Shown: positions 1-45,143 of the stretch, piece after piece | Layout: each line of letters begins with the position of its first letter | Numbering within the stretch: position 1 is the first letter of the stretch | From: an uncultured Candidatus Saccharibacteria bacterium | GTDB lineage: Bacteria > Patescibacteriota > Minisyncoccia > Phycocordibacterales > Phycocordibacteraceae | DNA: 45,143 bases | Direction of reading: 5' to 3' | Assembly: GCA_964349285.1 (NCBI GenBank) | Contig: CAYGFQ010000001.1 | Location: 1 to 45,143 of the forward strand | Program-made: the position numbers and the translations under genes | The notes under the pieces: model-generated | Database searches by the model: none | Seen by the model: the letters and a program-made list of their open reading frames with translations, nothing else | What the model was told of the DNA's origin: nothing

Positions 1-1059
1 GAATCAATCCTGACGCGCCTTCAGAAACTCGAGGCGCATGGTCGTGAGCGACTTGAAGCAAAAGCACGTGAGCTTTTAACGACGGTCATTCATCGCCTTG
101 GAAACGCCGTTAACGCTGAAGTGACAACGCTCTCTATCCAAATCCCTTCGGAGGAGGTGAAGGGCAAAATCATCGGCAAGGAAGGTAGGAATATTAAAGC
201 GTTCGAGCGTGCGACGGGTGTCGACGTCATTATTGATGATGCTCCGGATAAGATTACGCTCTCGTCTTTCGACCCGCTTCGTCGTCACATTGCAAAGAAT
301 GCACTCGAGCGTCTGATTGCAGATGGTCGTATCCAGCCTGCGAAGATTGAAGAGGCAGTCGAGAAAGCGAAAGCAGAGATAGAGGAAACGGTGAAGCAGC
401 GTGGTGAGCAGGCGGCCTATGAAATTGGTGTCGTCGGTCTTGATCCACGCCTCATCACGCTTCTTGGACGTCTCCACTTCCGCACGAGCTACGGCCAGAA
501 CGTGCTGCAGCACTCACTCGAGATGGCGCATATTTCTGGCATGCTCGCTGAGGAGCTTGGTGCTGACGCACACATTGCGCGCACCGGGGCACTGCTCCAT
601 GACATCGGAAAAGCAGTCGACCACGAAGTGCAGGGTACGCATGTTGAAATTGGTCGCCGTATCCTCGAGAAGTTCGGTGTCGATGTGCGGGTCATCCAGG
701 CAATGCAGTCGCATCACGAAGAGTATCCCTATGAGACGCCTGAGGCGATTATCGTCCAGGTTGCCGATGCTATCTCTGCAGGGCGCCCGGGTGCACGTCG
801 CGACACGGTTGAGCGCTATCTTGAGCGCCTCACCGATCTTGAGCGTATTGCTAAGGGGTTTGAGGGTGTCGAGAAGGTCTACGCCATCTCCGCAGGGCGC
901 GAGATACGTATCTTTGTGAATCCTGGTAAGGTATCTGACCTTGCAATGCACAAATTGGCGCGAGATATCGTCAAACGCGTGCAAGAGGAGCTCAAATACC
1001 CGGGAGAGATTAAGGTGAACGTCATTCGAGAGAACCGCGTTGTCGAATTCGCACGTTAG
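1..1059 (+). CDS. rny: Ribonuclease Y, C-terminal ~350 aa (5' end outside the window)
   Basis: Frame 1 is open from nt 1, so the listed 121..1059 ORF merely begins at an internal GTG. KH motif GKIIGKEGRNIKAFERATGVDVIIDD is followed by HD motif HSLEMAHISGMLAEELG...LLHDIGKAVDHE. The C-terminus KVNVIRENRVVEFAR is typical of RNase Y. Confidence 0.9.
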   Translation, partial: ESILTRLQKLEAHGRERLEAKARELLTTVIHRLGNAVNAEVTTLSIQIPSEEVKGKIIGKEGRNIKAFERATGVDVIIDDAPDKITLSSFDPLRRHIAKNALERLIADGRIQPAKIEEAVEKAKAEIEETVKQRGEQAAYEIGVVGLDPRLITLLGRLHFRTSYGQNVLQHSLEMAHISGMLAEELGADAHIARTGALLHDIGKAVDHEVQGTHVEIGRRILEKFGVDVRVIQAMQSHHEEYPYETPEAIIVQVADAISAGRPGARRDTVERYLERLTDLERIAKGFEGVEKVYAISAGREIRIFVNPGKVSDLAMHKLARDIVKRVQEELKYPGEIKVNVIRENRVVEFAR

Positions 1060-1084
1060 AGTGCGTTGACAAGTGCTTGAAGAG

Positions 1085-1106
1085 TCCGCCTGGTGGCGGA
1101 TTTTTC
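1085..1106 (+). terminator. Intrinsic terminator after rny
   Basis: Stem TCCGCC (1085-1090) / GGCGGA (1095-1100), loop TGGT, followed by TTTTT (1101-1105). Confidence 0.6.
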
Positions 1107-1218
1107 AATATCCCCGCGATTTGGCAACCCCTATTGCGTAAAATGGCTCAGTTTCTATACTTTCTGCGTATCCCCTGCCCCACCTATGGCCGAGGGATTA
1201 TCAACTAACTAACCGTAC

Positions 1219-1491
1219 ATGAACAAGGCAGACATCGTTTCCAAGGTGCAGCAGGTCCTGGGCGGCACGAAGGCAGATGCAGAGCGCGCAGTGGAGACTT
1301 TTATTGACTGTGTCGTCTCCGGCCTCAAGGGCGGTGATGAAGTCTCGGTCGCAGGACTCGGTATCTTTGTTGCAAAGGCACGTCCGGCTCGCACAGGACG
1401 TAACCCTCGCACCGGCGAGACCATTCGCATCGCAGCTACTCGCACACCGAAGTTCCGCGCTGCAAAGGCACTCAAGGACGCGGTTAAGTAG
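1219..1491 (+). CDS. hup: DNA-binding protein HU
   Basis: 90 aa. MNKADIVSKV...GLGIFVAKARPARTGRNPRTGETIRIAATRTPKFRAAKALKDAV is the canonical HU/IHF fold signature (R-N-P-x-T arm). Confidence 0.9.
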   Translation: MNKADIVSKVQQVLGGTKADAERAVETFIDCVVSGLKGGDEVSVAGLGIFVAKARPARTGRNPRTGETIRIAATRTPKFRAAKALKDAVK

Positions 1492-1502
1492 TACGTGTTT
1501 TA

Positions 1503-1536
1503 AGAAAAGACCCCGCAGGTGCGGGGTCTTTTCTTT
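1503..1536. terminator. Bidirectional intrinsic terminator between convergent hup and pheA-like genes
   Basis: Perfect 12-bp stem AAAAGACCCCGC (1505-1516) / GCGGGGTCTTTT (1521-1532), loop AGGT, with A/T runs on both sides. Confidence 0.75.
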
Positions 1537-2101
1537 ATTCTTCAATCCGTTTTGCAACGACGAAGCTTGTGTAGTTGAACTTCAGGTCCTGGATACTCTC
1601 TTCGAGAATCTCAAGGCCATAGAGGGCTGCAGCTGCTTTTGATGCGATGACTGCTGTCGTCTTTGGAAGCACTCCGCTTGCAAGGTCCTCTGCGGCTTTT
1701 GCCGTGTCAGCATACTCGGCAATATCGACGCCCGGCCACTTACGCTTCAAATACATGCGGCACTGCTTCAGCGCTTGGTCGTGCGAAGTGATGGCAGTCA
1801 CCTCTCCCGCTGTCACACCTGGTGCAACGAGGAGATTGTGGTGCACGTCTATCTCAAACAACTTGGTAATCTCGAACCGGTGTCGGGCCATAGCATGCAC
1901 CGCTTCAATAACGATTCCGCCATTACTGTTTTCTATGGGGAAAATACCGAGATCTGCCTCACCTTCCTCAAGGGTGTTAAGGACGCGCTCTGCCGAGACC
2001 AGGTAGAGAATCTCTGCGTCTTGGATCTTCTCTGACTCAATATATTTACGAGCAGCTTCTTCGGAGAAGCTTCCTTTTGCTCCCATGATGCCGATTTTCA
2101 T
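1535..2101 (-). CDS. pheA: Prephenate dehydratase, catalytic PDT domain only (no ACT domain)
   Basis: MKIGIMGAKGSFSEEAA...LGIFPIENSNGGIV...ITSHDQALKQC...FNYTSFVV matches the PDT domain and ends right after the N-x-T-(R/S)-F motif. I prefer ATG 2101 over ORF start 2164, which would overlap the upstream gene. TATACT (2115-2110) lies 8 nt upstream of ATG 2101. Confidence 0.7.
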   Translation of the reverse strand: MKIGIMGAKGSFSEEAARKYIESEKIQDAEILYLVSAERVLNTLEEGEADLGIFPIENSNGGIVIEAVHAMARHRFEITKLFEIDVHHNLLVAPGVTAGEVTAITSHDQALKQCRMYLKRKWPGVDIAEYADTAKAAEDLASGVLPKTTAVIASKAAAALYGLEILEESIQDLKFNYTSFVVAKRIEE

Positions 2102-2117
2102 AAGATGGGAGTATACG

Positions 2118-2876
2118 TCAGGGCACCAGCGGCCACAAATTCCGGAAGACTTCTCGTTGGTCATGGGCTAGGAGGGCGGAGTGTATCTCGACGAGGTAAT
2201 ATGGCTTTTGTCGCGTATTGATCATTACGACGTAGTCTCCAATAATCCACGTCGTCGATATGAAACTGGTAGCCTCTCCCCAAAACTTCACGCCCCGAGC
2301 CGGATACCTGCCTGAAAGTTTTACTTCGGTGACCGAACGATTCGTGAGCATTTTTGCCTCCCATTTCTTTCCTGGGAACTTCCACGTCCACTTAATCCAT
2401 TCGAAATATTCGTCAACAAGGGTATGGTCTTGGAATCCCCACCATATCCCGTCCTTCTCAGTCATGCTCGTATGCCATACGGCAAGTTGGTCGTAGAGGA
2501 ACTTTTCTATTTTCCCCTCTTCGACAAAGCGCACTTGCGGGACCGGGTAGGCAGTTTCTGCGTTACGCTTCGAAACCTCTGCGGAAAGGCGTGTGAGGAG
2601 CTCCTGACGCTCATCCGAGCGCTTCTTCTCTAGCACAATTGCTCCCTTGATGGCCTCCGGCCCAGCGAGGGTAAAGACGCGTGGGCGTCGCGTCGCATCC
2701 TCAACGAGAAGGCCTTTTTCGACGAGATTCCGAGCCATGCTGTACCCGGTAGTACGCTTCACGCCAATAGCCTTTGCGAGAGCTGCTGGAGTTATTCTTC
2801 CCGCCTTCATGACGGCGGAATAGAGGCTTATCTCCTTATCTTGGAGGCCAAGGGCCTTAAGCAACGAGCGGTCCAT
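2118..2876 (-). CDS. TrmB-family transcriptional regulator
   Basis: N-terminal winged HTH LGLQDKEISLYSAVMKAGRITPAALAKAIGVKRTTGYSMARNLVEKGLL is typical of the TrmB N-domain. It is a paralogue of 5690..6469. Confidence 0.8.
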   Translation of the reverse strand: MDRSLLKALGLQDKEISLYSAVMKAGRITPAALAKAIGVKRTTGYSMARNLVEKGLLVEDATRRPRVFTLAGPEAIKGAIVLEKKRSDERQELLTRLSAEVSKRNAETAYPVPQVRFVEEGKIEKFLYDQLAVWHTSMTEKDGIWWGFQDHTLVDEYFEWIKWTWKFPGKKWEAKMLTNRSVTEVKLSGRYPARGVKFWGEATSFISTTWIIGDYVVMINTRQKPYYLVEIHSALLAHDQREVFRNLWPLVP

Positions 2877-2978
2877 AACGAAGAGTCTAATTCTGTTGTC
2901 GAAGTAATGTCAACATTTGACCGACATATTTTGACATATATCCTGAAAACCGCAATCATCTCCCCGGAGGTACGGCAC

Positions 2979-3401
2979 ATGACACAACAAGACCCTGCTC
3001 CTGAAACCCTGGCACAAGCGGTGTTGAAAGCAGTCAGCGAGAAGTATCCAGGCGCTCCGTATATAGAGGTAGCAAAACAGATTCGTATCGCACCACTCAC
3101 GCTAACTCGGATCATCAAGGCCGAGTTGAGCGACTTCCCGGCGAAAAGCCTTCGGGCAATTCGTGGCCGGGCAGGGTCGATCGTTCGTCTTGCACGAGCG
3201 CTCGACCTTGATGTGACGTGGTGCCTACGGTCAGTTGGACTACCTGAAAACGGCTTGGAGCTCGCCGCTGACCGACCAATGCCGGAGACGGTCCTTCTCA
3301 CAGAGGAACATCTTCTGCTTCTTATCGACATCGTGAAAAAGCTAGGCAGACCCATACCTTTAAGTCTTGCGGCACAACTACTCGCCCTTCAGGAGGAGTA
3401 G
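2979..3401 (+). CDS. Hypothetical protein with possible HTH (start uncertain; ATG 2907 is an alternative)
   Basis: ATG 2979 is preceded by GGAGG (2965-2969). Segment YIEVAKQIRIAPLTLTRIIKAE looks HTH-like. No family recognised. Confidence 0.5.
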   Translation: MTQQDPAPETLAQAVLKAVSEKYPGAPYIEVAKQIRIAPLTLTRIIKAELSDFPAKSLRAIRGRAGSIVRLARALDLDVTWCLRSVGLPENGLELAADRPMPETVLLTEEHLLLLIDIVKKLGRPIPLSLAAQLLALQEE

Positions 3402-3436
3402 CGCAAGCGGGGCGACAGCTGTCGTCCCTCTTATTC

Positions 3437-3462
3437 AGGTGCGGAAAATCGTTTCCGCACCT
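3437..3462 (+). promoter_or_regulatory. Perfect 11-bp inverted repeat (operator or RNA hairpin) just upstream of the cupin gene RBS
   Basis: AGGTGCGGAAA (3437-3447), spacer ATCG, TTTCCGCACCT (3452-3462). SD AGGAGG is at 3466-3471 and ATG at 3478. Confidence 0.5.
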
Positions 3463-3477
3463 GACAGGAGGATAGTT

Positions 3478-3876
3478 ATGATCCTTGTTTTTCAAGATCG
3501 CGACGGCCACGAACATCAGGAAATGGGAACCGGGAACTCAAGCTGCTTCTATGACCAGGAAGTGGACATCACCGACTTCGCCGCCGAACTCATCCGGCAG
3601 AAGAAACGCATCGTCGTACGGACGGGGCGCATCGAGGTGTCTGACGAGGTGGAGCCGCTGCACGCGCATGCGGGGTACACCTTCGGATTCGTCTTGAGCG
3701 GCGCAGGCCGCATCATGGGCGAGAAAGGCAAGAAGTATCTTGGTCCCGGGGACCGTTTCGCGTTCGGGCCGCGCATTCCTCACCTGAGTGTCGCAGATCC
3801 CCACCGTACTCTCATCGAAGGCATCGTCTTTATCGGCGAAGCTGGAGATCGGCAAGGAATCGTGCCGGCACAATAA
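3478..3876 (+). CDS. Cupin-domain protein
   Basis: ATG 3478 has a strong SD (AGGAGG, 6-nt spacer). Cupin-like motifs are EPLHAHAGYTFGFVLSGAG and GPGDRFAFGPRIPH. The ORF upstream of 3478 is probably untranslated. Confidence 0.55.
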   Translation: MILVFQDRDGHEHQEMGTGNSSCFYDQEVDITDFAAELIRQKKRIVVRTGRIEVSDEVEPLHAHAGYTFGFVLSGAGRIMGEKGKKYLGPGDRFAFGPRIPHLSVADPHRTLIEGIVFIGEAGDRQGIVPAQ

Positions 3877-3892
3877 TGCTCACCTTTTGAGC

Positions 3893-3925
3893 GGCGGCGC
3901 TGGGAAACCGGCGCCGTTTCTATTT
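3893..3925. terminator. GC-rich hairpin between convergent cupin and rarA genes
   Basis: CGGCGC (3895-3900) / GCGCCG (3911-3916) followed by TTTCTATTT. Confidence 0.45.
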
Positions 3926-5062
3926 AAAGTATCTCTTTTTCTTCAGTTTCTCGGGGAGATAGCTCTCAGTGTCGTACATCTCATATCCCTTTCCATAGTC
4001 GAGGTCTTTCATGAGCTTCGTCGGAGCGTTCCGGATGTTCTTCGGCACCGAGAGATTCCCAAACTTTGCTACATCTGCTTGTGCTTCGCGAAGTGCATCA
4101 TACGCAGAGCGGTCTTTCTGTGCGTTTGCAAGGTACGCGACACCATGTGCAAGGTTAATGGCACACTCTGGGTATCCAATGGTCTCACACGCCCGGAAGA
4201 CCGCGTTTGCTACCACGAGCGCAGTTGGCTGAGCAAGTCCTATATCTTCAGAAGCAAAGATAACCATTCTACGCGCTATGAAAAGTGGGTCTTCTCCTGC
4301 TTCCACCATGCGCGCCAGGTAATACATAGCAGCATCAGGCTGACTAGCACGCATCGACTTAATGAACGCTGAAATGGTGTCGTAGTGCTCTTCGCCTTTC
4401 TTGTCGTAGCGCAGGTGCGGAGACTCAAGTGCTTTCGATAACGTTTCGGGCGTTACCGCTCCATAGAGCGACTGCGCCCCTTCAAGCATGGTGAGTGCAC
4501 GTCTTCCGTCTCCGTTGGCGTAGCCTAAGAGCCAGTCGAAGGCGACCTTACCAACCTTCAGTTTCGAGCGCTTCACAATGGCACGAAGCGCTTCTTCAGA
4601 TAGAGGTTCAAGAACGAAGACGCGACACCGAGAGAGGAGCGCAGGAATAACTTCAAACGAGGGATTCTCCGTTGTCGCCCCGATGAGTGTGAGTTCCCCG
4701 CTTTCGACAAACGGAAGCAAGAAATCTTGCTGACTCTTATTAAAGCGGTGAATCTCATCGAGAAAGAGGAGTTTAGGTTTCCCCAGCGGGAGCTTTCCGG
4801 CACGTGCATCATCAACAATCTTTCGGATATCGTCTTTGCCTGCTGAGACAGCGGAGAGTTCATGCAGCTCCGCATCGAGTGCCTTCGCGTAAATGCGTGC
4901 GATGGTCGTCTTCCCCGTTCCCGGTGGTCCCCAGAGAATAAAAGAAAAGAGATGCTTCTTCTCAAGTGCAACGCGAAGCGGCTTCCCTGCTCCCACAAGG
5001 TGTTCTTGACCCACGACCTCGTCTATCGACTTTGGTCGCAGCCGTGCTGCAAGCGGTTCCAT
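3920..5062 (-). CDS. rarA: Replication-associated recombination protein A (AAA+ ATPase RarA/MgsA)
   Basis: LRPKSIDEVVGQEHL, Walker A GPPGTGKTT, Walker B LLFLDEIHRFN, and MgsA C-domain YDTISAFIKSMRASQPDAAMYYLARMVEAGEDPLFIARRMVIFASEDIG. Confidence 0.9.
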   Translation of the reverse strand: MEPLAARLRPKSIDEVVGQEHLVGAGKPLRVALEKKHLFSFILWGPPGTGKTTIARIYAKALDAELHELSAVSAGKDDIRKIVDDARAGKLPLGKPKLLFLDEIHRFNKSQQDFLLPFVESGELTLIGATTENPSFEVIPALLSRCRVFVLEPLSEEALRAIVKRSKLKVGKVAFDWLLGYANGDGRRALTMLEGAQSLYGAVTPETLSKALESPHLRYDKKGEEHYDTISAFIKSMRASQPDAAMYYLARMVEAGEDPLFIARRMVIFASEDIGLAQPTALVVANAVFRACETIGYPECAINLAHGVAYLANAQKDRSAYDALREAQADVAKFGNLSVPKNIRNAPTKLMKDLDYGKGYEMYDTESYLPEKLKKKRYFK

Positions 5063-5190
5063 ACACCAATGGTACTCCCGTACACAAAAGGCGCTATGAA
5101 CACCAGGTACACACTATAAAGTCAGCCTTTGCCGTTCAATCCTTCTACAAGAGGGCTGCCCCGGTATGGAGGCCGGGACAGCTGCAGAAA

Positions 5191-5508
5191 TCACTCACCC
5201 CTATCAACCCTTGCGGGAAGAATGGTTGCCACATACGAGCCAGGCTTACCCTTACCGCGGTGCTGTCCGCGAGTCGATACGACTCGCATCTGTCGAACAA
5301 GCTGCTCGAGTACCAGCCGTACTGCGGTAAATTTACCCACGGACCAGGGGGACACGTCCCTCTGATACTTCAGCTGTATGGTCGTCTGCACTATGCACTC
5401 GTCACACATGGCTGACCCGTGTGCGACCAACAGATAGGCGACTTTGGTGCGTGATTTTCTGCAGAAGGAGCAGGAAGCCCTTATACTCGGGCGTTTTTTG
5501 TCGGTCAT
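5191..5508 (-). CDS. Small protein with a ClpX-type C4 zinc-finger N-terminus
   Basis: CSFCRKSRTKVAYLLVAHGSAMCDEC matches the ClpX ZB pattern CxxC-x18-19-CxxC (compare ClpX CSFCGK...ICDEC). Strong SD AAGGAGGA lies 5 nt upstream of ATG 5508. No AAA+ module follows. Confidence 0.55.
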   Translation of the reverse strand: MTDKKRPSIRASCSFCRKSRTKVAYLLVAHGSAMCDECIVQTTIQLKYQRDVSPWSVGKFTAVRLVLEQLVRQMRVVSTRGQHRGKGKPGSYVATILPARVDRGE

Positions 5509-5654
5509 CCTATCCTCCTTTGGGTTGGTTAGATGATGACGGAGGGAATATAGCTTGTACCTTTTACTGTGTCTATAGTGAGTGACAGACTGCTCTGTAG
5601 CATATGCTTTATTTACAAGGTAAAAGCATGATTATACATATCTGTTGTAAATTA

Positions 5655-5683
5655 TTGACACAATTTATTGCCTCATCTATGGT
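5655..5683 (+). promoter_or_regulatory. Sigma70-type promoter of the second trmB-like gene (leaderless)
   Basis: TTGACA (5655-5660), 17-nt spacer, TATGGT (5678-5683). ATG 5690 starts 7 nt after the -10. Confidence 0.55.
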
Positions 5684-5689
5684 TAGTAG

Positions 5690-6469
5690 ATGGAAATGAC
5701 CCCGTATCGACTCCGCCAGGCCCTTATCTCACTCGGCCTGTCTCCCAAAGAAGCTTCTATCTACCTTTCCCTTCTTTCCTTAGGGCGCTCGACTGTCTCA
5801 CAAATTGCCCGGAAGGCAGCGGTAAACCGAGCAACAGCATACGTTATCCTCGACGCTCTCATTATTAAAAAGCTCGTTACTATCTCTGGCAAAGAACCGA
5901 AGCAGGAATACGTTGCGGAGTCTCCAGATGCACTTGTCCAGCTCTTCAAAGAAGAAGAGCGCGCGGCGGAAGAGAGAGGGCGACGCGCACAAGAACTTGC
6001 TCTTGAACTTAAATCAATACAAAAGGTCGGTGATCGCCCTCAAGTGCGATTTTACGAAGGGATGGGGGGAATTCGTGCCGTGTTTGAAGATTCTCTCACG
6101 GCAACGTCAGGAAAGATTGTTGCCTATACGTCTATAGAGGACCAGCACGTCTCAATACCTAACTATTTCCCCGAATATTACCAACGACGTAAACGGAAAG
6201 GTATTTTTATGCGCGCTATATTTCCGGATACGAATATGGGTATTGAACGTCAAAATGCGAACAAGGAGGAGTACCGCGACTCAGTACTCGTTCCTGCACA
6301 AACATATGGTATACATCCTGCGATTAATGTATATGACAACAAGCTGATGATTGCCTCCTTCCGTGAGAAGCTCGGCATTATTATCGAAAGCGAGGAGATT
6401 GCAGATGCGATGAAGAAGATATTCGAACTTGCGTGGGTTGGTGCACGTTCGCTTTCACAAAAGAAATAA
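5690..6469 (+). CDS. TrmB-family transcriptional regulator (paralogue 2)
   Basis: LGLSPKEASIYLSLLSLGRSTVSQIARKAAVNRATAYVILDALIIKKLV is a TrmB N-terminal wHTH. The architecture matches 2118..2876. Confidence 0.8.
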   Translation: MEMTPYRLRQALISLGLSPKEASIYLSLLSLGRSTVSQIARKAAVNRATAYVILDALIIKKLVTISGKEPKQEYVAESPDALVQLFKEEERAAEERGRRAQELALELKSIQKVGDRPQVRFYEGMGGIRAVFEDSLTATSGKIVAYTSIEDQHVSIPNYFPEYYQRRKRKGIFMRAIFPDTNMGIERQNANKEEYRDSVLVPAQTYGIHPAINVYDNKLMIASFREKLGIIIESEEIADAMKKIFELAWVGARSLSQKK

Positions 6470-6494
6470 CCCACACTTTCGCGTAGGTTATTTC
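6463..6494. terminator. Hairpin between convergent genes
   Basis: Perfect 9-bp stem GAAATAACC (6463-6471) / GGTTATTTC (6486-6494) with a 14-nt loop. It is AT-rich, so only moderate confidence. Confidence 0.45.
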
Positions 6495-6514
6495 TTCAAA
6501 CGTCTTGATTTCTC

Positions 6515-7696
6515 TTAGAGCGTATCGAGTGCGTCGTTGATAGTATCCATCGCCTCTTCAGCGAGTTCTATCGCATCGCCCCAATCTTCGTCATCGAACT
6601 CGGCATTCGCATCATCGATGAGCTCTTCAGCATCATCAAGAAGATCCTGTGCGTCGTCGACATCGTCGCCATCATCTTCAGCATCGTTCACGTCTTCCAC
6701 TGCGTCATCAAACGCATCTTCAGCGTCGCTGATGGCGTTTGCAGCACCCTCTTCGTCAGCATCAGCATCCCCGCCGACGATATCAATGGCTTCTTCAGCA
6801 AGCTCGATAGCTTCATCAGCTGCATCGAAGGCATCTTCCCAATCTTCATCGTCGAAGGCATCCTGTGCCTCTTCGACAAGATCCTGCGCTTCGTCGACAA
6901 GGTCTTCTGCCTCTTCAATGTCCTCGTCATCAGCATTGGAGTCGTCTATTGCCTCCTCAGCGTCTTCGATAGCCTGATCAGCGTCTTCGATGGCATCTTG
7001 TGCATCGTTCTCGCCAATATCTTCATCGCTATCTTCGTCCTCATCCTCGTCGTCGTCGTCGCTTCCACCAACTTCATCGATGGCATCCTCGGCACTTCCC
7101 TTTGCGTTATTCGCAAGCGTTATGGCCTGCGTGTAACTACGGTTCAAGAAGGCACGGAACGCAGCGACCAAGGAGTCGGTTGCATCACTCATGAAGTCTT
7201 CGGCATCGTCGTCGTTGCCGACTTCGCTGACCGCGTCTTCATATGCAGAGATAGCTTCTGAGAGTGCAACACGGGCACGCGTCTCATCAGTTGAGACAGC
7301 GCTCGGGCTTGCTGGCGTTGCAGGGGTTACCGTACCGCCCTTAAGAGCGTTGTACTTCCCGCGCGATCCCGGACCCCAGGTACCGGTTGCAGGCGAGAGA
7401 CCTTGCGCCGTCTGCCAACGGATTGCTGCTTGTCGAGTCAGTACTCCGAAAATTGTAGTCTCGTTCCCGGGAGACCCAACACCACTTGTGGCGATCGTGA
7501 AGCCGGAAGCATTCAAGAACTTCTGAAGGCAGCGCACATCTTCGCCAGCAGAGACGCCAACGTAGAGGTCGCGGGTAAAGCTACAGGCACTTTGCGCATG
7601 GGCGCTCTGCAGCGGGAAGGCTGCGAGCACAGAAAGTGCGAGTGCTACCGAAGTCACGCTCGCGCACAGGTTTCTATACAGAGTGTTGGTAAACAT
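6515..7696 (-). CDS. Secreted peptidoglycan-binding protein with a hyper-acidic Asp/Glu repeat tail
   Basis: Signal peptide MFTNTLYRNLCASVTSVALALSVLAAFPLQSAHA|Q. PG_binding_1-like segment DVRCLQKFLNASGF...FGVLTRQAAIRWQTAQGLSPATG. About 190 C-terminal residues are nearly pure D/E/A with an internal duplication (...DDEDWEDAFDAADEAIELAEEAID / ...DDEDWGDAIELAEEAMD). GTG 7729 is an alternative start. Confidence 0.8.
   Translation of the reverse strand: MFTNTLYRNLCASVTSVALALSVLAAFPLQSAHAQSACSFTRDLYVGVSAGEDVRCLQKFLNASGFTIATSGVGSPGNETTIFGVLTRQAAIRWQTAQGLSPATGTWGPGSRGKYNALKGGTVTPATPASPSAVSTDETRARVALSEAISAYEDAVSEVGNDDDAEDFMSDATDSLVAAFRAFLNRSYTQAITLANNAKGSAEDAIDEVGGSDDDDEDEDEDSDEDIGENDAQDAIEDADQAIEDAEEAIDDSNADDEDIEEAEDLVDEAQDLVEEAQDAFDDEDWEDAFDAADEAIELAEEAIDIVGGDADADEEGAANAISDAEDAFDDAVEDVNDAEDDGDDVDDAQDLLDDAEELIDDANAEFDDEDWGDAIELAEEAMDTINDALDTL
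6518..7080 (-). repeat. Intragenic acidic low-complexity region with about 2 diverged copies of a ~45-aa unit
   Basis: GAx-rich DNA. The two units DAQDL(V/L)..A...(F)DDEDW.DA..(L)AEEA(I/M)D lie at about nt 6530-6665 and 6770-6905. Confidence 0.7.
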
Positions 7697-7832
7697 ACGA
7701 GTTACTATCTTAAGTTTGCTAAGTGGCACGTCGTTCGCGCCTTATGTAATCAAGGATAGCATGCAGGAAATATGAAGTTTCTGAGCATATTTGTTTTCCC
7801 CACACGCTTGCGTGTTTGGTGCGGTTCACACA

Positions 7833-7838
7833 TAGAAT
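7833..7838 (+). promoter_or_regulatory. -10 box TAGAAT, 6 nt upstream of ATG 7845 (leaderless)
   Basis: CATAGAATGGACCTATG has the same TAGAATGG-N-ATG arrangement seen at 21125 and 23152. Confidence 0.45.
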
Positions 7839-7844
7839 GGACCT

Positions 7845-8309
7845 ATGAAACCCAAGCGCGTTGCGCCCCTTGTGTGGGTTGGATTTCTCCATGCCCTCAC
7901 CTCATCCTTCCTGGCAGGCCTCGTGATGTGGCTTTTGTCTCTTATCGTTGGTTACACGCTCGGTGAGAATGTCTTTTATGCCTTTGCGCTCTGGGCAGAG
8001 ACACCGCTTGGCATTACTACTGTTTCACTCGTCTCCCTCCTCGTCCTCCTCCTCGCGTCCTATAACCAAGCTCGATTCATTCGCGAGCGCTATGAATATC
8101 CAGACGCAGCTAAGGTCGCACTGCATGCTGTCGTATGGTTTGCGGGTATTAGTGTCGCCTTCTTTGTCCTTGATCTTTGGGACGGGTACGCGTGGGCGTG
8201 GACTGACTTCCTTGTGGAGGGCCTCGCCATTCTTCTCTTCTACCTCGCAAGCAGGAAATTCCTCCGGGTGCGTTCTCTTGGTGCCCCATCTCAGTCTCGA
8301 ACTGGATAG
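7845..8309 (+). CDS. Integral membrane protein (about 4 TM), unknown function
   Basis: Four hydrophobic segments (LVWVGFLHALTSSFLAGLVMWLLSLIV, ITTVSLVSLLVLLLA, VVWFAGISVAFFVL, LVEGLAILLFYLA) and a leaderless-type promoter. Confidence 0.6.
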   Translation: MKPKRVAPLVWVGFLHALTSSFLAGLVMWLLSLIVGYTLGENVFYAFALWAETPLGITTVSLVSLLVLLLASYNQARFIRERYEYPDAAKVALHAVVWFAGISVAFFVLDLWDGYAWAWTDFLVEGLAILLFYLASRKFLRVRSLGAPSQSRTG

Positions 8310-8395
8310 AGTGAGACCCTTCGAGGGTTCTTTGACGCGTTTTGCAGACTGGAGACGAAGCATCTCGGTCTAGCGTTCTGTGGGATTATGCAGCG

Positions 8396-8719
8396 CTACT
8401 GAAAGAAGTAATGAAGGTAGAGTTTCATTTCTTCAGGAACGAACCAGGTGTAGACGATCCAAAAGAACAGGAGTGCACCAGGCACATAGAGGACACTCTT
8501 TTGTAAGAGTGATCGTCGCTCTCTCGTCCGCCATCCTTCGAAGGCTCCTAGCACAAGAACGGCGATGGCAGCTACGCCTATGATGAGAGCTTCGTACGGA
8601 TTGCCGTTTCCCATTGAAATGAGCTGCATTCCGAATAGCGTAAACAGACCCCAGAAAACCGCGAGCAGCACATAGACTACGGAAAGAAACTTGTGAAATA
8701 AATTCATGTTGTCAATCAT
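8396..8719 (-). CDS. Small integral membrane protein (3 TM), unknown function
   Basis: Hydrophobic segments FLSVVYVLLAVFWGLFTLF, ALIIGVAAIAVLVLGAF and VPGALLFFWIVYTWF. No competing ORF. Confidence 0.55.
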   Translation of the reverse strand: MIDNMNLFHKFLSVVYVLLAVFWGLFTLFGMQLISMGNGNPYEALIIGVAAIAVLVLGAFEGWRTRERRSLLQKSVLYVPGALLFFWIVYTWFVPEEMKLYLHYFFQ

Positions 8720-8781
8720 AGCTTACAAGGGCGCCATCCTTACCAGCTAGGCACCTCAGTCTCTTGAACTAGCACTAGAGG

Positions 8782-8852
8782 GTGCGGGATAGGAGAATCG
8801 AACTCCTGCTCTCAGTTTGGAAAACTGATGTTCTACCATTAAACTAATCCCG
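8782..8852 (-). tRNA. tRNA-Gly (anticodon UCC)
   Basis: Minus-strand sequence GCGGGATTAGTTTAATGGTAGAACATCAGTTTTCCAAACTGAGAGCAGGAGTTCGATTCTCCTATCCCGCA folds as a cloverleaf. Acceptor GCGGGAT/ATCCCGC, anticodon stem TCAGT/ACTGA, 7-nt loop TTTCCAA, T-loop GGTTCGATTCC type. No encoded CCA. Confidence 0.85.
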
Positions 8853-8914
8853 CGTTAGTGGGGAGGATACCATATCACTGTATTTTCGCGCGATCTGGGC
8901 GTAGAGTAGTGGCA

Positions 8915-10114
8915 ATGTTCTACCACATCCTCTCGGTGACCGCCGCCATGGCCCTCACCCTCTGGGCCACAATTGTAAGCCAATACCACGAGTTTCGGGG
9001 TGAGGTTCCCCCACCCCCAGAAGTCTCCATAGCCGTCGAGACAGAACAATCGGTCCCCTCCCCGTTTGAGGCAATCGTTACGGAAATCATGCGCGATCGG
9101 ACACCCGCTCCCACCGCGACAACGAGCATCCCTAAACCCGTTCCAACAACGACGATACCGACCCCCTTCATTCCTATCCCGGTTCCGGTCACGCCACCCA
9201 TCATTCCTGTACTCCCGCAAACTGAACCAACGGAAGTTACTCCCCCACCCACAGCCCCAGATGTCGACGACAAGCTAACAACGGAGAACTTCTTCAAAGG
9301 CGCGTTGGTGAACATCATCTGCATACAAGGTGGTGGCCTTCGCGGAAGCTCTGGCTCAGGCGTCATTGTCGATCCGCGCGGCATCATCATGACCGTTGCA
9401 CACGTTGGACAGAACCTTCTTCTCACCGACTACCCGGAAGAGAATACGGGTAACTGCTACATCCGCACCGGAAGCCCTGCAAAAAATACGTACACTGCCG
9501 AACTTATCTTTATTTCACCCGACTGGATAAAGGAAAACCCCGGTACCTTCCTCTCCTCTCGTCCTACCGGAACGGGCGAGGATGACTTCGCTTTCCTTGC
9601 GATTACCGGAAGCCTCACCGGCGCCCCTCTTCCCTCTCGCTTTGCCTATATCCCGCTTGCAGCTCCTGGTACGGATATCGACGAGGGTGATGAAGTTGGT
9701 ATTGGTTCTTACGCAGCAGAATTTCTCACCAGTTCTGAAGTTCGCTCATCGCTCTATCCGACCATAAGTTTCGGACCCGTGAATGATGTCTTTACGTTTG
9801 GAAGAAGCACCGTTGATATTTTCTCTGTGCGTGCAGGCTACGCCGCACAAGAAGGATCTTCCGGTGGTGCAGTCATAAACGAAGATCGTGACTTGATTGG
9901 ACTCATCACCACGCGCACCGTGCGCCCTGACCTCTCGCTTCGTGATCTCCAGGCACTCACTATGGACCACATCCGCAGAAGCTTCCGTGAAGATATGGAC
10001 ACTGATCTTGATTCCTATCTGCGTGGCAATCTCTCCTCTCTCATTGCAGGCTACAAGGACGAAGCAGCAGACCTCCTCGACGTTCTCGAAGAAGCTATCC
10101 AAGAGGCAAACTAG
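8915..10114 (+). CDS. Membrane-anchored trypsin-like (S1 family) serine protease
   Basis: N-terminal TM MFYHILSVTAAMALTLWATIV, then a Pro-rich linker. Catalytic triad context is TVAHV (His), DDFAFLAI (Asp) and EGSSGGAVIN (Ser). Start moved to ATG 8915 because TAGAGT (8902-8907) lies 7 nt upstream and ORF start 8858 abuts the tRNA. Confidence 0.8.
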   Translation: MFYHILSVTAAMALTLWATIVSQYHEFRGEVPPPPEVSIAVETEQSVPSPFEAIVTEIMRDRTPAPTATTSIPKPVPTTTIPTPFIPIPVPVTPPIIPVLPQTEPTEVTPPPTAPDVDDKLTTENFFKGALVNIICIQGGGLRGSSGSGVIVDPRGIIMTVAHVGQNLLLTDYPEENTGNCYIRTGSPAKNTYTAELIFISPDWIKENPGTFLSSRPTGTGEDDFAFLAITGSLTGAPLPSRFAYIPLAAPGTDIDEGDEVGIGSYAAEFLTSSEVRSSLYPTISFGPVNDVFTFGRSTVDIFSVRAGYAAQEGSSGGAVINEDRDLIGLITTRTVRPDLSLRDLQALTMDHIRRSFREDMDTDLDSYLRGNLSSLIAGYKDEAADLLDVLEEAIQEAN

Positions 10115-10187
10115 GTTTCTTAGACACGAACCGTGCCCTATGGTACGGTCTCCCTGCCACGACTAGACAACGGAAGGAAACAACGTC

Positions 10188-10586
10188 ATGGCCAATGCGA
10201 TTGATCTACACGTCGGGAAGCGCCTTCGGCGCCGACGCCGGCTCCTCGGGTTCTCACAACAAAAGCTCGCGGAGTCGATCGGCATCCGGTTCCAACAAAT
10301 CCAGAAGTACGAATGCGGGGCAAACCGCGTGACGGCGAGCAGACTCTACGAGCTCGCAGTTGCGCTGAATGTCCCCGTTACCTACTTCTTCGAGGGCATC
10401 GCGACGGTCGCACAATCAACAACTGACTCCCCGGCCAATGACCGGGACCTGATCGCTTCAGACGTCCTCTCCCAGAAGGAGACGTTGGAACTCGTCCGGG
10501 CTTACTACAAGCTTGGCGAGCGCCCAAGACGTCGCTTGCTCGACCTGGCGAAGGCGCTCCAAGATGAGAGCACCGACGCCGCCTGA
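10188..10586 (+). CDS. XRE-family helix-turn-helix transcriptional regulator
   Basis: HVGKRLRRRRRLLGFSQQKLAESIGIRFQQIQKYECGANRVTASRLYELAVALNVPVTYFFEG is a classic Cro/C1 HTH. An SD-like GGAAGGAAA lies upstream. Confidence 0.8.
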   Translation: MANAIDLHVGKRLRRRRRLLGFSQQKLAESIGIRFQQIQKYECGANRVTASRLYELAVALNVPVTYFFEGIATVAQSTTDSPANDRDLIASDVLSQKETLELVRAYYKLGERPRRRLLDLAKALQDESTDAA

Positions 10587-10609
10587 ACGGGCCGAGCGCT
10601 GATCAGAAG

Positions 10610-10647
10610 TTGCCGCTTCGCCTCGTGCGGAGCGGCAATTTTCTTTT
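10610..10647 (+). terminator. Strong intrinsic terminator after the XRE gene
   Basis: 12-bp stem TTGCCGCTTCGC / GCGGAGCGGCAA (1 mismatch), loop CTCGT, followed by TTTTCTTTT. Confidence 0.75.
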
Positions 10648-10662
10648 ACGCACTGTTTCGAG

Positions 10663-10733
10663 TCGGGCCGCAGGGAATCGAACCCTGTCTGTCTGCTCCC
10701 AAAGCAGATGTACTACCGGTATACTACGGCCCG
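10663..10733 (-). tRNA. tRNA-Pro (anticodon UGG)
   Basis: Minus strand CGGGCCGTAGTATACCGGTAGTACATCTGCTTTGGGAGCAGACAGACAGGGTTCGATTCCCTGCGGCCCGA. Anticodon stem TCTGC/GCAGA, loop TTTGGGA with G37, T-arm GGTTCGATTCC. No encoded CCA. Confidence 0.85.
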
Positions 10734-10832
10734 TTTGAGATACCCTACCACATCAAAACCTATACGACACCGTTTTTACAGCGGCCTTAAGGAATACGGC
10801 CTCATTGCTCATTATTTCTCAGACTCGCCTCT

Positions 10833-11465
10833 TTACCAAATCTTTGTCTTTTGTCTTTTATCCCCAGTGTTAACAGGTTTGTCCACATGTGTCATAAGAG
10901 CCTTTTTCCGTAAAAAGATGAGTAAAACCATGGCTGCATTGGCAAAGGTGATGGCAACAACGTAGGCAAGGGTGAGCAGGTTGTACTCGACGAGGGCTGC
11001 TATTGCGATGAGGTTACCTACCACAAAGAGTACGTAGCTTCGGGATGTTTCCGTGCCAGGCTCTTCATATACCTTGCGGTAGCTTGGGATATACCCAAGA
11101 AGGTCTATGGCAGTCACCATGAGGACGGAGACAATCGGTTCATCGAGAAAGACCCAGATACCTATTGCGACAAGCGCAAGGAGCAAGACGACCGTATCTG
11201 AGAGTGTGATGTTCTTGGTCCCGTATTTGAGAGACAGCAGGAAGATGCCGAAGACGAGGACCGTCATAATGATCCAGCTGTAGGAGGAGAACCCTCCCCC
11301 GCCGTACCAGATGCCAGCAGTTGCTACTCCCTGGGTAATGGTCCAGATGAGCCAGGTATAGGCGTGGGGCTTGGTCTTCCCTGCCAGGATGTCCTTGTAA
11401 TACGGGACGAAGCTATACAGTCCGACGAAGAAAGCCAGAACCGTAAAGAAGAGCTTCAGTTCCAT
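10833..11465 (-). CDS. Polytopic integral membrane protein (about 6-7 TM), unknown function
   Basis: 210 aa and almost entirely hydrophobic helices (LFFTVLAFFVGLYSF, AYTWLIWTITQGVATAGIWY, WIIMTVLVFGIFLLSL, and others). It starts 5 nt downstream of tRNA-Gly on the same strand. Confidence 0.65.
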   Translation of the reverse strand: MELKLFFTVLAFFVGLYSFVPYYKDILAGKTKPHAYTWLIWTITQGVATAGIWYGGGGFSSYSWIIMTVLVFGIFLLSLKYGTKNITLSDTVVLLLALVAIGIWVFLDEPIVSVLMVTAIDLLGYIPSYRKVYEEPGTETSRSYVLFVVGNLIAIAALVEYNLLTLAYVVAITFANAAMVLLIFLRKKALMTHVDKPVNTGDKRQKTKIW

Positions 11466-11469
11466 CTAG

Positions 11470-11540
11470 TGCGGCCAGGGAGAATCGAACTCCCGACTGG
11501 TCCTTGGCAAGGACCCGTTTTACCACTAAACCATGGCCGC
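11470..11540 (-). tRNA. tRNA-Gly (anticodon GCC)
   Basis: Minus strand GCGGCCATGGTTTAGTGGTAAAACGGGTCCTTGCCAAGGACCAGTCGGGAGTTCGATTCTCCCTGGCCGCA. Anticodon stem GGTCC/GGACC, loop TTGCCAA. No encoded CCA. Confidence 0.9.
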
Positions 11541-11590
11541 AATTACGTCATACTCGCACATTATTTTCCCGACTTCAATTCCCTACCGTG

Positions 11591-11662
11591 TGCTCCCGCC
11601 AGGATTCGAACCTGGAACGACTGCTTCGAAGGCAGTTATGATATCCATTTCACTACAGGAGC
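11591..11662 (-). tRNA. tRNA-Arg (anticodon UCG)
   Basis: Minus strand GCTCCTGTAGTGAAATGGATATCATAACTGCCTTCGAAGCAGTCGTTCCAGGTTCGAATCCTGGCGGGAGCA. Anticodon stem ACTGC/GCAGT, loop CTTCGAA. No encoded CCA. Confidence 0.9.
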
Positions 11663-11718
11663 AGTGAAACCACGTTAGAAATACTACGCGAGAGCTAGGA
11701 GAAAGGCTACCCGCATAC

Positions 11719-11724
11719 TAGTAT
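11719..11724 (+). promoter_or_regulatory. -10 box TAGTAT, 7 nt upstream of cca ATG (leaderless)
   Basis: CATACTAGTATTTCACGTATG. The spacer also contains a parS-like half-site TTTCACGT. Confidence 0.45.
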
Positions 11725-11731
11725 TTCACGT

Positions 11732-13195
11732 ATGACGTTCTCCGTTCCGAACGAAGTAAAGGTGGTCGCTGAAGGCCTTCGAAAGGAAGGATTTGCGGCC
11801 TATCTTGTGGGTGGCTGTGTCCGGGACCTCTTCCTAAAACGTACCCCCAAAGACTGGGATATAACGACAAATGCAAAGCCTGAGGATATTCAGCGCATCT
11901 TCCCTGAATCCTTCTACGAGAACGATTTCGGGACGGTTGGCGTGAAGACTGAATCTGAAGATCCTGCACTTGCCGTCATTGAAGTAACTCCCTACCGCAC
12001 CGAGACTGGCTACTCTGATAAGCGTCGTCCGGACAAAGTTGAGTTTGGACAGAGCCTTGAGGAAGACCTTGCTCGCCGGGACTTCACCATTAACGCCATT
12101 GCCTTCGATGAGGCTAAAGGACAAGTCGTCGATCCGTATAAAGGACAAAAGGACATTGAGCTCAAGGTCCTCCGAACGGTTGGTAACCCCTCCGAGCGCT
12201 TCGAGGAAGACGCTCTTCGCCTTATGCGGGCAGTTCGCCTGGTGGCTGAGCTTGAATTTGCCCTTGATACCGAAACTGCGGCCGCAATACAGGCTAAAAA
12301 GGCTAATCTATCCCATGTTTCACGTGAAAGAATACGGGACGAATTCGTCCGTATTCTCGAGTCCTCTCAACCGATGATGGCTCTGGTTCTCTCACATCAG
12401 CTGGGCATCCTCGAGTACATAGCTCCCGATCTCCTTCGAGGTATTGGTGTAGACCAAAACCAGGCTCATAGCTTTACCGTCTTTGAGCACAACCTCCGGA
12501 CTATGCAGCATGCTGCTGATAAGGGCTGGGACCTCGATATGCGCCTTGCAGGCTTGTTCCACGACATAGCAAAGCCTGAAACACGTCGCTGGTCCGATGA
12601 GAAGAAGGATTGGACGTTCTACGGCCATGAGGTTGTGGGGTCCCGGGTGGCAAAGAAAGCCATGGAGGAGATGCGGTTTTCACGTGAAACTATCGAGCGG
12701 GTAGCGAAGCTTGTTCGCTGGCATATGTTCTTCTCAGACCCTGACCAGGTAACCCTTTCAGCCGTCCGAAGGACTATCCGGAACGTAGGCGAGGAGAATA
12801 TCTGGGATCTTCTGAACCTCCGCATTTGTGACCGTATAGGCACCGGGCGCCCTAAAGAACAGCCGTTCCGCTTCCGGAAGTACAAAGCCATGGTGGAAGA
12901 GGCCCTGCGGGACCCCATCTCCGTCGGTATGCTGAAGACCGATGGCAACCGCCTTATGGACGTCTTTCACGTGAAACCTGGGCCCGTCATAGGTTTTACC
13001 CTCAATGCCCTCCTTGAGGAGGTTCTCGAGGACCCTAAGCTCAACACTGAGGAATATCTAGATAAGCGAACTGTGGAGCTCTTGGCGCTCCCCGAAGTAG
13101 AGCTAAAGAAGCTCGGAGAATCTGGAAAGAAGAGGAGGGGAGAGGCTGAGGAGGCTGAAGTACGTAAAATCCTTGAAAAGCACCACGTGTCCTAG
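11732..13195 (+). CDS. cca: CCA-adding enzyme (tRNA nucleotidyltransferase with C-terminal HD domain)
   Basis: Nucleotidyltransferase motif AYLVGGCVRDLFLKRTPKDWDITT, RRDFTINA, and HD motif GLFHDIAKP. Confidence 0.9.
   Translation: MTFSVPNEVKVVAEGLRKEGFAAYLVGGCVRDLFLKRTPKDWDITTNAKPEDIQRIFPESFYENDFGTVGVKTESEDPALAVIEVTPYRTETGYSDKRRPDKVEFGQSLEEDLARRDFTINAIAFDEAKGQVVDPYKGQKDIELKVLRTVGNPSERFEEDALRLMRAVRLVAELEFALDTETAAAIQAKKANLSHVSRERIRDEFVRILESSQPMMALVLSHQLGILEYIAPDLLRGIGVDQNQAHSFTVFEHNLRTMQHAADKGWDLDMRLAGLFHDIAKPETRRWSDEKKDWTFYGHEVVGSRVAKKAMEEMRFSRETIERVAKLVRWHMFFSDPDQVTLSAVRRTIRNVGEENIWDLLNLRICDRIGTGRPKEQPFRFRKYKAMVEEALRDPISVGMLKTDGNRLMDVFHVKPGPVIGFTLNALLEEVLEDPKLNTEEYLDKRTVELLALPEVELKKLGESGKKRRGEAEEAEVRKILEKHHVS
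12316..12331. other. parS site 1 (ParB-binding centromere-like palindrome), inside cca
   Basis: TGTTTCACGTGAAAGA matches the parS consensus TGTTNCACGTGAAACA at 15/16. It encodes V-S-R-E-R. Confidence 0.75.
12676..12691. other. parS site 2, inside cca
   Basis: GTTTTCACGTGAAACT has a perfect 12-mer core TTTCACGTGAAA (13/16 overall). It is identical over 17 nt to site 4 and is in the same codon phase as site 1 (F-S-R-E-T). Confidence 0.7.
12963..12978. other. parS site 3, inside cca
   Basis: TCTTTCACGTGAAACC matches at 14/16 with a perfect core. It sits in a different codon phase (F-H-V-K). Confidence 0.7.
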
Positions 13196-13196
13196 G

Positions 13197-13212
13197 GTTT
13201 TCACGTGAAACT
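13197..13212. other. parS site 4, 2 nt after the cca stop
   Basis: GTTTTCACGTGAAACT matches at 13/16 with a perfect core. It overlaps the -35 region of the TAGAAT promoter at 13226. Confidence 0.7.
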
Positions 13213-13225
13213 CAGAAATACGGCC

Positions 13226-13231
13226 TAGAAT
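13226..13231 (+). promoter_or_regulatory. Orphan -10 box TAGAAT with no ORF behind it
   Basis: It is the same hexamer used by leaderless genes in this window. The predicted TSS at about 13238 sits at the 5' end of the structured element. Confidence 0.4.
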
Positions 13232-13237
13232 ATAGAT

Positions 13238-13410
13238 AGGGCGGCTGTTTCATGTGAAATACAAAAAGCCGCCTAACCGAGGCACGACAGCGGAAGAGGA
13301 GACGGTACGAGGGGTGACTGTACCCTCTTCCGCTGTCGTGCGGGGACCCGAAAATTGGAGGGGGCAATGTGATGGCGGGTCCCGGGAGAGTGGCTTGGCG
13401 GCTTTTATGG
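13238..13410 (+). ncRNA. Candidate structured ncRNA or MITE-like nested palindrome (family not recognised; strand inferred from the promoter)
   Basis: Closing helix AAAAGCCGCC (13264-13273) / GGCGGCTTTT (13397-13406). Perfect 18-bp hairpin GCACGACAGCGGAAGAGG (13282-13299) / CCTCTTCCGCTGTCGTGC (13324-13341). 8-bp hairpin GGGACCCG (13343-13350) / CGGGTCCC (13376-13383). An alternative 5' pairing partner GGCGGCT lies at 13240-13246. Confidence 0.35.
13246..13261. other. Degenerate parS-like site 5
   Basis: TGTTTCATGTGAAATA matches at 14/16 and lies in the loop of hairpin GGCGGCT/AGCCGCC. Confidence 0.45.
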
Positions 13411-13425
13411 TGTGAACTCTTGCGT

Positions 13426-13441
13426 TGTTTCGCGTGGAACG
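13426..13441. other. Degenerate parS-like site 6
   Basis: TGTTTCGCGTGGAACG matches at 13/16. Confidence 0.35.
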
Positions 13442-13629
13442 TTCTATCCCGCTTAAGTTTCAGGGGATACGCCCCGGTTTCGTAGGATGAGCGACGTTGC
13501 GAAGACGCTTTGGATCAAAGAACGCGCAAAGAACAGCCTTTGTGCAGGACAATCATTGAACTGAATCATCAGAGTGCCTCGCTCTGAGAGTAATCATAGT
13601 CCTTTATAGGACATCGTAAAGGACATACG

Positions 13630-13638
13630 TGTGGATAA
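13630..13638 (+). promoter_or_regulatory. Consensus DnaA box (TGTGGATAA = TTATCCACA)
   Basis: 9/9 match, preceded by GGACAT and flanked by 11-bp direct repeats TCCTTTATAGG (13600-13610 and 13641-13651). Confidence 0.4.
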
Positions 13639-13644
13639 TGTCCT

Positions 13645-14412
13645 TTATAGGGTTATGGAGATAGGGCAGTGGTCTGAGCCGTAGATGTCAGGGTGTATCT
13701 CTGCCTTCTTTACGCTCTTCAGAAATTCACGAGAGATGAAGAAGTAGTCGATGCGCCAACCGACGTTACGGTCTCGAGCTCTCGTGAAAAGGTCCCAATA
13801 TGAATAGGCGACTCTATTCGGGTTGCGGTCCCGCCAGACATCCACATAGCCTGCTGCAATAACTTCGTCTATCCATGCGCGCTCTTCAGGAAGAAAGCCA
13901 GTATTCTCTTCGTTAGCTTCTGGTCGCGCAAGATCAATAGCTTCATGTGCCGTATTTACGTCGCCACAGAAAATGACTGGCTTTTGTTTCCTCAATTTCT
14001 CGCAGAAGGTAAGGAAAGCGTCATAAAAGCGGAGTTTGTAGTCAATCCGGTGAGGGCCCTGTCCACCGTTAGGGAAGTAGCAGTTTATAAGCCAGAAGTC
14101 CTCGTATTCAGCTGCAAGGAAACGGCCCTCATCATCGAATTCCGGGACCCCTAGCCCATAAAGCAAGGAAATAGGCTCTATTTTGGTGTATATAGCGACC
14201 CCGCTATATCCCTTCTTCACCTTAGAAGAGGCGAAGAATGAGGAGAATCCGGGTACCTCCCGAAGGTCTTCCGGAAGCTGCTCCGGGGAAGCCTTGGTCT
14301 CCTGGAGACAGAAGATATCTGGCTTCGTACCTTTTAGGAATGCTTTCCAAAGTGCAGACTCATCCTTTCCAAGGGAGCGTAGCCCGTTCACGTTCCAGGA
14401 GACAATTTTCAT
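13645..14412 (-). CDS. xth: Exodeoxyribonuclease III (AP endonuclease)
   Basis: MKIVSWNVNGLRS..., FCLQETK, GYSGVAIY, NCYFPNGG, FCGDVNTAH, WDLFTRARDRNVGWRIDYFF and SDHCPISI are all Xth/ExoIII family motifs. Confidence 0.9.
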   Translation of the reverse strand: MKIVSWNVNGLRSLGKDESALWKAFLKGTKPDIFCLQETKASPEQLPEDLREVPGFSSFFASSKVKKGYSGVAIYTKIEPISLLYGLGVPEFDDEGRFLAAEYEDFWLINCYFPNGGQGPHRIDYKLRFYDAFLTFCEKLRKQKPVIFCGDVNTAHEAIDLARPEANEENTGFLPEERAWIDEVIAAGYVDVWRDRNPNRVAYSYWDLFTRARDRNVGWRIDYFFISREFLKSVKKAEIHPDIYGSDHCPISITL

Positions 14413-14418
14413 CCCCCT

Positions 14419-14427
14419 AGTCTACCA
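14419..14427 (-). promoter_or_regulatory. Extended -10 TGgTAGACT, 6 nt upstream of xth ATG (leaderless)
   Basis: The minus strand reads TGGTAGACTAGGGGGATG. Confidence 0.45.
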
Positions 14428-14463
14428 GGGGACATCCTGTGGATAGGGTGGCTTTCCAGAATA

Positions 14464-14491
14464 TTGACAGGCCCGGGGCGAAGCATAGGAT
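14464..14491 (+). promoter_or_regulatory. Sigma70-type promoter of the giant surface-protein gene
   Basis: TTGACA (14464-14469), 16-nt spacer, TAGGAT (14486-14491). This implies a 5' UTR of about 180 nt, unlike most genes here. Confidence 0.5.
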
Positions 14492-14679
14492 TGAAGATAG
14501 CTCGTACCTTGTGCGGGAGAGTCCAGGAACTCCCAGTCACGGGTCTCAACTTTTCACCCCGGCTAGAGGTTTTTGTTGCACTTCTATCTGCATGGGTATG
14601 CGGCGGGGCAATGTTTCTCTTATTAAGTTCGGAATGTGCAGCGACGTGTGATGGCGTCGCAGGTAACAACTAATTACAT

Positions 14680-17600
14680 ATGAATATTATTTCTGCATGG
14701 ACAAGACATGCTCCGCGACGGAGTGTGGCTTTCCTGCTTGCACTCGCACTTCTTGGCGGATCGTTTGCATGGCCTCAGACGACGAGTGCAACAACTATTG
14801 TTTCCGATACCTTTGGGGTTGGCAGCAATAGTTTTAATGACCTCGCCAATATCCTCGACTGGAACGAAGAAGGGGATGACGACGACTCAATAACGCTTGC
14901 AAAAGTAGGAGGCAACTCCGGCGCAGACGTCCGAAGTCCGGGCGACGAAACCAACGGTCGCTTCGCGAAGATTGGTTACGACTCTCAGAATCACAAAGGA
15001 GAGTGGATTTGTCGCCAGGTAAACTCGTCCAACTATTACAACCTCACCTTGGAGTACCGTTGGAATGGAGATTCCGATGCTGAGAATAACGAGGATTACG
15101 GAGTTGTTGAGTACCGCTCCACCAGTAACGGTAACACCGACCAGACCTGTAACTCTGACTCAAGCGGCTGGACACAGCTTCCAGGAGCAACGCACGAACT
15201 AGAGGCGGAGGAGGATTGGAGTTCAGTACAGGAAATTGAATTGCCTGCGCTCCTAAACAACGATTCTTCATGGTTTATCCGCTTCAGGAACGCTGCGGAA
15301 GATAACAGCACGGGTGGCTTCCGCGGCTTCCATGATCAACCTGCGAGCGAATACTTTCGTGTCGACAGTGTTCTGATTGGAGGCGACTACGACGTTCCTG
15401 GCTCACCGACCGTAACAATCAATCAGGCAGATACCCAGGCAGACCCTACGGGAGATACTCCTATCCTCTTCACGGCTGACTTCAATGAGCCAGTTTTTGG
15501 TTTTGAAGATGGGGATGTCATTATCTCAGGTACTGCACTTCCGACCAGCGTCGACGTGGTCGGCAATGATGGAGATGACATATACACCATCAAAGTGAGC
15601 GGCATGAGTGGAGATGGGACCGTCGTTGCAACTATTCCTTCAGGAGTTGCTGAAGACATAGCAGGTAACGACAATGCTGCCTCGTCATCAACTGACAACA
15701 CCGTCACTTACAACCTTCCAAACCGCGCCCCGCTCGCAGACCCACAGAACGTTGTAACCGACGAAGATACTCCGGTTAACATCACCCTCTCCGGAAGTGA
15801 TCCTGATGGTGACTCCATCACATATGAAGTCGTCATTCTCCCTAATCATGGAAACCTCACCGGTACCGAGCCGAATCTCACCTACACACCGGACGATGAT
15901 TACTTCGGGCCAGACTCCTTCAAGTTCATCACCGACGATGGAGCCCTCAACAGCGTTAGCGCCGAGGTAAAAATCACCGTCAATCCTGTTGAAGATCGCT
16001 GCCCAACCGGCTACCATTTCAACGAGAGCGAAGTATGCGTGCCAGACGAAGTTGAACTTCCTGGACAGTGCATCATCGTGAGCGATGCTCTCACCCTCGT
16101 TGACACGAACGATGAAACGGATAGCCCGGCAGATCCGCTCTCCTTCGTACACTCAGCGTGGGATCACACCCTCGAGTCTGCCGCAACGTGGATCTGGGGT
16201 GATAACCCTGTCCAAGACCCTACCATCGACGAGACACAAGTCTTCACTCGTACGTTCTACCTTGAGGAAGCACCGACAAGCGCGACCCTCGTGCTTGCAT
16301 CTGACAACGGCTACCTAGTAAAGGTAAATGGGACTCAGATGGGTACTGACGAGCTCGGGACGTTCGACCCGAATCCACCGCATACCTTCAACCCCACCAC
16401 GAGCATTCCAGTCACAGGTCTTATCGCAGGAGCAAACACCCTTGAGGTGACAGTCTTCAACAAAGGAACTCCAGGGGAATCCAACCCTCAGAACAACCCC
16501 GCGGGTCTCATCTACAAGCTCACCGTTAACGGTAGCGACTGTGGCGAGCCAAAGGATGATCCGGTCAACTCCTGTATCCTCCCTGAAGGAAACGACAGTG
16601 ATCCGATTGTGTTCGGAGAAACGCCAGTCGAAGAAGACACGCTCCAGACTATTCTCGACGACGCTTACGGTGTTGATGCACCGGACGCAGACCTTGATCA
16701 AGACAACTTCGAGGAGTGGGCTGGTACGGGAAACACGGTCAACTTCACAGTTGAGAACATCAGTGAAGACTCGAACTCAGGCCACAGCCATGTGTTCGGT
16801 TACTACTTGAATGGTGGTGACTTCACCCCAGTCTTCCGTGATGGCTCCGTCGGTGCGCCCTACAGTGGAGCTCCCGATCTTGCCTTCGCGAACAGCCTTG
16901 CCTTCTCGGTAGCAAACGTAAACGACATTGTCTTCGCAATCGCTGACTGGGATGCTGTCGAGTACACGTACTTCGCAACGGATGCATCGCTGAACGCTGG
17001 TAGCGAAGTGCATGCAGTCTCGTACAACGTCGACAACAACAAGTACGCAATTGCCTTTGAGGACCTGCCGTTCTCCGAAGGTGACGAAGACTACAACGAT
17101 GTTGCCGTTGCTCTTGAGATTGTTTCCTGCGAAGCGGGAGCAACCTGTGAGCCAGGCGTCGAACTTCTTGCAAACGGCACCTTTGAGGTTCCGGAAGTGG
17201 GTAGTTCGCTCTGGGATATCTTCAACATTGATGAATATCCAAACCTCGCTTGGGCAGCCGAGTGGCTCAATCCAATCGGTGCTCCACCGATTGCAAACGT
17301 TGAACTCCAGGAGACTGGCCTCAATGGTTGGTCTGCAACGGGCGATGGAGATCAGTGGACTGAACTCGACTCTGATTGGAACGGACATAAAGAAGGACCA
17401 AACAACGAAGCAGGTCAGGTAGCAATTTCCCAGACCATCGACACGGTCCCGGGTGAAACCTACACGCTCACCTTCGACTTCTCACCACGTCCGCAGACGG
17501 ACGCTGCACAGAACAAAGTCGAGGTGCTCGCAAATGATGTCGTCTTCGGTACGGTTGGTCCGCTCGCGACTGCCGGAAACCAGACGGAATGGACATCCCA

Positions 17601-20124
17601 CACCTTCAGCTTCGTCGCTGATGCGAACGAGACGACGGTGAGCTTCCGCGATGCAGGTGCTCCGAGCGATTCTCTCGGCACCTTCGTCGACAACGCAAGC
17701 CTCATGTGCGAAGAGCCAGAGCCGACCGCAACGCTCTCAGCAACGAAGATCATCTGTAACAACGAGTCTGATCTTCCTAACTGGGGCGCAGGCGGTGCAG
17801 ACATCACGGCAACGACTGCCGCTGACTTCCTTGAAACCCATCCTGGCTGCCGCCTTGAAACAGACTGGCAGTTCCAGTGGGTCACGGATGCTGATGACAA
17901 CACGAACCCGGGAGACAACATCGTCTCTCCGGCACCAAGCCCGTGGTACCTCTTTGGTCAGGGAGTTGGTGATGGCTCACTCACGACCGAGATTCCTGCT
18001 GGTGGAAAGGTCTGGGTACGCGAAGTGCTCAAGGAAGGATTCATCCCATTCACGGGAGCGAATACTTCAGAGAACATCTCAGCTGAGATCTACTGTTCAA
18101 CAGATGTCTTGAACTACGACAACTGGGATTGGATAGATCCGGTTGCAGAAGGGGAGGATTACTTCTGTGTTGCCTTCAACGCACCGACGAACCCAGGTGA
18201 TCAGTGTGATCCAAACGCCTCAACCGTCCTGCTCTCAAGCGATGCAGATGATGAAGAGACGCTTCTCACGCTCGACGAGAGTGGTCCGGCTTCCTTGGTA
18301 GGCGAGTTCATCCACAGCTCGTGGGCACCGACGTTCGATGCCCTCTGGATCTGGAAGGATTCGGGCACCTCAGCTGAGGATGCTCTCAATGGTACGGATG
18401 AGACCTTCACTCGCACCTTCACCATCGTTGGTACGCCGCTTGACTCGACCCTCGAGCTTGCTGCTGACAACGGCTACGAAGTTAAGGTGAATGGTACGAG
18501 CGTCTGTGCAGATGCTGGTGAGCACAACTACGAGGCCACCACGACCTGTGCGGTCCCAGCCGCAGTGCTCATAAACGGTGAGAACACCATCACCTTCGAG
18601 ATTGTGAACATCGACCATGAGACGGCAAATGATCCGGAGAACAATCCGGCTGGTCTTCTCTACAAGCTCACGGTGAACGAGAACGAATGCGAACTCCCAC
18701 CGGAGCCCTTCTCGAGTGTGACGATGTGTAAGACGGACACCGAGGGCACGCCGCTCTCGAACTGGACGCTCACCCTTCGTGGTGCACATGTTGAAGACTT
18801 GGTTGTCCCGACCAACAGCGCAGCTGGTATCAATAGCTCCACCTCACTTGAGGACGGACTTTCCTACCTTGCGTACGCATCTGGCATCTGGACGAATCAG
18901 AGCGGTGCAAACGCAGTCGACGCTGAGTACTCAACGACGGACGGCTGGACAACACCGATGGACGGCTACACCGGTTACCAGACAGACATCCTCGAGCTCC
19001 AGATTGAAGAGACCTTCGATCCAAACTCGAACTGGGGTCCTTACTCAAGTGCACACGAGTACGCACAGTCCTTTATCAAGGATGGTGACGGCTCAGCAAA
19101 CTTCCGCATCTTCGACGGTACCGGCACAACGCCAAACGCAGGCTGGTACGGCGACAACAGCGGAACGCTTGCCGTCTCACTCTACGAAGGCTATGCCGGT
19201 GTAACGGGTGAGAATGGTTGTGTCACCTTCGAGAACGTACCGTACGGTGCCTACACCGCAGGTGAACTCCTCCAGAATGGTTGGGAGCACTATGCAACGT
19301 GGGACTCTGAGACGGTTGTCGACGGTGGCGCGGTCTCAGTAAATGGTGAGACAGAAACCTTCACCATCCAGAACCGCTATATCCGTGAAGGAAATCAGGG
19401 AAGCGATACTGGAACGCTCACCATCGTGAAGGAAACGAACGGCGTCGAAGGCGTCTTCACCTTCCAGGTGGGAGGTAACGAGGACTTCTCGAATGTAGAG
19501 ATTGCAACGGAAGGCGGCGAGGGTTCTGAAGAACTTACCCTTGAGCCTGGGCTCTACTCAGTCACAGAGAACGTTCCTGAAGGATGGACGCTTGAGAGCG
19601 TCACCTGTGAGTACGAAGGTGAGTCTGAGGGCTCGGAAATCCTGAACGGTCATCAGATTCAGATCTACGAGGACGAGGAAGTAACCTGTACATTCGTGAA
19701 CCACGGTTCCTCTGAAAGCGACGGCAATACGTCACGAACGAGCAACAACGATGGTGGTGGCGACGGCGATGGTGAGGTCCTCGGCGCAACGGACGAAGCA
19801 TCTTGCGGTCCTTTGCTCTCGACCTTCCTCGGTCTTGGAAAGGTGAACGACGCAACTGAGGTGAGCGAGCTCCAGGGCTTCTTGAACGACCACATGAGCT
19901 CGGGACTTCCGGTAACTGGCGTCTTCGGGCCTATGACCCACAGCGCAGTCCAGGCCTTCCAGCTTCTCTACTGGGAGGAGGTGCTTCAGCCATGGTTCGG
20001 GATTGAAGGTTCGGCGATACAGGATAAGGATGATGCAACTGGCTACGTCTACAAGACGACGCAGCGACAGGTCAACAACATCTTCTGCCCATCCTTGAAC
20101 CTACCGATGCCTGAGCTTCCGTAA
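14680..20124 (+). CDS. Giant (1814 aa) secreted multidomain surface protein with a C-terminal peptidoglycan-binding domain
   Basis: Signal peptide MNIISAWTRHAPRRSVAFLLALALLGGSFAWPQTTSA. Cadherin/VCBS-like repeat NRAPLADPQNVVTDEDTPVNITLSGSDPDGDSITY...PDSFKF (about nt 15721-16000). DUF4114-like IAFEDLPFSEGDEDYNDVAVAL. DUF642/CBM-like LLANGTFEVPEVG.... Two copies of a ~140-aa module. SpaA/Cna-B-like domains (TMCKTDTEGTPLSNWTLTLRG; LEPGLYSVTENVPEGWTLESVTC). C-terminal PG_binding_1-like VSELQGFLNDHMSSGLPVTGVFGPMTHSAVQAFQ. Confidence 0.9.
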   Translation: MNIISAWTRHAPRRSVAFLLALALLGGSFAWPQTTSATTIVSDTFGVGSNSFNDLANILDWNEEGDDDDSITLAKVGGNSGADVRSPGDETNGRFAKIGYDSQNHKGEWICRQVNSSNYYNLTLEYRWNGDSDAENNEDYGVVEYRSTSNGNTDQTCNSDSSGWTQLPGATHELEAEEDWSSVQEIELPALLNNDSSWFIRFRNAAEDNSTGGFRGFHDQPASEYFRVDSVLIGGDYDVPGSPTVTINQADTQADPTGDTPILFTADFNEPVFGFEDGDVIISGTALPTSVDVVGNDGDDIYTIKVSGMSGDGTVVATIPSGVAEDIAGNDNAASSSTDNTVTYNLPNRAPLADPQNVVTDEDTPVNITLSGSDPDGDSITYEVVILPNHGNLTGTEPNLTYTPDDDYFGPDSFKFITDDGALNSVSAEVKITVNPVEDRCPTGYHFNESEVCVPDEVELPGQCIIVSDALTLVDTNDETDSPADPLSFVHSAWDHTLESAATWIWGDNPVQDPTIDETQVFTRTFYLEEAPTSATLVLASDNGYLVKVNGTQMGTDELGTFDPNPPHTFNPTTSIPVTGLIAGANTLEVTVFNKGTPGESNPQNNPAGLIYKLTVNGSDCGEPKDDPVNSCILPEGNDSDPIVFGETPVEEDTLQTILDDAYGVDAPDADLDQDNFEEWAGTGNTVNFTVENISEDSNSGHSHVFGYYLNGGDFTPVFRDGSVGAPYSGAPDLAFANSLAFSVANVNDIVFAIADWDAVEYTYFATDASLNAGSEVHAVSYNVDNNKYAIAFEDLPFSEGDEDYNDVAVALEIVSCEAGATCEPGVELLANGTFEVPEVGSSLWDIFNIDEYPNLAWAAEWLNPIGAPPIANVELQETGLNGWSATGDGDQWTELDSDWNGHKEGPNNEAGQVAISQTIDTVPGETYTLTFDFSPRPQTDAAQNKVEVLANDVVFGTVGPLATAGNQTEWTSHTFSFVADANETTVSFRDAGAPSDSLGTFVDNASLMCEEPEPTATLSATKIICNNESDLPNWGAGGADITATTAADFLETHPGCRLETDWQFQWVTDADDNTNPGDNIVSPAPSPWYLFGQGVGDGSLTTEIPAGGKVWVREVLKEGFIPFTGANTSENISAEIYCSTDVLNYDNWDWIDPVAEGEDYFCVAFNAPTNPGDQCDPNASTVLLSSDADDEETLLTLDESGPASLVGEFIHSSWAPTFDALWIWKDSGTSAEDALNGTDETFTRTFTIVGTPLDSTLELAADNGYEVKVNGTSVCADAGEHNYEATTTCAVPAAVLINGENTITFEIVNIDHETANDPENNPAGLLYKLTVNENECELPPEPFSSVTMCKTDTEGTPLSNWTLTLRGAHVEDLVVPTNSAAGINSSTSLEDGLSYLAYASGIWTNQSGANAVDAEYSTTDGWTTPMDGYTGYQTDILELQIEETFDPNSNWGPYSSAHEYAQSFIKDGDGSANFRIFDGTGTTPNAGWYGDNSGTLAVSLYEGYAGVTGENGCVTFENVPYGAYTAGELLQNGWEHYATWDSETVVDGGAVSVNGETETFTIQNRYIREGNQGSDTGTLTIVKETNGVEGVFTFQVGGNEDFSNVEIATEGGEGSEELTLEPGLYSVTENVPEGWTLESVTCEYEGESEGSEILNGHQIQIYEDEEVTCTFVNHGSSESDGNTSRTSNNDGGGDGDGEVLGATDEASCGPLLSTFLGLGKVNDATEVSELQGFLNDHMSSGLPVTGVFGPMTHSAVQAFQLLYWEEVLQPWFGIEGSAIQDKDDATGYVYKTTQRQVNNIFCPSLNLPMPELP
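16127..16545 (+). repeat. Intragenic module copy 1 (~140 aa)
   Basis: PADPLSFVHSAW...WIWGD...ETQVFTRTFYL...ASDNGYLVKVNGT...NNPAGLIYKLTVNGSDC is paralogous to 18287-18690. Confidence 0.7.
18287..18690 (+). repeat. Intragenic module copy 2 (~135 aa)
   Basis: PASLVGEFIHSSW...WIWKD...DETFTRTFTI...AADNGYEVKVNGT...NNPAGLLYKLTVNENEC. Confidence 0.7.
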
Positions 20125-20150
20125 CTTAGAGAAGTCAGACGATAACGACG

Positions 20151-20180
20151 AGACCGCCCTTCCGGGGCGGTCTTGTTGTA
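20151..20180 (+). terminator. Intrinsic terminator after the giant gene
   Basis: AGACCGCCC (20151-20159) / GGGCGGTCT (20165-20173), loop TTCCG, followed by TGTTGT. Confidence 0.75.
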
Positions 20181-20191
20181 TAAAGTTATGA

Positions 20192-20200
20192 TGGTAGAAT
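20192..20200 (+). promoter_or_regulatory. Extended -10 TGgTAGAAT, 6 nt upstream of ATG 20207 (leaderless)
   Basis: ATGGTAGAATAGCGACATG. Confidence 0.5.
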
Positions 20201-20206
20201 AGCGAC

Positions 20207-21127
20207 ATGTCAATCCCGACGCCTCCTGAAAGCCACCAGCACCACCCCGCTCGGCACGTCTTTAGTGCGCCGGGGATGCTCGTATTTAGCCTTCTGCTTG
20301 GCGCTATTCTCGTTGGGGCCGCTCTCTATGCAAGCTCCTTCCTCGGCTCAAGCCAGATGGCAGCCGTCGTCTCTGCGACACTCGTTGATCTTGCAAACGA
20401 AGACCGCGAAGAGGAGTCGCTTCCAGCGCTCACAGTTGATCCACTCTTGGTCGAAGCAGCAAAAGCCAAGGCGAATGATATGGCCGAGAATGGGTACTTC
20501 GCGCACACCTCGCCAAAGGGCATTGACCCATGGCACTGGTTTCACCAGGTTGGGTACGACTACCAGTACGCTGGCGAAAACCTTGCCGTTAACTTCTCAG
20601 ACTCAGATAACGTCGAGGAGGCGTGGATGAACTCACCTGAGCATCGTGCAAACATCTTGAACGGCAAGTTTACGCATATCGGTATCGCAACGGCCGTCGG
20701 AACGTATAAAGACAAGAAGACGACCTTTGTCGTACAGATGTTTGGTACGCCGCGTAGTGCACAGGCAGCTACTCCGGTTCGCGTTGCTGAAGCACCTGAC
20801 GTGCTCCCGACCATACCTGAAGTTCCTGAAGAACCAGCAATTGCTGTTGCCCCTTCGGAAGAAACCGCAGTTCTTGGTAGCGAAGCAGAAGCGATTGACT
20901 ACTCACCGCCTGCAGCCCACCTCCTTGTATCTCCGCAGACACTGCTCCACATTGTTTACATAGTTTGCGCACTCATCGTTCTTGCCGCACTGATTCTCAC
21001 AACGCGTTTGGAATTCAAGCATCATCACACGAAGCATGCGATGGCCGCGTGCGTTTTGCTCGTAGTCATTCTCTCCTGCCTCGTCATTGCTGACCGTCTC
21101 ATATTCATCGCTCCCATCGTCGGGTAG
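20207..21127 (+). CDS. Membrane-anchored CAP/SCP (PR-1-like, YkwD-type) domain protein
   Basis: N-terminal TM MLVFSLLLGAILVGAALYA. CAP motifs AKANDMAENGYFAHTSPKG...YAGENLA...AWMNSPEHRANIL...HIGIA. Two C-terminal TM segments. Confidence 0.8.
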   Translation: MSIPTPPESHQHHPARHVFSAPGMLVFSLLLGAILVGAALYASSFLGSSQMAAVVSATLVDLANEDREEESLPALTVDPLLVEAAKAKANDMAENGYFAHTSPKGIDPWHWFHQVGYDYQYAGENLAVNFSDSDNVEEAWMNSPEHRANILNGKFTHIGIATAVGTYKDKKTTFVVQMFGTPRSAQAATPVRVAEAPDVLPTIPEVPEEPAIAVAPSEETAVLGSEAEAIDYSPPAAHLLVSPQTLLHIVYIVCALIVLAALILTTRLEFKHHHTKHAMAACVLLVVILSCLVIADRLIFIAPIVG

Positions 21128-21130
21128 AAT
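21125..21130 (+). promoter_or_regulatory. -10 box TAGAAT, 6 nt upstream of ATG 21137 (leaderless)
   Basis: GGGTAGAATGGCCTCATG. The hexamer overlaps the TAG stop of the upstream gene. Confidence 0.45.
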
Positions 21131-21136
21131 GGCCTC

Positions 21137-21958
21137 ATGGCTCCTGTCATGAGTACGCAGGTGATCGCGAAGGATGTCCTCCTTCGCGATTTGACTACCT
21201 CCTCCTATACACCAGTTCCCTTCGGACTTTCAAATGTAGAGATACGCGAGGCGGTTGCTACGTTCTTTGAGTTCCTTACGCTCCCACAAGAAACGAAGGA
21301 TGCGCTCTGTGCTAAGCGTCCAACGGATGCAGTCTCTGACATGGGTTACATTCGTACGAAAGGGGAGAAGGACCAGGAGATTGGGTACAAGGATCACAAA
21401 GAATATTTCCACTACCATCCGGAAGCGGAAGAAGTGTTTGCTAACGCTGCACACGATCCGAAAGTACGCGCATTCTTTGATGCAGCGGGAATGATTTACG
21501 AAGAAGCCAGTGTAACGGTGAAGAACGTTATTCGTGAACTTTCTACAGAGTTTCCAAACCTTTACGAGAACTTCTTTCCAGAAGGGAAGCCGCGCGAGCA
21601 AATTCTTCGCTTCCTCAAGTACGACAGTCGTGGTCTTGGTCAATTCCTCGCTCGTGCTCACTACGATCGCGGTGGCTGCACCCTTGCTCTTGCCGAAAGT
21701 GCACCTGGCCTTCGTATTGGAAAAGATGATGCGTCCTTGACTCCCGTTGTGCATAAAGACAGGACTGCACTTTTCATGCCGGCACCGCAACTCCATCGCC
21801 TCACAAATGGTCGTATTCTTCCAGCCTGGCATGACGTCGTGCAGGCATCAGGCGACACCGTTTCAGAAGATGCTGCGCGTTGGGCCGTCGTCTTCTTTGT
21901 AAACGCACCGGGGCTTGAGTTCCCGACGGCAATCGAGACACACGTGCCGGTGAAATAG
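21137..21958 (+). CDS. 2-oxoglutarate/Fe(II)-dependent oxygenase (isopenicillin-N-synthase-like family)
   Basis: The pattern ARAHYDRGGCTLALAESAPGLRI...LTNGRILPAWHDV fits the H-x-D...lTlL...GLqv...tNG...H-x-V facial-triad layout of this superfamily. Confidence 0.65.
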   Translation: MAPVMSTQVIAKDVLLRDLTTSSYTPVPFGLSNVEIREAVATFFEFLTLPQETKDALCAKRPTDAVSDMGYIRTKGEKDQEIGYKDHKEYFHYHPEAEEVFANAAHDPKVRAFFDAAGMIYEEASVTVKNVIRELSTEFPNLYENFFPEGKPREQILRFLKYDSRGLGQFLARAHYDRGGCTLALAESAPGLRIGKDDASLTPVVHKDRTALFMPAPQLHRLTNGRILPAWHDVVQASGDTVSEDAARWAVVFFVNAPGLEFPTAIETHVPVK

Positions 21959-21960
21959 GT

Positions 21961-23148
21961 ATGGGAACACACTATGACACCATCGTGCTTGGTCTTGGCG
22001 CTGTCGGGAGCGCAACGACATACCAGCTCGCAAAACGCGGTAATCGCGTTCTTGGCATTGATCAGTTCTCGCCACCCCACACTCTCGGCTCAACGCACGG
22101 GGAGTCGCGCATCACGCGGCAAGCCATCGGGGAAGGGGAAGCATACGTACCGCTCGCACTTCGTTCCCATGAAATTTGGGACGAGCTTGAGCGTGAGACG
22201 GGAGAAACTCTTCTGACAAATACAGCAGGTGGACTCATTATCTCAAGCGGGGCAGTGACTGTCTCGAATCATGTCGAGAACTTCTTTGAGAACACGGTCG
22301 CTGCTGCAAAAAGATTCGATATTGGGCATGAGATTCTAACGGCAGACGAAATCCGAAAGCGATTTCCGCAGTTCAATGTTCGTGATAACGAGATGGGGTA
22401 CTTTGAACACAAGGCTGGTTTCTTGCGACCTGAGAACTGTGTGCGTGTGCAACTCGCACTTGCCGAGAAACACGGTGCAGAGCTTCACCGCAATGAACGC
22501 GTGCTCACCTTTACGCAAGAAGGAACTATAGTTCACGTAACAACCGACAAGGGTGAGTACACAGCAGAAAAACTCATTGTCTGTGCCGGCCCCTGGCTCC
22601 CCAACCTCATTGATAAGAAATACGGGCATCTCTTCAGCGTCATCCGCCAGGTGATGTACTGGTTTGATGTGAAGGAGTCCATTGAGCCCTTTCTCCCGGA
22701 GCATTGCCCAATTTATATATGGGAACTCCAAGGGAACACTCAAGGGCTCTATGGGTTCCCAGCAATAGATGGCTCTCGGGGCGGTGTGAAGATGGCGAGC
22801 GAACAGTACGAGACACAAACGACCGCAGACTCTGTTGTTCGCGAGGTGAGCGAGGAAGAAAAGCGGGCTATGTACGAGAACTTCGTCGCGCCGTATTTCC
22901 CGGGCTTAAGTGACCGCTGCCTTAAAGCAGTTGCTTGCCTGTATACCAACACACCTGATTCGGGATTTGTTATTGATACACACCCAGAGTTTTCATCGGT
23001 CATCCTCGCTTCTCCATGCTCAGGCCATGGTTTCAAACACTCCGCTGCGGTAGGGGAAGCGCTCTCACAGGTAGTAATAGATGGACAGAGTAAGATTAAT
23101 CTTTCGGCGTTTAGACTCAACCGGTTCTTAGGTGAATCTGCAACGTAA
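21961..23148 (+). CDS. FAD-dependent monomeric sarcosine oxidase / N-methyl-L-tryptophan oxidase-like oxidoreductase
   Basis: Dinucleotide fold YDTIVLGLGAVGSATTYQLAKRG, GSTHGESRITRQA, and the MSOX covalent-FAD cysteine context CLYTNTPDSGFVIDTHP. The C-terminus has SPCSGHGFKH. Confidence 0.85.
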   Translation: MGTHYDTIVLGLGAVGSATTYQLAKRGNRVLGIDQFSPPHTLGSTHGESRITRQAIGEGEAYVPLALRSHEIWDELERETGETLLTNTAGGLIISSGAVTVSNHVENFFENTVAAAKRFDIGHEILTADEIRKRFPQFNVRDNEMGYFEHKAGFLRPENCVRVQLALAEKHGAELHRNERVLTFTQEGTIVHVTTDKGEYTAEKLIVCAGPWLPNLIDKKYGHLFSVIRQVMYWFDVKESIEPFLPEHCPIYIWELQGNTQGLYGFPAIDGSRGGVKMASEQYETQTTADSVVREVSEEEKRAMYENFVAPYFPGLSDRCLKAVACLYTNTPDSGFVIDTHPEFSSVILASPCSGHGFKHSAAVGEALSQVVIDGQSKINLSAFRLNRFLGESAT

Positions 23149-23155
23149 AAGTAGA

Positions 23156-24115
23156 ATGGCTCATATGAAAATCGCCATACTTGGATACTCGTGGCTTGGT
23201 CCTTCTCACCTTGAGCGTCTTCGCGCAATTGGGGAGGTGGTGGAGTATAAAAGCACCACAAGCGAGGAAGCAGCTATTGAGCGACTCGCTGGGGTTCAGA
23301 TTGCTGTCGCTGATCAGTGGGACACTCCTCTATCCCGGAAAGTATTTGAAAACGCACCTGAACTCAAATACCTCACCCTTAATTCGACCGGATTTGATAG
23401 AACAGACATCGCAGCGGCAAAGGCGTGCGGTATTCACGTGGCAAACATTCCCGGGTTTTCAACTGATGCTGTAGCGGAGTTCACTCTTGGGCTTGCTCTT
23501 GCGACCACCCGACACATGATTCAAGGAGATAGCATGGTTCGTGCGAAACCTTTTCAGGTAGACCCGGCAAATGAAACACATCAAGTGTTCCAGGGTTTTG
23601 ATTTGCGCGGAAAAACATGGGGAGTCATCGGACTTGGTCAGATAGGCATACGTGTTGCAGAGATTGCACAAGGCATGGGCATGCGTGTTCTTGGTTACAA
23701 CCGTAGTGCAAAGGAAGTCTCGGGAGTTGAGGTAGTGCCACTTGAGAAACTTCTTGAAGAAAGTGACGTGGTCTCACTACATCTCGCGCTCACAGAAGAC
23801 CAACACAATCTCATGGGTAAGGAAAATCTCGCACGAATGCGACCGCATGCAATACTCGTTAACACTGCACGTGGTGCATTTATTGACGAACATGCGGTAG
23901 CAGAAGCACTCACCTCGGGAAGGCTTGGTGGGTTTGGGAGTGATTTCCTTGTCGACTATTCTTCTGCAAACCCCTTACTTACAGCTCCCAATACCACCCT
24001 CACTCCTCATTCTGGATTCTTCACAAAAGAAGCTCTTGAAAACCTCGCCGAGATAGTCGTCACAAATATCGAATCGTACGCGAAGGGCGTTCCTGCAAAC
24101 GTAGTGAACGTTTAG
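23156..24115 (+). CDS. D-isomer-specific 2-hydroxyacid dehydrogenase (NAD-binding)
   Basis: GKTWGVIGLGQIGIRVAEIA (GxGxxG), LVNTARGAFIDEHAVAEAL, and catalytic TPHSGF. The start may be ATG 23165 (MKIAILGY), which lies 7 nt after TAGAAT 23152-23157. ORF start 23132 overlaps the upstream gene. Confidence 0.85.
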   Translation: MAHMKIAILGYSWLGPSHLERLRAIGEVVEYKSTTSEEAAIERLAGVQIAVADQWDTPLSRKVFENAPELKYLTLNSTGFDRTDIAAAKACGIHVANIPGFSTDAVAEFTLGLALATTRHMIQGDSMVRAKPFQVDPANETHQVFQGFDLRGKTWGVIGLGQIGIRVAEIAQGMGMRVLGYNRSAKEVSGVEVVPLEKLLEESDVVSLHLALTEDQHNLMGKENLARMRPHAILVNTARGAFIDEHAVAEALTSGRLGGFGSDFLVDYSSANPLLTAPNTTLTPHSGFFTKEALENLAEIVVTNIESYAKGVPANVVNV

Positions 24116-24117
24116 TC

Positions 24118-24999
24118 CTACCGTTTCGAGTGAAACTTCTTATGCACCTCTCGCAAGTGCGAGTCGGTAACGTGCGTGTAAATCTGCGTTGTGTTGATGG
24201 ATGCATGTCCAAGAAGTGCCTGCACGCTTCTAATATCTGCTCCGTTGGAGAGAAGGTCAGTTGCAAATGAGTGACGTAATACGTGCGGTGTCACTTTTTT
24301 CGTGATGCCTGCTTTTGCAGCATACGTTTTGATAAGCAACTGCACTGCGCGTGGTGTGAGACGGCTTGGTTTCTTCCCTCCGTTTACAAAGAGTGCTTCT
24401 TCCATATCCTTGCGTCCTTTGAGATATGCTTTCACCGCATCCTTTGCAGCGGGGGAGAGGAAGACGACACGCACCTTGTCTCCTTTACCGCGCACGGAAA
24501 GTTCATCACGCGAAAGATCAATGTCTGAGTTAAGTGAGCAGAGTTCAGAAACACGAAGACCAGTCGAAAAAAGCATCTCGAGTATCGCGCGATCACGCAG
24601 CTGACGTTCGTCGGTTCCTTGAGCAGAGGAGAGAAGTCGATCAAGTTCATCTGAGGTAATGAGGTCGAGGGAGCGTTCCGGAAGTTTCGCAAGCTCAACC
24701 CGTTCAGGGGAGATAGAAGGAATCTCGCGTTTCCTGAGAAACTTCAAAAACGCACGTATGGCGATGAGATAGTAGTTTTGCGTGCGACGCTTCAAGGCTC
24801 CAGCCGTCCCGGGCTGGCGATTGAGCCACAAACGAAACTCCCGAATCTTCTCCTCAGTTATATCCTTCGTGTCTTTGATGCCGCCCCACGTGAAGAAACG
24901 GTCGAGATAGTGGTCATAATTCTCTATGGTCTTCACGGCACGGCCGCGCTCTATTTCTATGTACTCGAGGAACTGACGTTTGAGGACAAGGGCATCCAT
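24118..24999 (-). CDS. xerC: Tyrosine site-specific recombinase, XerC/XerD family
   Basis: N-terminal SAM-like core-binding domain FLEYIEIERGRAVKTIENYDHYLDRF. Catalytic region GLRVSEL...HVLRHSFATDLLSNGADIRSVQALLGHASINTTQIYTHV (R..HxxR..H..Y). Confidence 0.9.
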   Translation of the reverse strand: MDALVLKRQFLEYIEIERGRAVKTIENYDHYLDRFFTWGGIKDTKDITEEKIREFRLWLNRQPGTAGALKRRTQNYYLIAIRAFLKFLRKREIPSISPERVELAKLPERSLDLITSDELDRLLSSAQGTDERQLRDRAILEMLFSTGLRVSELCSLNSDIDLSRDELSVRGKGDKVRVVFLSPAAKDAVKAYLKGRKDMEEALFVNGGKKPSRLTPRAVQLLIKTYAAKAGITKKVTPHVLRHSFATDLLSNGADIRSVQALLGHASINTTQIYTHVTDSHLREVHKKFHSKR

Positions 25000-25087
25000 G
25001 TATCCCTAGTATACCGCTTCGCACAATATCCTTGCCCTGAGGCGCGTCTGTGCTTACTATGAGGAAGCTAGAAGGGAGGGTGTTCGC

Positions 25088-25297
25088 ATGCCGCGGAACA
25101 TCGAACTGAAAGCCCCGCCGGACACGGCGGCGATGGTCTTCCTCGTAGACCCCTTACGTGAAGGGATCTGGCCTCAGGGAGGATTCTCGAGTGTAATTGA
25201 GGCCGTGAGACGAGTGCTGGACGGCAATCGGGACCGTAACCTCGAAATCGAAGAATATTTCGTCGCGTACGGACCAAACGGCGAACATCTCGCCTAG
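25088..25297 (+). CDS. Hypothetical 69-aa protein (SD-led)
   Basis: GGGAGGG lies 7 nt upstream of ATG 25088. The competing antisense ORF 25068..25379 is Arg-rich and implausible. No family recognised. The N-terminus MPRNIELKA faintly recalls the CYTH ExExK start, but the protein is far too short. Confidence 0.4.
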   Translation: MPRNIELKAPPDTAAMVFLVDPLREGIWPQGGFSSVIEAVRRVLDGNRDRNLEIEEYFVAYGPNGEHLA

Positions 25298-25402
25298 ATT
25301 CCCGCCCGACCTCGCCTTCAGAGCCCGCTTGGAGCAGATACTCCCGGCGGGCTCGCTCTATGAGGGCCTCACCACACAATACTTGCGCTTTTTATCAAGG
25401 TG

Positions 25403-25411
25403 TGGTACTAT
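25403..25411 (+). promoter_or_regulatory. Extended -10 TGgTACTAT, 8 nt upstream of rpsO ATG
   Basis: GTGTGGTACTATCCACGGACATG. Confidence 0.45.
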
Positions 25412-25419
25412 CCACGGAC

Positions 25420-25686
25420 ATGCTAACCAAACGCGTAAAGACGGCCGTTGTTAAAGACTCGGCCCGCCACGACGCTGACACTGGCTCTCCGGATGTCCAG
25501 GTCGCTATTCTTACCCGTCAGATCGACGAGTTGACCAAGCATCTCAAGAAAAACGCCAAGGATTTCCACTCCCGCCGCGGACTTCTCCAGATGGTCGCTA
25601 ACCGTCGTTCGCACCTCCGCTACCTCGAGAAGAACGACAAGCGCCGCTACAACGCGGTTGTCAAAAAGCTCGGTCTCAAGAAGTAA
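25420..25686 (+). CDS. rpsO: 30S ribosomal protein S15
   Basis: 88 aa. DTGSPDVQVAILTRQIDELTKHLKKNAKDFHSRRGLLQMVANRRSHLRYL is the S15 signature. ATG 25420 is preferred over ORF start 25360. Confidence 0.9.
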   Translation: MLTKRVKTAVVKDSARHDADTGSPDVQVAILTRQIDELTKHLKKNAKDFHSRRGLLQMVANRRSHLRYLEKNDKRRYNAVVKKLGLKK

Positions 25687-25687
25687 G

Positions 25688-25719
25688 GAATCCGGGGAGA
25701 ACCCGGATTCGTGCGTTTT
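25688..25719 (+). terminator. Intrinsic terminator after rpsO
   Basis: Perfect 9-bp stem GAATCCGGG (25688-25696) / CCCGGATTC (25702-25710), loop GAGAA, with a T-run shortly downstream (GTGCGTTTT). Confidence 0.6.
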
Positions 25720-25783
25720 ACGGGTGGTAGCATGCAAGTGAGGCATTTTGCCTACTTTTAATAAGTTTTCACCAAGCATTTTT

Positions 25784-26302
25784 ATGCCAGTCATTAAACA
25801 CAAAGCTCAGCGTGTGGGCGTATTCATAGACACGCAGAACCTTTATCACAGTGCGAAACACCTGTATAAATCCCGCGTTAACTTCGCGAACGTCCTCGCT
25901 GAGGCGGTAGGGGAGCGTATTCTCGTCCGAGCCATTGCCTACGTCATTAAGACGGAAAGCGGTGAGGAATCGGGCTTTTTCGACGCACTTACTAAAATCG
26001 GCATCGAGACGAAGGTCAAAGACCTCCAGATCTTCGCCGATGGTGCTAAGAAAGCCGACTGGGATGTGGGTATCGCCATTGATGCGGTAAAACTCGCCTC
26101 CAAGCTCGACACCGTCATTATCGCTTCAGGCGACGGCGACTTCGTTCCCCTCATTGAGTACCTAGATATGAACGAAGGTTGCCAGGTCGAGGTCATCTCC
26201 TTCGGGAAATCCTCCTCAGCAAAGCTTAAGGAAGCTGCGCATGCCTTCACCGACATGTGTGAAGATCCACGCCGCTTCTTGATCGGGTACCGCGGGCGTT
26301 AA
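25784..26302 (+). CDS. NYN-domain (LabA/PIN-like) putative RNase
   Basis: RVGVFIDTQNLYHSAKHLY..., DVGIAIDAV and IIASGDGDFVPLIEYL are NYN/LabA motifs. ATG 25784 is preferred over TTG 25748. Confidence 0.8.
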   Translation: MPVIKHKAQRVGVFIDTQNLYHSAKHLYKSRVNFANVLAEAVGERILVRAIAYVIKTESGEESGFFDALTKIGIETKVKDLQIFADGAKKADWDVGIAIDAVKLASKLDTVIIASGDGDFVPLIEYLDMNEGCQVEVISFGKSSSAKLKEAAHAFTDMCEDPRRFLIGYRGR

Positions 26303-26326
26303 CCGCTCTCGGACGCCGCTTCGGGC

Positions 26327-27556
26327 GTGTACAATGGTTCTATCGTGAGCGACGCACCTACTACAGACACAGGGGCACCTCAAGGCGACGGTACGCATAT
26401 TCGTACGTTCGCGATGGATGTTGCTGCACTTACCGGAAAGCCGCTTCCTAAAAACGTACCGAATGTACCAGCGCCACAAAGTGCGCCTCCTAAGGTGGCG
26501 CCCGTTGTAGCAAAAGAACCGGTACAAGTAGTGCCTCCTCCCGCACCAGCACCTTCACGAGATGAGATTCTTGCGCGGCTTCGTGAGAAAGCTCTTGCAA
26601 CACCTTCAGTTCCAGAACGTGCGCCCTCTGGTATTCCGGCAGTCTTGAAGCCAATTCCTCCCGCACGTCCAACACCGCTTCACACCTACACTTCAGACTT
26701 CGCTGAGCATGCAAAGCAACAGGGTGCGACACCGCTTTCGGTTCTTGCTGCAGAGCAAGATGCTGCACGTATGGGTGCTCCTGAGGCGCTCACCGTTAAA
26801 AAGAAGTCAGCGTGGCTTCCTATTGTTGCGGGGGCACTTCTTATACTTGCGGGTGCTGCGAGCGTGTATTTCGCATACTACTTCATTACACACCGACCCG
26901 GAGTCCCGATTGAAACCTTCGTTCCTTCGCTTATATTCGCAGACGACCATGTACGCATCGAGGGCGTGGGAAGTGAACTCCAGGAACGTCTTGCCGACCT
27001 CTCTGCACTCGAGCTTCGCGAGGGTGGTGTTGCGATTGCCTACCTCACCTACGCTTCAACCACACCAGAAGGAAGAACACTGGAGGAGCCTGCCGCAGGT
27101 GGTGCGCTCGTGCGGGCCCTTGGACTTACTGCTCCAGATATTCTCCTTCGCAACACCGAGCCTGCAAGTACGGTCGGGGTTGTTAAGGCTTCTGGCGAGA
27201 CGCGGCCCTTCCTCATCCTGCGCGTTGCTTCCTTTGAGCGAACCTTTGCTGGCATGCTCGTCTGGGAGAAGACGATGGCAGATGATCTTCGGGTCTTCTA
27301 CCCACCCTACGAGGCACTCGCTCCGGTCCAGGTTGCAACGACAACGGCAGCAACAACCACGCCTCCGGCTCCTGCGCCACTTCTTGAATTCACGGACTAC
27401 ACGATTGCAAACCATGACGTACGCACGTTAAAAGATGCCTCGGGGAGAACTATCCTGCTTTATGGGTATCGCGATAAGGAAACACTCATCATCGCTCGAA
27501 ACGAGGCGGCCTTTGAGGAGCTCGTCTCTCGTCTCTCGGCAACGCGTGCGCAATAG
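26327..27556 (+). CDS. Hypothetical single-pass membrane protein with a Pro-rich N-terminal region (start uncertain)
   Basis: TM WLPIVAGALLILAGAASVYFAYYFI sits mid-protein, with a Pro/Ala-rich cytoplasmic part and a ~220-aa extracytoplasmic domain. ORF start 26327 is a GTG overlapping a TACAAT hexamer. Confidence 0.65.
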   Translation: MYNGSIVSDAPTTDTGAPQGDGTHIRTFAMDVAALTGKPLPKNVPNVPAPQSAPPKVAPVVAKEPVQVVPPPAPAPSRDEILARLREKALATPSVPERAPSGIPAVLKPIPPARPTPLHTYTSDFAEHAKQQGATPLSVLAAEQDAARMGAPEALTVKKKSAWLPIVAGALLILAGAASVYFAYYFITHRPGVPIETFVPSLIFADDHVRIEGVGSELQERLADLSALELREGGVAIAYLTYASTTPEGRTLEEPAAGGALVRALGLTAPDILLRNTEPASTVGVVKASGETRPFLILRVASFERTFAGMLVWEKTMADDLRVFYPPYEALAPVQVATTTAATTTPPAPAPLLEFTDYTIANHDVRTLKDASGRTILLYGYRDKETLIIARNEAAFEELVSRLSATRAQ

Positions 27557-27565
27557 GCATGAGGG

Positions 27566-27574
27566 TGCTAGAGT
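27566..27574 (+). promoter_or_regulatory. Extended -10 TGcTAGAGT, 9 nt upstream of ATG 27584
   Basis: GGGTGCTAGAGTTTTCCTATCATG. Confidence 0.45.
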
Positions 27575-27583
27575 TTTCCTATC

Positions 27584-27937
27584 ATGATTGATACCACCGC
27601 ATACAAAGCACGACTTGAGGAAGAGAAAACGAAGCTTGAAGCAGAACTCGGCACTGTTGGACGTAAGAATCCATCAAATCCTGCAGACTGGGAAGCTGTT
27701 CCACCAGAATCCGGACAGGAGTCTGATCCAAATGATGCTGCTGATCTTATCGAGGGCTTTGAAGCAAACACGGCAATCTTAAAAGATCTCGAGATTCGCT
27801 ACAACGATGTCGTTGCTGCGCTCGAGCGCATCGAGAAGGGGACGTACGGTGTCTGCGAAGTCTCGGGTGAAGAGATTGAAGCGGATCGCCTTACTGCAGA
27901 CCCTGCTGCACGCACCTGCAAGGCGCACCTTAGCTAA
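27584..27937 (+). CDS. DksA/TraR-family C4-type zinc-finger protein
   Basis: Coiled-coil N-terminus, then ALERIEKGTYGVCEVSGEEIEADRLTADPAARTC (CxxG...C zinc ribbon of the DksA/TraR/YteA type). Confidence 0.8.
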   Translation: MIDTTAYKARLEEEKTKLEAELGTVGRKNPSNPADWEAVPPESGQESDPNDAADLIEGFEANTAILKDLEIRYNDVVAALERIEKGTYGVCEVSGEEIEADRLTADPAARTCKAHLS

Positions 27938-27946
27938 TTACTTTCT

Positions 27947-28573
27947 ATGCCTACTACACTCTCTGTTAGCGACTGCATCTCATTTGGTTGGAAAACCTTC
28001 AAGTCTCGTCCGTGGTTCTTCGTTGGGACCATTGTCATCTACGCAATCGTACAGACGGTTCTCTCCGGAATTCAGGACGCACTTGATCTCGCCGGTATCC
28101 TTATCTCCGCTATTGCCGGGATGCTCTTCTATATGGGCTTCCTTACGCTCTACCTGAAGGCACACGATAACGCTGCAGCCGCAAAGTTCTCTGACTTCTG
28201 GAATCCCGCTCCGTTCTGGAACTACCTCGGTGTTTCGATTCTTTTGTTCCTTATCGTTTTTGTCGGTCTCATTCTCCTCGTGGTGCCGGGTATCATCTTC
28301 GCCCTCATGTTCTCGTTCGCTGGTTTCTTGGTGGTTGAGAAGGGTATGAACCCTATCAAGGCTCTCAAAGAAAGCGCCCGACTTACCAAAGGGAACCGCT
28401 GGAAACTCTTCCTCCTTGGTCTTGCACTCTTGGGACTCACGATTATCGGTATGATTCCGCTCTTCTTGGGACTCCTCGTTGTCGGGCCTATCGCGATGTT
28501 CGCAAGTATTCACGCCTACCGCGTTCTTTCAGGAACACAGGAGATGCCAGCCGTTTCTCCTACGCAGTCGTAG
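27947..28573 (+). CDS. Integral membrane protein (DUF975-like topology, 4-5 TM)
   Basis: FGWKTFKSRPWFFVGTIVIYAIV..., repeated hydrophobic helices, and a KGNRWKLFLLGL segment. The family call is tentative. Confidence 0.6.
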   Translation: MPTTLSVSDCISFGWKTFKSRPWFFVGTIVIYAIVQTVLSGIQDALDLAGILISAIAGMLFYMGFLTLYLKAHDNAAAAKFSDFWNPAPFWNYLGVSILLFLIVFVGLILLVVPGIIFALMFSFAGFLVVEKGMNPIKALKESARLTKGNRWKLFLLGLALLGLTIIGMIPLFLGLLVVGPIAMFASIHAYRVLSGTQEMPAVSPTQS

Positions 28574-28596
28574 TAGTTACGTCACCGGTGCGATAC

Positions 28597-28629
28597 AGTC
28601 CGGGTCGGCCGCAGGAGCCGAACCGGACT
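28597..28629. terminator. Bidirectional GC-rich hairpin between convergent genes
   Basis: 13-bp stem AGTCCGGGTCGGC / GCCGAACCGGACT (1 mismatch), loop CGCAGGA. Confidence 0.65.
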
Positions 28630-28666
28630 TGTAGTATCTATGACGCACGATGATGCGTAGCTGAAA

Positions 28667-29749
28667 TTAACGAGCGAACGGATTCTTCGCACCGCGTACT
28701 TCAAAGTGGAGGTGGAAGCCGGTTGAACGTCCGGTGTTACCGACGTACCCAATGACTTCGCCTGCTTCAACAGCGCCACCAGCAACCGCAAGGGAAGAAA
28801 GGTGCGCGTAGAGCGTCTGCGTACCGTTTGGATGTGAAATAACGATGTAGTTTCCATAGCCACCGTTATAACCGCCGCCGCCGCGAGCAACGATTACCGT
28901 GCCGGCAGCAGATGCATAGACTGGAGTCCCAGAGGGTGCGCCGATGTCGATGCCGTTATACCCGTGGATGCCCTGCGTGAGGCGACCACCCGGAAGCGGA
29001 TTGCTGTAGTAACCGGATATGGAGGGGAGCGCAGAAGCACTGGATGAAATCTTTGCGACTGAGCCTGACGAAGACTTCTTCGTTGTTACTGGTGCCAAGT
29101 TACCGCCCGGAACGATGAGCTTCGTACCGGCAGCGAGTGTTGCCGAAGGATCAATACCATTGAAAACGGCAATTTCTTCTATATCTGCATCAAAAAGTTT
29201 TGCGACGTCTGAGAGCGTGCCGCCGCGCTTTATCGTGTACTGCACCCCTGAAACAGGAAGAATGAGGAGCTCGTCACCTTCGTGGATATCACTTGCGCCC
29301 TTTAGGTTGTTTGCCCAGAGAATGGTATTCGTTGAGACACCAAACATGCTCGCAATATCTGAAAGGGAGTCGCCAGCGCGAACGACATAGAGGGAAATCT
29401 CTCCTGAAGAGGATGAGTTCTCCTTATATACAACTGCTGTTCCTTCGGGGCCAGCTGAGGGGACAAGCGCAGACCCTTCTGAAAGGGCAATCTCAGAACT
29501 GCCTTTCGTTGGATTAGGATCGGGGTTCAGAGCTGCCTGGAGAAGGGGGAGGGAGGCATCGTGGAGCGTGACCGACTGCTCCTCGGCCTGCGTCGGTGTG
29601 AAAAAGGACCAAAAGCCGCTTGCGTAGAGCGGGAAGGCTCCCATAAGAAGGGACGCGCCGAGAACCGCGGAAGTCGCTAGAGGTGAGGCCCAATATGCAT
29701 CCCGGTCTTCAGATCTGCGGCCCGGACCGGAAGGATGTTGTGAATACAA
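28667..29749 (-). CDS. LysM-domain M23-family peptidoglycan endopeptidase
   Basis: N-terminal TM, two LysM repeats (YVVRAGDSLSDIASMFGVSTNTILWANNL; YTIKRGGTLSDVAKLFDADIEEIAVFNGI) and the M23 core GIDIGAPSGTPVYASAAGTV...ISHPNGTQTLYAHLS...GNTGRSTGFHLHFEV. The only in-frame start upstream of the TM is TTG 29749. Confidence 0.85.
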   Translation of the reverse strand: MYSQHPSGPGRRSEDRDAYWASPLATSAVLGASLLMGAFPLYASGFWSFFTPTQAEEQSVTLHDASLPLLQAALNPDPNPTKGSSEIALSEGSALVPSAGPEGTAVVYKENSSSSGEISLYVVRAGDSLSDIASMFGVSTNTILWANNLKGASDIHEGDELLILPVSGVQYTIKRGGTLSDVAKLFDADIEEIAVFNGIDPSATLAAGTKLIVPGGNLAPVTTKKSSSGSVAKISSSASALPSISGYYSNPLPGGRLTQGIHGYNGIDIGAPSGTPVYASAAGTVIVARGGGGYNGGYGNYIVISHPNGTQTLYAHLSSLAVAGGAVEAGEVIGYVGNTGRSTGFHLHFEVRGAKNPFAR

Positions 29750-29846
29750 TATAAGGGTGTGAATGGACGTTTCGATCGTGCTTCCGAATACAAAAATGGC
29801 TTACATAAGCCACTTCTTGAGTACTACCGTTTCTTCCGACCCCCGG

Positions 29847-29874
29847 ATTATACCCTCCTCAGAAGGGGGGTCAA
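29847..29874 (-). promoter_or_regulatory. Sigma70-type promoter for the LysM/M23 gene
   Basis: The minus strand reads TTGACC (29874-29869), 16-nt spacer, TATAAT (29852-29847). This implies a leader of about 90 nt. Confidence 0.55.
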
Positions 29875-29966
29875 TGAGTCTAAAATGAAGGAGTGGATAG
29901 CGGATTTCATCGTTATTTTAGCCATACTTTAGGCGGTTTTGAGACCCTCGCGGTATAGTTCCCGAA

Positions 29967-31898
29967 GTGAACTACCTCGACGGACTAAACGATAAGCAAC
30001 GTGAGGCCGTCCTTACGATAGATGGCCCGGTCTCGGTCCTTGCGGGAGCCGGTTCTGGGAAGACCCGGGTCCTCACAACCCGCATCTACCACCTCATCCG
30101 CCAGGGGGTCCCGCCAGAGAAGATTCTCGCAGTTACCTTCACGAATAAGGCGGCACGGGAGATGCGCGAGCGGCTCTCAGCACGGCTTGGGGAGACGGTC
30201 GCCGTCTGGAAGAAGGACTCAACTCCCTTTGTCGCGACTTTCCATGGACTTGGACGGGAGCTCCTTGAAAGCTATGGCTCAGCGATAGGTATCCCACGCC
30301 ACTTCACCATCTTTGATCGGGAGGATTCCGAGCGTGCCATCAAGAGTGCACTAAAGGCAATGGATATGGACCCCAAAGAAGTGCCGCCTCGTATGATTCT
30401 CGCGAGAATTAGCAGTGCGAAGTCTGAGGGATTGAACGTTGACGATTTCTCTGCGCGTCATGGAAGCGAAAGTTTTCGTTCAAGAATTGCCGCAGACGTG
30501 TGGCATCGCTATGACGAGACACTTCGTGCAGAAAAAGCACTCGACTTCGATGACCTTATTACGCTGCCAGTAAAATTGCTGCGCGAACATGCAGACGTAC
30601 GAGCACTCGTACAAGAACGCTTTCGCTACGTGCACATCGACGAGTATCAAGATACGAATGACTTACAAGGACAGCTCGCTAACCTCCTTGCTGCAACACA
30701 CCGCAATCTCTTCGTCGTCGGTGATATCGATCAGACCATTTACACATGGCGTGGAGCAACGATTGAGAACTTACTTGAATTCGATCGCACCTACACGGAT
30801 GCAAAGACCATTGTGCTTGAGCACAACTACCGCTCGACAAAAAATATCGTTGAAGCCTCAAACCAAATCATTGAGAAAAACCGGAATCGGAAAGAGAAGC
30901 GTTCAGTAACTGACAACGCTCCGGGAGAAACAATCAAAGTACATGCAGCAGCATCTGCGGATGCTGAGGCATACTTCATCGCACGAGAAGCGCGGCGTCT
31001 CATGCGTCGTGGTGTTCCCCTTGAAGAAATGGCAGTTCTCTATCGCACCAACTTTCAATCACGCGCACTTGAAGAAGCATTCTTGCGCGAGGGCGTTCCT
31101 TACCGACTCATCGGCACCCAGTTCCTCGATCGCAAGGAAGTGAAGGACGTACTCTCCTGGGTGCGTCTCGCTCTTGATCCAACGCGAGAAGCAGACAAGA
31201 TACGCGCTGTGCAATCACCCTCACGTGGTATTGGGAAAGTAACCTTGGGAAAACTAACAGCCGGGATGCGCGATGCGCTCAAACCTTCTGAGCTTGCAAA
31301 AGTAGAGGCGTTTGAGGAAATCATCAACGACCTGCATGTAGCCGCGCAAACACTTACTCCTTCAGCATTTGTTCGAGAGGTTATCGAGCGAAGCGGTATG
31401 AAAGATGCACTTCTCAAGGGTGGGGAAGATGACCAGGAACGCCTTGAAAACGCGATGGAACTTGCGACCCTCGCATCTCGTCATGATGAGACGCCGGGAC
31501 TCGATGGTGTTGCTGCATTCCTTGCAGACGCAGCACTTGCAGGAGATCAAGATGAACTTGATCGCCCCACAAAAGGGAAGGACAAGCGTGGTGTCTCTCT
31601 CATGACAGTACATGCTGCAAAGGGACTTGAGTTCGATAGTGTGTTCGTCACCGGACTTGAAGAAGGGTTGTTCCCGCATGAGGGCATGGATGAGGAGGAG
31701 CGTGATCAAGAAGAAGAGCGTCGTCTTTTTTATGTTGCAATGACGCGAGCACGGAAGGAGCTCTATCTCACGCTTGCACGCATACGTCGTATCTATGGTA
31801 CCGACTATCTTCAGGAGCCATCCACGTTCTTGAACGATATCGATGCTTCTTTAGTTGAATACGCAAACGTTGCCGAGGAGGATATTATTGAGGCATGA
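29967..31898 (+). CDS. pcrA: ATP-dependent DNA helicase, UvrD/PcrA/Rep family
   Basis: LNDKQREAVL, Walker A AGAGSGKTRVLT, FTNKAAREM, HIDEYQDTN, VGDIDQTIY, NYRST, VHAAKGLEFDSVFV and YVAMTRARKELYL are helicase motifs I-VI. GTG start. Confidence 0.9.
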   Translation: MNYLDGLNDKQREAVLTIDGPVSVLAGAGSGKTRVLTTRIYHLIRQGVPPEKILAVTFTNKAAREMRERLSARLGETVAVWKKDSTPFVATFHGLGRELLESYGSAIGIPRHFTIFDREDSERAIKSALKAMDMDPKEVPPRMILARISSAKSEGLNVDDFSARHGSESFRSRIAADVWHRYDETLRAEKALDFDDLITLPVKLLREHADVRALVQERFRYVHIDEYQDTNDLQGQLANLLAATHRNLFVVGDIDQTIYTWRGATIENLLEFDRTYTDAKTIVLEHNYRSTKNIVEASNQIIEKNRNRKEKRSVTDNAPGETIKVHAAASADAEAYFIAREARRLMRRGVPLEEMAVLYRTNFQSRALEEAFLREGVPYRLIGTQFLDRKEVKDVLSWVRLALDPTREADKIRAVQSPSRGIGKVTLGKLTAGMRDALKPSELAKVEAFEEIINDLHVAAQTLTPSAFVREVIERSGMKDALLKGGEDDQERLENAMELATLASRHDETPGLDGVAAFLADAALAGDQDELDRPTKGKDKRGVSLMTVHAAKGLEFDSVFVTGLEEGLFPHEGMDEEERDQEEERRLFYVAMTRARKELYLTLARIRRIYGTDYLQEPSTFLNDIDASLVEYANVAEEDIIEA

Positions 31899-32533
31899 GT
31901 GCCGCCCTTCGCACTACCGCAGGCGCTATCCTCTCGGTTATTGCGCTTGCAATCATTGCTTCCGTTCCCGTTTCATTCGGCCTCGACCGTTCCACCACAC
32001 TTGGTGCCGGGGTTCTCACCCTCTTCGCCGTTCTTTGTTTCGGCATCGTGCCGTTACTACTCGTAAAGTATGTTCTTCGCGAAGAGATACGTGCCTTTGG
32101 ATGGCGTCTCCCCACAAATACTCGCGATGTTCTCCTCTTTGGTATTCCTGCCGGACTCGTACTAATAGGAGGTGCGCTGTTTCTTTCCACACAGCCGGCG
32201 TTCAAAGCGTTCTATTCGTTTGGCAGTATCGACACCGCATCTGCCTTTCTGTTTCTTCTTCCTGCCTACCTGCTCTACTTCACCGCAGAGGAGTTTTTAT
32301 TCCGCGGCTATCTCTGGCATCTCCTTCGAAGGAAGGGGCTCTTTCTTGCACTTGCGGTAAACGTGGCACTCTTTGCGCTGTTCCACGCACAAAAACCAGC
32401 TGTCGAGGTCCTTGTTGCAGCCGTTGTGGCAGTGGTTTTTTGTCTCCTGACGGAGCGCACGAGGTCGATACTCCCAGCAGTAGTGCTACATATTGTGTTC
32501 GCACTCTCACTCATGCTTTTCGTGAACCTATAG
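31895..32533 (+). CDS. CPBP-family intramembrane glutamic endopeptidase (CAAX protease-like)
   Basis: Motifs TAEEFLFRGYL, ALFALFHA and AVVLHIVFAL in a 6-TM protein. There is a 4-nt ATGA overlap with pcrA. Confidence 0.8.
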   Translation: MSAALRTTAGAILSVIALAIIASVPVSFGLDRSTTLGAGVLTLFAVLCFGIVPLLLVKYVLREEIRAFGWRLPTNTRDVLLFGIPAGLVLIGGALFLSTQPAFKAFYSFGSIDTASAFLFLLPAYLLYFTAEEFLFRGYLWHLLRRKGLFLALAVNVALFALFHAQKPAVEVLVAAVVAVVFCLLTERTRSILPAVVLHIVFALSLMLFVNL

Positions 32534-32540
32534 GAGTGCG

Positions 32541-32549
32541 TGCTAGGAT
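32541..32549 (+). promoter_or_regulatory. Extended -10 TGcTAGGAT, 6 nt upstream of rsmA GTG
   Basis: GCGTGCTAGGATGCACGCGTG. Confidence 0.45.
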
Positions 32550-32555
32550 GCACGC

Positions 32556-33329
32556 GTGAAAGCGAAACAGTCTCTCGGCCAGAACTTTCTCATGCACGCA
32601 CAAACGGCGGAGCGTATCGTCGAGGCCTCCGGAGTAGGGAAGGATGATGTGGTGCTTGAGATAGGCCCTGGAACGGGAATGCTCACCCGCGCCCTCCTTA
32701 AGCAGGCAGGGAAGGTGGTCGCTGTTGAGGCCGACCGCGAACTGGTACCCGTACTTGCAGAGACTTTCGCAAAAGAGGTTACCGACGGCACGCTTACGAT
32801 TGTCCATCAGGATATTCGCGAGTTTGATCCTGAGTCGCTTGGGGGTCCTTATCACCTGGTTGCGAACATTCCGTACTACATCACAGGAGAGATCATTCGC
32901 ACGTTTCTCACTACACCAAAGAAACCTGCCTCCATGACACTTCTTGTACAAAAAGAAGTTGCCATACGTATTGCACGCGACACCAAAGAAAGTCTTCTTT
33001 CTCTTTCCGTAAAAGCGTATGGCACGCCGAAGTATTGCTTCACCGTTCCGCGCGGTGCGTTTGTTCCAAAACCAAATGTGGATTCAGCCGTACTCCACAT
33101 CGCAAACATCCATTCGCCGTTCGCTACCGGAGAAGAAGAAACGTTCTTCGAGATATTGCGGGCAGGGTTCGCACACAAGCGAAAGTTCCTCGCACGAAAT
33201 CTCGAGGTCGTTGCGCATGGAGATGCTATTCGTGAGGCCTTCGCAGTTACCAAGCTCGGTGAGAAGACTCGTGCCGAGGACGTGCCACTTAGTTCCTGGC
33301 AACAACTCGCCACGCTCCTTAAGAAGTAG
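32556..33329 (+). CDS. rsmA: 16S rRNA (adenine1518/1519-N6)-dimethyltransferase
   Basis: KQSLGQNFLMH, the SAM motif VLEIGPGTGMLT, and VANIPYYITGEI are classic KsgA/RsmA motifs. Confidence 0.9.
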   Translation: MKAKQSLGQNFLMHAQTAERIVEASGVGKDDVVLEIGPGTGMLTRALLKQAGKVVAVEADRELVPVLAETFAKEVTDGTLTIVHQDIREFDPESLGGPYHLVANIPYYITGEIIRTFLTTPKKPASMTLLVQKEVAIRIARDTKESLLSLSVKAYGTPKYCFTVPRGAFVPKPNVDSAVLHIANIHSPFATGEEETFFEILRAGFAHKRKFLARNLEVVAHGDAIREAFAVTKLGEKTRAEDVPLSSWQQLATLLKK

Positions 33330-33335
33330 TGCCCC

Positions 33336-35009
33336 ATGTATACTTCGGGTATGACGCTTCGCACGCTCATTGAGCGTATCGAGACTTCGCCCCTTACCGT
33401 TGCAGAGTCTGTTTCTCTCATTGCCTCGGCAATTTTCCTGCGAACGTTCTTTGAGAATTTCACGAACGCAAATAACGGCGGAACACTAAACGGATTTCTC
33501 GATACGCTCTTTCACTATCCGCTCTGGTTTGGCTGTGTGTTTCTCGCAACGATACTCGTGCTCTCAGTCATAGCGAAGGTGCCAGTTGCGACTGCACGCA
33601 CACTCGTTGCCTACTCATCATTTGTCATACTCCTACCGCCCGTACTCGACATCTTCGTTCACGGGTTTGCTGCACAACCCTATAGCTTCCTTGCAGGAGA
33701 CTACACAACAATGGCGTTCCACTTCGCAACGCTCATGCTCTTCACCGGAGCAATTGGTATTGGTATTAAACTTGAGGTACTCATCGCACTTGGTGCCACC
33801 TTCTGGTACACGCTTCTAAAGACCGGGAGTGCGCTTCGCGGCCTAGCTGCAGCGTTTTTGGTCTATGGCGCTATCTTCTTCTTTCTTTCGCTTCCGGTTT
33901 GGGGTCTTTCACTTTGGCACGCTGCAACACCGGGCGAAAACGAGACGCTCTCAGGAAAAGCTGTCGAGCAGTTCTTCTTCAGCGATGACCCTGCTGCTTC
34001 TGCTTTCTGGCCGCGCCCCCTTGTGGTTGACGTGCGCGCGAGCGAATCGTTAGTCGGTACTTCCGGAGCTGATCATTTCTCTGTGACGATTTCGTCGCTC
34101 TTACTCATTCTGTTTACTGCTTTGCTGTGCGCACTCTATGCGCGAGCGCGGCCCGCAGGGTTTCGTGCGCTTCTTGGAAACGTGCGCTACACGCGTGTCT
34201 TACACTATCTTTTTCTTGCTGCCGTCGGGTGTTACCTCGGGCTACGCTTCCAAGGTAGTGGCGTTGTACTTTCTTTTGGAGACGTACTTGCGTTTCTCTT
34301 ACTTGGCATGAGTTTGGTGTTCACGTGGCTCTACGCAGTTTGGGAAAACGACGAAGAGGATGTGTCGATAGACAGCATCTCAAACGAGCACCGTCCGCTT
34401 GTTACGGGGGCGACAACTGTTCGAGAGTGGCGTGAGGTGCGCTGGACACTGTTCGTTCTTGCACTTGCTGCAGGATTTCTTGCCGGGTGGTATCCCTTCA
34501 TCTTCATTAGCGTCCTTATACTCCTGTATCACCTCTACTCCTGCCCACCACTTCGTCTGAAACGTGTCATCGGACTCTCCTCAGCAATCGTTGCTGGAAA
34601 TGCTTTGCTTGCGGTACTCGCTGGCTTCTTTCTCTCTGCAGGAACTGAGTCACTTGCAGCGTTTCCACTGCAGACGGCACTTGGTATCTTCACTATCTTC
34701 TTGCTTGCAGAGAACGTGAAGAACATGAAAGACCTAGCGGGGGATCGTGCGACGGGCATTATGACGCTTCCCGTTCTCTTGGGAGAGCGTGTTGGTCCGC
34801 ATGTGGTTGCAGCACTTGCCGCGCTCGCGTTCATCCTCGTACCGTTTTTCTTTGGGCTTTCTGAGTACTCACTCATACTTGCGGGCATCTGCGCCTTTGT
34901 TGCCTATCTCTTTGTGGTGCGCAAACCATACCGAGAACTTCCTCTCTTTCTCCTGTACTTCGTCTTCTTCGCTCTCTTTTTTGCATTTCGTCTCGTTGGA
35001 CTTGCCTAA
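33336..35009 (+). CDS. Polytopic membrane protein: novel ~300-aa N-terminal domain fused to a UbiA-family prenyltransferase domain
   Basis: The first Asp-rich motif NDEEDVSID (NDxxDxxxD, nt 34347-34373) is followed by RPLVTG. The second motif is KDLAGDRATGIMTLPVLLG. About 14 predicted TM segments. Confidence 0.7.
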   Translation: MYTSGMTLRTLIERIETSPLTVAESVSLIASAIFLRTFFENFTNANNGGTLNGFLDTLFHYPLWFGCVFLATILVLSVIAKVPVATARTLVAYSSFVILLPPVLDIFVHGFAAQPYSFLAGDYTTMAFHFATLMLFTGAIGIGIKLEVLIALGATFWYTLLKTGSALRGLAAAFLVYGAIFFFLSLPVWGLSLWHAATPGENETLSGKAVEQFFFSDDPAASAFWPRPLVVDVRASESLVGTSGADHFSVTISSLLLILFTALLCALYARARPAGFRALLGNVRYTRVLHYLFLAAVGCYLGLRFQGSGVVLSFGDVLAFLLLGMSLVFTWLYAVWENDEEDVSIDSISNEHRPLVTGATTVREWREVRWTLFVLALAAGFLAGWYPFIFISVLILLYHLYSCPPLRLKRVIGLSSAIVAGNALLAVLAGFFLSAGTESLAAFPLQTALGIFTIFLLAENVKNMKDLAGDRATGIMTLPVLLGERVGPHVVAALAALAFILVPFFFGLSEYSLILAGICAFVAYLFVVRKPYRELPLFLLYFVFFALFFAFRLVGLA

Positions 35010-35065
35010 CGACGGTATTTCTTGTGCACATACAAGGTATGGCGCCCAGAGAGGGGGCCGTTATG

Positions 35066-35074
35066 TGCTAGTAT
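35066..35074 (+). promoter_or_regulatory. Extended -10 TGcTAGTAT at the head of the T4SS-like locus
   Basis: TATGTGCTAGTAT lies 13 nt upstream of ATG 35088. Confidence 0.5.
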
Positions 35075-35087
35075 TTTCTTGAGTACC

Positions 35088-36002
35088 ATGCTTCATTCTC
35101 GCCGTATTCCCCTCGTTGTCTCACTCCTTCTTGCACTCGGCATGGTAGGGGGAGCCTTCTGGCTCTCCGCTCCCCAGATTCCGACAGCGAACGCGCTTTC
35201 TACCGAAGAGGCACTGCGCGCGTATGCTGAGAAAGACACCGATGCAGACGGCCTCCCTGACTGGGAAGAGGTGCTCTACAAGACTGATCCGGCAAACCCG
35301 AACTCGGTAAGCCAAGAGATGACGGATGGCGAGGCAGTTGCCAAAGGGCTTGTTGCTCCCCGCTTTAAGACTGAAGGGACAGTCGAGGGCGATATGTCGG
35401 GTCTCCTTGAGATATATGCTTCTTCCGGGACGGTTACCGACAAATTCAGTAGAAAGTTCATCGAGAATTTCATCAAAGAACGGGTTGATGGTCCTTTGAG
35501 CGAGGAGGAGCTTCTTACCTTCGTCGAGACAGCAAATGCTGAGCTCTTGCGACGCGACATTTCTCGGTACACTACCAATGACCTGAAGCTTGGGGCGCGA
35601 GGGAAAGAAGCGCTTTTGAAGTACATAGAAGATCTTGATCGGGTCATGGTCACGAATAGTCCTACCCGCGATGCGAAGAACGTATTCGAGCACTATACCG
35701 ACTTCGTAACAGGAGATGATACGGTTCGCTCGTTGATTCGTATTCGTGCGGTCGGGAATGCGTACGCTGCTTCTGCCGAAGCAATGATGACGATTACGGT
35801 CCCTCCTGAAGTTGCTGCGCAACACATTGATTTTGCGAATGCCTACGCGCTCCTTGCTGAAGCAACGCTTGATATGGGCTCGATGGATACCGACCCACTT
35901 CGTGGTCTTATCGGGTTCACGCAGTATCAAGATGTATGGGCACATACTTCCGACGCTTTTGCGGCGCTTGGAAAGACGATGAGTGAACAACTTGGCATCT
36001 AA
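35088..36002 (+). CDS. N-terminally anchored extracytoplasmic protein, unknown function (T4SS-like locus)
   Basis: TM IPLVVSLLLALGMVGGAFWL, then a calcium-binding-like motif DTDADGLPDWEEVLYKTDPANPNS (thrombospondin type-3-like), then a helical domain. The antisense 297-aa ORF is Arg/Cys-rich and rejected. Confidence 0.65.
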   Translation: MLHSRRIPLVVSLLLALGMVGGAFWLSAPQIPTANALSTEEALRAYAEKDTDADGLPDWEEVLYKTDPANPNSVSQEMTDGEAVAKGLVAPRFKTEGTVEGDMSGLLEIYASSGTVTDKFSRKFIENFIKERVDGPLSEEELLTFVETANAELLRRDISRYTTNDLKLGARGKEALLKYIEDLDRVMVTNSPTRDAKNVFEHYTDFVTGDDTVRSLIRIRAVGNAYAASAEAMMTITVPPEVAAQHIDFANAYALLAEATLDMGSMDTDPLRGLIGFTQYQDVWAHTSDAFAALGKTMSEQLGI

Positions 36003-36003
36003 T

Positions 36004-37545
36004 ATGCACCACACTACTACTCATCGGTTCACTACTCGCCTCGGCACATCGCTTCTTGGGCTCATGCTTGTCGTCTCGGCAGGGTTTGCTCTGCCGCAGC
36101 GTGCACATGCGGTGTGGGGTTTTGCCGACATTGTCTTTGACCCAGGCGCACTCGCACAAGCACTCGTCGACTGGGCTATCCAGGAAGTGACCTCGGCTCT
36201 TTCGGATCAGATGGTGCGCAAGGAGTTTATCTTCGACAGCATCGCCCGTATCGCCTCGACTGCGGCACTCCAGGAGATGACCGACAGCATGGTGAACTAC
36301 GCTTCTCAGGGCCAAGAAGGGGAGCCGGCGTTCGAAACGAATCTCCCCAACTCCAATCTGCGTATTGGAGACACGGTCGCAAACGAACTTCTTGCACAGA
36401 TACAGTCGGGTGGTGAGGTGGAATCACCTTTCAGCGTCGACGTGGGGCAGGGAATCATCAACAACTATTTCCGCAGGACAGGAGAGGGGGCCTTTTCACG
36501 CACCGCAGCCTACACGCTTGATGAAAGCTGTGAGAATCACGAAGCATTCATCGCGGGAGACTTTAGCGCCTGTGGCTTCACCGGTTTTGTGAATCTCTTT
36601 GGAAATTCTGCTAACAACCCACTTGGCTTTGGCACGCTCGTCGAGACTGAACTTACGGACCAGATATCGGAGGCTCAAACAACCTACCGCGCGAATCTCG
36701 ATTGGGGAGATGGCTTCCGTGCGGAAACGAACTGTCCAGAGGCAGAGGGAGAAGAAGGGGAGACCACTGAAACAACTGAAACAACTGAAACAACTGAGAC
36801 GACTGACACTACGACTACCGAGACGAGCGGGGAAGTCAGTCTCACACAAACACTTTCCACAAACTGTGATACGGGAACACCTCCCTCTATTGTCTCGGAA
36901 GCAATTAACAGCTATCTCATCGATGCTGGACTTGATGTGAACACAAACGCTGACGAATTGAACGAAGTATTCGTAACGTGGGTGACCTCACTCATTACCG
37001 ACAATCTCTTTGGAGGTGACGGTCTTGCAGGCGGAGTAAGTTACCAGCGCGGTGAGGAGCAAGCAGCAAGTGGAGCGACGGTTAACGCCCTTCGGGTGAG
37101 TCTCCAGACCCAGCTGCCGAAGATTTCCGAATTCAAGAGGAACTGGACGACCATACTGAACATGGCAAAGCAGGCGCGGGACCGCGTGGTCGCGTGTGGT
37201 GCCGGTGTTCAGGATGTACTCGATACGATTGTGCAGCCAGTTGTCGATCAAGGTGAAGACGCTATCGAGCGGGCAGATCGTGCAACGGCAAAGATTGGAG
37301 AATTGACGGTTAAGCTTCAGAACCCAGACAACACACAGGAAGATATGGGCAAGATTCTTGCTGAGTATCAGGCACTTGAAGACTCTGGAGATATCCCGGG
37401 TGTGCATGAGTACATCTTTGCTGCCGAAAACGCTGCTGACACTGGGCCACCGGTCATGGAAGAGAATAGCCTCTACCGCAAGATGCGCATCATAGCCGAG
37501 TCGAGCTGTTCATCCATTGACGCGATGACCGTGCCTAGCAGCTAG
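36004..37545 (+). CDS. Secreted protein, possible VirB5/TrbJ analogue
   Basis: Signal peptide ...LVVSAGFALPQRAHA|V. The mature N-terminus WGFADIVFDPGALAQALVDW resembles the V-x-D-P-x-N-x-x-Q start of TrbJ/VirB5 proteins. It is helical with conserved Cys pairs. The CDS is solid but the function is tentative. Confidence 0.6.
   Translation: MHHTTTHRFTTRLGTSLLGLMLVVSAGFALPQRAHAVWGFADIVFDPGALAQALVDWAIQEVTSALSDQMVRKEFIFDSIARIASTAALQEMTDSMVNYASQGQEGEPAFETNLPNSNLRIGDTVANELLAQIQSGGEVESPFSVDVGQGIINNYFRRTGEGAFSRTAAYTLDESCENHEAFIAGDFSACGFTGFVNLFGNSANNPLGFGTLVETELTDQISEAQTTYRANLDWGDGFRAETNCPEAEGEEGETTETTETTETTETTDTTTTETSGEVSLTQTLSTNCDTGTPPSIVSEAINSYLIDAGLDVNTNADELNEVFVTWVTSLITDNLFGGDGLAGGVSYQRGEEQAASGATVNALRVSLQTQLPKISEFKRNWTTILNMAKQARDRVVACGAGVQDVLDTIVQPVVDQGEDAIERADRATAKIGELTVKLQNPDNTQEDMGKILAEYQALEDSGDIPGVHEYIFAAENAADTGPPVMEENSLYRKMRIIAESSCSSIDAMTVPSS
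36760..36825 (+). repeat. In-frame 9-bp tandem repeat encoding (E-T-T)n
   Basis: GAAACAACT occurs three times perfectly (36769-36795), flanked by degenerate units. It translates to ETTETTETTETTETTDTTTTET. Confidence 0.8.
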
Positions 37546-37557
37546 GCATTCACGAGC

Positions 37558-39624
37558 ATGACAAAAAACCTAAGGCCCATCTTCGACTACCTGCGAGGCC
37601 GCGGCGCGATGACGATAGCGCTCTCTTTCCTTATCGTTGCGGGATTCTTCCTCATGAGCCCGTCTGCCTTTGCAGCAGACTGCGATATGTTTGGTGGCGA
37701 TGCCGGGCGTTGTATCGCTGGTTTCTCAGGAAAGGTTATTGCGACCATTCTCATGTTCTTCACGGGAGTGGCTGGTGTCATCCTCGGTTGGATTGGTCAG
37801 TTGTTTAACTGGGCAATGCTCGTTACGGTTTTCCACTTTTCGTACTACTTCGGCAACACCGATGGCATGCTCCTCGCGTGGGGTATCCTCCGTGACCTTG
37901 CAAACATTGCGCTCTTGTTCGGATTCATCTTCATGGGTATTGCGGTCATCCTTGATCTTCATAGCTTCCCCTGGAAGAAGACGCTGCCGATGCTCATCAT
38001 CTATGCCATTCTCTTGAACTTCAGCCTCTTTGCAGCTGAGGCGATTATCGACGTCTCAAATGCCGTCTCTTCGGTCTTTTATGCACAGGCCTCCGGTGGT
38101 ACTGACTGTCGTGACTCTGAATCAGTCGCTGAGTGCGGTAACAACGGACTTGCTGGTAAGGCACTTGAAGCGACCGGGCTTGCCGGCATGTTCAGCGAGA
38201 ACACAGGAAGTGTCTCTATTAATACGAGCTATTGGGGTGAGAGCTGGTCGCGCATCTGGAACGCAGACGATGGGGTCATGGCCGCAACACTCTTCCTCGG
38301 TCTCTTTGTCTTCATATTGATTACGCTCGCCATTATTGTTTCGGGCTCCATCATGCTCATCTCACGAGCTGTGACGCTCATGCTCCTTCTTGTGACTTCG
38401 CCCATTGGGTTTGCCGGAGCTGCTATTCCACCGCTGCAGAGCATCTCGAAGCAATGGTGGGAGAAACTCATGGACAACGTGCTCTTTGCTCCAACGTTTG
38501 TTCTCCTCATGCTCATTGGGTTCAAGATAGTCGAGGGTATTCGTGATACCTTCCTCGGAAACGGAGCTGATGGAAACCTCATACGCGCGCTCCTTCCAGC
38601 AAGCGGTGCTGCTTCGTCCATAAACACGGGCGGTGTCTTTGTGCTTTTCGCGCTTGTGATTGGTTTCATGTACGCAGCGCTCACTGTTGCAAAGCGTTTT
38701 GGTGTCTATGGATCTGAGAAAGTTATTGGCGCGGCCGAAAGCTTTGTTCGTAGGGCAACGGGCTTTGGACTCACTGCTGTGCCGGCCTATGCCGGACGCA
38801 GAACAATAGGTGCTGGGTCCGATCTTGCCTCTCGCTTCTTGAGAAGGAATCCGGTGCTCATGAACATTCCTCTTGTTGGTACCTCTCTTCAGAAGGCAGC
38901 TACCGGCATTGCTGACTACGGAGCGAAGGCATCCTTTGATGCTAAGTCTCTAGCTGGTGGCAAGCTTGGTGAGGTGGGTGAGATTTCGAAGGGTACGAAG
39001 GAGGGTATGCGTGGTGTTGACGAGGCTGAGGCAAAGGCAGAGGTCGCGCGTGCTGAGGGAGTCGGAAAAGCGCAAAAGGAGTGGAAAGGTTACCGCGATG
39101 CGTACTCGTATAAGAAATGGGGTAAGAATATTAAGAATCTTGATATCGCTATTGAAAAGGCAGAGCGTGAAGGTAGACGCGGCGACGCTGCAAAATTCAC
39201 GGCTGAAAAAGATAAGCTGGAGAAGCGTCAGGAGAAATTCGACGATAAAACGAAGGATGCCTTCATGTCTGGCTCGCAACGCAAAGAATGGAAACAACTC
39301 AAGGTTGATTCAAAGGATCTTGCCGCTCGAATTGCAGCAGCAATACGGGCTGGCAACGCCGGCGCCGCTGACGTGAAGAAGTTCAAAGCGGAGAAAGCCA
39401 CGGTTGATGCTCGTGCGAAGAGTATGGAAGATCATACCTACATGGAGCGCCGCTTCGATCAACTCATGGAAGGTATCGAGCAGCCACTCGCACAGATTGC
39501 ATGGAATACTCGTGGTATGCGGCTTGCTACGACTGAGATGAAGAAGATAATGGGTAAAGGCAAGGAGGACAAAATGCACGATGAGCTCATAAAGGCACTT
39601 AAGGACGCCGCGAAACATCCATGA
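37558..39624 (+). CDS. Polytopic membrane protein, VirB6/TrbL-like, with a long Lys/Glu-rich C-terminal tail
   Basis: N-terminal signal/TM, at least 6 further hydrophobic helices to about aa 400, then a ~250-aa charged tail (KAEVARAEGVGKAQKEWK...). Its position and topology fit a VirB6/TrbL channel subunit. Assignment by inference. Confidence 0.6.
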   Translation: MTKNLRPIFDYLRGRGAMTIALSFLIVAGFFLMSPSAFAADCDMFGGDAGRCIAGFSGKVIATILMFFTGVAGVILGWIGQLFNWAMLVTVFHFSYYFGNTDGMLLAWGILRDLANIALLFGFIFMGIAVILDLHSFPWKKTLPMLIIYAILLNFSLFAAEAIIDVSNAVSSVFYAQASGGTDCRDSESVAECGNNGLAGKALEATGLAGMFSENTGSVSINTSYWGESWSRIWNADDGVMAATLFLGLFVFILITLAIIVSGSIMLISRAVTLMLLLVTSPIGFAGAAIPPLQSISKQWWEKLMDNVLFAPTFVLLMLIGFKIVEGIRDTFLGNGADGNLIRALLPASGAASSINTGGVFVLFALVIGFMYAALTVAKRFGVYGSEKVIGAAESFVRRATGFGLTAVPAYAGRRTIGAGSDLASRFLRRNPVLMNIPLVGTSLQKAATGIADYGAKASFDAKSLAGGKLGEVGEISKGTKEGMRGVDEAEAKAEVARAEGVGKAQKEWKGYRDAYSYKKWGKNIKNLDIAIEKAEREGRRGDAAKFTAEKDKLEKRQEKFDDKTKDAFMSGSQRKEWKQLKVDSKDLAARIAAAIRAGNAGAADVKKFKAEKATVDARAKSMEDHTYMERRFDQLMEGIEQPLAQIAWNTRGMRLATTEMKKIMGKGKEDKMHDELIKALKDAAKHP

Positions 39625-40367
39625 ACGACACCCCAGCAACAGTGACCAAGGAACTCGTTGACGCTTACAAAGCGGCACCAGTTCCCATTCAGCGACTCAT
39701 CCTCTCCGACAAGTTCGCTGCGTTCACGAACGGGCTCGGCACAAAGTTCAGTCTCACCCCAGAGGTGGCCGCCAGTGTTGCTGATGAACTCCTTCTCTTC
39801 CTGCTTGGTTCAATGCCGACGGATGAACTTCTTGGCACACTGCTCGAAATAGATGCCCTCGATGAGGGAATTGCGGTTGAGATACTCGAGGCGTTCTCTA
39901 CTGAGATTGTTGCGCCGCTTCAGGGTGGGGCACCAACAACTCCAAAGCCTAGTGCCCCTGCTTCACGCCCAGCACCAATCACAAAACCTGTAGCGCCTCC
40001 CATCGCTCCTATCAACCGCTTACAAGGTGTGTCGAAACCTTTGCCTCAACAGAAACCCGCTGGAACTATGATGGATATCCATCCGCTTGAGAAACACCTC
40101 GAGCTTCCTCCGCACATCACGCAGACGAAAGCACCACCACTACCTCCGAAGCCACCGTCTCGCCCCTACGTCCCGCCTCCGTCTCCGATGCGCACCATGG
40201 GAAGCGATATTGCTGGAAGCAAGCAGGGTATTGTGCCACCCCCAAAGCCTGTCACCCCCATTGTCCCGAAAGTGGTGTTGCCTCCAGCTCCTTCCAAACC
40301 ACCAACTCCTCCTGCGAGCGACGCTCCTAAAGCATCGTCTGACCCCTACCGTGAGCCGATTACCTAA
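39621..40367 (+). CDS. Proline-rich hypothetical protein
   Basis: ATGA overlap with the upstream gene. A ~95-aa folded N-domain is followed by about 150 aa of P/K/A-rich sequence (PPLPPKPPSRPYVPPPSP...). Confidence 0.65.
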   Translation: MNDTPATVTKELVDAYKAAPVPIQRLILSDKFAAFTNGLGTKFSLTPEVAASVADELLLFLLGSMPTDELLGTLLEIDALDEGIAVEILEAFSTEIVAPLQGGAPTTPKPSAPASRPAPITKPVAPPIAPINRLQGVSKPLPQQKPAGTMMDIHPLEKHLELPPHITQTKAPPLPPKPPSRPYVPPPSPMRTMGSDIAGSKQGIVPPPKPVTPIVPKVVLPPAPSKPPTPPASDAPKASSDPYREPIT

Positions 40368-40400
40368 GAAGGAAAGGGAACTTGCGCTCTCTGCACTTCA

Positions 40401-40409
40401 TGTTATAAT
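40401..40409 (+). promoter_or_regulatory. Consensus extended -10 TGtTATAAT
   Basis: CATGTTATAATC lies 12 nt upstream of ATG 40422. Confidence 0.6.
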
Positions 40410-40421
40410 CTTTGACATCTT

Positions 40422-41972
40422 ATGAGACGCGCATCCCTGTGGAGTATTTTTGAACGGAAAGCTAAAGATGCTACGAAGCAGTATCAAGAGGACGTTGAAA
40501 CGCCCTCAAGCGATAGTCCCGAGGATATCGACGAAGCAGCGCGTGCAACGCGTCGATTCGACCTTCTCGCACGACGTCCCGGTGAGCCTGATGTGCAGGA
40601 AATTATACGTGGAGAGAACGGGAAAGCGTTCAAGAAGTTCCTAAGTGGTCACAATATAAACATCGATGAACCTCTCGAAGAGGGCGATTTGACTCGCGTG
40701 GGTATTTTCCGGGTGGAATTCCTTGCTGCAGTTCATCACGCAGAGTACATAAAGAGTTTTGTTACTACCGAAATCGTCGATGAGGTTATTACGGCTGGAT
40801 TCAGTCGAAACGAAGAGCAGTTCAAGCTCCTCGTTGATACGGTTAACAAAGAGACCTTGGTGAAGATTGTTCGCGACCAAATGGTGGATATGGCAGCCTC
40901 AAGCCCAGACCGCTTTGCTGCATTTGCAAAACGACTTGAGGAGGTTGCTCTGCACAAGAAGAGTAAGGAGTTCTTGGACGCCGAGAAGCGTGTTCGTGGT
41001 CTCTTTGGTAAATATCATATTTCTGATACTCGCTATCTCAGTCTTAAAGAGCAACTGAATGATGACGACTTGAGCGATGAGGACAAGACTGAACTCCTTC
41101 AGAAGCAGGTGCGCTCATCAAAGATTTGGTCCTGGTGGATTCTTCCCAAGCTTCCCATTGGCCTCGCACAGTTGGGAGTTGATAAGTATCTGACTCACAT
41201 TGAACAGGAGAAAGAGAAGCTCGAGGACGAAGATGCTGATCTTGATATTGAGTTTCGTTCTCTCCGACAGCAGCAGATTGACACCTTCCCACGGTTGAAG
41301 GAGCTTCGTGAGCAAGCGTCACAACACGCAGAGGACGAAGATCATCCGATTCATGCTGAGCTTGAATCAGCTGAGGGGGAGCGAGAACTCCGTAGCGATC
41401 GATTGGATGAAATCCGAGAGAGAACTACTAAGATACATAAATCACTTCGGTACATTAATAAGGTTGCGCCTATCCTCGAACGCGTATCATCTCGCGGCGG
41501 AGCCGAGCGTCTTCGAGGCGCCGTCGAAGAGGCAACTGAAGCAGTCGAGAAACTTGAAGAGCAGATGCTTGCTGTTGGGACAACGCTCCAACTTTCTATG
41601 GAGACCTCTTCTTCGGTTCGTGCTGCTATGCGTAAAGTAGAGCTTGGAGAGGTCGCACGTGAAGCGCCTGTCGAGCTTACAAACCGCGAACGCCGAGAGA
41701 AGAACCGCTCCTTTGAAGAGATGGTCCCTTCTAATGCTGAATTCCAGACGCGTTTCGACCGCTATGTATCTCATTCACGAAGTCAGGGTATTACCGCGCC
41801 GCGCGAGAAACTTATGGGCTCATTTAAAGCTCGGGAGAAGCAGCGCCTTGGCCGAGAATATCGCTCGAAGCAGGCAAACGCACTGCCGCTCTTCGGATTT
41901 GTCTCAGGACTTCTCTTTGCAACTCCGGGTGTCGGCATCGGTAAACACCTTGATAAGAAACCACTACGCTAG
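40422..41972 (+). CDS. Highly charged coiled-coil protein with a C-terminal TM anchor, unknown function
   Basis: 516 aa, rich in E/K/R heptad-like stretches. There is a single hydrophobic segment near the C-terminus (ALPLFGFVSGLLFATPGVGIG). Confidence 0.65.
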   Translation: MRRASLWSIFERKAKDATKQYQEDVETPSSDSPEDIDEAARATRRFDLLARRPGEPDVQEIIRGENGKAFKKFLSGHNINIDEPLEEGDLTRVGIFRVEFLAAVHHAEYIKSFVTTEIVDEVITAGFSRNEEQFKLLVDTVNKETLVKIVRDQMVDMAASSPDRFAAFAKRLEEVALHKKSKEFLDAEKRVRGLFGKYHISDTRYLSLKEQLNDDDLSDEDKTELLQKQVRSSKIWSWWILPKLPIGLAQLGVDKYLTHIEQEKEKLEDEDADLDIEFRSLRQQQIDTFPRLKELREQASQHAEDEDHPIHAELESAEGERELRSDRLDEIRERTTKIHKSLRYINKVAPILERVSSRGGAERLRGAVEEATEAVEKLEEQMLAVGTTLQLSMETSSSVRAAMRKVELGEVAREAPVELTNRERREKNRSFEEMVPSNAEFQTRFDRYVSHSRSQGITAPREKLMGSFKAREKQRLGREYRSKQANALPLFGFVSGLLFATPGVGIGKHLDKKPLR

Positions 41973-41975
41973 CCT

Positions 41976-42281
41976 ATGGATACTGACGCACTCTTTGAAC
42001 AGGTTTTGCAGCTCTATGAGAATGGCGATGAGCAGGCGCTTCGTGCCTTCCTCGTCGCTCATGTAAACGAGTTTCCTGAGGAAGTACGCAACCAAATCGT
42101 GTTCTTCTTCTTTGAAGAGGCGGTTACTGACCATGCAGAGGGGCTCGAGGAGAGTCGAGCACTCCTTGAAGAGGGGGCAGACACCCTCGAGACGCTCGGT
42201 GCCCTCAAGAAAGAGCTTGAAGATCGGCTTGGTGCCGAGGAGGTGCGGGCACGACTTGCAAAGCATCGCTCTAATTCCTAA
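41976..42281 (+). CDS. Small acidic helical protein, unknown function
   Basis: 101 aa, starts 4 nt after the upstream stop, Glu/Leu-rich. Confidence 0.5.
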   Translation: MDTDALFEQVLQLYENGDEQALRAFLVAHVNEFPEEVRNQIVFFFFEEAVTDHAEGLEESRALLEEGADTLETLGALKKELEDRLGAEEVRARLAKHRSNS

Positions 42282-42321
42282 CTACGTGCGCAAGTCCCCT
42301 CGGTAGCAGGGGATAATCGGG

Positions 42322-42327
42322 TATACT
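42322..42327 (+). promoter_or_regulatory. -10 box TATACT, 7 nt upstream of prgI-like ATG (leaderless)
   Basis: GGGTATACTGGGGGAGATG. Confidence 0.45.
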
Positions 42328-42334
42328 GGGGGAG

Positions 42335-42748
42335 ATGGAGTATCAAGTTCCTCAATTCATCGAGGTCGAGGATAAGATTTTTGGTCCCCTGACCCTGAAA
42401 CAGTTCATTTATATAGCCGGAGGTGCCGGTCTCTGTGCAGTTCTCCTGTTGACCCTTCCGCTTTTCATTGCTGTGGTACTTGCGATTCCAGTTGCAGCAT
42501 TTGCTGCTGCGCTCGCATTCTACAAAATAAACGGAAAACCCTTCATTGAGATTCTCGAGGCTGGCTTCACCTACTACATCGGGCGACGCCTCTATCTCTG
42601 GAAGAAGGTTAAGGAGGAGGCGGCAACTGTAGAACAAGCAGCACCCGCTCCTCAGGTTCTCCCGCAAGAAGGGCTCACGAGACGCAAGCTCGAAGCGCTC
42701 GCGCTTTCCCTTGATACGAAGCGGGGAAATGGAGAGGAAACTATCTAG
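42335..42748 (+). CDS. prgI: PrgI-family (VirB3-like) T4SS membrane protein
   Basis: MEYQVPQFIEVEDKIFGPLTLKQFIYIAGGAGL... followed by two TM helices is the characteristic PrgI-family N-terminus. Confidence 0.75.
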   Translation: MEYQVPQFIEVEDKIFGPLTLKQFIYIAGGAGLCAVLLLTLPLFIAVVLAIPVAAFAAALAFYKINGKPFIEILEAGFTYYIGRRLYLWKKVKEEAATVEQAAPAPQVLPQEGLTRRKLEALALSLDTKRGNGEETI

Positions 42749-42750
42749 CT

Positions 42751-43380
42751 ATGCCTACTGACGCCAAACCAACACAGACTTTCGTCCCCGTGAAAGAGGT
42801 GCGCGACGGGGTCGTCGTCCTCAAGGAGGGTGGCTACCGCGGTATTCTCATGTGCTCCTCGATTAACTTCGCGCTGAAGTCAGAAGACGAACAGAAGGCC
42901 GTGATTGGTGGCTTCCAGACCTTCTTAAATACGCTCGACTTCTCCGTTGAGATTGTCGTACACTCGAGGAAGATGGATATCCGACCGTACCTCGCTCATT
43001 TGCAAGAACGTATGGAGTCGCAAACAACCGAGCTCATGCGCATACAGCTCCGCGAATATATTCAATTCATCAAGAACTTCACTGAGGGGAGCGAAATCAT
43101 GACGAAGCTTTTCTATGTCGTTGTGCCGTATGAGGCGGGGGGCGTGAAGCAAGTCACAGGTTCTTTCTCACTCTTGGGGGGCAAGCAGACAGCGGCAGCA
43201 GAGGCGACTTCGTTTGAAGCCGACCGTGCACAGCTCAATCAACGTATGGCCTTGGTGTCCGGAGCACTCTCAAGCACCGGACTTCGTGCCGTTCCGCTTG
43301 GCACCGAAGAGGTGATTGAGCTCCTGTATCGCTCCTTTAACCTTGGCGAACTTGAAACGCCAATACGGCTTGAAAATTAA
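42751..43380 (+). CDS. Conserved T4SS-associated protein of unknown function, tightly coupled to the VirB4 gene
   Basis: 209 aa. FVPVKEVRDGVVVLKEGGYRGILMCSSINFALKSEDEQKAVIGGFQTFLNTLDF. Its stop at 43378-43380 is 1 nt before the VirB4 ATG. Confidence 0.65.
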   Translation: MPTDAKPTQTFVPVKEVRDGVVVLKEGGYRGILMCSSINFALKSEDEQKAVIGGFQTFLNTLDFSVEIVVHSRKMDIRPYLAHLQERMESQTTELMRIQLREYIQFIKNFTEGSEIMTKLFYVVVPYEAGGVKQVTGSFSLLGGKQTAAAEATSFEADRAQLNQRMALVSGALSSTGLRAVPLGTEEVIELLYRSFNLGELETPIRLEN

Positions 43381-43381
43381 T

Positions 43382-45143
43382 ATGGCACTCCTCGACTTCC
43401 TCAATCGAAAGCATAAGAACGAGCAGCCAGCTCCGACCTCTGTGCTGCCAGCAAATATCTATACGCAAAATGCGCTCAGCTTTGCTGACACCATTGCACC
43501 GGCTGCTCTGAAGGTTTTCTCGCGTGAGCTCCAGATTGGTGAGAAGTTCGCACGCACGTTCTACACCATTTCGTATCCTCGCTTCCTTACTGAAAGCTGG
43601 TTCTCCCCGGTCATCAACATGGCGCGGGTCTTTGATGTGGGCATCTTCATTCACCCAGTGCAGACAGAGCAGGCGCTTCGCAATTTCCAGCGAAAGGTGG
43701 CTGAGGTGCAAAGCCAAATTGCCGAGCGGGAAGAGAAGGGCCTTGTGCGTGACCCTATGCTCGACACGGCCTACCAGGACTTGGAATCGCTTCGCGACCA
43801 GCTCCAGCAAGCATCTGAGCGCCTCTTTGATGTAGGTGTCTATCTCACCGTGTATGGAGACTCTAAAGAGGAGCTCGACAAGATAGAAGGAGACATTCGC
43901 GGTATTCTCGACTCCCGTCTTGTGTACACAAAGCCTGCACTCTTCCAGCAGGAACAGGGTTTCCGTTCTACGCTTCCGCTTGCGCTTGATGAGCTTGCCG
44001 TCAATAACAAGCTGAACTCTTCGCCGCTCTCGTCTATTTTCCCCTTTGTTTCCTTCGACCTCACCTCTGATCGCGGCATTCTTTACGGCATCAACCGCCA
44101 CAACGCCTCGCTCATTCTCTTCGATCGTTTCTCCCTCGAAAACTACAACTCAGTCGTCTTCGCAAAGTCAGGCTCTGGTAAGTCCTATGCGGTGAAGCTC
44201 GAGATTCTGCGTTCCCTTATGTTCGGCACCGACGTTATCGTGATTGACCCGGAACGTGAATATGAGTATCTCGCCGAAGCAACCGGCGGCCGTCTCTTCA
44301 ACATCTCGCTCTCCTCCGAGCACCACATCAACCCGTTTGATCTGCCACCGGTCAAAGAAGACGAGAACCCGTCCGATATTCTCCGCGCGAACATCATTAA
44401 CCTCGTCGGTCTCTTCCGCATCATGCTCGGCGGCCTCACGCCTGAAGAGGACGCGATTGTCGACCGAGCAATTACCGAGACCTACGCCTTGAAAGACATT
44501 ACGGGCGAAGCAGACTTCACCGGACAAGAGCCGCCGTTGTTGTCTGACTTCGAGAACGTCCTTTCGGGTATGGAGGGCTCAAACTCGCTCGTGCAACGGC
44601 TTTCTAAGTACACGAAAGGTACGTGGTCAGGCTTCATCAACCAACCGACGAACGTGGACATCAATAAGCAATTCATCGTCTTCTCCGTACGCGATATGGA
44701 AGATGAGTTGAAGCCAGTTGCGATGTATATCGTTACGCACTTCATTTGGAATGCCGTTCGCCACGAATTGAAGAAGCGCCTCCTCGTTATCGACGAGGCG
44801 TGGTGGATGATGAAGTCGGAAGATACCGCCTCCTTCCTCTACTCGCTCGCAAAGCGCGGTCGTAAGTACTATCTCGGCGTTTCAACAATCACGCAGGACG
44901 TCGAGGACTTCCTTCGCTCTCCGTACGGCAAGCCTATTCTGACAAACTCATCGATTCAGCTTCTTCTCAAACAATCTCCAACAACGATTGATTTGCTGAA
45001 GGACATCTTCAATCTCACGGATGAAGAGAAGTACTTGCTCCTTGAGTCTGGGGTGGGAGAGGGTCTCTTTTTCGCCGGCTTGAAGCACGTCGCCATCAAG
45101 ATTGTTGCTTCTTACACCGAGGACCAGATCATTACCTCTGACC
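43382..45143 (+). CDS. virB4: VirB4/TraC-family T4SS ATPase (3' end outside the window)
   Basis: This ORF is not in the supplied track because it is open to the window end. My translation is MALLDFLNRKHKNEQP...IGEKFARTFYTISYPRFLTESWFSPVINM.... Walker A is FAKSGSGKSYAVK (about nt 44160-44198) and Walker B is KRLLVIDEAWWMM (about nt 44773-44811). RKYYLGVSTITQD follows. Confidence 0.9.
   Translation, partial: MALLDFLNRKHKNEQPAPTSVLPANIYTQNALSFADTIAPAALKVFSRELQIGEKFARTFYTISYPRFLTESWFSPVINMARVFDVGIFIHPVQTEQALRNFQRKVAEVQSQIAEREEKGLVRDPMLDTAYQDLESLRDQLQQASERLFDVGVYLTVYGDSKEELDKIEGDIRGILDSRLVYTKPALFQQEQGFRSTLPLALDELAVNNKLNSSPLSSIFPFVSFDLTSDRGILYGINRHNASLILFDRFSLENYNSVVFAKSGSGKSYAVKLEILRSLMFGTDVIVIDPEREYEYLAEATGGRLFNISLSSEHHINPFDLPPVKEDENPSDILRANIINLVGLFRIMLGGLTPEEDAIVDRAITETYALKDITGEADFTGQEPPLLSDFENVLSGMEGSNSLVQRLSKYTKGTWSGFINQPTNVDINKQFIVFSVRDMEDELKPVAMYIVTHFIWNAVRHELKKRLLVIDEAWWMMKSEDTASFLYSLAKRGRKYYLGVSTITQDVEDFLRSPYGKPILTNSSIQLLLKQSPTTIDLLKDIFNLTDEEKYLLLESGVGEGLFFAGLKHVAIKIVASYTEDQIITSD

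Follow-up and report, generated by a model that had tools for sequence, protein, structure and literature searches.

The chromosomal parS sites of Bacillus subtilis reportedly follow the consensus TGTTNCACGTGAAACA, and some of them are said to lie inside genes, for example inside spo0J. In Caulobacter crescentus, the five strongest parS sites fall within 5 kb, inside genes and about 8 kb from ori, and it was proposed that this cluster raises the local loading of ParB (Tran et al. 2018, PMC5815017). The 24 parS sites of Myxococcus xanthus immediately precede parAB, at a distance of about 30 kb from ori (Harms et al. 2013, PMC3778016), so the centromere of this species is clearly separate from oriC.

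We analyzed a stretch of 45,143 nucleotides (the window) from a Patescibacteria genome of the Paceibacteria type. We think it quite likely that six palindromes in this window are the chromosomal centromere of the organism, that is, an array of parS sites that loads ParB. As in Caulobacter, the 16-bp sites are closely packed, inside genes, and near but not at the origin. Unlike the Caulobacter cluster, this array is in Patescibacteria and consists of predicted sites; it is also denser (six sites in 1.1 kb), and it lies about 37 kb from dnaA and not beside parAB. Myxococcus likewise has a clustered array tens of kb from its origin, but there are far fewer sites here, and we found no parAB within 10 kb on either side in 80 relatives. 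With B. subtilis, the array shares the consensus and the intragenic sites, but the four strongest sites of B. subtilis are 5-39 kb apart and do not form a sub-kilobase array. A preliminary description of the window had called the array an unusually compact centromere. This was overstated, as tight or intragenic clusters of parS are known from Caulobacter (PMC5815017) and Myxococcus (PMC3778016).

Six parS-like sites near cca and their conservation

We scanned both strands of the window for the 16-mer TGTTNCACGTGAAACA, allowing up to three mismatches. Six 16-mers match, and all of them lie within 12316-13441 (1.1 kb). There are no further parS-like 16-mers (at up to three mismatches) in the rest of the 45-kb window, which agrees with the preliminary description, where no other copy of the 12-mer TTTCACGTGAAA had been seen in the remaining 44 kb. 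Counted by strand, there are 12 matches, versus 1.24 expected, and none of 100 shuffles reached 12. The sites, the gene that hosts three of them, and two related features are:

11732-13195, + strand: cca-like tRNA nucleotidyltransferase gene (487 amino acids), host of sites 1-3
12316-12331: parS-like site 1, TGTTTCACGTGAAAGA, 15/16 (1 mismatch), inside cca, codons 195-200 (H-V-S-R-E-R)
12637-12652: decayed slot, GGGGTCCCGGGTGGCA; the parS-like site of relatives at this place (offset +906) is TGGTTCACGTGTAACA
12676-12691: parS-like site 2, GTTTTCACGTGAAACT, 13/16 (3 mismatches), inside cca, codons 315-320 (R-F-S-R-E-T)
12963-12978: parS-like site 3, TCTTTCACGTGAAACC, 14/16 (2 mismatches), inside cca in the other frame, codons 411-416 (V-F-H-V-K-P)
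13197-13212: parS-like site 4, GTTTTCACGTGAAACT, 3 mismatches, begins 2 nt past the cca stop codon
13246-13261: parS-like site 5, TGTTTCATGTGAAATA, 14/16 (2 mismatches), intergenic
13264-13406: conserved structured spacer between sites 5 and 6
13426-13441: parS-like site 6, TGTTTCGCGTGGAACG, 13-14/16 (3 mismatches on the + strand, 2 on the - strand), intergenic

The palindromic 12-mer TTTCACGTGAAA, which equals the core of parS, occurs four times exactly in the window (at 12318, 12678, 12965, and 13199); the number expected from shuffling is 0.00, and none of 100 shuffles reached four copies. The preliminary description had listed these four positions, the match scores of sites 1-5 (1, 3, 2, 3, and 2 mismatches), the degenerate site at 13426, and the identity of sites 2 and 4 over 17 nt (GGTTTTCACGTGAAACT), and our scan and alignment reproduced each of these. 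It had also linked a half-site at 11724 to the array. This half-site (TTTCACGT, 2 nt ahead of the ATG) is kept in 1 of 80 orthologous loci, namely the window itself, and we do not count it as a member. Half-sites (GTTTCAC) are not enriched across the window (9 versus 6.4 expected). The outer positions are degenerate in four of the six sites, which deviate from the consensus at positions 1, 2, 15, or 16.

In the spacer between sites 5 and 6, a hairpin whose arms are 25 nt long (13282-13341) sits within a long-range helix (AAAAGCCGCC...GGCGGCTTTT), and this predicted structure looks like a bidirectional terminator. Across 51 spacers, RNAalifold gave support only for a 4-bp covarying hairpin and for the terminator-like long-range helix. 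Rfam models matched only four tRNAs in the window, with no credible match in 13100-13750.

We then compared the window with 80 related Paceibacteria/Parcubacteria genomes, using 1.33 Mb of sequence around cca (the window included). In this sequence, 299 of the 304 parS-like sites fall between -3.5 and +2 kb from the cca start (the other five are scattered), and about 70 of the 80 relatives have sites. Among 57 closer relatives, where sites fall on the same codons of cca as in the window, the slot at +585 is occupied in 38, the slots at +906 and +945 in 35 each, and the slot at +1232 in 20; 45 of these relatives have at least one site after the cca stop codon. In the window, the slot at +906 has the codons GGG-TCC-CGG-GTG, versus GGT-TCA-CGT-GTA in the consensus of relatives. 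The non-coding sites have counterparts too: the aligned position of site 4 is conserved, site 5 aligns with TTTCACGTGAAA, and site 6, which is a degenerate copy in the window, reads TTTCACGTGGAAC in 10 of 11 aligned relatives.

In more distant relatives, the array is 0.4-3.4 kb upstream of cca, in or around yraN/UPF0102 (15 of 23). These upstream arrays have 3-7 sites, some of which are perfect copies of TGTTTCACGTGAAACA (the loci L065 and L072 have perfect 16-mers). The median span of the array in relatives is about 0.9 kb. The array turns over and relocates within one neighborhood.

To locate the ends of the motif, we picked sites by their inner 12 bp only. Of these sites, 236 fall within the region, and about 0.9 Mb of flanks has 2. 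Half-sites have G at position 2 in 52-58% of cases and T at position 1 in about 37%; farther out, the sequence is random, so the element ends at the boundaries of parS. Position 5 tolerates T or C (GTTTCAC or GTTCCAC), and known ParB half-sites have the same tolerance (PMC7022226). Of 299 sites, 198 have CACGTG as their central hexamer. We also considered the Noc-binding site (NBS, ATTTCCCGGGAAAT), which has a central CCCGGG and A at position 2. We rejected it because CCCGGG is absent from the ten commonest variants and because position 2 is G.

Distance to dnaA and the flanking modules

The last part of the window (32751-45143) is 100% identical to another contig that extends beyond the window's right end. 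Past the window, this contig encodes a T4SS cluster, yidC, rnpA, rpmH, and then dnaA and dnaN. The start of dnaA is equivalent to position 50.7 kb or so of the window, which puts dnaA-dnaN about 37 kb to the right of the array. Complete genomes of this clade are 0.58-0.72 Mb, so this is about 5-6% of the chromosome. The array is therefore origin-proximal, as the preliminary description had proposed for the window. A plasmid or phage partition site (such as P1 parS or F sopC) was rejected, because the replicon carries chromosomal genes (rpmH, rnpA, yidC, dnaA, dnaN, tRNAs, ksgA, and uvrD) and there is no parAB nearby.

A second conserved motif, the 9-mer TAAAGGACA, forms iteron-like arrays with DnaA boxes and brackets the parS-like array. 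The corresponding features in the window are:

10852-10887, + strand: upstream module, TGTCTTTTA overlapping TTATCCCCA, then a weak box, then TTGTCCACA
12115-12147, + strand: two copies of TAAAGGACA (at 12115 and 12139), inside cca, on the left flank of the parS-like array
13599-13648: right-flank module, TAAAGGAC at 13599 (- strand), 13617 (+ strand), and 13640 (- strand)

Conserved TAAAGGACA arrays and DnaA boxes surround the array, and segregation may not be the only function of the locus. The parS-like array may form the central part of a composite cassette that combines origin and centromere and that would be peculiar to Paceibacteria. In this cassette, a lineage-specific protein would bind the TAAAGGACA arrays, which flank the parS-like sites along with DnaA boxes. 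If so, the real oriC, or a site that controls DnaA (similar to datA or DARS), would be at the cca locus rather than at dnaA. This proposal extends the centromere reading and is compatible with it.

Several observations argue for such a cassette. First, TAAAGGAC is the top-enriched 8-mer at the locus, with 354 copies in the region versus 10 in 886 kb of flanks, and it is present in 80 of the 81 sequences scanned. Perfect DnaA boxes (TTATCCACA) are near the locus in 40 of 43 cases; in the window, there is one at 13630-13638 (- strand), amid the TAAAGGAC copies of the right-flank module, which abuts the 3' end of xth. Second, a downstream module of the form (TAAAGGACA)1-2 - TGTGGATAA - TGTCCTTTA, with about 12-bp phasing, is at the same place in nearly all of the 80 relatives. 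Third, the upstream module consists of tandem 9-mers that resemble DnaA boxes, with about 10-11 bp phasing, next to an AT-rich stretch. (TGTCTTTTA differs from TGTCCTTTA by one mismatch, and GC dips modestly, to 35-41%, over about 90 nt just upstream of the module.) With a strict anchor, this module was found in 52 of 81 loci. Altogether, loci have 3-6 tandem DnaA-like boxes upstream and 1-2 downstream, while the intergenic regions that flank dnaA have only about two each. (In the dnaA-dnaN spacer, the two boxes are followed by TAATAGTAA, but this overlaps the ribosome-binding site of dnaN, so we do not call it an unwinding element.)

Fourth, TAAAGGACA travels with the parS-like sites. It lies within 600 bp on both sides of the array in 46 of 73 loci, and it accompanies the array where the array sits upstream. 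Within cca, TAAAGGACA is kept at synonymous cost: the codons under its two copies (128-130 and 139-141) are under strong synonymous constraint. Further lineages have 9-17 copies, direct and inverted, in AT-rich DNA with an embedded DnaA box.

These arrangements resemble known loci in some respects. Some iteron-type origins have DnaA boxes along with par sites close by, such as oriCII of Vibrio cholerae chromosome 2 and the origins of the plasmids P1, F, and RK2. The TAAAGGACA arrays, though not the rest of the locus, are like these: they are direct or inverted short repeats, spaced by about 12-21 bp, AT-rich, with an embedded DnaA box, and beside partition sites. The differences are that no Rep- or RctB-like initiator was identified, that the replicon is the main chromosome (it has dnaA, dnaN, and rpmH), and that the skew gives no evidence for an origin. 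Clusters of DnaA boxes also occur outside of oriC, as in datA and DARS of E. coli and in the DnaA-box clusters of B. subtilis. Like datA and DARS, the locus combines a few DnaA boxes with putative sites for an accessory DNA-binding protein, and its place, tens of kb from dnaA, is conserved, but the accessory motif is unrelated to the sites of IHF or Fis. We know of no precedent for DnaA-box clusters that are linked to a parS array.

Other observations argue against an origin at this locus, which does not adjoin dnaA. The GC skew is weak everywhere, with only a local change from negative to positive. In the far flanks, it is near zero on both sides; the pattern is of the origin type at 14 of 42 loci, versus 25 with the same sign on both sides, so there is no clear change of sign at the locus. 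Nor is there a clear switch of the coding strand, as the + strand carries 52% of the coding sequence left of the locus and 69% of that right of it. DnaA boxes are few in the window itself (8 versus 6.3 expected, which is not an enrichment). And among the 80 relatives, no candidate for a protein that binds TAAAGGACA is conserved beside the locus. We propose the composite cassette only tentatively. It could be a true replication origin, 37 kb from dnaA, or a replication-control locus, or the flanking modules could be boundary elements that would confine the ParB complex.

ParB, local regulators, and codon choice in cca

If the palindromes are a centromere, then where is ParB? The window encodes neither ParA nor ParB, as the preliminary description had noted. 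Our wider search for the two proteins covered about 54 kb of this genome (the window plus two extensions), the 10 kb on either side of cca in the 80 relatives, sequence up to 10 kb from dnaN in relatives, and 120 metagenome loci, and it found neither of them; the related loci in this search add up to about 2.1 Mb. Comparing Spo0J, Soj, and domain IV of DnaA to the window and to all of the loci with tblastn gave no match, a scan for the motifs GERRxRA and KGGxGK(S/T)T gave only spurious matches, and a database search with Spo0J returned Bacillus proteins alone. Walking outwards, by exact-protein look-ups from the ends of the window and by DnaN homologues in relatives, we came to dnaA-dnaN and a further 10 kb, and found no parAB on the way. 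In the sequence that was searched, then, the array is not beside parAB, which is a frequent setting for chromosomal parS.

That no ParB gene was found in this sequence would also fit if the palindromes were operators for an unrelated palindrome-binding transcription factor, such as a local HTH regulator, that controls cca, the tRNAs, or xth. Nearby genes do encode HTH regulators, one of the XRE type (10188-10586) and two of the TrmB type (2118-2876 and 5690-6469). Nevertheless, we consider this improbable. The sites span 1.1 kb and are mostly in or after the coding region, not at a promoter, and their sequence is the pan-bacterial parS consensus out to 14-16 bp. The XRE gene is present in only 2 of the 80 relatives, versus sites in about 70, and a 210-amino-acid open reading frame beside the upstream module is present in none of the 80 loci, so we rejected a local regulator as the binder. 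Also, relocation of the array into yraN would not be expected for an operator of cca.

We then examined codon choice in cca. The cca product has the Pfam domains PolyA_pol, PolyA_pol_RNAbd, HD, and tRNA_NucTran2_2, and among NCBIfam models, those for CCA tRNA nucleotidyltransferase score highest, under their equivalog cut-offs. Two of the in-gene sites are in the same frame and encode a conserved (V/F)-S-R-E motif of CCA-adding enzymes. This might suggest that the repeats are a by-product of constraint on the protein or RNA (the S-R-E peptide motif or mRNA hairpins), or that they arose by chance. But the third in-gene site is in another frame: the sites at offsets 584 and 944 are in phase 2 and the site at offset 1231 is in phase 1, which is in line with the two codon phases of the preliminary description. 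The other three sites are non-coding, and zero copies are expected by chance.

Furthermore, many encodings of these residues are possible, yet one set of codons is fixed. The serine codons of the sites are TCA in 48/56, 40/42, and 42/44 sequences (background 0.19), and the arginine codons are CGT in 42/44 and 45/56 (background 0.22). Val196 is GTT in 34/34 sequences and Val414 is GTG in 43/43. For site 1, the usage of GTT, TCA, CGT, and GAA is far above background. Binomial p values for the site codons are all below 1e-5, and many are below 1e-20. At codon 415, the DNA (xAA) is kept as AAA, GAA, or CAA while the residue varies between lysine, glutamate, and glutamine. When we ranked 396 codon columns of cca by synonymous constraint, the top five were all site codons. 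Since synonymous codons are fixed at the sites (TCA-CGT-GAA), selection is on the DNA and not on the protein, and a by-product or chance can hardly be the explanation. The preliminary description had argued for conservation at the DNA level and had suggested an inspection of cca orthologues: the sites are kept by synonymous constraint, in both the codon tests and the entropy ranking, and conservation extends over two frames and non-coding DNA.

Although CACGTG is a palindromic hexamer of the type II restriction-modification kind, the 12-mer is almost certainly not spread over the genome as a signal for DNA uptake, a target of restriction-modification or methylation, or a dispersed repeat, because the sites are confined to one locus in all of the sequence examined. 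The 12-mer is absent from the remaining 44 kb of the window and from the 8-kb extension of this genome, neither of which has any parS-like site, and from the regions around dnaA in relatives. About 0.9 Mb of flanks has only 2 core-type sites.

A putative centromere for Paceibacteria

The array thus resembles chromosomal parS in sequence (six 16-bp palindromes with 1-3 mismatches, and a clade motif that ends at the parS boundaries), in location (an origin-proximal domain, with dnaA-dnaN about 37 kb away), and in conservation as DNA regardless of coding (the codon tests, and the conserved non-coding sites). As dozens of related species share the cluster, it is most likely the chromosome "centromere" of the lineage. 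We infer that a cognate ParB exists and binds the predicted sites. By analogy with ParABS systems elsewhere, ParB dimers would recognize each 16-bp site, close into CTP-dependent clamps, and from there slide onto the flanking DNA, which would build one partition complex about 37 kb from dnaA. This complex would label the region of the origin for segregation, and probably for the loading of SMC as well. Having several sites within about 1 kb would increase the rate of loading and the local concentration of ParB.

A full-text search of the searchable literature (ParB/parS with CPR names) identified nothing relevant on chromosome segregation or origin structure in Patescibacteria. The array most likely represents an already familiar type of element, in a group from which it had not been described before. 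In practice, the locus can serve as a landmark to orient or check assemblies of CPR genomes. It is also a clean natural case of selection on DNA overriding codon choice in an essential gene. If the flanking modules are functional, then TAAAGGACA with its DnaA boxes would be a new cis-element, with a new trans-acting factor, at the origin region of reduced genomes. Above all, the locus is a concrete, conserved, and easily recognized putative centromere for a large clade of ultra-small and mostly uncultured bacteria.

parS-like sites in the window and its relatives

The palindromic core TTTCACGTGAAA occurs four times exactly in the window (at 12318, 12678, 12965, and 13199), and dinucleotide-preserving shuffles of the window contain no copies. 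With up to three mismatches, the canonical parS 16-mer (TGTTNCACGTGAAACA) is found at six places (12316, 12676, 12963, 13197, 13246, and 13426) and nowhere else in the 45 kb. Counted by strand, there are 12 matches to the 16-mer, versus 1.24 expected, and no shuffle reaches 12. These sites, confined to one place, bear out the six-site parS array proposed in the preliminary description. Sites 1 to 3 lie within cca (11732-13195), which encodes a class II tRNA nucleotidyltransferase with an HD domain; sites 1 and 2 share one codon phase and site 3 has another. Sites 4 to 6 are in the 450-nt spacer between cca and the convergent xth. (Sites 2 and 4 are identical across 17 nt.)

We compared the window to the 80 closest cca loci from a species-level genome collection. 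All 80 are from Patescibacteria MAGs, labelled Parcubacteria, Paceibacterota, or Kaiserbacteria. In 1.33 Mb of sequence (the window, and these loci with at most 10 kb to either side of cca), we counted 304 parS-like sites, of which 299 fall within -3.5 to +2 kb of the start of cca. Bins between +500 and +2,000 have 1.1-3.0 sites per kb, and the density drops to zero or nearly so at -10 to -3.5 kb and at +2 to +11.5 kb. This confinement to one locus rules out a restriction-modification or uptake word.

Among the 57 closer relatives (Cca at least 69.5% identical), the same offsets are often occupied: +585 in 38 of them, +906 and +945 in 35 each, and +1232 in 20 (the site at +906 has decayed in the window). 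A site directly 3' of the cca stop codon is present in 45. Of the 23 more distant relatives, 15 have their array (3-7 sites, including some perfect 16-mers) in and around yraN/UPF0102.

Relocated array among the more distant relatives
0.4-3.4 kb upstream of cca: array at yraN/UPF0102, not cca (loci L059, L061, L063-L066, L068, L070, L072-L074, and L080)

The shared offsets in closer relatives, together with the yraN position in distant ones, indicate that the array is a conserved feature of the neighborhood, that single sites turn over, and that it moved at least once.

Identity of the motif and selection on the DNA

If sites are picked by their inner 12 bp alone (236 in the region and 2 outside it), the outer positions still resemble parS: position 2 is G in 52-58% of half-sites and position 1 is T in ~37%. 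At non-coding sites, the three bases beyond the 16-mer are random. The main tolerated variation is T or C at position 5. This agrees with GTTTCAC and GTTCCAC, which are both half-sites bound by ParB proteins (PMC7022226). Noc-type sites were rejected because 198 of 299 sites have CACGTG as their central hexamer.

Within cca, codon usage points to selection on the DNA of the sites. At site codons, serine is TCA in 48/56, 40/42, and 42/44 sequences, against a background (the rest of cca) of 0.19, and arginine is CGT in 42/44, 45/56, and 32/54 (background 0.22). Val196 is GTT in 34/34 (background 0.24), Val414 is GTG in 43/43 (background 0.27), and glutamate is GAA in ~86% (background 0.46). Codon 415 encodes Lys, Glu, or Gln, yet its final two bases remain AA. 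In a synonymous-entropy ranking of 396 codon columns, site codons take the five most constrained places. The aligned sequences share kinship, and p-values from the codon tests overstate independence; phylogenetic inertia cannot explain the pattern, because background codons of the same alignment are near-randomised. Three things rule out constraint on the protein: the codon tests, the site in a second frame, and the copies in non-coding DNA. Overall, part of the array appears to be embedded in the cca reading frame, at a cost in synonymous codon choice.

Alternatively, the palindromes might be bound by a local regulator encoded by the neighboring XRE gene. This is unlikely: few relatives have that gene at the locus, and the array can occupy another gene, contrary to what a local regulator would imply.

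Genes near the array and their presence among the 80 relatives
10188-10586: XRE-type HTH gene (2 of 80)
10833-11465: 210-aa ORF without a family match (0 of 80)
14680-20124: 1814-aa surface-type protein with Big_9/cadherin-like, DUF642, SpaA-like, and peptidoglycan-binding domains (same position in only 1 of 80)

Given this rarity, the first two were probably inserted recently, unless the 210-aa ORF is no gene at all.

Distance to dnaA, ParB, and known parS clusters

The window had also been described as origin-proximal. With respect to dnaA this is supported, because a contig from ENA (L082) links the window to dnaA and dnaN, and because relatives have the same gene order. L082 is identical to 32751-45143 of the window across 12,393 nt, and past the window's end it runs from a T4SS cluster through yidC, rnpA, and rpmH to dnaA and dnaN. 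In window-equivalent coordinates, dnaA starts at ~50.7 kb, or ~37 kb from the array. This is ~5-6% of a genome of such size (the two complete genomes among the 80 are 579 and 721 kb). The order T4SS-yidC-rnpA-dnaA-dnaN has been published for Paceibacteria (PMC12102498). The T4SS-like cluster (PrgI, TraC-like, VirB4-type ATPase, and unannotated partners) reaches from the right end of the window up to yidC-rnpA-rpmH and dnaA-dnaN; this stretch is covered by 42335 to the end of the window and by L082 1-20630. The window also encodes four tRNAs, TrmB- and XRE-type regulators, peptidoglycan-binding and LysM/M23 proteins, uvrD, ksgA, and a PrgI-type T4SS component.

We did not find ParB in the window or its extensions, the 80 genome loci, the dnaN neighborhoods, or 120 metagenome loci with tandem copies of a second motif (TAAAGGACA), and a protein search seeded with Spo0J returned Bacillus relatives only. 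Since no ParB was found at these loci, the centromere of this lineage would lie away from parAB, whereas the two are commonly neighbors. Nevertheless, the sequence and the evolutionary behavior of the sites make it quite probable that ParB binds the array. Our main reading, which is well supported by comparative genomics, is that this would be a conserved, origin-proximal parS centromere array.

The array is of the same kind as the clusters in Caulobacter and Myxococcus rather than a new type of element. In Caulobacter, the five strongest parS sites lie within 5 kb, ~8 kb from ori, and inside essential or high-fitness-cost genes; clustering was argued to raise the local concentration of ParB (PMC5815017). 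Myxococcus has 24 parS sites upstream of parAB, ~30 kb from ori (PMC3778016). Compared to these, the window's array packs its sites more closely (6 in 1.1 kb; relatives have a median span of ~0.9 kb) and belongs to an unstudied phylum. So calling it unusually compact, as the preliminary description did, is weakly justified: the array is denser, but tight, intragenic clusters were already established.

Flanking modules and other features of the locus

The conserved gene order is rny-HU-mgsA-trypsin-like-module-tRNAs-cca-xth. Directly 5' of the cca start codon, many relatives conserve CTAGGAGA-N13-15-TACTAGTATTTT (11690-11731 in the window), which resembles a promoter whose leader would be very short or missing. 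A half-site claimed at 11724 overlaps this element, but is confined to the window's own genome and so is the exception to the confirmed observation. The cca-xth spacer has a conserved structure (13264-13406), with a long-range helix (AAAAGCCGCC...GGCGGCTTTT) around a hairpin with 25-nt arms. Another spacer hairpin (13463-13475, GGGG-ATACG-CCCC, 4 bp) covaries, with GC changed to AU in 5 of 12 sequences, and there are more conserved blocks, such as AAAGAGCTCGCAAAGAACA. No Rfam family matches the spacer structure, which may be a bidirectional terminator or a small RNA.

The synonymous-constraint ranking also picks out cca codons 128-130 and 139-141, which hold two copies of TAAAGGACA. The window has six copies (1.2 expected; 0 of 100 shuffles reach six), with just one away from the array.

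TAAAGGACA copies and DnaA boxes around the array
12115-12123 and 12139-12147: TAAAGGACA inside cca
13599-13606, 13617-13625, and 13640-13647: TAAAGGACA surrounding a perfect DnaA box
13630-13638 (- strand): DnaA box (in relatives, ~+1850 of the cca start)
10858-10887: DnaA boxes (in relatives, -300 to -3000 of the cca start)

One DnaA box lies between inverted copies of TAAAGGACA. Across the relatives, TAAAGGAC is the top enriched 8-mer at the locus (354 in the region versus 10 in 886 kb of flanks); of the 81 sequences scanned, 80 have it. Of the 43 perfect TTATCCACA boxes in the 1.33 Mb, 40 are at the locus. Downstream of cca, relatives have a fixed module at the end of xth, (TAAAGGACA)1-2 - TGTGGATAA - TGTCCTTTA, with ~12-bp phasing. 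Their upstream module is an AT-rich stretch followed by TGTCCTTTA fused to 3-6 tandem DnaA-like boxes. (The XRE gene and the 210-aa ORF sit between the upstream DnaA-box module and the neighboring genes.) TAAAGGACA flanks the parS array on both sides within 600 bp in 46 of 73 loci, and brackets it also where it has moved to yraN.

The 120 metagenome loci are the hits of an unbiased search for two copies of TAAAGGACA in tandem: 48 have cca, 43 xth, 30 yraN, and 46 parS. About half have none of the three genes and may be chance matches or other contexts. Some further lineages (loci L093, L111, L120, and L142) have 9-17 copies, direct and inverted, and the AT-rich DNA around them includes a DnaA box. 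In another metagenome locus (L146, 2878-2946), the match is a coding-type tandem repeat, (TAAAGGACAAGG)n, unrelated to the cca locus.

We tentatively suggest that the flanking modules, with their DnaA boxes and iteron-like TAAAGGACA copies, could belong to an origin-type or replication-control element, as its iterons or operators, or could mark the boundaries of the ParB complex. Against an origin at the cca locus, there is no clear switch in GC skew or in coding-strand bias, and no candidate binding protein for TAAAGGACA is conserved beside it. (The intergenic regions flanking dnaA have ~2 DnaA-like boxes each.) Beside the putative parS centromere array, these flanking TAAAGGACA/DnaA-box modules are the part of the locus most worth following up.

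Follow-up and report, generated by a model that had tools for sequence, protein, structure and literature searches.

A predicted structured small RNA gene between cca and xth in a Kaiserbacteria-like Paceibacteria bacterium

The gap between the convergent genes cca (plus strand, 11732-13195) and xth (minus strand, 13645-14412) probably encodes a stand-alone structured non-coding RNA, which like xth is transcribed from the minus strand. It lies at positions 13196-13644 of the window, the term used here for the whole 45,143-nt stretch of DNA that was analysed. The host is an ultra-small groundwater bacterium belonging to the Kaiserbacteria-like Paceibacteria. Seven properties of the locus are established, namely its gene-like conservation, its strand, the structure of the 3' domain, its single copy, its synteny, the conservation of its promoter and its presence in an RNA library. 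It has no match to described RNA families, and there is a good chance that it represents a previously undescribed structured small RNA gene.

The gap and its predicted RNA gene

A preliminary description of this DNA, made from the sequence by eye, had reported that no open reading frame of 60 amino acids or more exists between cca and xth, and this is borne out by the open reading frames of the window. The helices, repeats, hexamer and parS-like sites that it listed are likewise all present. They comprise a 10-bp closing helix (AAAAGCCGCC at 13264-13273 with GGCGGCTTTT at 13397-13406), here called P1; an 8-bp hairpin (GGGACCCG at 13343-13350 with CGGGTCCC at 13376-13383), which is the stem of P2; a perfect 18-bp hairpin (13282-13299 with 13324-13341); GGCGGCT at 13240-13246 and again at 13397-13403, each copy complementary to AGCCGCC at 13267-13273; and the hexamer TAGAAT at 13226-13231 on the plus strand. 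Three parS-like sites are found in or at the gap (13197-13212, 13246-13261 and 13426-13441), and the window as a whole has six where 0.27 would be expected by chance. The gap folds with a z-score of -7.4 on the plus strand and -8.3 on the minus strand, and none of 200 shuffled sequences folds as well. A fold z-score alone is no demonstration of function; the decisive support comes from conservation and covariation in relatives.

Where the evidence departs from the preliminary description is in how these features are read. A 145-nt plus-strand element had been proposed, transcribed from TAGAAT at 13226 and including the 18-bp hairpin. The minus strand instead carries the conserved RNA, that element amounts to only the 3' third of an RNA of about 325 nt, and the promoter is a different site at 13620-13593. 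The features of the locus are as follows, in the order in which they occur along the minus strand.

13617-13648, minus strand: inverted repeat TAAAGGACA / TGTCCTTTA, with the DnaA box in its loop; it takes in the xth stop codon
13630-13638, minus strand: predicted DnaA site, which matches the DnaA-box consensus perfectly (TTATCCACA) and precedes the -35 element by some 9 nt
13593-13620, minus strand: sigma-70-type promoter, with -35 TTTACG at 13620-13615, a 16-nt spacer and -10 TATGAT at 13598-13593
13258-13586, minus strand: predicted non-coding RNA gene of about 325 nt, based on the promoter scan, a full-length alignment with 33 relatives, matches to the covariance models R1 and R2, and an RNA contig at 13383-13574
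13407-13586, minus strand: 5' domain, with H0 (13514-13535), a long-range helix, H2 and H3 (13463-13475, loop CGUAU)
13426-13441: parS-like site 6, which falls within the transcript where the variable hairpin H5 lies
13397-13406, minus strand: 5' strand of P1 (RNA sequence AAAAGCCGCC), with an A-rich linker before it
13343-13383, minus strand: P2, a hairpin whose 8-bp stem is capped by a conserved C/U-rich loop (in the window AUCACAUUGCCCCCUCCAAUUUUC, in relatives (A)CCAUCAnnUACGCCCCUGCUCCUUUU)
13282-13341, minus strand: perfect 18-bp hairpin, inserted in this lineage between P2 and the 3' strand of P1
13258-13273, minus strand: 3' strand of P1 (GGCGGC) and U tail (UUUUUGUAUUU), the intrinsic terminator
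13246-13261: parS-like site 5, which abuts or overlaps the U tail of the terminator; many relatives have a parS site at the same place
13226-13246, plus strand: TAGAAT and a third GGCGGCT copy, downstream of the terminator and outside the conserved RNA

The promoter stands directly behind the xth stop codon and coincides with a highly conserved block adjoining that gene. A -35 element of TTTACA, a fixed spacing and a -10 element of the form TAnnnT are kept in all 33 aligned relatives. Distant Paceibacteria also keep the promoter block downstream of xth, and their -10 element frequently matches TATAAT exactly. Among relatives the DnaA box keeps the form TT(A/G)TCC(A/C)CA, and the inverted repeat that holds it in its loop may serve as the terminator hairpin of xth. 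In the proposed course of transcription, RNA polymerase would start at the promoter at 13620-13593 and terminate at GGCGGC and the U tail (13273-13258). We infer that the RNA begins near 13586 and runs into the U tail as far as about 13258, which gives a promoter-to-terminator length of some 325 nt in this genome, compared with about 240 nt in relatives.

The window has the elements of an intrinsic terminator in the form of a weak proximal hairpin at 13270-13284 together with P1, and they are one part of the RNA, not the whole of it. On the plus strand near P1, at the position of the TAGAAT region, relatives often carry TATAGAAAC, and judging by this motif an antisense promoter could conceivably be present there. 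The possibility of a small protein was considered and rejected. Neither a conserved open reading frame nor a conserved start codon was found in the RNA among the aligned relatives, the AUG that follows AAAGGAC is not conserved, and the conserved blocks fall in different reading frames.

Conservation, structure and strand

Relatives of the host, which are labelled Candidatus Kaiserbacteria, Paceibacteria or Patescibacteria, keep the order of cca, a gap of 310-494 nt and xth on the opposite strand. A DNA search of these relatives at first revealed only a 50-nt block adjoining xth, and alignment of the gaps brought out conserved blocks throughout. A covariance model of 95 positions built from ten sequences (R1) finds one full-length copy per genome in approximately 85 of the 151 genomes of the genus, always between cca and xth and at E-values as low as 1e-26; the shorter R1 matches are generic terminators. 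The copy in the window is matched at 13256-13409 on the minus strand with only 30 bits, because it is interrupted by the 18-bp hairpin insertion. A second covariance model (R2), built on the proposed helices of the 5' domain, matches the window at 13398-13545 on the minus strand (31 bits, E=2.7e-5). In further members of the genus, R1 and R2 match side by side and co-linearly downstream of xth. Outside the genus R1 yields generic terminators only and R2 yields nothing, in a search too insensitive to recover even the genome under study. By eye, distant Paceibacteria have the promoter, a hairpin resembling H0 and, before a terminator, a hairpin with the loop ...GCCCCU(G/U)C(U/C)CCAAUU..., so the RNA family is probably wider than the genus and fast-evolving.

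The RNA would consist of a 5' domain of several helices and roughly 180 nt, an A-rich linker and a 3' domain in which P1 encloses P2. The arrangement of the 3' domain is common to every relative folded on the minus strand: P1 is a long-range helix (AAAGCCRCCC with GGGYGGCUUU) followed by the U tail, and P2 is enclosed within it. Across 35 sequences, 91.5% of the cells in the 3' domain are paired, and double-sided changes occur in 12 of 18 pairs (77 cells). None of 500 shuffles attains these values and controls with slid partners are only 31-54% paired; the test alignment was fitted to R1, which favours the model, and the signal had already been seen in a model-free analysis with MAFFT and RNAalifold. 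Compensatory changes in relatives, which the preliminary description had proposed as a check, are thus present. The stem of P2 is variable in sequence and covaries in seven of its eight pairs; its 25-nt loop is conserved in sequence.

The preliminary description had also proposed a switch-like arrangement, in which AGCCGCC pairs with one or the other of the two GGCGGCT copies. Mutually exclusive pairings are indeed conserved, but in another form, and the copy at 13240-13246 lies beyond the terminator. Two partners, the distal AAAGCCRCCC and a proximal GCCRCC, compete for the 3' strand GGGYGGC in about 29 of 35 homologues. The proximal pairing gives a canonical terminator hairpin that is perfectly Watson-Crick in these homologues, with 5-8 bp and a loop of 3-6 nt followed by a UUU tail; the distal partner often pairs by way of wobbles. 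The proximal hairpin would probably form first and terminate transcription, and P1 may be the more stable end state. A resemblance to a tRNA acceptor end (GCCACCA) was considered and set aside, as the motif extends only to CCRCC, which the pairing with the terminator strand requires.

The most striking feature of the preliminary description, the perfect 18-bp hairpin, has no counterpart in 33 of 35 aligned homologues and is single-copy in the genome. A groundwater strain that is 98% identical has its stems unchanged, and its sole difference is at 13314 in the loop.

Turning to the 5' domain, it is well conserved in sequence. The proposed helices are H0 (AAAGGAC with GUUCUUU), a long-range pairing of GCGCU with AGCGC, H2 (CCUGCC with GGCAnGG) and H3, whose loop is CG(U)AU. 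Pairing across these helices reaches 83%, compared with 35-49% when the partners are slid as a control, and their covariation is modest (10 of 30 pairs). A pseudoknot between the 5' AAAGGAC and the loop of P2 was also considered; AAAGGAC is better explained by its pairing with GUUCUUU in H0.

The strand of the RNA follows from the wobble pairs. Read on the minus strand, the helix cells hold 54 G.U against 9 A.C, counts that would swap on the plus strand, and the selected RNA is therefore the minus strand of the window. The scores of R1 differ in the same direction, at 60-100 bits on the minus sense against no more than 26 bits on the antisense.

Known RNA families and presence in RNA libraries

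The preliminary description had claimed a structured RNA element distinct from SRP RNA, RNase P RNA, tmRNA and 6S RNA, and had named a search of Rfam as the means of checking it. The claim holds. At the gathering threshold, Rfam 15 gave nothing in the gap of the window or of 14 relatives, over a scope that included 6S, SRP, RNase P, tmRNA, riboswitches, OLE, ROOL and raiA. In E-value mode, the gap and 20 relatives returned scattered chance matches only, most of them to miRNA hairpins. RNase P RNA and tmRNA are both found elsewhere in the genome, on other contigs. The best match to 6S RNA (RF00013, 18 bits) is also elsewhere, and in the RNA described here the 5' and 3' domains are independent and the two ends do not pair together. 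SRP RNA is rejected as an identity of the gap, and neither RF00169 nor RF01854 has a match in the genome; a search of the genome and of 40 relatives likewise found no Ffh/FtsY-type GTPase (PF02978, PF00448). A riboswitch is rejected as well, with no aptamer match and, because cca is convergent, no gene downstream on the minus strand.

Among known systems, the housekeeping RNAs (6S, SRP, RNase P and tmRNA) share with the predicted RNA that they are conserved, single-copy, structured and detectable in total-RNA metatranscriptomes. RoxS/RsaE (the RsaE class of Rfam) are trans-acting bacterial small RNAs with C-rich apical loops and an intrinsic terminator. The predicted RNA resembles them as a stand-alone intergenic gene with its own promoter and a single copy, with unpaired C/U-rich sequence in a hairpin and a Rho-independent terminator with a U tail. 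However, it matches them in neither sequence nor model, is roughly two to three times longer, has a large structured 5' domain and carries one long loop instead of several short C-rich motifs, and no target was found for it. With bidirectional terminators, the gap shares a GC-rich helix with an A tract and a U tract between convergent genes. It differs from them in having a long-range helix with a conserved hairpin inside it, a proximal terminator hairpin apart from that helix, a promoter of its own and a 5' domain further upstream, and strand-specific covariation. With riboswitch and attenuator platforms, the RNA shares one strand with two mutually exclusive partners beside a U tract; unlike them, both of its alternatives put a helix before the U tract, and it has no known aptamer and no downstream gene.

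Evidence of transcription comes from RNA libraries. In a soil metatranscriptome, a 192-nt contig corresponds to 13383-13574 with three mismatches; it is of low depth, direction-less and stops before the 3' domain. The same metatranscriptome gave no match on cca, and its one match on xth is a short conserved stretch (13733-13767) whose flanks are dissimilar. Another RNA contig, of fourfold greater depth, matches the gap at 13446-13489, and beyond that stretch its sequence departs on either side in the manner of a relative's homologue. The contigs establish presence in RNA; the strand is deduced from the G.U and A.C counts, and the ends are predicted from the promoter and terminator. With regard to the transcript for which the preliminary description had proposed RNA-seq or end mapping, the soil contig covers 13383-13574 only. 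For a rare CPR bacterium, assembly from such data is likely to be expected for abundant, stable RNAs only.

Possible functions and competing explanations

As for its role, the RNA may, tentatively, act in trans through the exposed, pyrimidine-rich loop of P2 on a protein partner or on purine-rich RNA, with tuning by DnaA, and P1 may double as the terminator of cca. The P2 loop is conserved and unpaired. Scans of the host genome and of the genus for extended complementarity to this loop returned only the gene itself, and such scans cannot judge short seeds. Duplex energies of the loop with the five Shine-Dalgarno-led genes of the window are within background. Since the 16S rRNA of the host lacks the CCUCC tail, Shine-Dalgarno sites are not an obvious class of target. 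The suggestion that P1 also terminates cca accords with its near symmetry, since together with the A-rich linker it has A and U tracts on both sides; these tracts and P1 could be explained by bidirectional termination alone.

A second explanation would make the RNA a device in cis, whose 5' domain senses a ligand or a factor, sets the partner of the terminator strand and so controls antisense read-through into cca, to the detriment of the transcription of that gene. The conserved competing pairings around the terminator fit this account, as does the strict cca/xth synteny, and the only thing downstream on the minus strand is cca in antisense, about 65 nt past the terminator. Still, both alternative helices stand directly before the U tract, so that neither would qualify as an antiterminator of the classical kind; there is no match to a known aptamer, and the conserved P2 and its loop would be left without a role. 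This explanation is unlikely.

It is improbable, too, that the RNA is a housekeeping ribonucleoprotein RNA specific to the Kaiserbacteria-like Paceibacteria, the synthesis of which is coupled to replication through the DnaA box and through the origin-proximal position of the gene within the centromere. A vacant role is hinted at by the SRP GTPases, which were not found in the lineage, and by the loss of the CCUCC anti-Shine-Dalgarno tail from its 16S rRNA. The P2 loop contains AUCA...C(U/C)CUCCUUUU, which resembles the missing 3' end of 16S rRNA (GAUCACCUCCUUU). Were this reading correct, the RNA might provide or imitate in trans what is done in other bacteria by a part of the ribosome.

The position of the locus relative to the replication origin and the centromere bears on several of these ideas. 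All parS sites of the genome fall at 12316-13441. In a complete relative of 993 kb, the GC-skew minimum and a cluster of four DnaA boxes are at dnaA (about 783 kb) and the RNA gene is at 724.5 kb, so that the signals of the origin are 58 kb from the RNA locus. In five relatives, dnaA is 12-57 kb from the locus. The locus is origin-proximal and is not the origin; it has only a single DnaA box. A second composite DnaA-box site upstream of xth (14430-14446) was set aside, as 28 of 30 relatives do not preserve it.

It is likewise improbable that the gap holds no functional RNA at all and is instead a bidirectional terminator together with ParB (parS) and DnaA sites of an origin-proximal centromere region. 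The convergent genes, the A and U tracts that flank P1, the confinement of the parS sites to 12316-13441 and the conserved DnaA box would all agree with it. A terminator, however, needs neither a conserved 25-nt loop nor a conserved 5' domain of 150 nt, nor a conserved -35/-10 pair that points into the gap. The wobble pairs are strand-specific, the RNA contig is confined to the gap, and many relatives keep the RNA without parS at the equivalent positions.

The plus-strand transcript of the preliminary description, which would start from about 13238 by way of TAGAAT and fold into nested hairpins, is highly improbable. In its favour, TAGAAT agrees with the -10 box of leaderless genes in this genome, the plus strand folds well and many relatives have TATAGAAAC on that strand beside P1. 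Against this, 54 helix cells would become A.C and only 9 would be G.U, R1 scores poorly on the antisense, and the RNA contig is upstream of the main body of such a transcript, reaching 13574. A mobile palindrome (MITE or REP), which the preliminary description had allowed for, or a replication origin can be dismissed almost entirely: despite the perfect 18-bp stem and the DnaA box and parS sites nearby, a search of the whole 678-kb, 99%-complete genome with the gap returned only the gap itself, so that there are no dispersed copies, the hairpin is a species-specific insert inside a conserved gene, and the signals of an origin are at dnaA in the complete relative and dnaA is 12-57 kb away in others.

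Returning to the predicted minus-strand RNA, it is well supported by a conserved promoter, by covariation, by its fixed address between cca and xth and by evidence of expression in nature. Literature searches found hardly any non-coding RNAs beyond the universal ones described for CPR/Patescibacteria, and in the tiny genomes of this group a conserved non-coding gene of 240-330 nt is costly. With the two covariance models and the coordinates given here, the gene could be annotated in hundreds of genomes and searched for in metatranscriptomes. Finally, the DnaA box at its promoter, together with the parS sites at the terminator tail and at an internal hairpin, suggests that an RNA gene may be connected with the replication and segregation machinery of the chromosome, which is open to testing.

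Centromere cluster and likely origin

All of the convincing parS sites in the 678-kb genome, six in number, lie within 1.1 kb at 12316-13441, so this segment is the sole predicted centromere cluster of the chromosome. With respect to the predicted non-coding RNA gene between cca and xth, one parS site overlaps the terminator tail and another falls inside the RNA. The position of a replication origin can be examined in a complete 993-kb relative (G017, contig C1), where the following feature is found beside dnaA:

G017:C1:782878-783055, four DnaA boxes (one mismatch or fewer) within 180 nt

The cumulative GC-skew minimum of this relative, near 780 kb, coincides with the four-box cluster, which is likely to be oriC. 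The RNA/parS locus is 58 kb away. The strand preference of perfect DnaA boxes in the same genome also switches around 560-600 kb.

DnaA-box and 9-mer motifs elsewhere in the genome

Motifs resembling those near the RNA promoter occur at several other places, both in the window and on contig C27 of the same genome (G000):

14430-14446, second DnaA-box-plus-GGACAT composite, upstream of xth
12105-12148, three copies of the 9-mer TGTCCTTTA/TAAAGGACA, coding, within cca
G000:C27:8127-8233, three copies of the same 9-mer, in a coding region
G000:C27:7876-7884, perfect DnaA box, within a 570-nt ORF-poor stretch

The composite at 14430-14446 has no further occurrence in the genome, and because 28 of 30 relatives do not keep it at the same position, it is probably species-specific or a chance match. 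The 9-mer, a motif also repeated around the RNA promoter, has nine exact copies genome-wide against about five expected. The stretch surrounding the perfect DnaA box (G000:C27:7431-7999) contains no ORF of 90 aa or more.

The signal recognition particle pathway

Within the window's own genome, neither the SRP RNA models RF00169 and RF01854 nor the protein domains PF02978 (Ffh M domain) and PF00448 (Ffh/FtsY GTPase domain, SRP54 type) gave a match. Searches with PF00448 across 40 relatives of the order, closed genomes included, gave weak P-loop matches only, while all control genomes (14/14) gave matches. As no SRP pathway was detected in this genome or in the 40 relatives, SRP may have been lost across the whole lineage.

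Leaders and gene starts

Upstream of the gene for an 1814-aa surface protein, in the interval 14464-14680, lies a good promoter match:

14464-14491, TTGACA / 16 nt / TAGGAT

The distance from this match to the ATG is about 190 nt, an unusually long predicted leader in a genome whose genes are mostly leaderless. A further regulatory RNA element may be present in that leader.

The 3' end of 16S rRNA was read in relatives (L205:6274-6400 and loci L210-L239); the window's own assembly contains none. Of the 29 readable ends from the genus, 27 have GGAACAUAUCCAAUUGG rather than GGAUCACCUCCUUU as the tail that follows helix 45, and therefore the canonical anti-Shine-Dalgarno CCUCC is missing; the two exceptions look like contaminant contigs. 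The missing CCUCC fits the leaderless gene starts in the window.

What the first reader, a model, noticed from the sequence alone, without database searches (positions are those of the whole stretch)
35066..45143. Relaxase-less, coupling-protein-less (within view) type IV secretion-like locus with several novel partner proteins
- Three transcription units, each headed by a good -10 box (35066, 40401, 42322), encode the locus.
- The products are a Ca-motif anchored protein, a secreted protein with a TrbJ/VirB5-like N-terminus, a VirB6/TrbL-like polytopic protein with a 250-aa Lys/Glu tail, a Pro-rich protein, a 516-aa tail-anchored coiled-coil protein, a small acidic protein, a PrgI (VirB3-like) protein, a 209-aa conserved unknown and a VirB4 ATPase.
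- No relaxase, VirD4-type coupling protein, integrase, replication module or oriT-like nick site is visible upstream.
- The locus sits among core housekeeping genes (pcrA, rsmA).
- This points to a chromosomal, minimal Gram-positive-type T4SS used for something other than classical conjugation, such as DNA uptake, host-cell contact or effector delivery by an episymbiont.
- At least five of the nine proteins have no recognisable family.
Basis: partly seen in the sequence, partly recalled or inferred. Interest (0 to 1): 0.75.

Follow-up and report, generated by a model that had tools for sequence, protein, structure and literature searches.

The report
Known Patescibacteria type IV secretion locus
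This is a real chromosomal type IV secretion gene cluster without a relaxase, but it belongs to the system already described across Patescibacteria (CPR bacteria), here in a Paceibacteria genome next to the replication origin, so the find is sound but not new.

Summary
Window 35088-45143 carries nine co-directional genes ending in PrgI/VirB3, a 209-aa protein and a VirB4 ATPase. No relaxase, coupling protein or mobile-element integrase lies within 35 kb upstream or 8 kb downstream.

An identical metagenome contig shows the cluster continues with four more genes, including a VirB2-like pilin. It ends 1.3 kb from dnaA.

The interpretation, a chromosomal minimal Gram-positive-type T4SS repurposed by an episymbiont, is right but already published (Wang 2023 Cell; Quinonero-Coronel 2025 Microb Genom). 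Those papers report the same gene set beside dnaA/dnaN/rnpA/ksgA in Paceibacteria.

- The "209-aa conserved unknown" is TrsD, the split-off N-terminal domain of VirB4. It is a separate ORF in 82/82 loci compared.
- The VirB6 call holds only through orthologs.
- The VirB5/TrbJ call has no support.
- The 516-aa and 101-aa proteins are a relocated two-gene cassette. In two other genomes, including a close relative, it sits beside fusA, between fusA and tuf in the relative.

New here: the -10 boxes upstream of the first gene and of prgI keep their position across relatives. The prgI box ends 6-8 nt before the ATG, which implies a leaderless mRNA.

Substrate and function remain unknown.

The parts
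35024..35077 (+). Promoter region of the first transcription unit. It holds an extended -10 (GTGcTAGTATTTT, 35066-35077) 13 nt before the ATG, and an upstream TTGTGCACATACAAGG element (35024-35039) that contains the palindrome TGTGCACA.
   Evidence: Sequence. GTGnTAnTATTT is found at the same distance from the ATG in about 13 closer relatives, and an (A/T)ATGCACA or AATACACA motif lies about 40 nt further upstream. Function is inferred, not shown.
35088..36002 (+). Gene 1: a 304-aa membrane-anchored acidic protein with a TSP3-type Ca-binding motif (DTDADGLPDWEE). It is the conserved first gene of the cluster. Family unnamed.
   Evidence: TSP3_bac E 4e-4, below cut-off; one N-terminal TM; motif nearly invariant in 28 orthologs; PDB Bap E 1.5e-4 over the motif only. 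Orthologs were found by tblastn in 27 of the 80 GTDB loci.
36004..37545 (+). Gene 2: a 513-aa secreted acidic protein with a Thr/Glu low-complexity insert. It belongs to a conserved unnamed family (NWINSGFxGSPAFVTDL ... GDFSQGG ... NNPYGAY ... WGxGFLSWR ... TPGSVI). It is not demonstrably VirB5.
   Evidence: alignment of 26 orthologs; no family, no PDB relative; AF2 pLDDT 46.7; no fold match.
37609..39624 (+). Gene 3: a VirB6/TrbL-like polytopic membrane protein (about 8 TM in residues 1-365) with a roughly 300-aa Lys/Glu-rich cytoplasmic tail.
   Evidence: TM segments. The protein itself has no Pfam hit. 9 of 49 orthologs hit PF04610 TrbL (best 1.9e-7) and 1 hits TrbL_4. The 47%-identical ortholog in L083 has a precomputed weak TrbL hit.
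39621..40367 (+). Gene 4: a 248-aa protein with an N-terminal roughly 100-aa domain, a Pro-rich linker and a C-terminal DPYRE motif. Its start overlaps the VirB6 stop (ATGA). Conserved T4SS-linked family of unknown function.
   Evidence: weak homologs at the same position in relatives; family consensus ends in DPYRE; no Pfam family.
40382..40409 (+). Promoter-like site of the inserted cassette: TTGCGC, a 14-nt gap, then the extended -10 TGtTATAAT (TTGCGC to TATAAT spacing 16 nt).
   Evidence: Equivalent promoter-like sites lie upstream of the cassette's homologs in other genomes, one of them preceded by a terminator hairpin.
40422..41972 (+). Cassette gene A: a 516-aa all-alpha, tail-anchored protein (TM 488-506). 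Lineage-specific insertion, not a conserved T4SS component.
   Evidence: Only 8 relatives among 1.84 billion representatives. Absent from 80 GTDB loci and from L083 and L085. The homolog sits in the same place only in sister genome L087. In L094 (the same contig as the L083 T4SS) it lies between fusA and tuf, and in L090 directly after fusA. AF2 pLDDT 74.8, no significant fold match.
41976..42281 (+). Cassette gene B: a 101-aa acidic protein, always paired with cassette gene A.
   Evidence: Pairs of 476-516 aa plus 96-105 aa in eight loci, seven distinct homologues. 50-55% identity to the partners in L087, L090 and L094.
42322..42327 (+). Position-conserved -10 hexamer TATACT, 7 nt before the prgI ATG. 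It implies a leaderless or near-leaderless prgI-trsD-virB4 transcript.
   Evidence: An exact TATACT or TATAAT lies within 60 nt upstream of prgI in 58 of 76 loci, and 49 of those end 6-8 nt before the ATG. The same test gives 0 of 51 for virB6 and 4 of 82 for virB4. The transcription start is inferred.
42335..42748 (+). PrgI (VirB3-like), two TM helices.
   Evidence: PF12666 E 2.6e-11, 44.3 bits against cut-off 27. TM segments. Present in 77 of the 80 GTDB loci at 43-65% identity.
42751..43380 (+). TrsD-like protein: the N-terminal domain of VirB4 encoded as a separate 209-aa polypeptide. Its stop lies 1 nt before the virB4 ATG.
   Evidence: NCBIfam: VirB4 CD1110 family positions 4-169 (E 3.8e-9), VirB4_plasma 102-233 (E 3.1e-9), TrsD/TraD NF041427 (E 2.3e-6), all below the curated cut-offs. 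Precomputed PF26593 TraC-like. A stop codon separates it from virB4 in 82 of 82 loci, with a gap of 1-6 nt in 58 of them.
43382..45143 (+). VirB4 ATPase, MPF_FATA type. It is cut by the window end; the full protein is 607 aa and matches CD1110 model positions 181-733.
   Evidence: (E 3.2e-113, 379.5 bits against cut-off 325). PDB 4AG5 Thermoanaerobacter VirB4 E 1.7e-44 and TrwK E 2.5e-8. The 119 best-scoring other homologs listed are 85-91% identical, and those that carry an organism name are Paceibacterota, Parcubacteria or Patescibacteria MAGs.

Best explanation
The locus is the chromosomal, origin-proximal type IV secretion system of a Paceibacteria (Parcubacteria/Kaiserbacteria-like) member of the Patescibacteria. 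It belongs to the MPF_FATA-derived 'Patescibacteria-clade' T4SS that is already described.

Shown:
- The cluster holds 13 co-directional genes over about 14.3 kb (window 35088 to a position equivalent to 49394).
- The cytoplasmic-membrane core is VirB6-like + PrgI/VirB3 + TrsD + VirB4. VirB4 is permanently split into TrsD (N-terminal domain) and the ATPase.
- Downstream lie a small 3-TM protein, a secreted Ig-like protein, a VirB2-like pilin with a variable C-terminal extension, and a membrane-anchored TolB-like beta-propeller protein.
- Upstream lie two conserved envelope proteins of unknown family.
- No relaxase or coupling protein is nearby.
- Gene order is fixed between rsmA and yidC-rnpA-dnaA in dozens of species.

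Inferred:
- VirB4/TrsD, docked on PrgI and the VirB6 channel, powers assembly of a VirB2-type pilus or conduit through the monoderm envelope to the host cell.
- The fast-evolving secreted and anchored proteins and the pilin extension mediate host-specific contact.
- The machine exports proteins to the host bacterium or takes up material from it, rather than conjugating DNA.
- Transcription starts at conserved -10 boxes before gene 1 and directly before prgI, the latter giving a leaderless mRNA.

The 516-aa and 101-aa genes are a relocated cassette with its own promoter, not core parts.

The confidence given applies to identity and architecture. The inferred transport role stands at about 0.4.
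For: - Family assignments: PrgI, TrsD and VirB4; VirB6 through orthologs; pilin, with 40 of 49 orthologs hitting PF18895 and 19 hitting TrbC/VirB2; TolB-like propeller; Ig-like protein.
- Downstream sequence from a 100%-identical contig ends in yidC, rnpA, dnaA and dnaN.
- Synteny in 80 GTDB species representatives and in closer relatives.
- Closest relatives are Paceibacterota, Parcubacteria and Kaiserbacteria MAGs.
- The split of VirB4 is universal.
- No relaxase, T4CP or mobile integrase was found, no tRNA lies near the cluster, and GC content is uniform.
- Rates differ by location. VirB4 is 89-94% and TrsD 78-86% identical to the nearest relatives, against 29-68% for the envelope proteins.
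- The -10 boxes are conserved.
- Literature: the same gene repertoire, lack of relaxase and dnaA/dnaN/rnpA/ksgA neighbourhood in Paceibacteria (PMC12102498); essentiality of the homologous cluster in Southlakia (PMC10633639); the pilus and conduit hypothesis (PMC12857230).
Against: - No experiment bears on this organism, and the substrate and direction of transport are unknown.
- The VirB6 call rests on orthologs only, because the window protein has no hit of its own.
- The window pilin's own Pfam hit is sub-threshold (E 0.0058), and the gene lies outside the window.
- No VirB8-like or VirB1-like component was identified inside the cluster.
- A T4CP elsewhere in the genome cannot be excluded, because only about 53 kb is in view. 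PMC12102498 reports VirD4 homologs in 2,918 Patescibacteria genomes, only 148 of the 5,713 homologs lying near virB4.
- No VirB4 phylogeny was built here.
- Transcription starts are inferred from sequence conservation alone.
Confidence: 0.85

Rival explanations
1. It is an integrative conjugative element, or the decayed remnant of one, whose relaxase, coupling protein and integrase lie just out of view.
For: VirB4, PrgI and TrsD are homologs of Gram-positive conjugation proteins. A tyrosine recombinase lies 10 kb upstream. Only about 53 kb of the genome is visible.
Against: - Downstream sequence runs straight into yidC, rnpA, dnaA and dnaN.
- The recombinase is XerC/XerD-like.
- The cluster sits at the same chromosomal site, with the same gene order, in dozens of species-level genomes.
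- GC content is uniform, and no tRNA or att-type boundary is present.
- VirB4 is 85-91% conserved with intact Walker motifs, so it is not decaying.
- PMC12102498 found relaxases in only 103 of 3,035 genomes, and only 15 of the 109 relaxase genes lay near virB4.
Confidence: 0.03
2. It is a DNA-import machine, analogous to the archaeal Ced system, that feeds the nucleotide-auxotrophic cell with host DNA.
For: The VirB4 C-terminal region gives weak partial hits to CedB and CedD (E 1.5e-9 and 2e-3, residues 440-510 only). No relaxase is present. Patescibacteria lack nucleotide synthesis (PMC10633639).
Against: - The CedB hit covers only the generic ATPase core and scores far below its cut-off (37 against 700 bits).
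- No CedA-like proteins were detected.
- In Southlakia, competence depends on ComEC and type IV pili. Loss of comEC does not affect viability, while the T4SS remains essential (PMC12857230).
Confidence: 0.08
3. All nine window proteins, including the 516-aa tail-anchored protein and the 101-aa acidic protein, form one dedicated T4SS with several novel partner subunits.
For: All the genes are co-directional and tightly spaced. The same arrangement is found in sister genome L087.
Against: - The pair is absent from 80 GTDB loci and from two close relatives.
- In a close relative (VirB4 91% identical) the pair lies between fusA and tuf, about 70 kb from its T4SS, and in L090 directly after fusA.
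- It has its own promoter.
- In other genomes the virB6-prgI gap holds unrelated insertions such as IS200-like transposases.
Confidence: 0.1

Closest known systems
Patescibacteria-clade T4SS as surveyed by Quinonero-Coronel et al. 2025 (Microb Genom, PMC12102498), Paceibacteria arrangement
   Same: VirB4 of MPF_FATA ancestry. A separate TrsD next to virB4. PrgI/VirB3. VirB6. A VirB2-like pilin nearby. No relaxase and no T4CP nearby. Chromosomal position beside dnaA, dnaN, rnpA and ksgA (rsmA).
   Different: Nothing essential differs. This sublineage has a UbiA-family gene inserted between rsmA and the cluster, and a two-gene cassette inserted between the Pro-rich gene and prgI. There is a single pilin gene with a long C-terminal extension rather than a pilin array.
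Southlakia epibionticum ML1 T4SS, SEML1_0006-0019 (Wang et al. 2023 Cell, PMC10633639)
   Same: The same order virB6 ... prgI - trsD-like - virB4. PF18895 pilins. No relaxase or coupling protein in the cluster. That cluster is essential for epibiotic growth by Tn-seq.
   Different: Southlakia belongs to a different class (Saccharimonadia). It has six tandem short pilins, a lysozyme/peptidase gene beside virB4 and an NTF2-like (VirB8-like) protein. None of these was found in this cluster, which instead has the TolB-like, Ig-like and TSP3-motif proteins.
Gram-positive conjugative MPF_FATA systems (pGO1/pSK41 Trs, pCF10 Prg, C. difficile CTn2 CD1110 family)
   Same: VirB4 matches the CD1110 equivalog above its cut-off. 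PrgI matches the PrgI family. A separate TrsD occurs as in pGO1 (PMC12102498).
   Different: No relaxase, T4CP, VirB1-type hydrolase, PrgL/VirB8-like protein or PrgB-type adhesin was found. It has a VirB2-like pilin, which Gram-positive systems lack. It is fixed in the chromosome and not mobile.

Membership tests
Patescibacteria-clade T4SS (PMC12102498) | VirB4 ATPase of MPF_FATA ancestry that groups with Patescibacteria VirB4s | tested here: met
   CD1110 VirB4 family E 3e-113, 379.5 bits against cut-off 325. The 119 best-scoring other homologs listed are 85-91% identical, and every organism name attached to them is Paceibacterota, Parcubacteria or Patescibacteria. GTDB loci give the same picture. 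No tree was built, so clade membership rests on nearest neighbours.
Patescibacteria-clade T4SS (PMC12102498) | TrsD (VirB4 N-terminal-domain homolog) as a separate gene next to virB4 | tested here: met
   (separate ORF in 82 of 82 loci).
Patescibacteria-clade T4SS (PMC12102498) | VirB3/PrgI and VirB6 homologs near virB4 | tested here: met
   PrgI scores above the Pfam cut-off. VirB6 is supported only through orthologs: 9 of 49 hit TrbL, and the L083 ortholog has a weak hit.
Patescibacteria-clade T4SS (PMC12102498) | VirB2-like pilin gene near virB4 | tested here: met
   L001 14249-15427, three genes after virB4 and outside the window. Its own hit is E 0.0058. 40 of 49 orthologs hit PF18895 (best 3e-11) and 19 hit TrbC/VirB2. 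Signal peptide plus 2 TM.
Patescibacteria-clade T4SS (PMC12102498) | No relaxase or T4CP nearby; chromosomal, near dnaA/dnaN/rnpA/ksgA | tested here: met
   dnaA starts 1.3 kb after the last cluster gene. Only about 53 kb is in view.
Patescibacteria-clade T4SS (PMC12102498) | Required for host-dependent (epibiotic) growth | not testable with these tools
   Shown only for Southlakia by Tn-seq (PMC10633639). No Paceibacteria relative came up as cultivated in the literature read here.
Conjugative T4SS / ICE | Relaxase, VirD4/TcpA-type coupling protein, integrase with att sites, mobility | tested here: not met
   None found in window 1-45143 or in the 8.2 kb downstream. The recombinase is XerC/XerD-like. 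Synteny is fixed across species.
VirB5/TrbJ (claimed for the 513-aa protein) | Sequence or fold similarity to VirB5/TraC/TrbJ | tested here: not met
   No Pfam or NCBIfam hit. A profile of 26 orthologs finds no PDB relative. The AF2 model is poor (pLDDT 46.7), so the Foldseek search, which gave nothing at E <= 0.001, is only a weak test.
VirB8/PrgL-like and VirB1-like components | NTF2-like bitopic protein; peptidoglycan hydrolase inside the cluster | tested here: inconclusive
   No hit in any cluster protein. The only trace is an insignificant VirB8 match for gene 1 (E 0.89). The nearest hydrolase is the M23+LysM gene at 28667-29749 on the minus strand, 5 kb upstream and syntenic in L085 and L086. 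Structures of most envelope proteins could not be predicted with deep alignments.
Archaeal Ced DNA-import system | CedB ATPase with CedA/A1/A2 membrane proteins | tested here: not met
   CedB match of 37 bits against cut-off 700, confined to residues 440-510. No CedA-like hits.

The most novel reading that the evidence does not exclude
In this sublineage the essential-type T4SS operon has captured two foreign modules. One is a UbiA-family polytopic prenyltransferase at its 5' edge. The other is a self-promoted pair, a 516-aa tail-anchored all-alpha protein plus a 101-aa acidic partner, moved from the fusA-tuf site to just upstream of prgI. The most novel reading not excluded is that the pair has been recruited as a T4SS cargo-and-chaperone or membrane-active effector module. 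The best Foldseek neighbours, all non-significant, include ClyA-type alpha-pore-forming toxins. If so, this would be a first candidate substrate for the Patescibacteria T4SS.
Probability: 0.07. Interest if true: 0.6.

Novelty: new member of a known kind. Interest (0 to 1): 0.3.

Why it matters
The Patescibacteria T4SS is, by the FEMS review's account, the first T4SS shown to be essential for the survival of its bearer, and its substrate is unknown. That makes it an important open problem. This locus adds another Paceibacteria example rather than a new system.

What the work here adds is practical:
- A clean 13-gene parts list for the Kaiserbacteria-like arrangement.
- Evidence that the cytoplasmic core (TrsD and VirB4) is nearly frozen while the surface parts evolve fast.
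- Conserved promoter positions, which imply a leaderless prgI-trsD-virB4 mRNA.
- A warning that genes lying inside the operon, such as the 516/101 cassette, are not necessarily parts of the machine.

Tried and rejected
1. The word-indexed homolog search returned only 3 hits for the 513-aa protein, both with the single sequence and with a 26-sequence alignment. The Thr/Glu low-complexity insert probably consumed the candidate list.
3. PDB profile searches for VirB6 orthologs hit only coiled-coil noise from the K/E tail. The pilin family hit nothing, and TrsD alone hit nothing.
4. The generic sigma-70 scan found none of the three claimed promoters and fewer sites than in shuffles. I replaced it with a comparative positional test.
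5. The fold search for the 516-aa protein gave only weak, non-significant helical-bundle matches (ABC exporter TM domains, ClyA-family toxins). I treat these as a lead, not a result.
6. Pfam scans of the orthologs of the Pro-rich protein and of the 3-TM protein after virB4 found no family. They revealed only unrelated insertions in some genomes.
7. ICE, DNA-import and pseudogene readings were considered and rejected (see the rival explanations).
8. A frameshifted VirB4 was rejected because the TrsD/VirB4 split is universal.

Full report
**What is in the window.**
- Nine co-directional ORFs fill window 35022-45143 on the + strand.
- The gene calls on an identical public contig start three of them at a later ATG (35088, 36004, 37609).
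  - a membrane-anchored acidic protein with a TSP3-type Ca motif;
  - a secreted acidic 513-aa protein;
  - a polytopic protein with about 8 TM helices and a roughly 300-aa Lys/Glu tail;
  - a 20%-proline protein;
  - a 516-aa protein with a single C-terminal TM helix;
  - a 101-aa acidic protein;
  - a two-TM PrgI protein (PF12666, 44.3 bits against cut-off 27);
  - a 209-aa protein;
  - a VirB4 ATPase cut by the window end (NCBIfam CD1110 family, E 3e-113, with Walker A GSGKS and Walker B LLVIDE).

**What lies beyond the window.**
- The 209-aa protein is found, letter for letter, on ENA metagenome contig ERZ27247837:k141_1110706.
- That contig (locus L001) is 100% identical to window 32751-45143 and extends 8.2 kb further.
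- VirB4 is 607 aa in full. After it come:
  - a 254-aa 3-TM protein;
  - a 318-aa secreted protein;
  - a 392-aa protein whose first roughly 150 residues are a VirB2-like pilin;
  - a 404-aa membrane-anchored protein.
- Then follow yidC and rnpA on the opposite strand, and dnaA and dnaN.
- The cluster therefore has 13 genes over about 14.3 kb and ends 1.3 kb from dnaA.

**What lies upstream.**
- The window upstream holds ordinary chromosomal genes: RNase Y-like, prephenate dehydratase, RarA, the CCA-adding enzyme, exonuclease III, a tRNA cluster, an XerC/XerD-like recombinase, an M23+LysM peptidase, pcrA, a CPBP protease, rsmA and a UbiA-family protein.
- GC content is flat across the window.

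**Corrected assignments.**

*The 209-aa protein.*
- It is not an unknown. It aligns to positions 4-169 of the CD1110 VirB4 model (E 3.8e-9), to positions 102-233 of the mycoplasma VirB4 model (E 3.1e-9), and to the TrsD/TraD family (E 2.3e-6). These scores are below the curated cut-offs.
- The VirB4 ORF aligns to positions 181-733 of the same CD1110 model.
- VirB4 is therefore encoded in two pieces.
- A stop codon separates the pieces in all 82 loci examined, with a gap of 1-6 nt in 58 of them. This is a fixed split, not a frameshift.

*The polytopic protein.*
- It has no family hit of its own.
- 9 of its 49 orthologs hit PF04610 TrbL/VirB6 (best 1.9e-7) and one hits TrbL_4. The 47%-identical ortholog in a close relative carries a weak TrbL hit.
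- VirB6 is accepted on that transitive basis.

*The pilin.*
- Its own hit is weak (E 0.0058).
- 40 of 49 orthologs hit PF18895 T4SS_pilin and 19 hit TrbC/VirB2.

*The downstream envelope proteins.*
- The 404-aa family matches the TolB beta-propeller (E 4e-4).
- The 318-aa family matches the Ig-like Hoc protein weakly (E 0.0025).

*The first gene.*
- Its family shares only the Ca-binding motif with Bap.

*The 513-aa protein.*
- It belongs to a well-conserved family with striking motifs.
- Nothing links it to VirB5 or TrbJ. It has no Pfam or NCBIfam hit and no PDB relative by profile.
- The AlphaFold model was poor and gave no fold match.

**Who carries it and how conserved it is.**
- The 119 best-scoring VirB4 homologs listed after the exact match are 85-91% identical. 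Those that carry an organism name are Paceibacterota, Parcubacteria or 'Patescibacteria group' MAGs.
- A scan of one genome per GTDB species returned 531 confirmed relatives among the 600 candidate stretches examined. The 80 best are Paceibacterota, Kaiserbacteria or Parcubacteria.
- Gene order in these loci and in closer relatives is:
  - pcrA - (CPBP protease) - rsmA;
  - TSP3-motif protein - 513-aa family - VirB6;
  - Pro-rich protein - [variable slot];
  - PrgI - TrsD - VirB4;
  - small TM protein - Ig-like protein - pilin - TolB-like protein;
  - yidC(-) - rnpA(-) - dnaA - dnaN.
- One subgroup lacks the rsmA-to-VirB6 block upstream of prgI.
- Against the three nearest relatives, VirB4 is 89-94% and TrsD 78-86% identical, much like dnaA (89-94% in the two relatives whose locus reaches it).
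- The envelope proteins are only 29-68% identical. This is the pattern expected of a conserved motor with fast-evolving surface parts.

**Parts that do not belong to the conserved machine.**
- The 516-aa protein has only eight relatives among 1.84 billion representative proteins.
- It and the 101-aa protein are missing from all 80 GTDB loci and from two of the three closest relatives.
- The pair lies inside the T4SS cluster only in sister genome L087.
- One close relative has VirB4 91% identical. There the homologous pair lies on the same 647-kb contig as its T4SS but about 70 kb away, between fusA and tuf.
- A more distant genome also has the pair directly after fusA.
- The pair has its own promoter-like site.
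- In other genomes the virB6-prgI slot holds IS200-like transposases and other unrelated genes. The slot is an insertion hotspot, and the pair is a relocated cassette.
- The AlphaFold model of the 516-aa protein is all-alpha (pLDDT 74.8). It has no significant structural neighbour.
- The UbiA-family gene between rsmA and the cluster is likewise restricted to this sublineage.

**Transcription units.**
- The generic scan does not report them, but comparison with relatives does support them.
- An exact TATACT or TATAAT lies within 60 nt upstream of prgI in 58 of 76 loci, and 49 of these end 6-8 nt before the start codon. The same test gives 0 of 51 for virB6 and 4 of 82 for virB4.
- That spacing puts the transcription start on or next to the ATG, which implies a leaderless prgI-trsD-virB4 mRNA. 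dnaA shows a similar arrangement. This is an inference from sequence.
- About 13 of the closer relatives keep GTGnTAnTATTT 13-16 nt before the ATG of the first gene. They also keep an ATGCACA-type motif about 40 nt further upstream.

**Comparison with what is known.**
- Wang et al. 2023 described an essential T4SS gene cluster in the saccharibacterium Southlakia. It has VirB6, PrgI, a TrsD-like protein, VirB4 and PF18895 pilins, and no relaxase or coupling protein (PMC10633639).
- Quinonero-Coronel et al. 2025 surveyed 3,035 Patescibacteria genomes (PMC12102498). They found:
  - a monophyletic VirB4 clade nested in MPF_FATA;
  - TrsD as the most abundant partner;
  - PrgI/VirB3, VirB6 and VirB2-like pilins near virB4;
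  - relaxases in only 103 genomes;
  - T4CP genes rarely near virB4;
  - in Paceibacteria, a neighbourhood of dnaA, dnaN, rnpA and ksgA.
- A 2025 review discusses the possible pilus and its role as a conduit to the host (PMC12857230).
- Every defining feature that could be tested here is met, so the locus is a member of that system.
- It fails the tests for a conjugative element and for a Ced-type importer.

**How it most likely works.**
- Shown: the gene content, the split ATPase with intact motifs, the membrane topology, and the fixed origin-proximal chromosomal position.
- Inferred from established T4SS biology and the cited papers:
  - PrgI/VirB3 and VirB6 form the membrane platform.
  - TrsD and VirB4 together act as the assembly ATPase.
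  - The VirB2-like pilin, whose C-terminal extension would face outward, builds a short pilus or conduit through the monoderm wall.
  - The variable secreted and anchored proteins contact the host.
- Whether proteins go out or host molecules come in is unknown.

**Verdict.**
The locus is real and important to the organism, but already described as a class.
- I rate novelty as 'new member of a known kind' and interest at 0.3.

Noticed in passing
window 42322-42335; L003-L082 upstream of prgI; also upstream of dnaA (L001 about 17950-17970): A -10 hexamer (TATACT or TATAAT) ends 6-8 nt before the prgI ATG in 49 of 76 loci, and 8-11 nt before the dnaA ATG in 25 of 61 loci. This suggests leaderless mRNAs are common in this Paceibacteria group.
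   Followed up: partly
window 35024-35039 and equivalent sites in L004, L006-L013, L019, L022, L083, L087: A conserved (A/T)ATGCACA or AATACACA motif lies about 40 nt upstream of the extended -10 of the first T4SS gene. In the window it reads TTGTGCACATACAAGG and contains the palindrome TGTGCACA. It may be an operator for a regulator of the cluster.
   Followed up: partly
window 40422-42281; L087 10001-11868; L094 8001-9839; L090 10001-11811: A two-gene cassette (a roughly 500-aa tail-anchored all-alpha protein plus a roughly 100-aa acidic protein) lies between fusA and tuf in a close relative and directly after fusA in a more distant genome, but inside the T4SS operon in this sublineage. The family has only 8 members among 1.84 billion representative proteins.
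   Followed up: yes
window 33336-35009: A 557-aa UbiA-family prenyltransferase has an extra roughly 300-aa N-terminal polytopic region (the UbiA domain covers residues 310-529). It is inserted between rsmA and the T4SS cluster only in this genome and in L087, and a terminator-like hairpin overlaps its stop codon (34993-35012).
   Followed up: partly
virB6-prgI gap in L003-L082: The slot between the Pro-rich gene and prgI varies in content among genomes. In some it holds IS200-like transposases, a 23S-rRNA-IVP protein or a DnaJ-domain protein, so it behaves as an insertion hotspot inside an otherwise rigid operon.
   Followed up: partly
L001 14249-15427 and orthologs (134-473 aa): The VirB2-like pilin carries a C-terminal extension of very variable length and sequence, about 240 aa and Cys-containing in this genome. 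This contrasts with the tandem array of short pilins in Saccharimonadia.
   Followed up: partly
window 28667-29749 (minus strand): An M23 peptidase with LysM domains lies 5 kb upstream of the cluster and is syntenic in L085 and L086. It could serve as the missing VirB1-like wall hydrolase, or it may simply be a conserved neighbour.
   Followed up: no
window 14680-20124 and 20207-21127: An 1814-aa surface protein has Big_9/cadherin-like, DUF642, SpaA-like and peptidoglycan-binding domains. It is followed by a CAP-domain secreted protein. Both are likely host-contact factors unrelated to the T4SS.
   Followed up: no
window 2118-2876 (minus strand) and 5690-6469: Two TrmB-family transcriptional regulators lie within 4 kb of each other. 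A cluster of four tRNA genes lies at 8781-11662.
   Followed up: no
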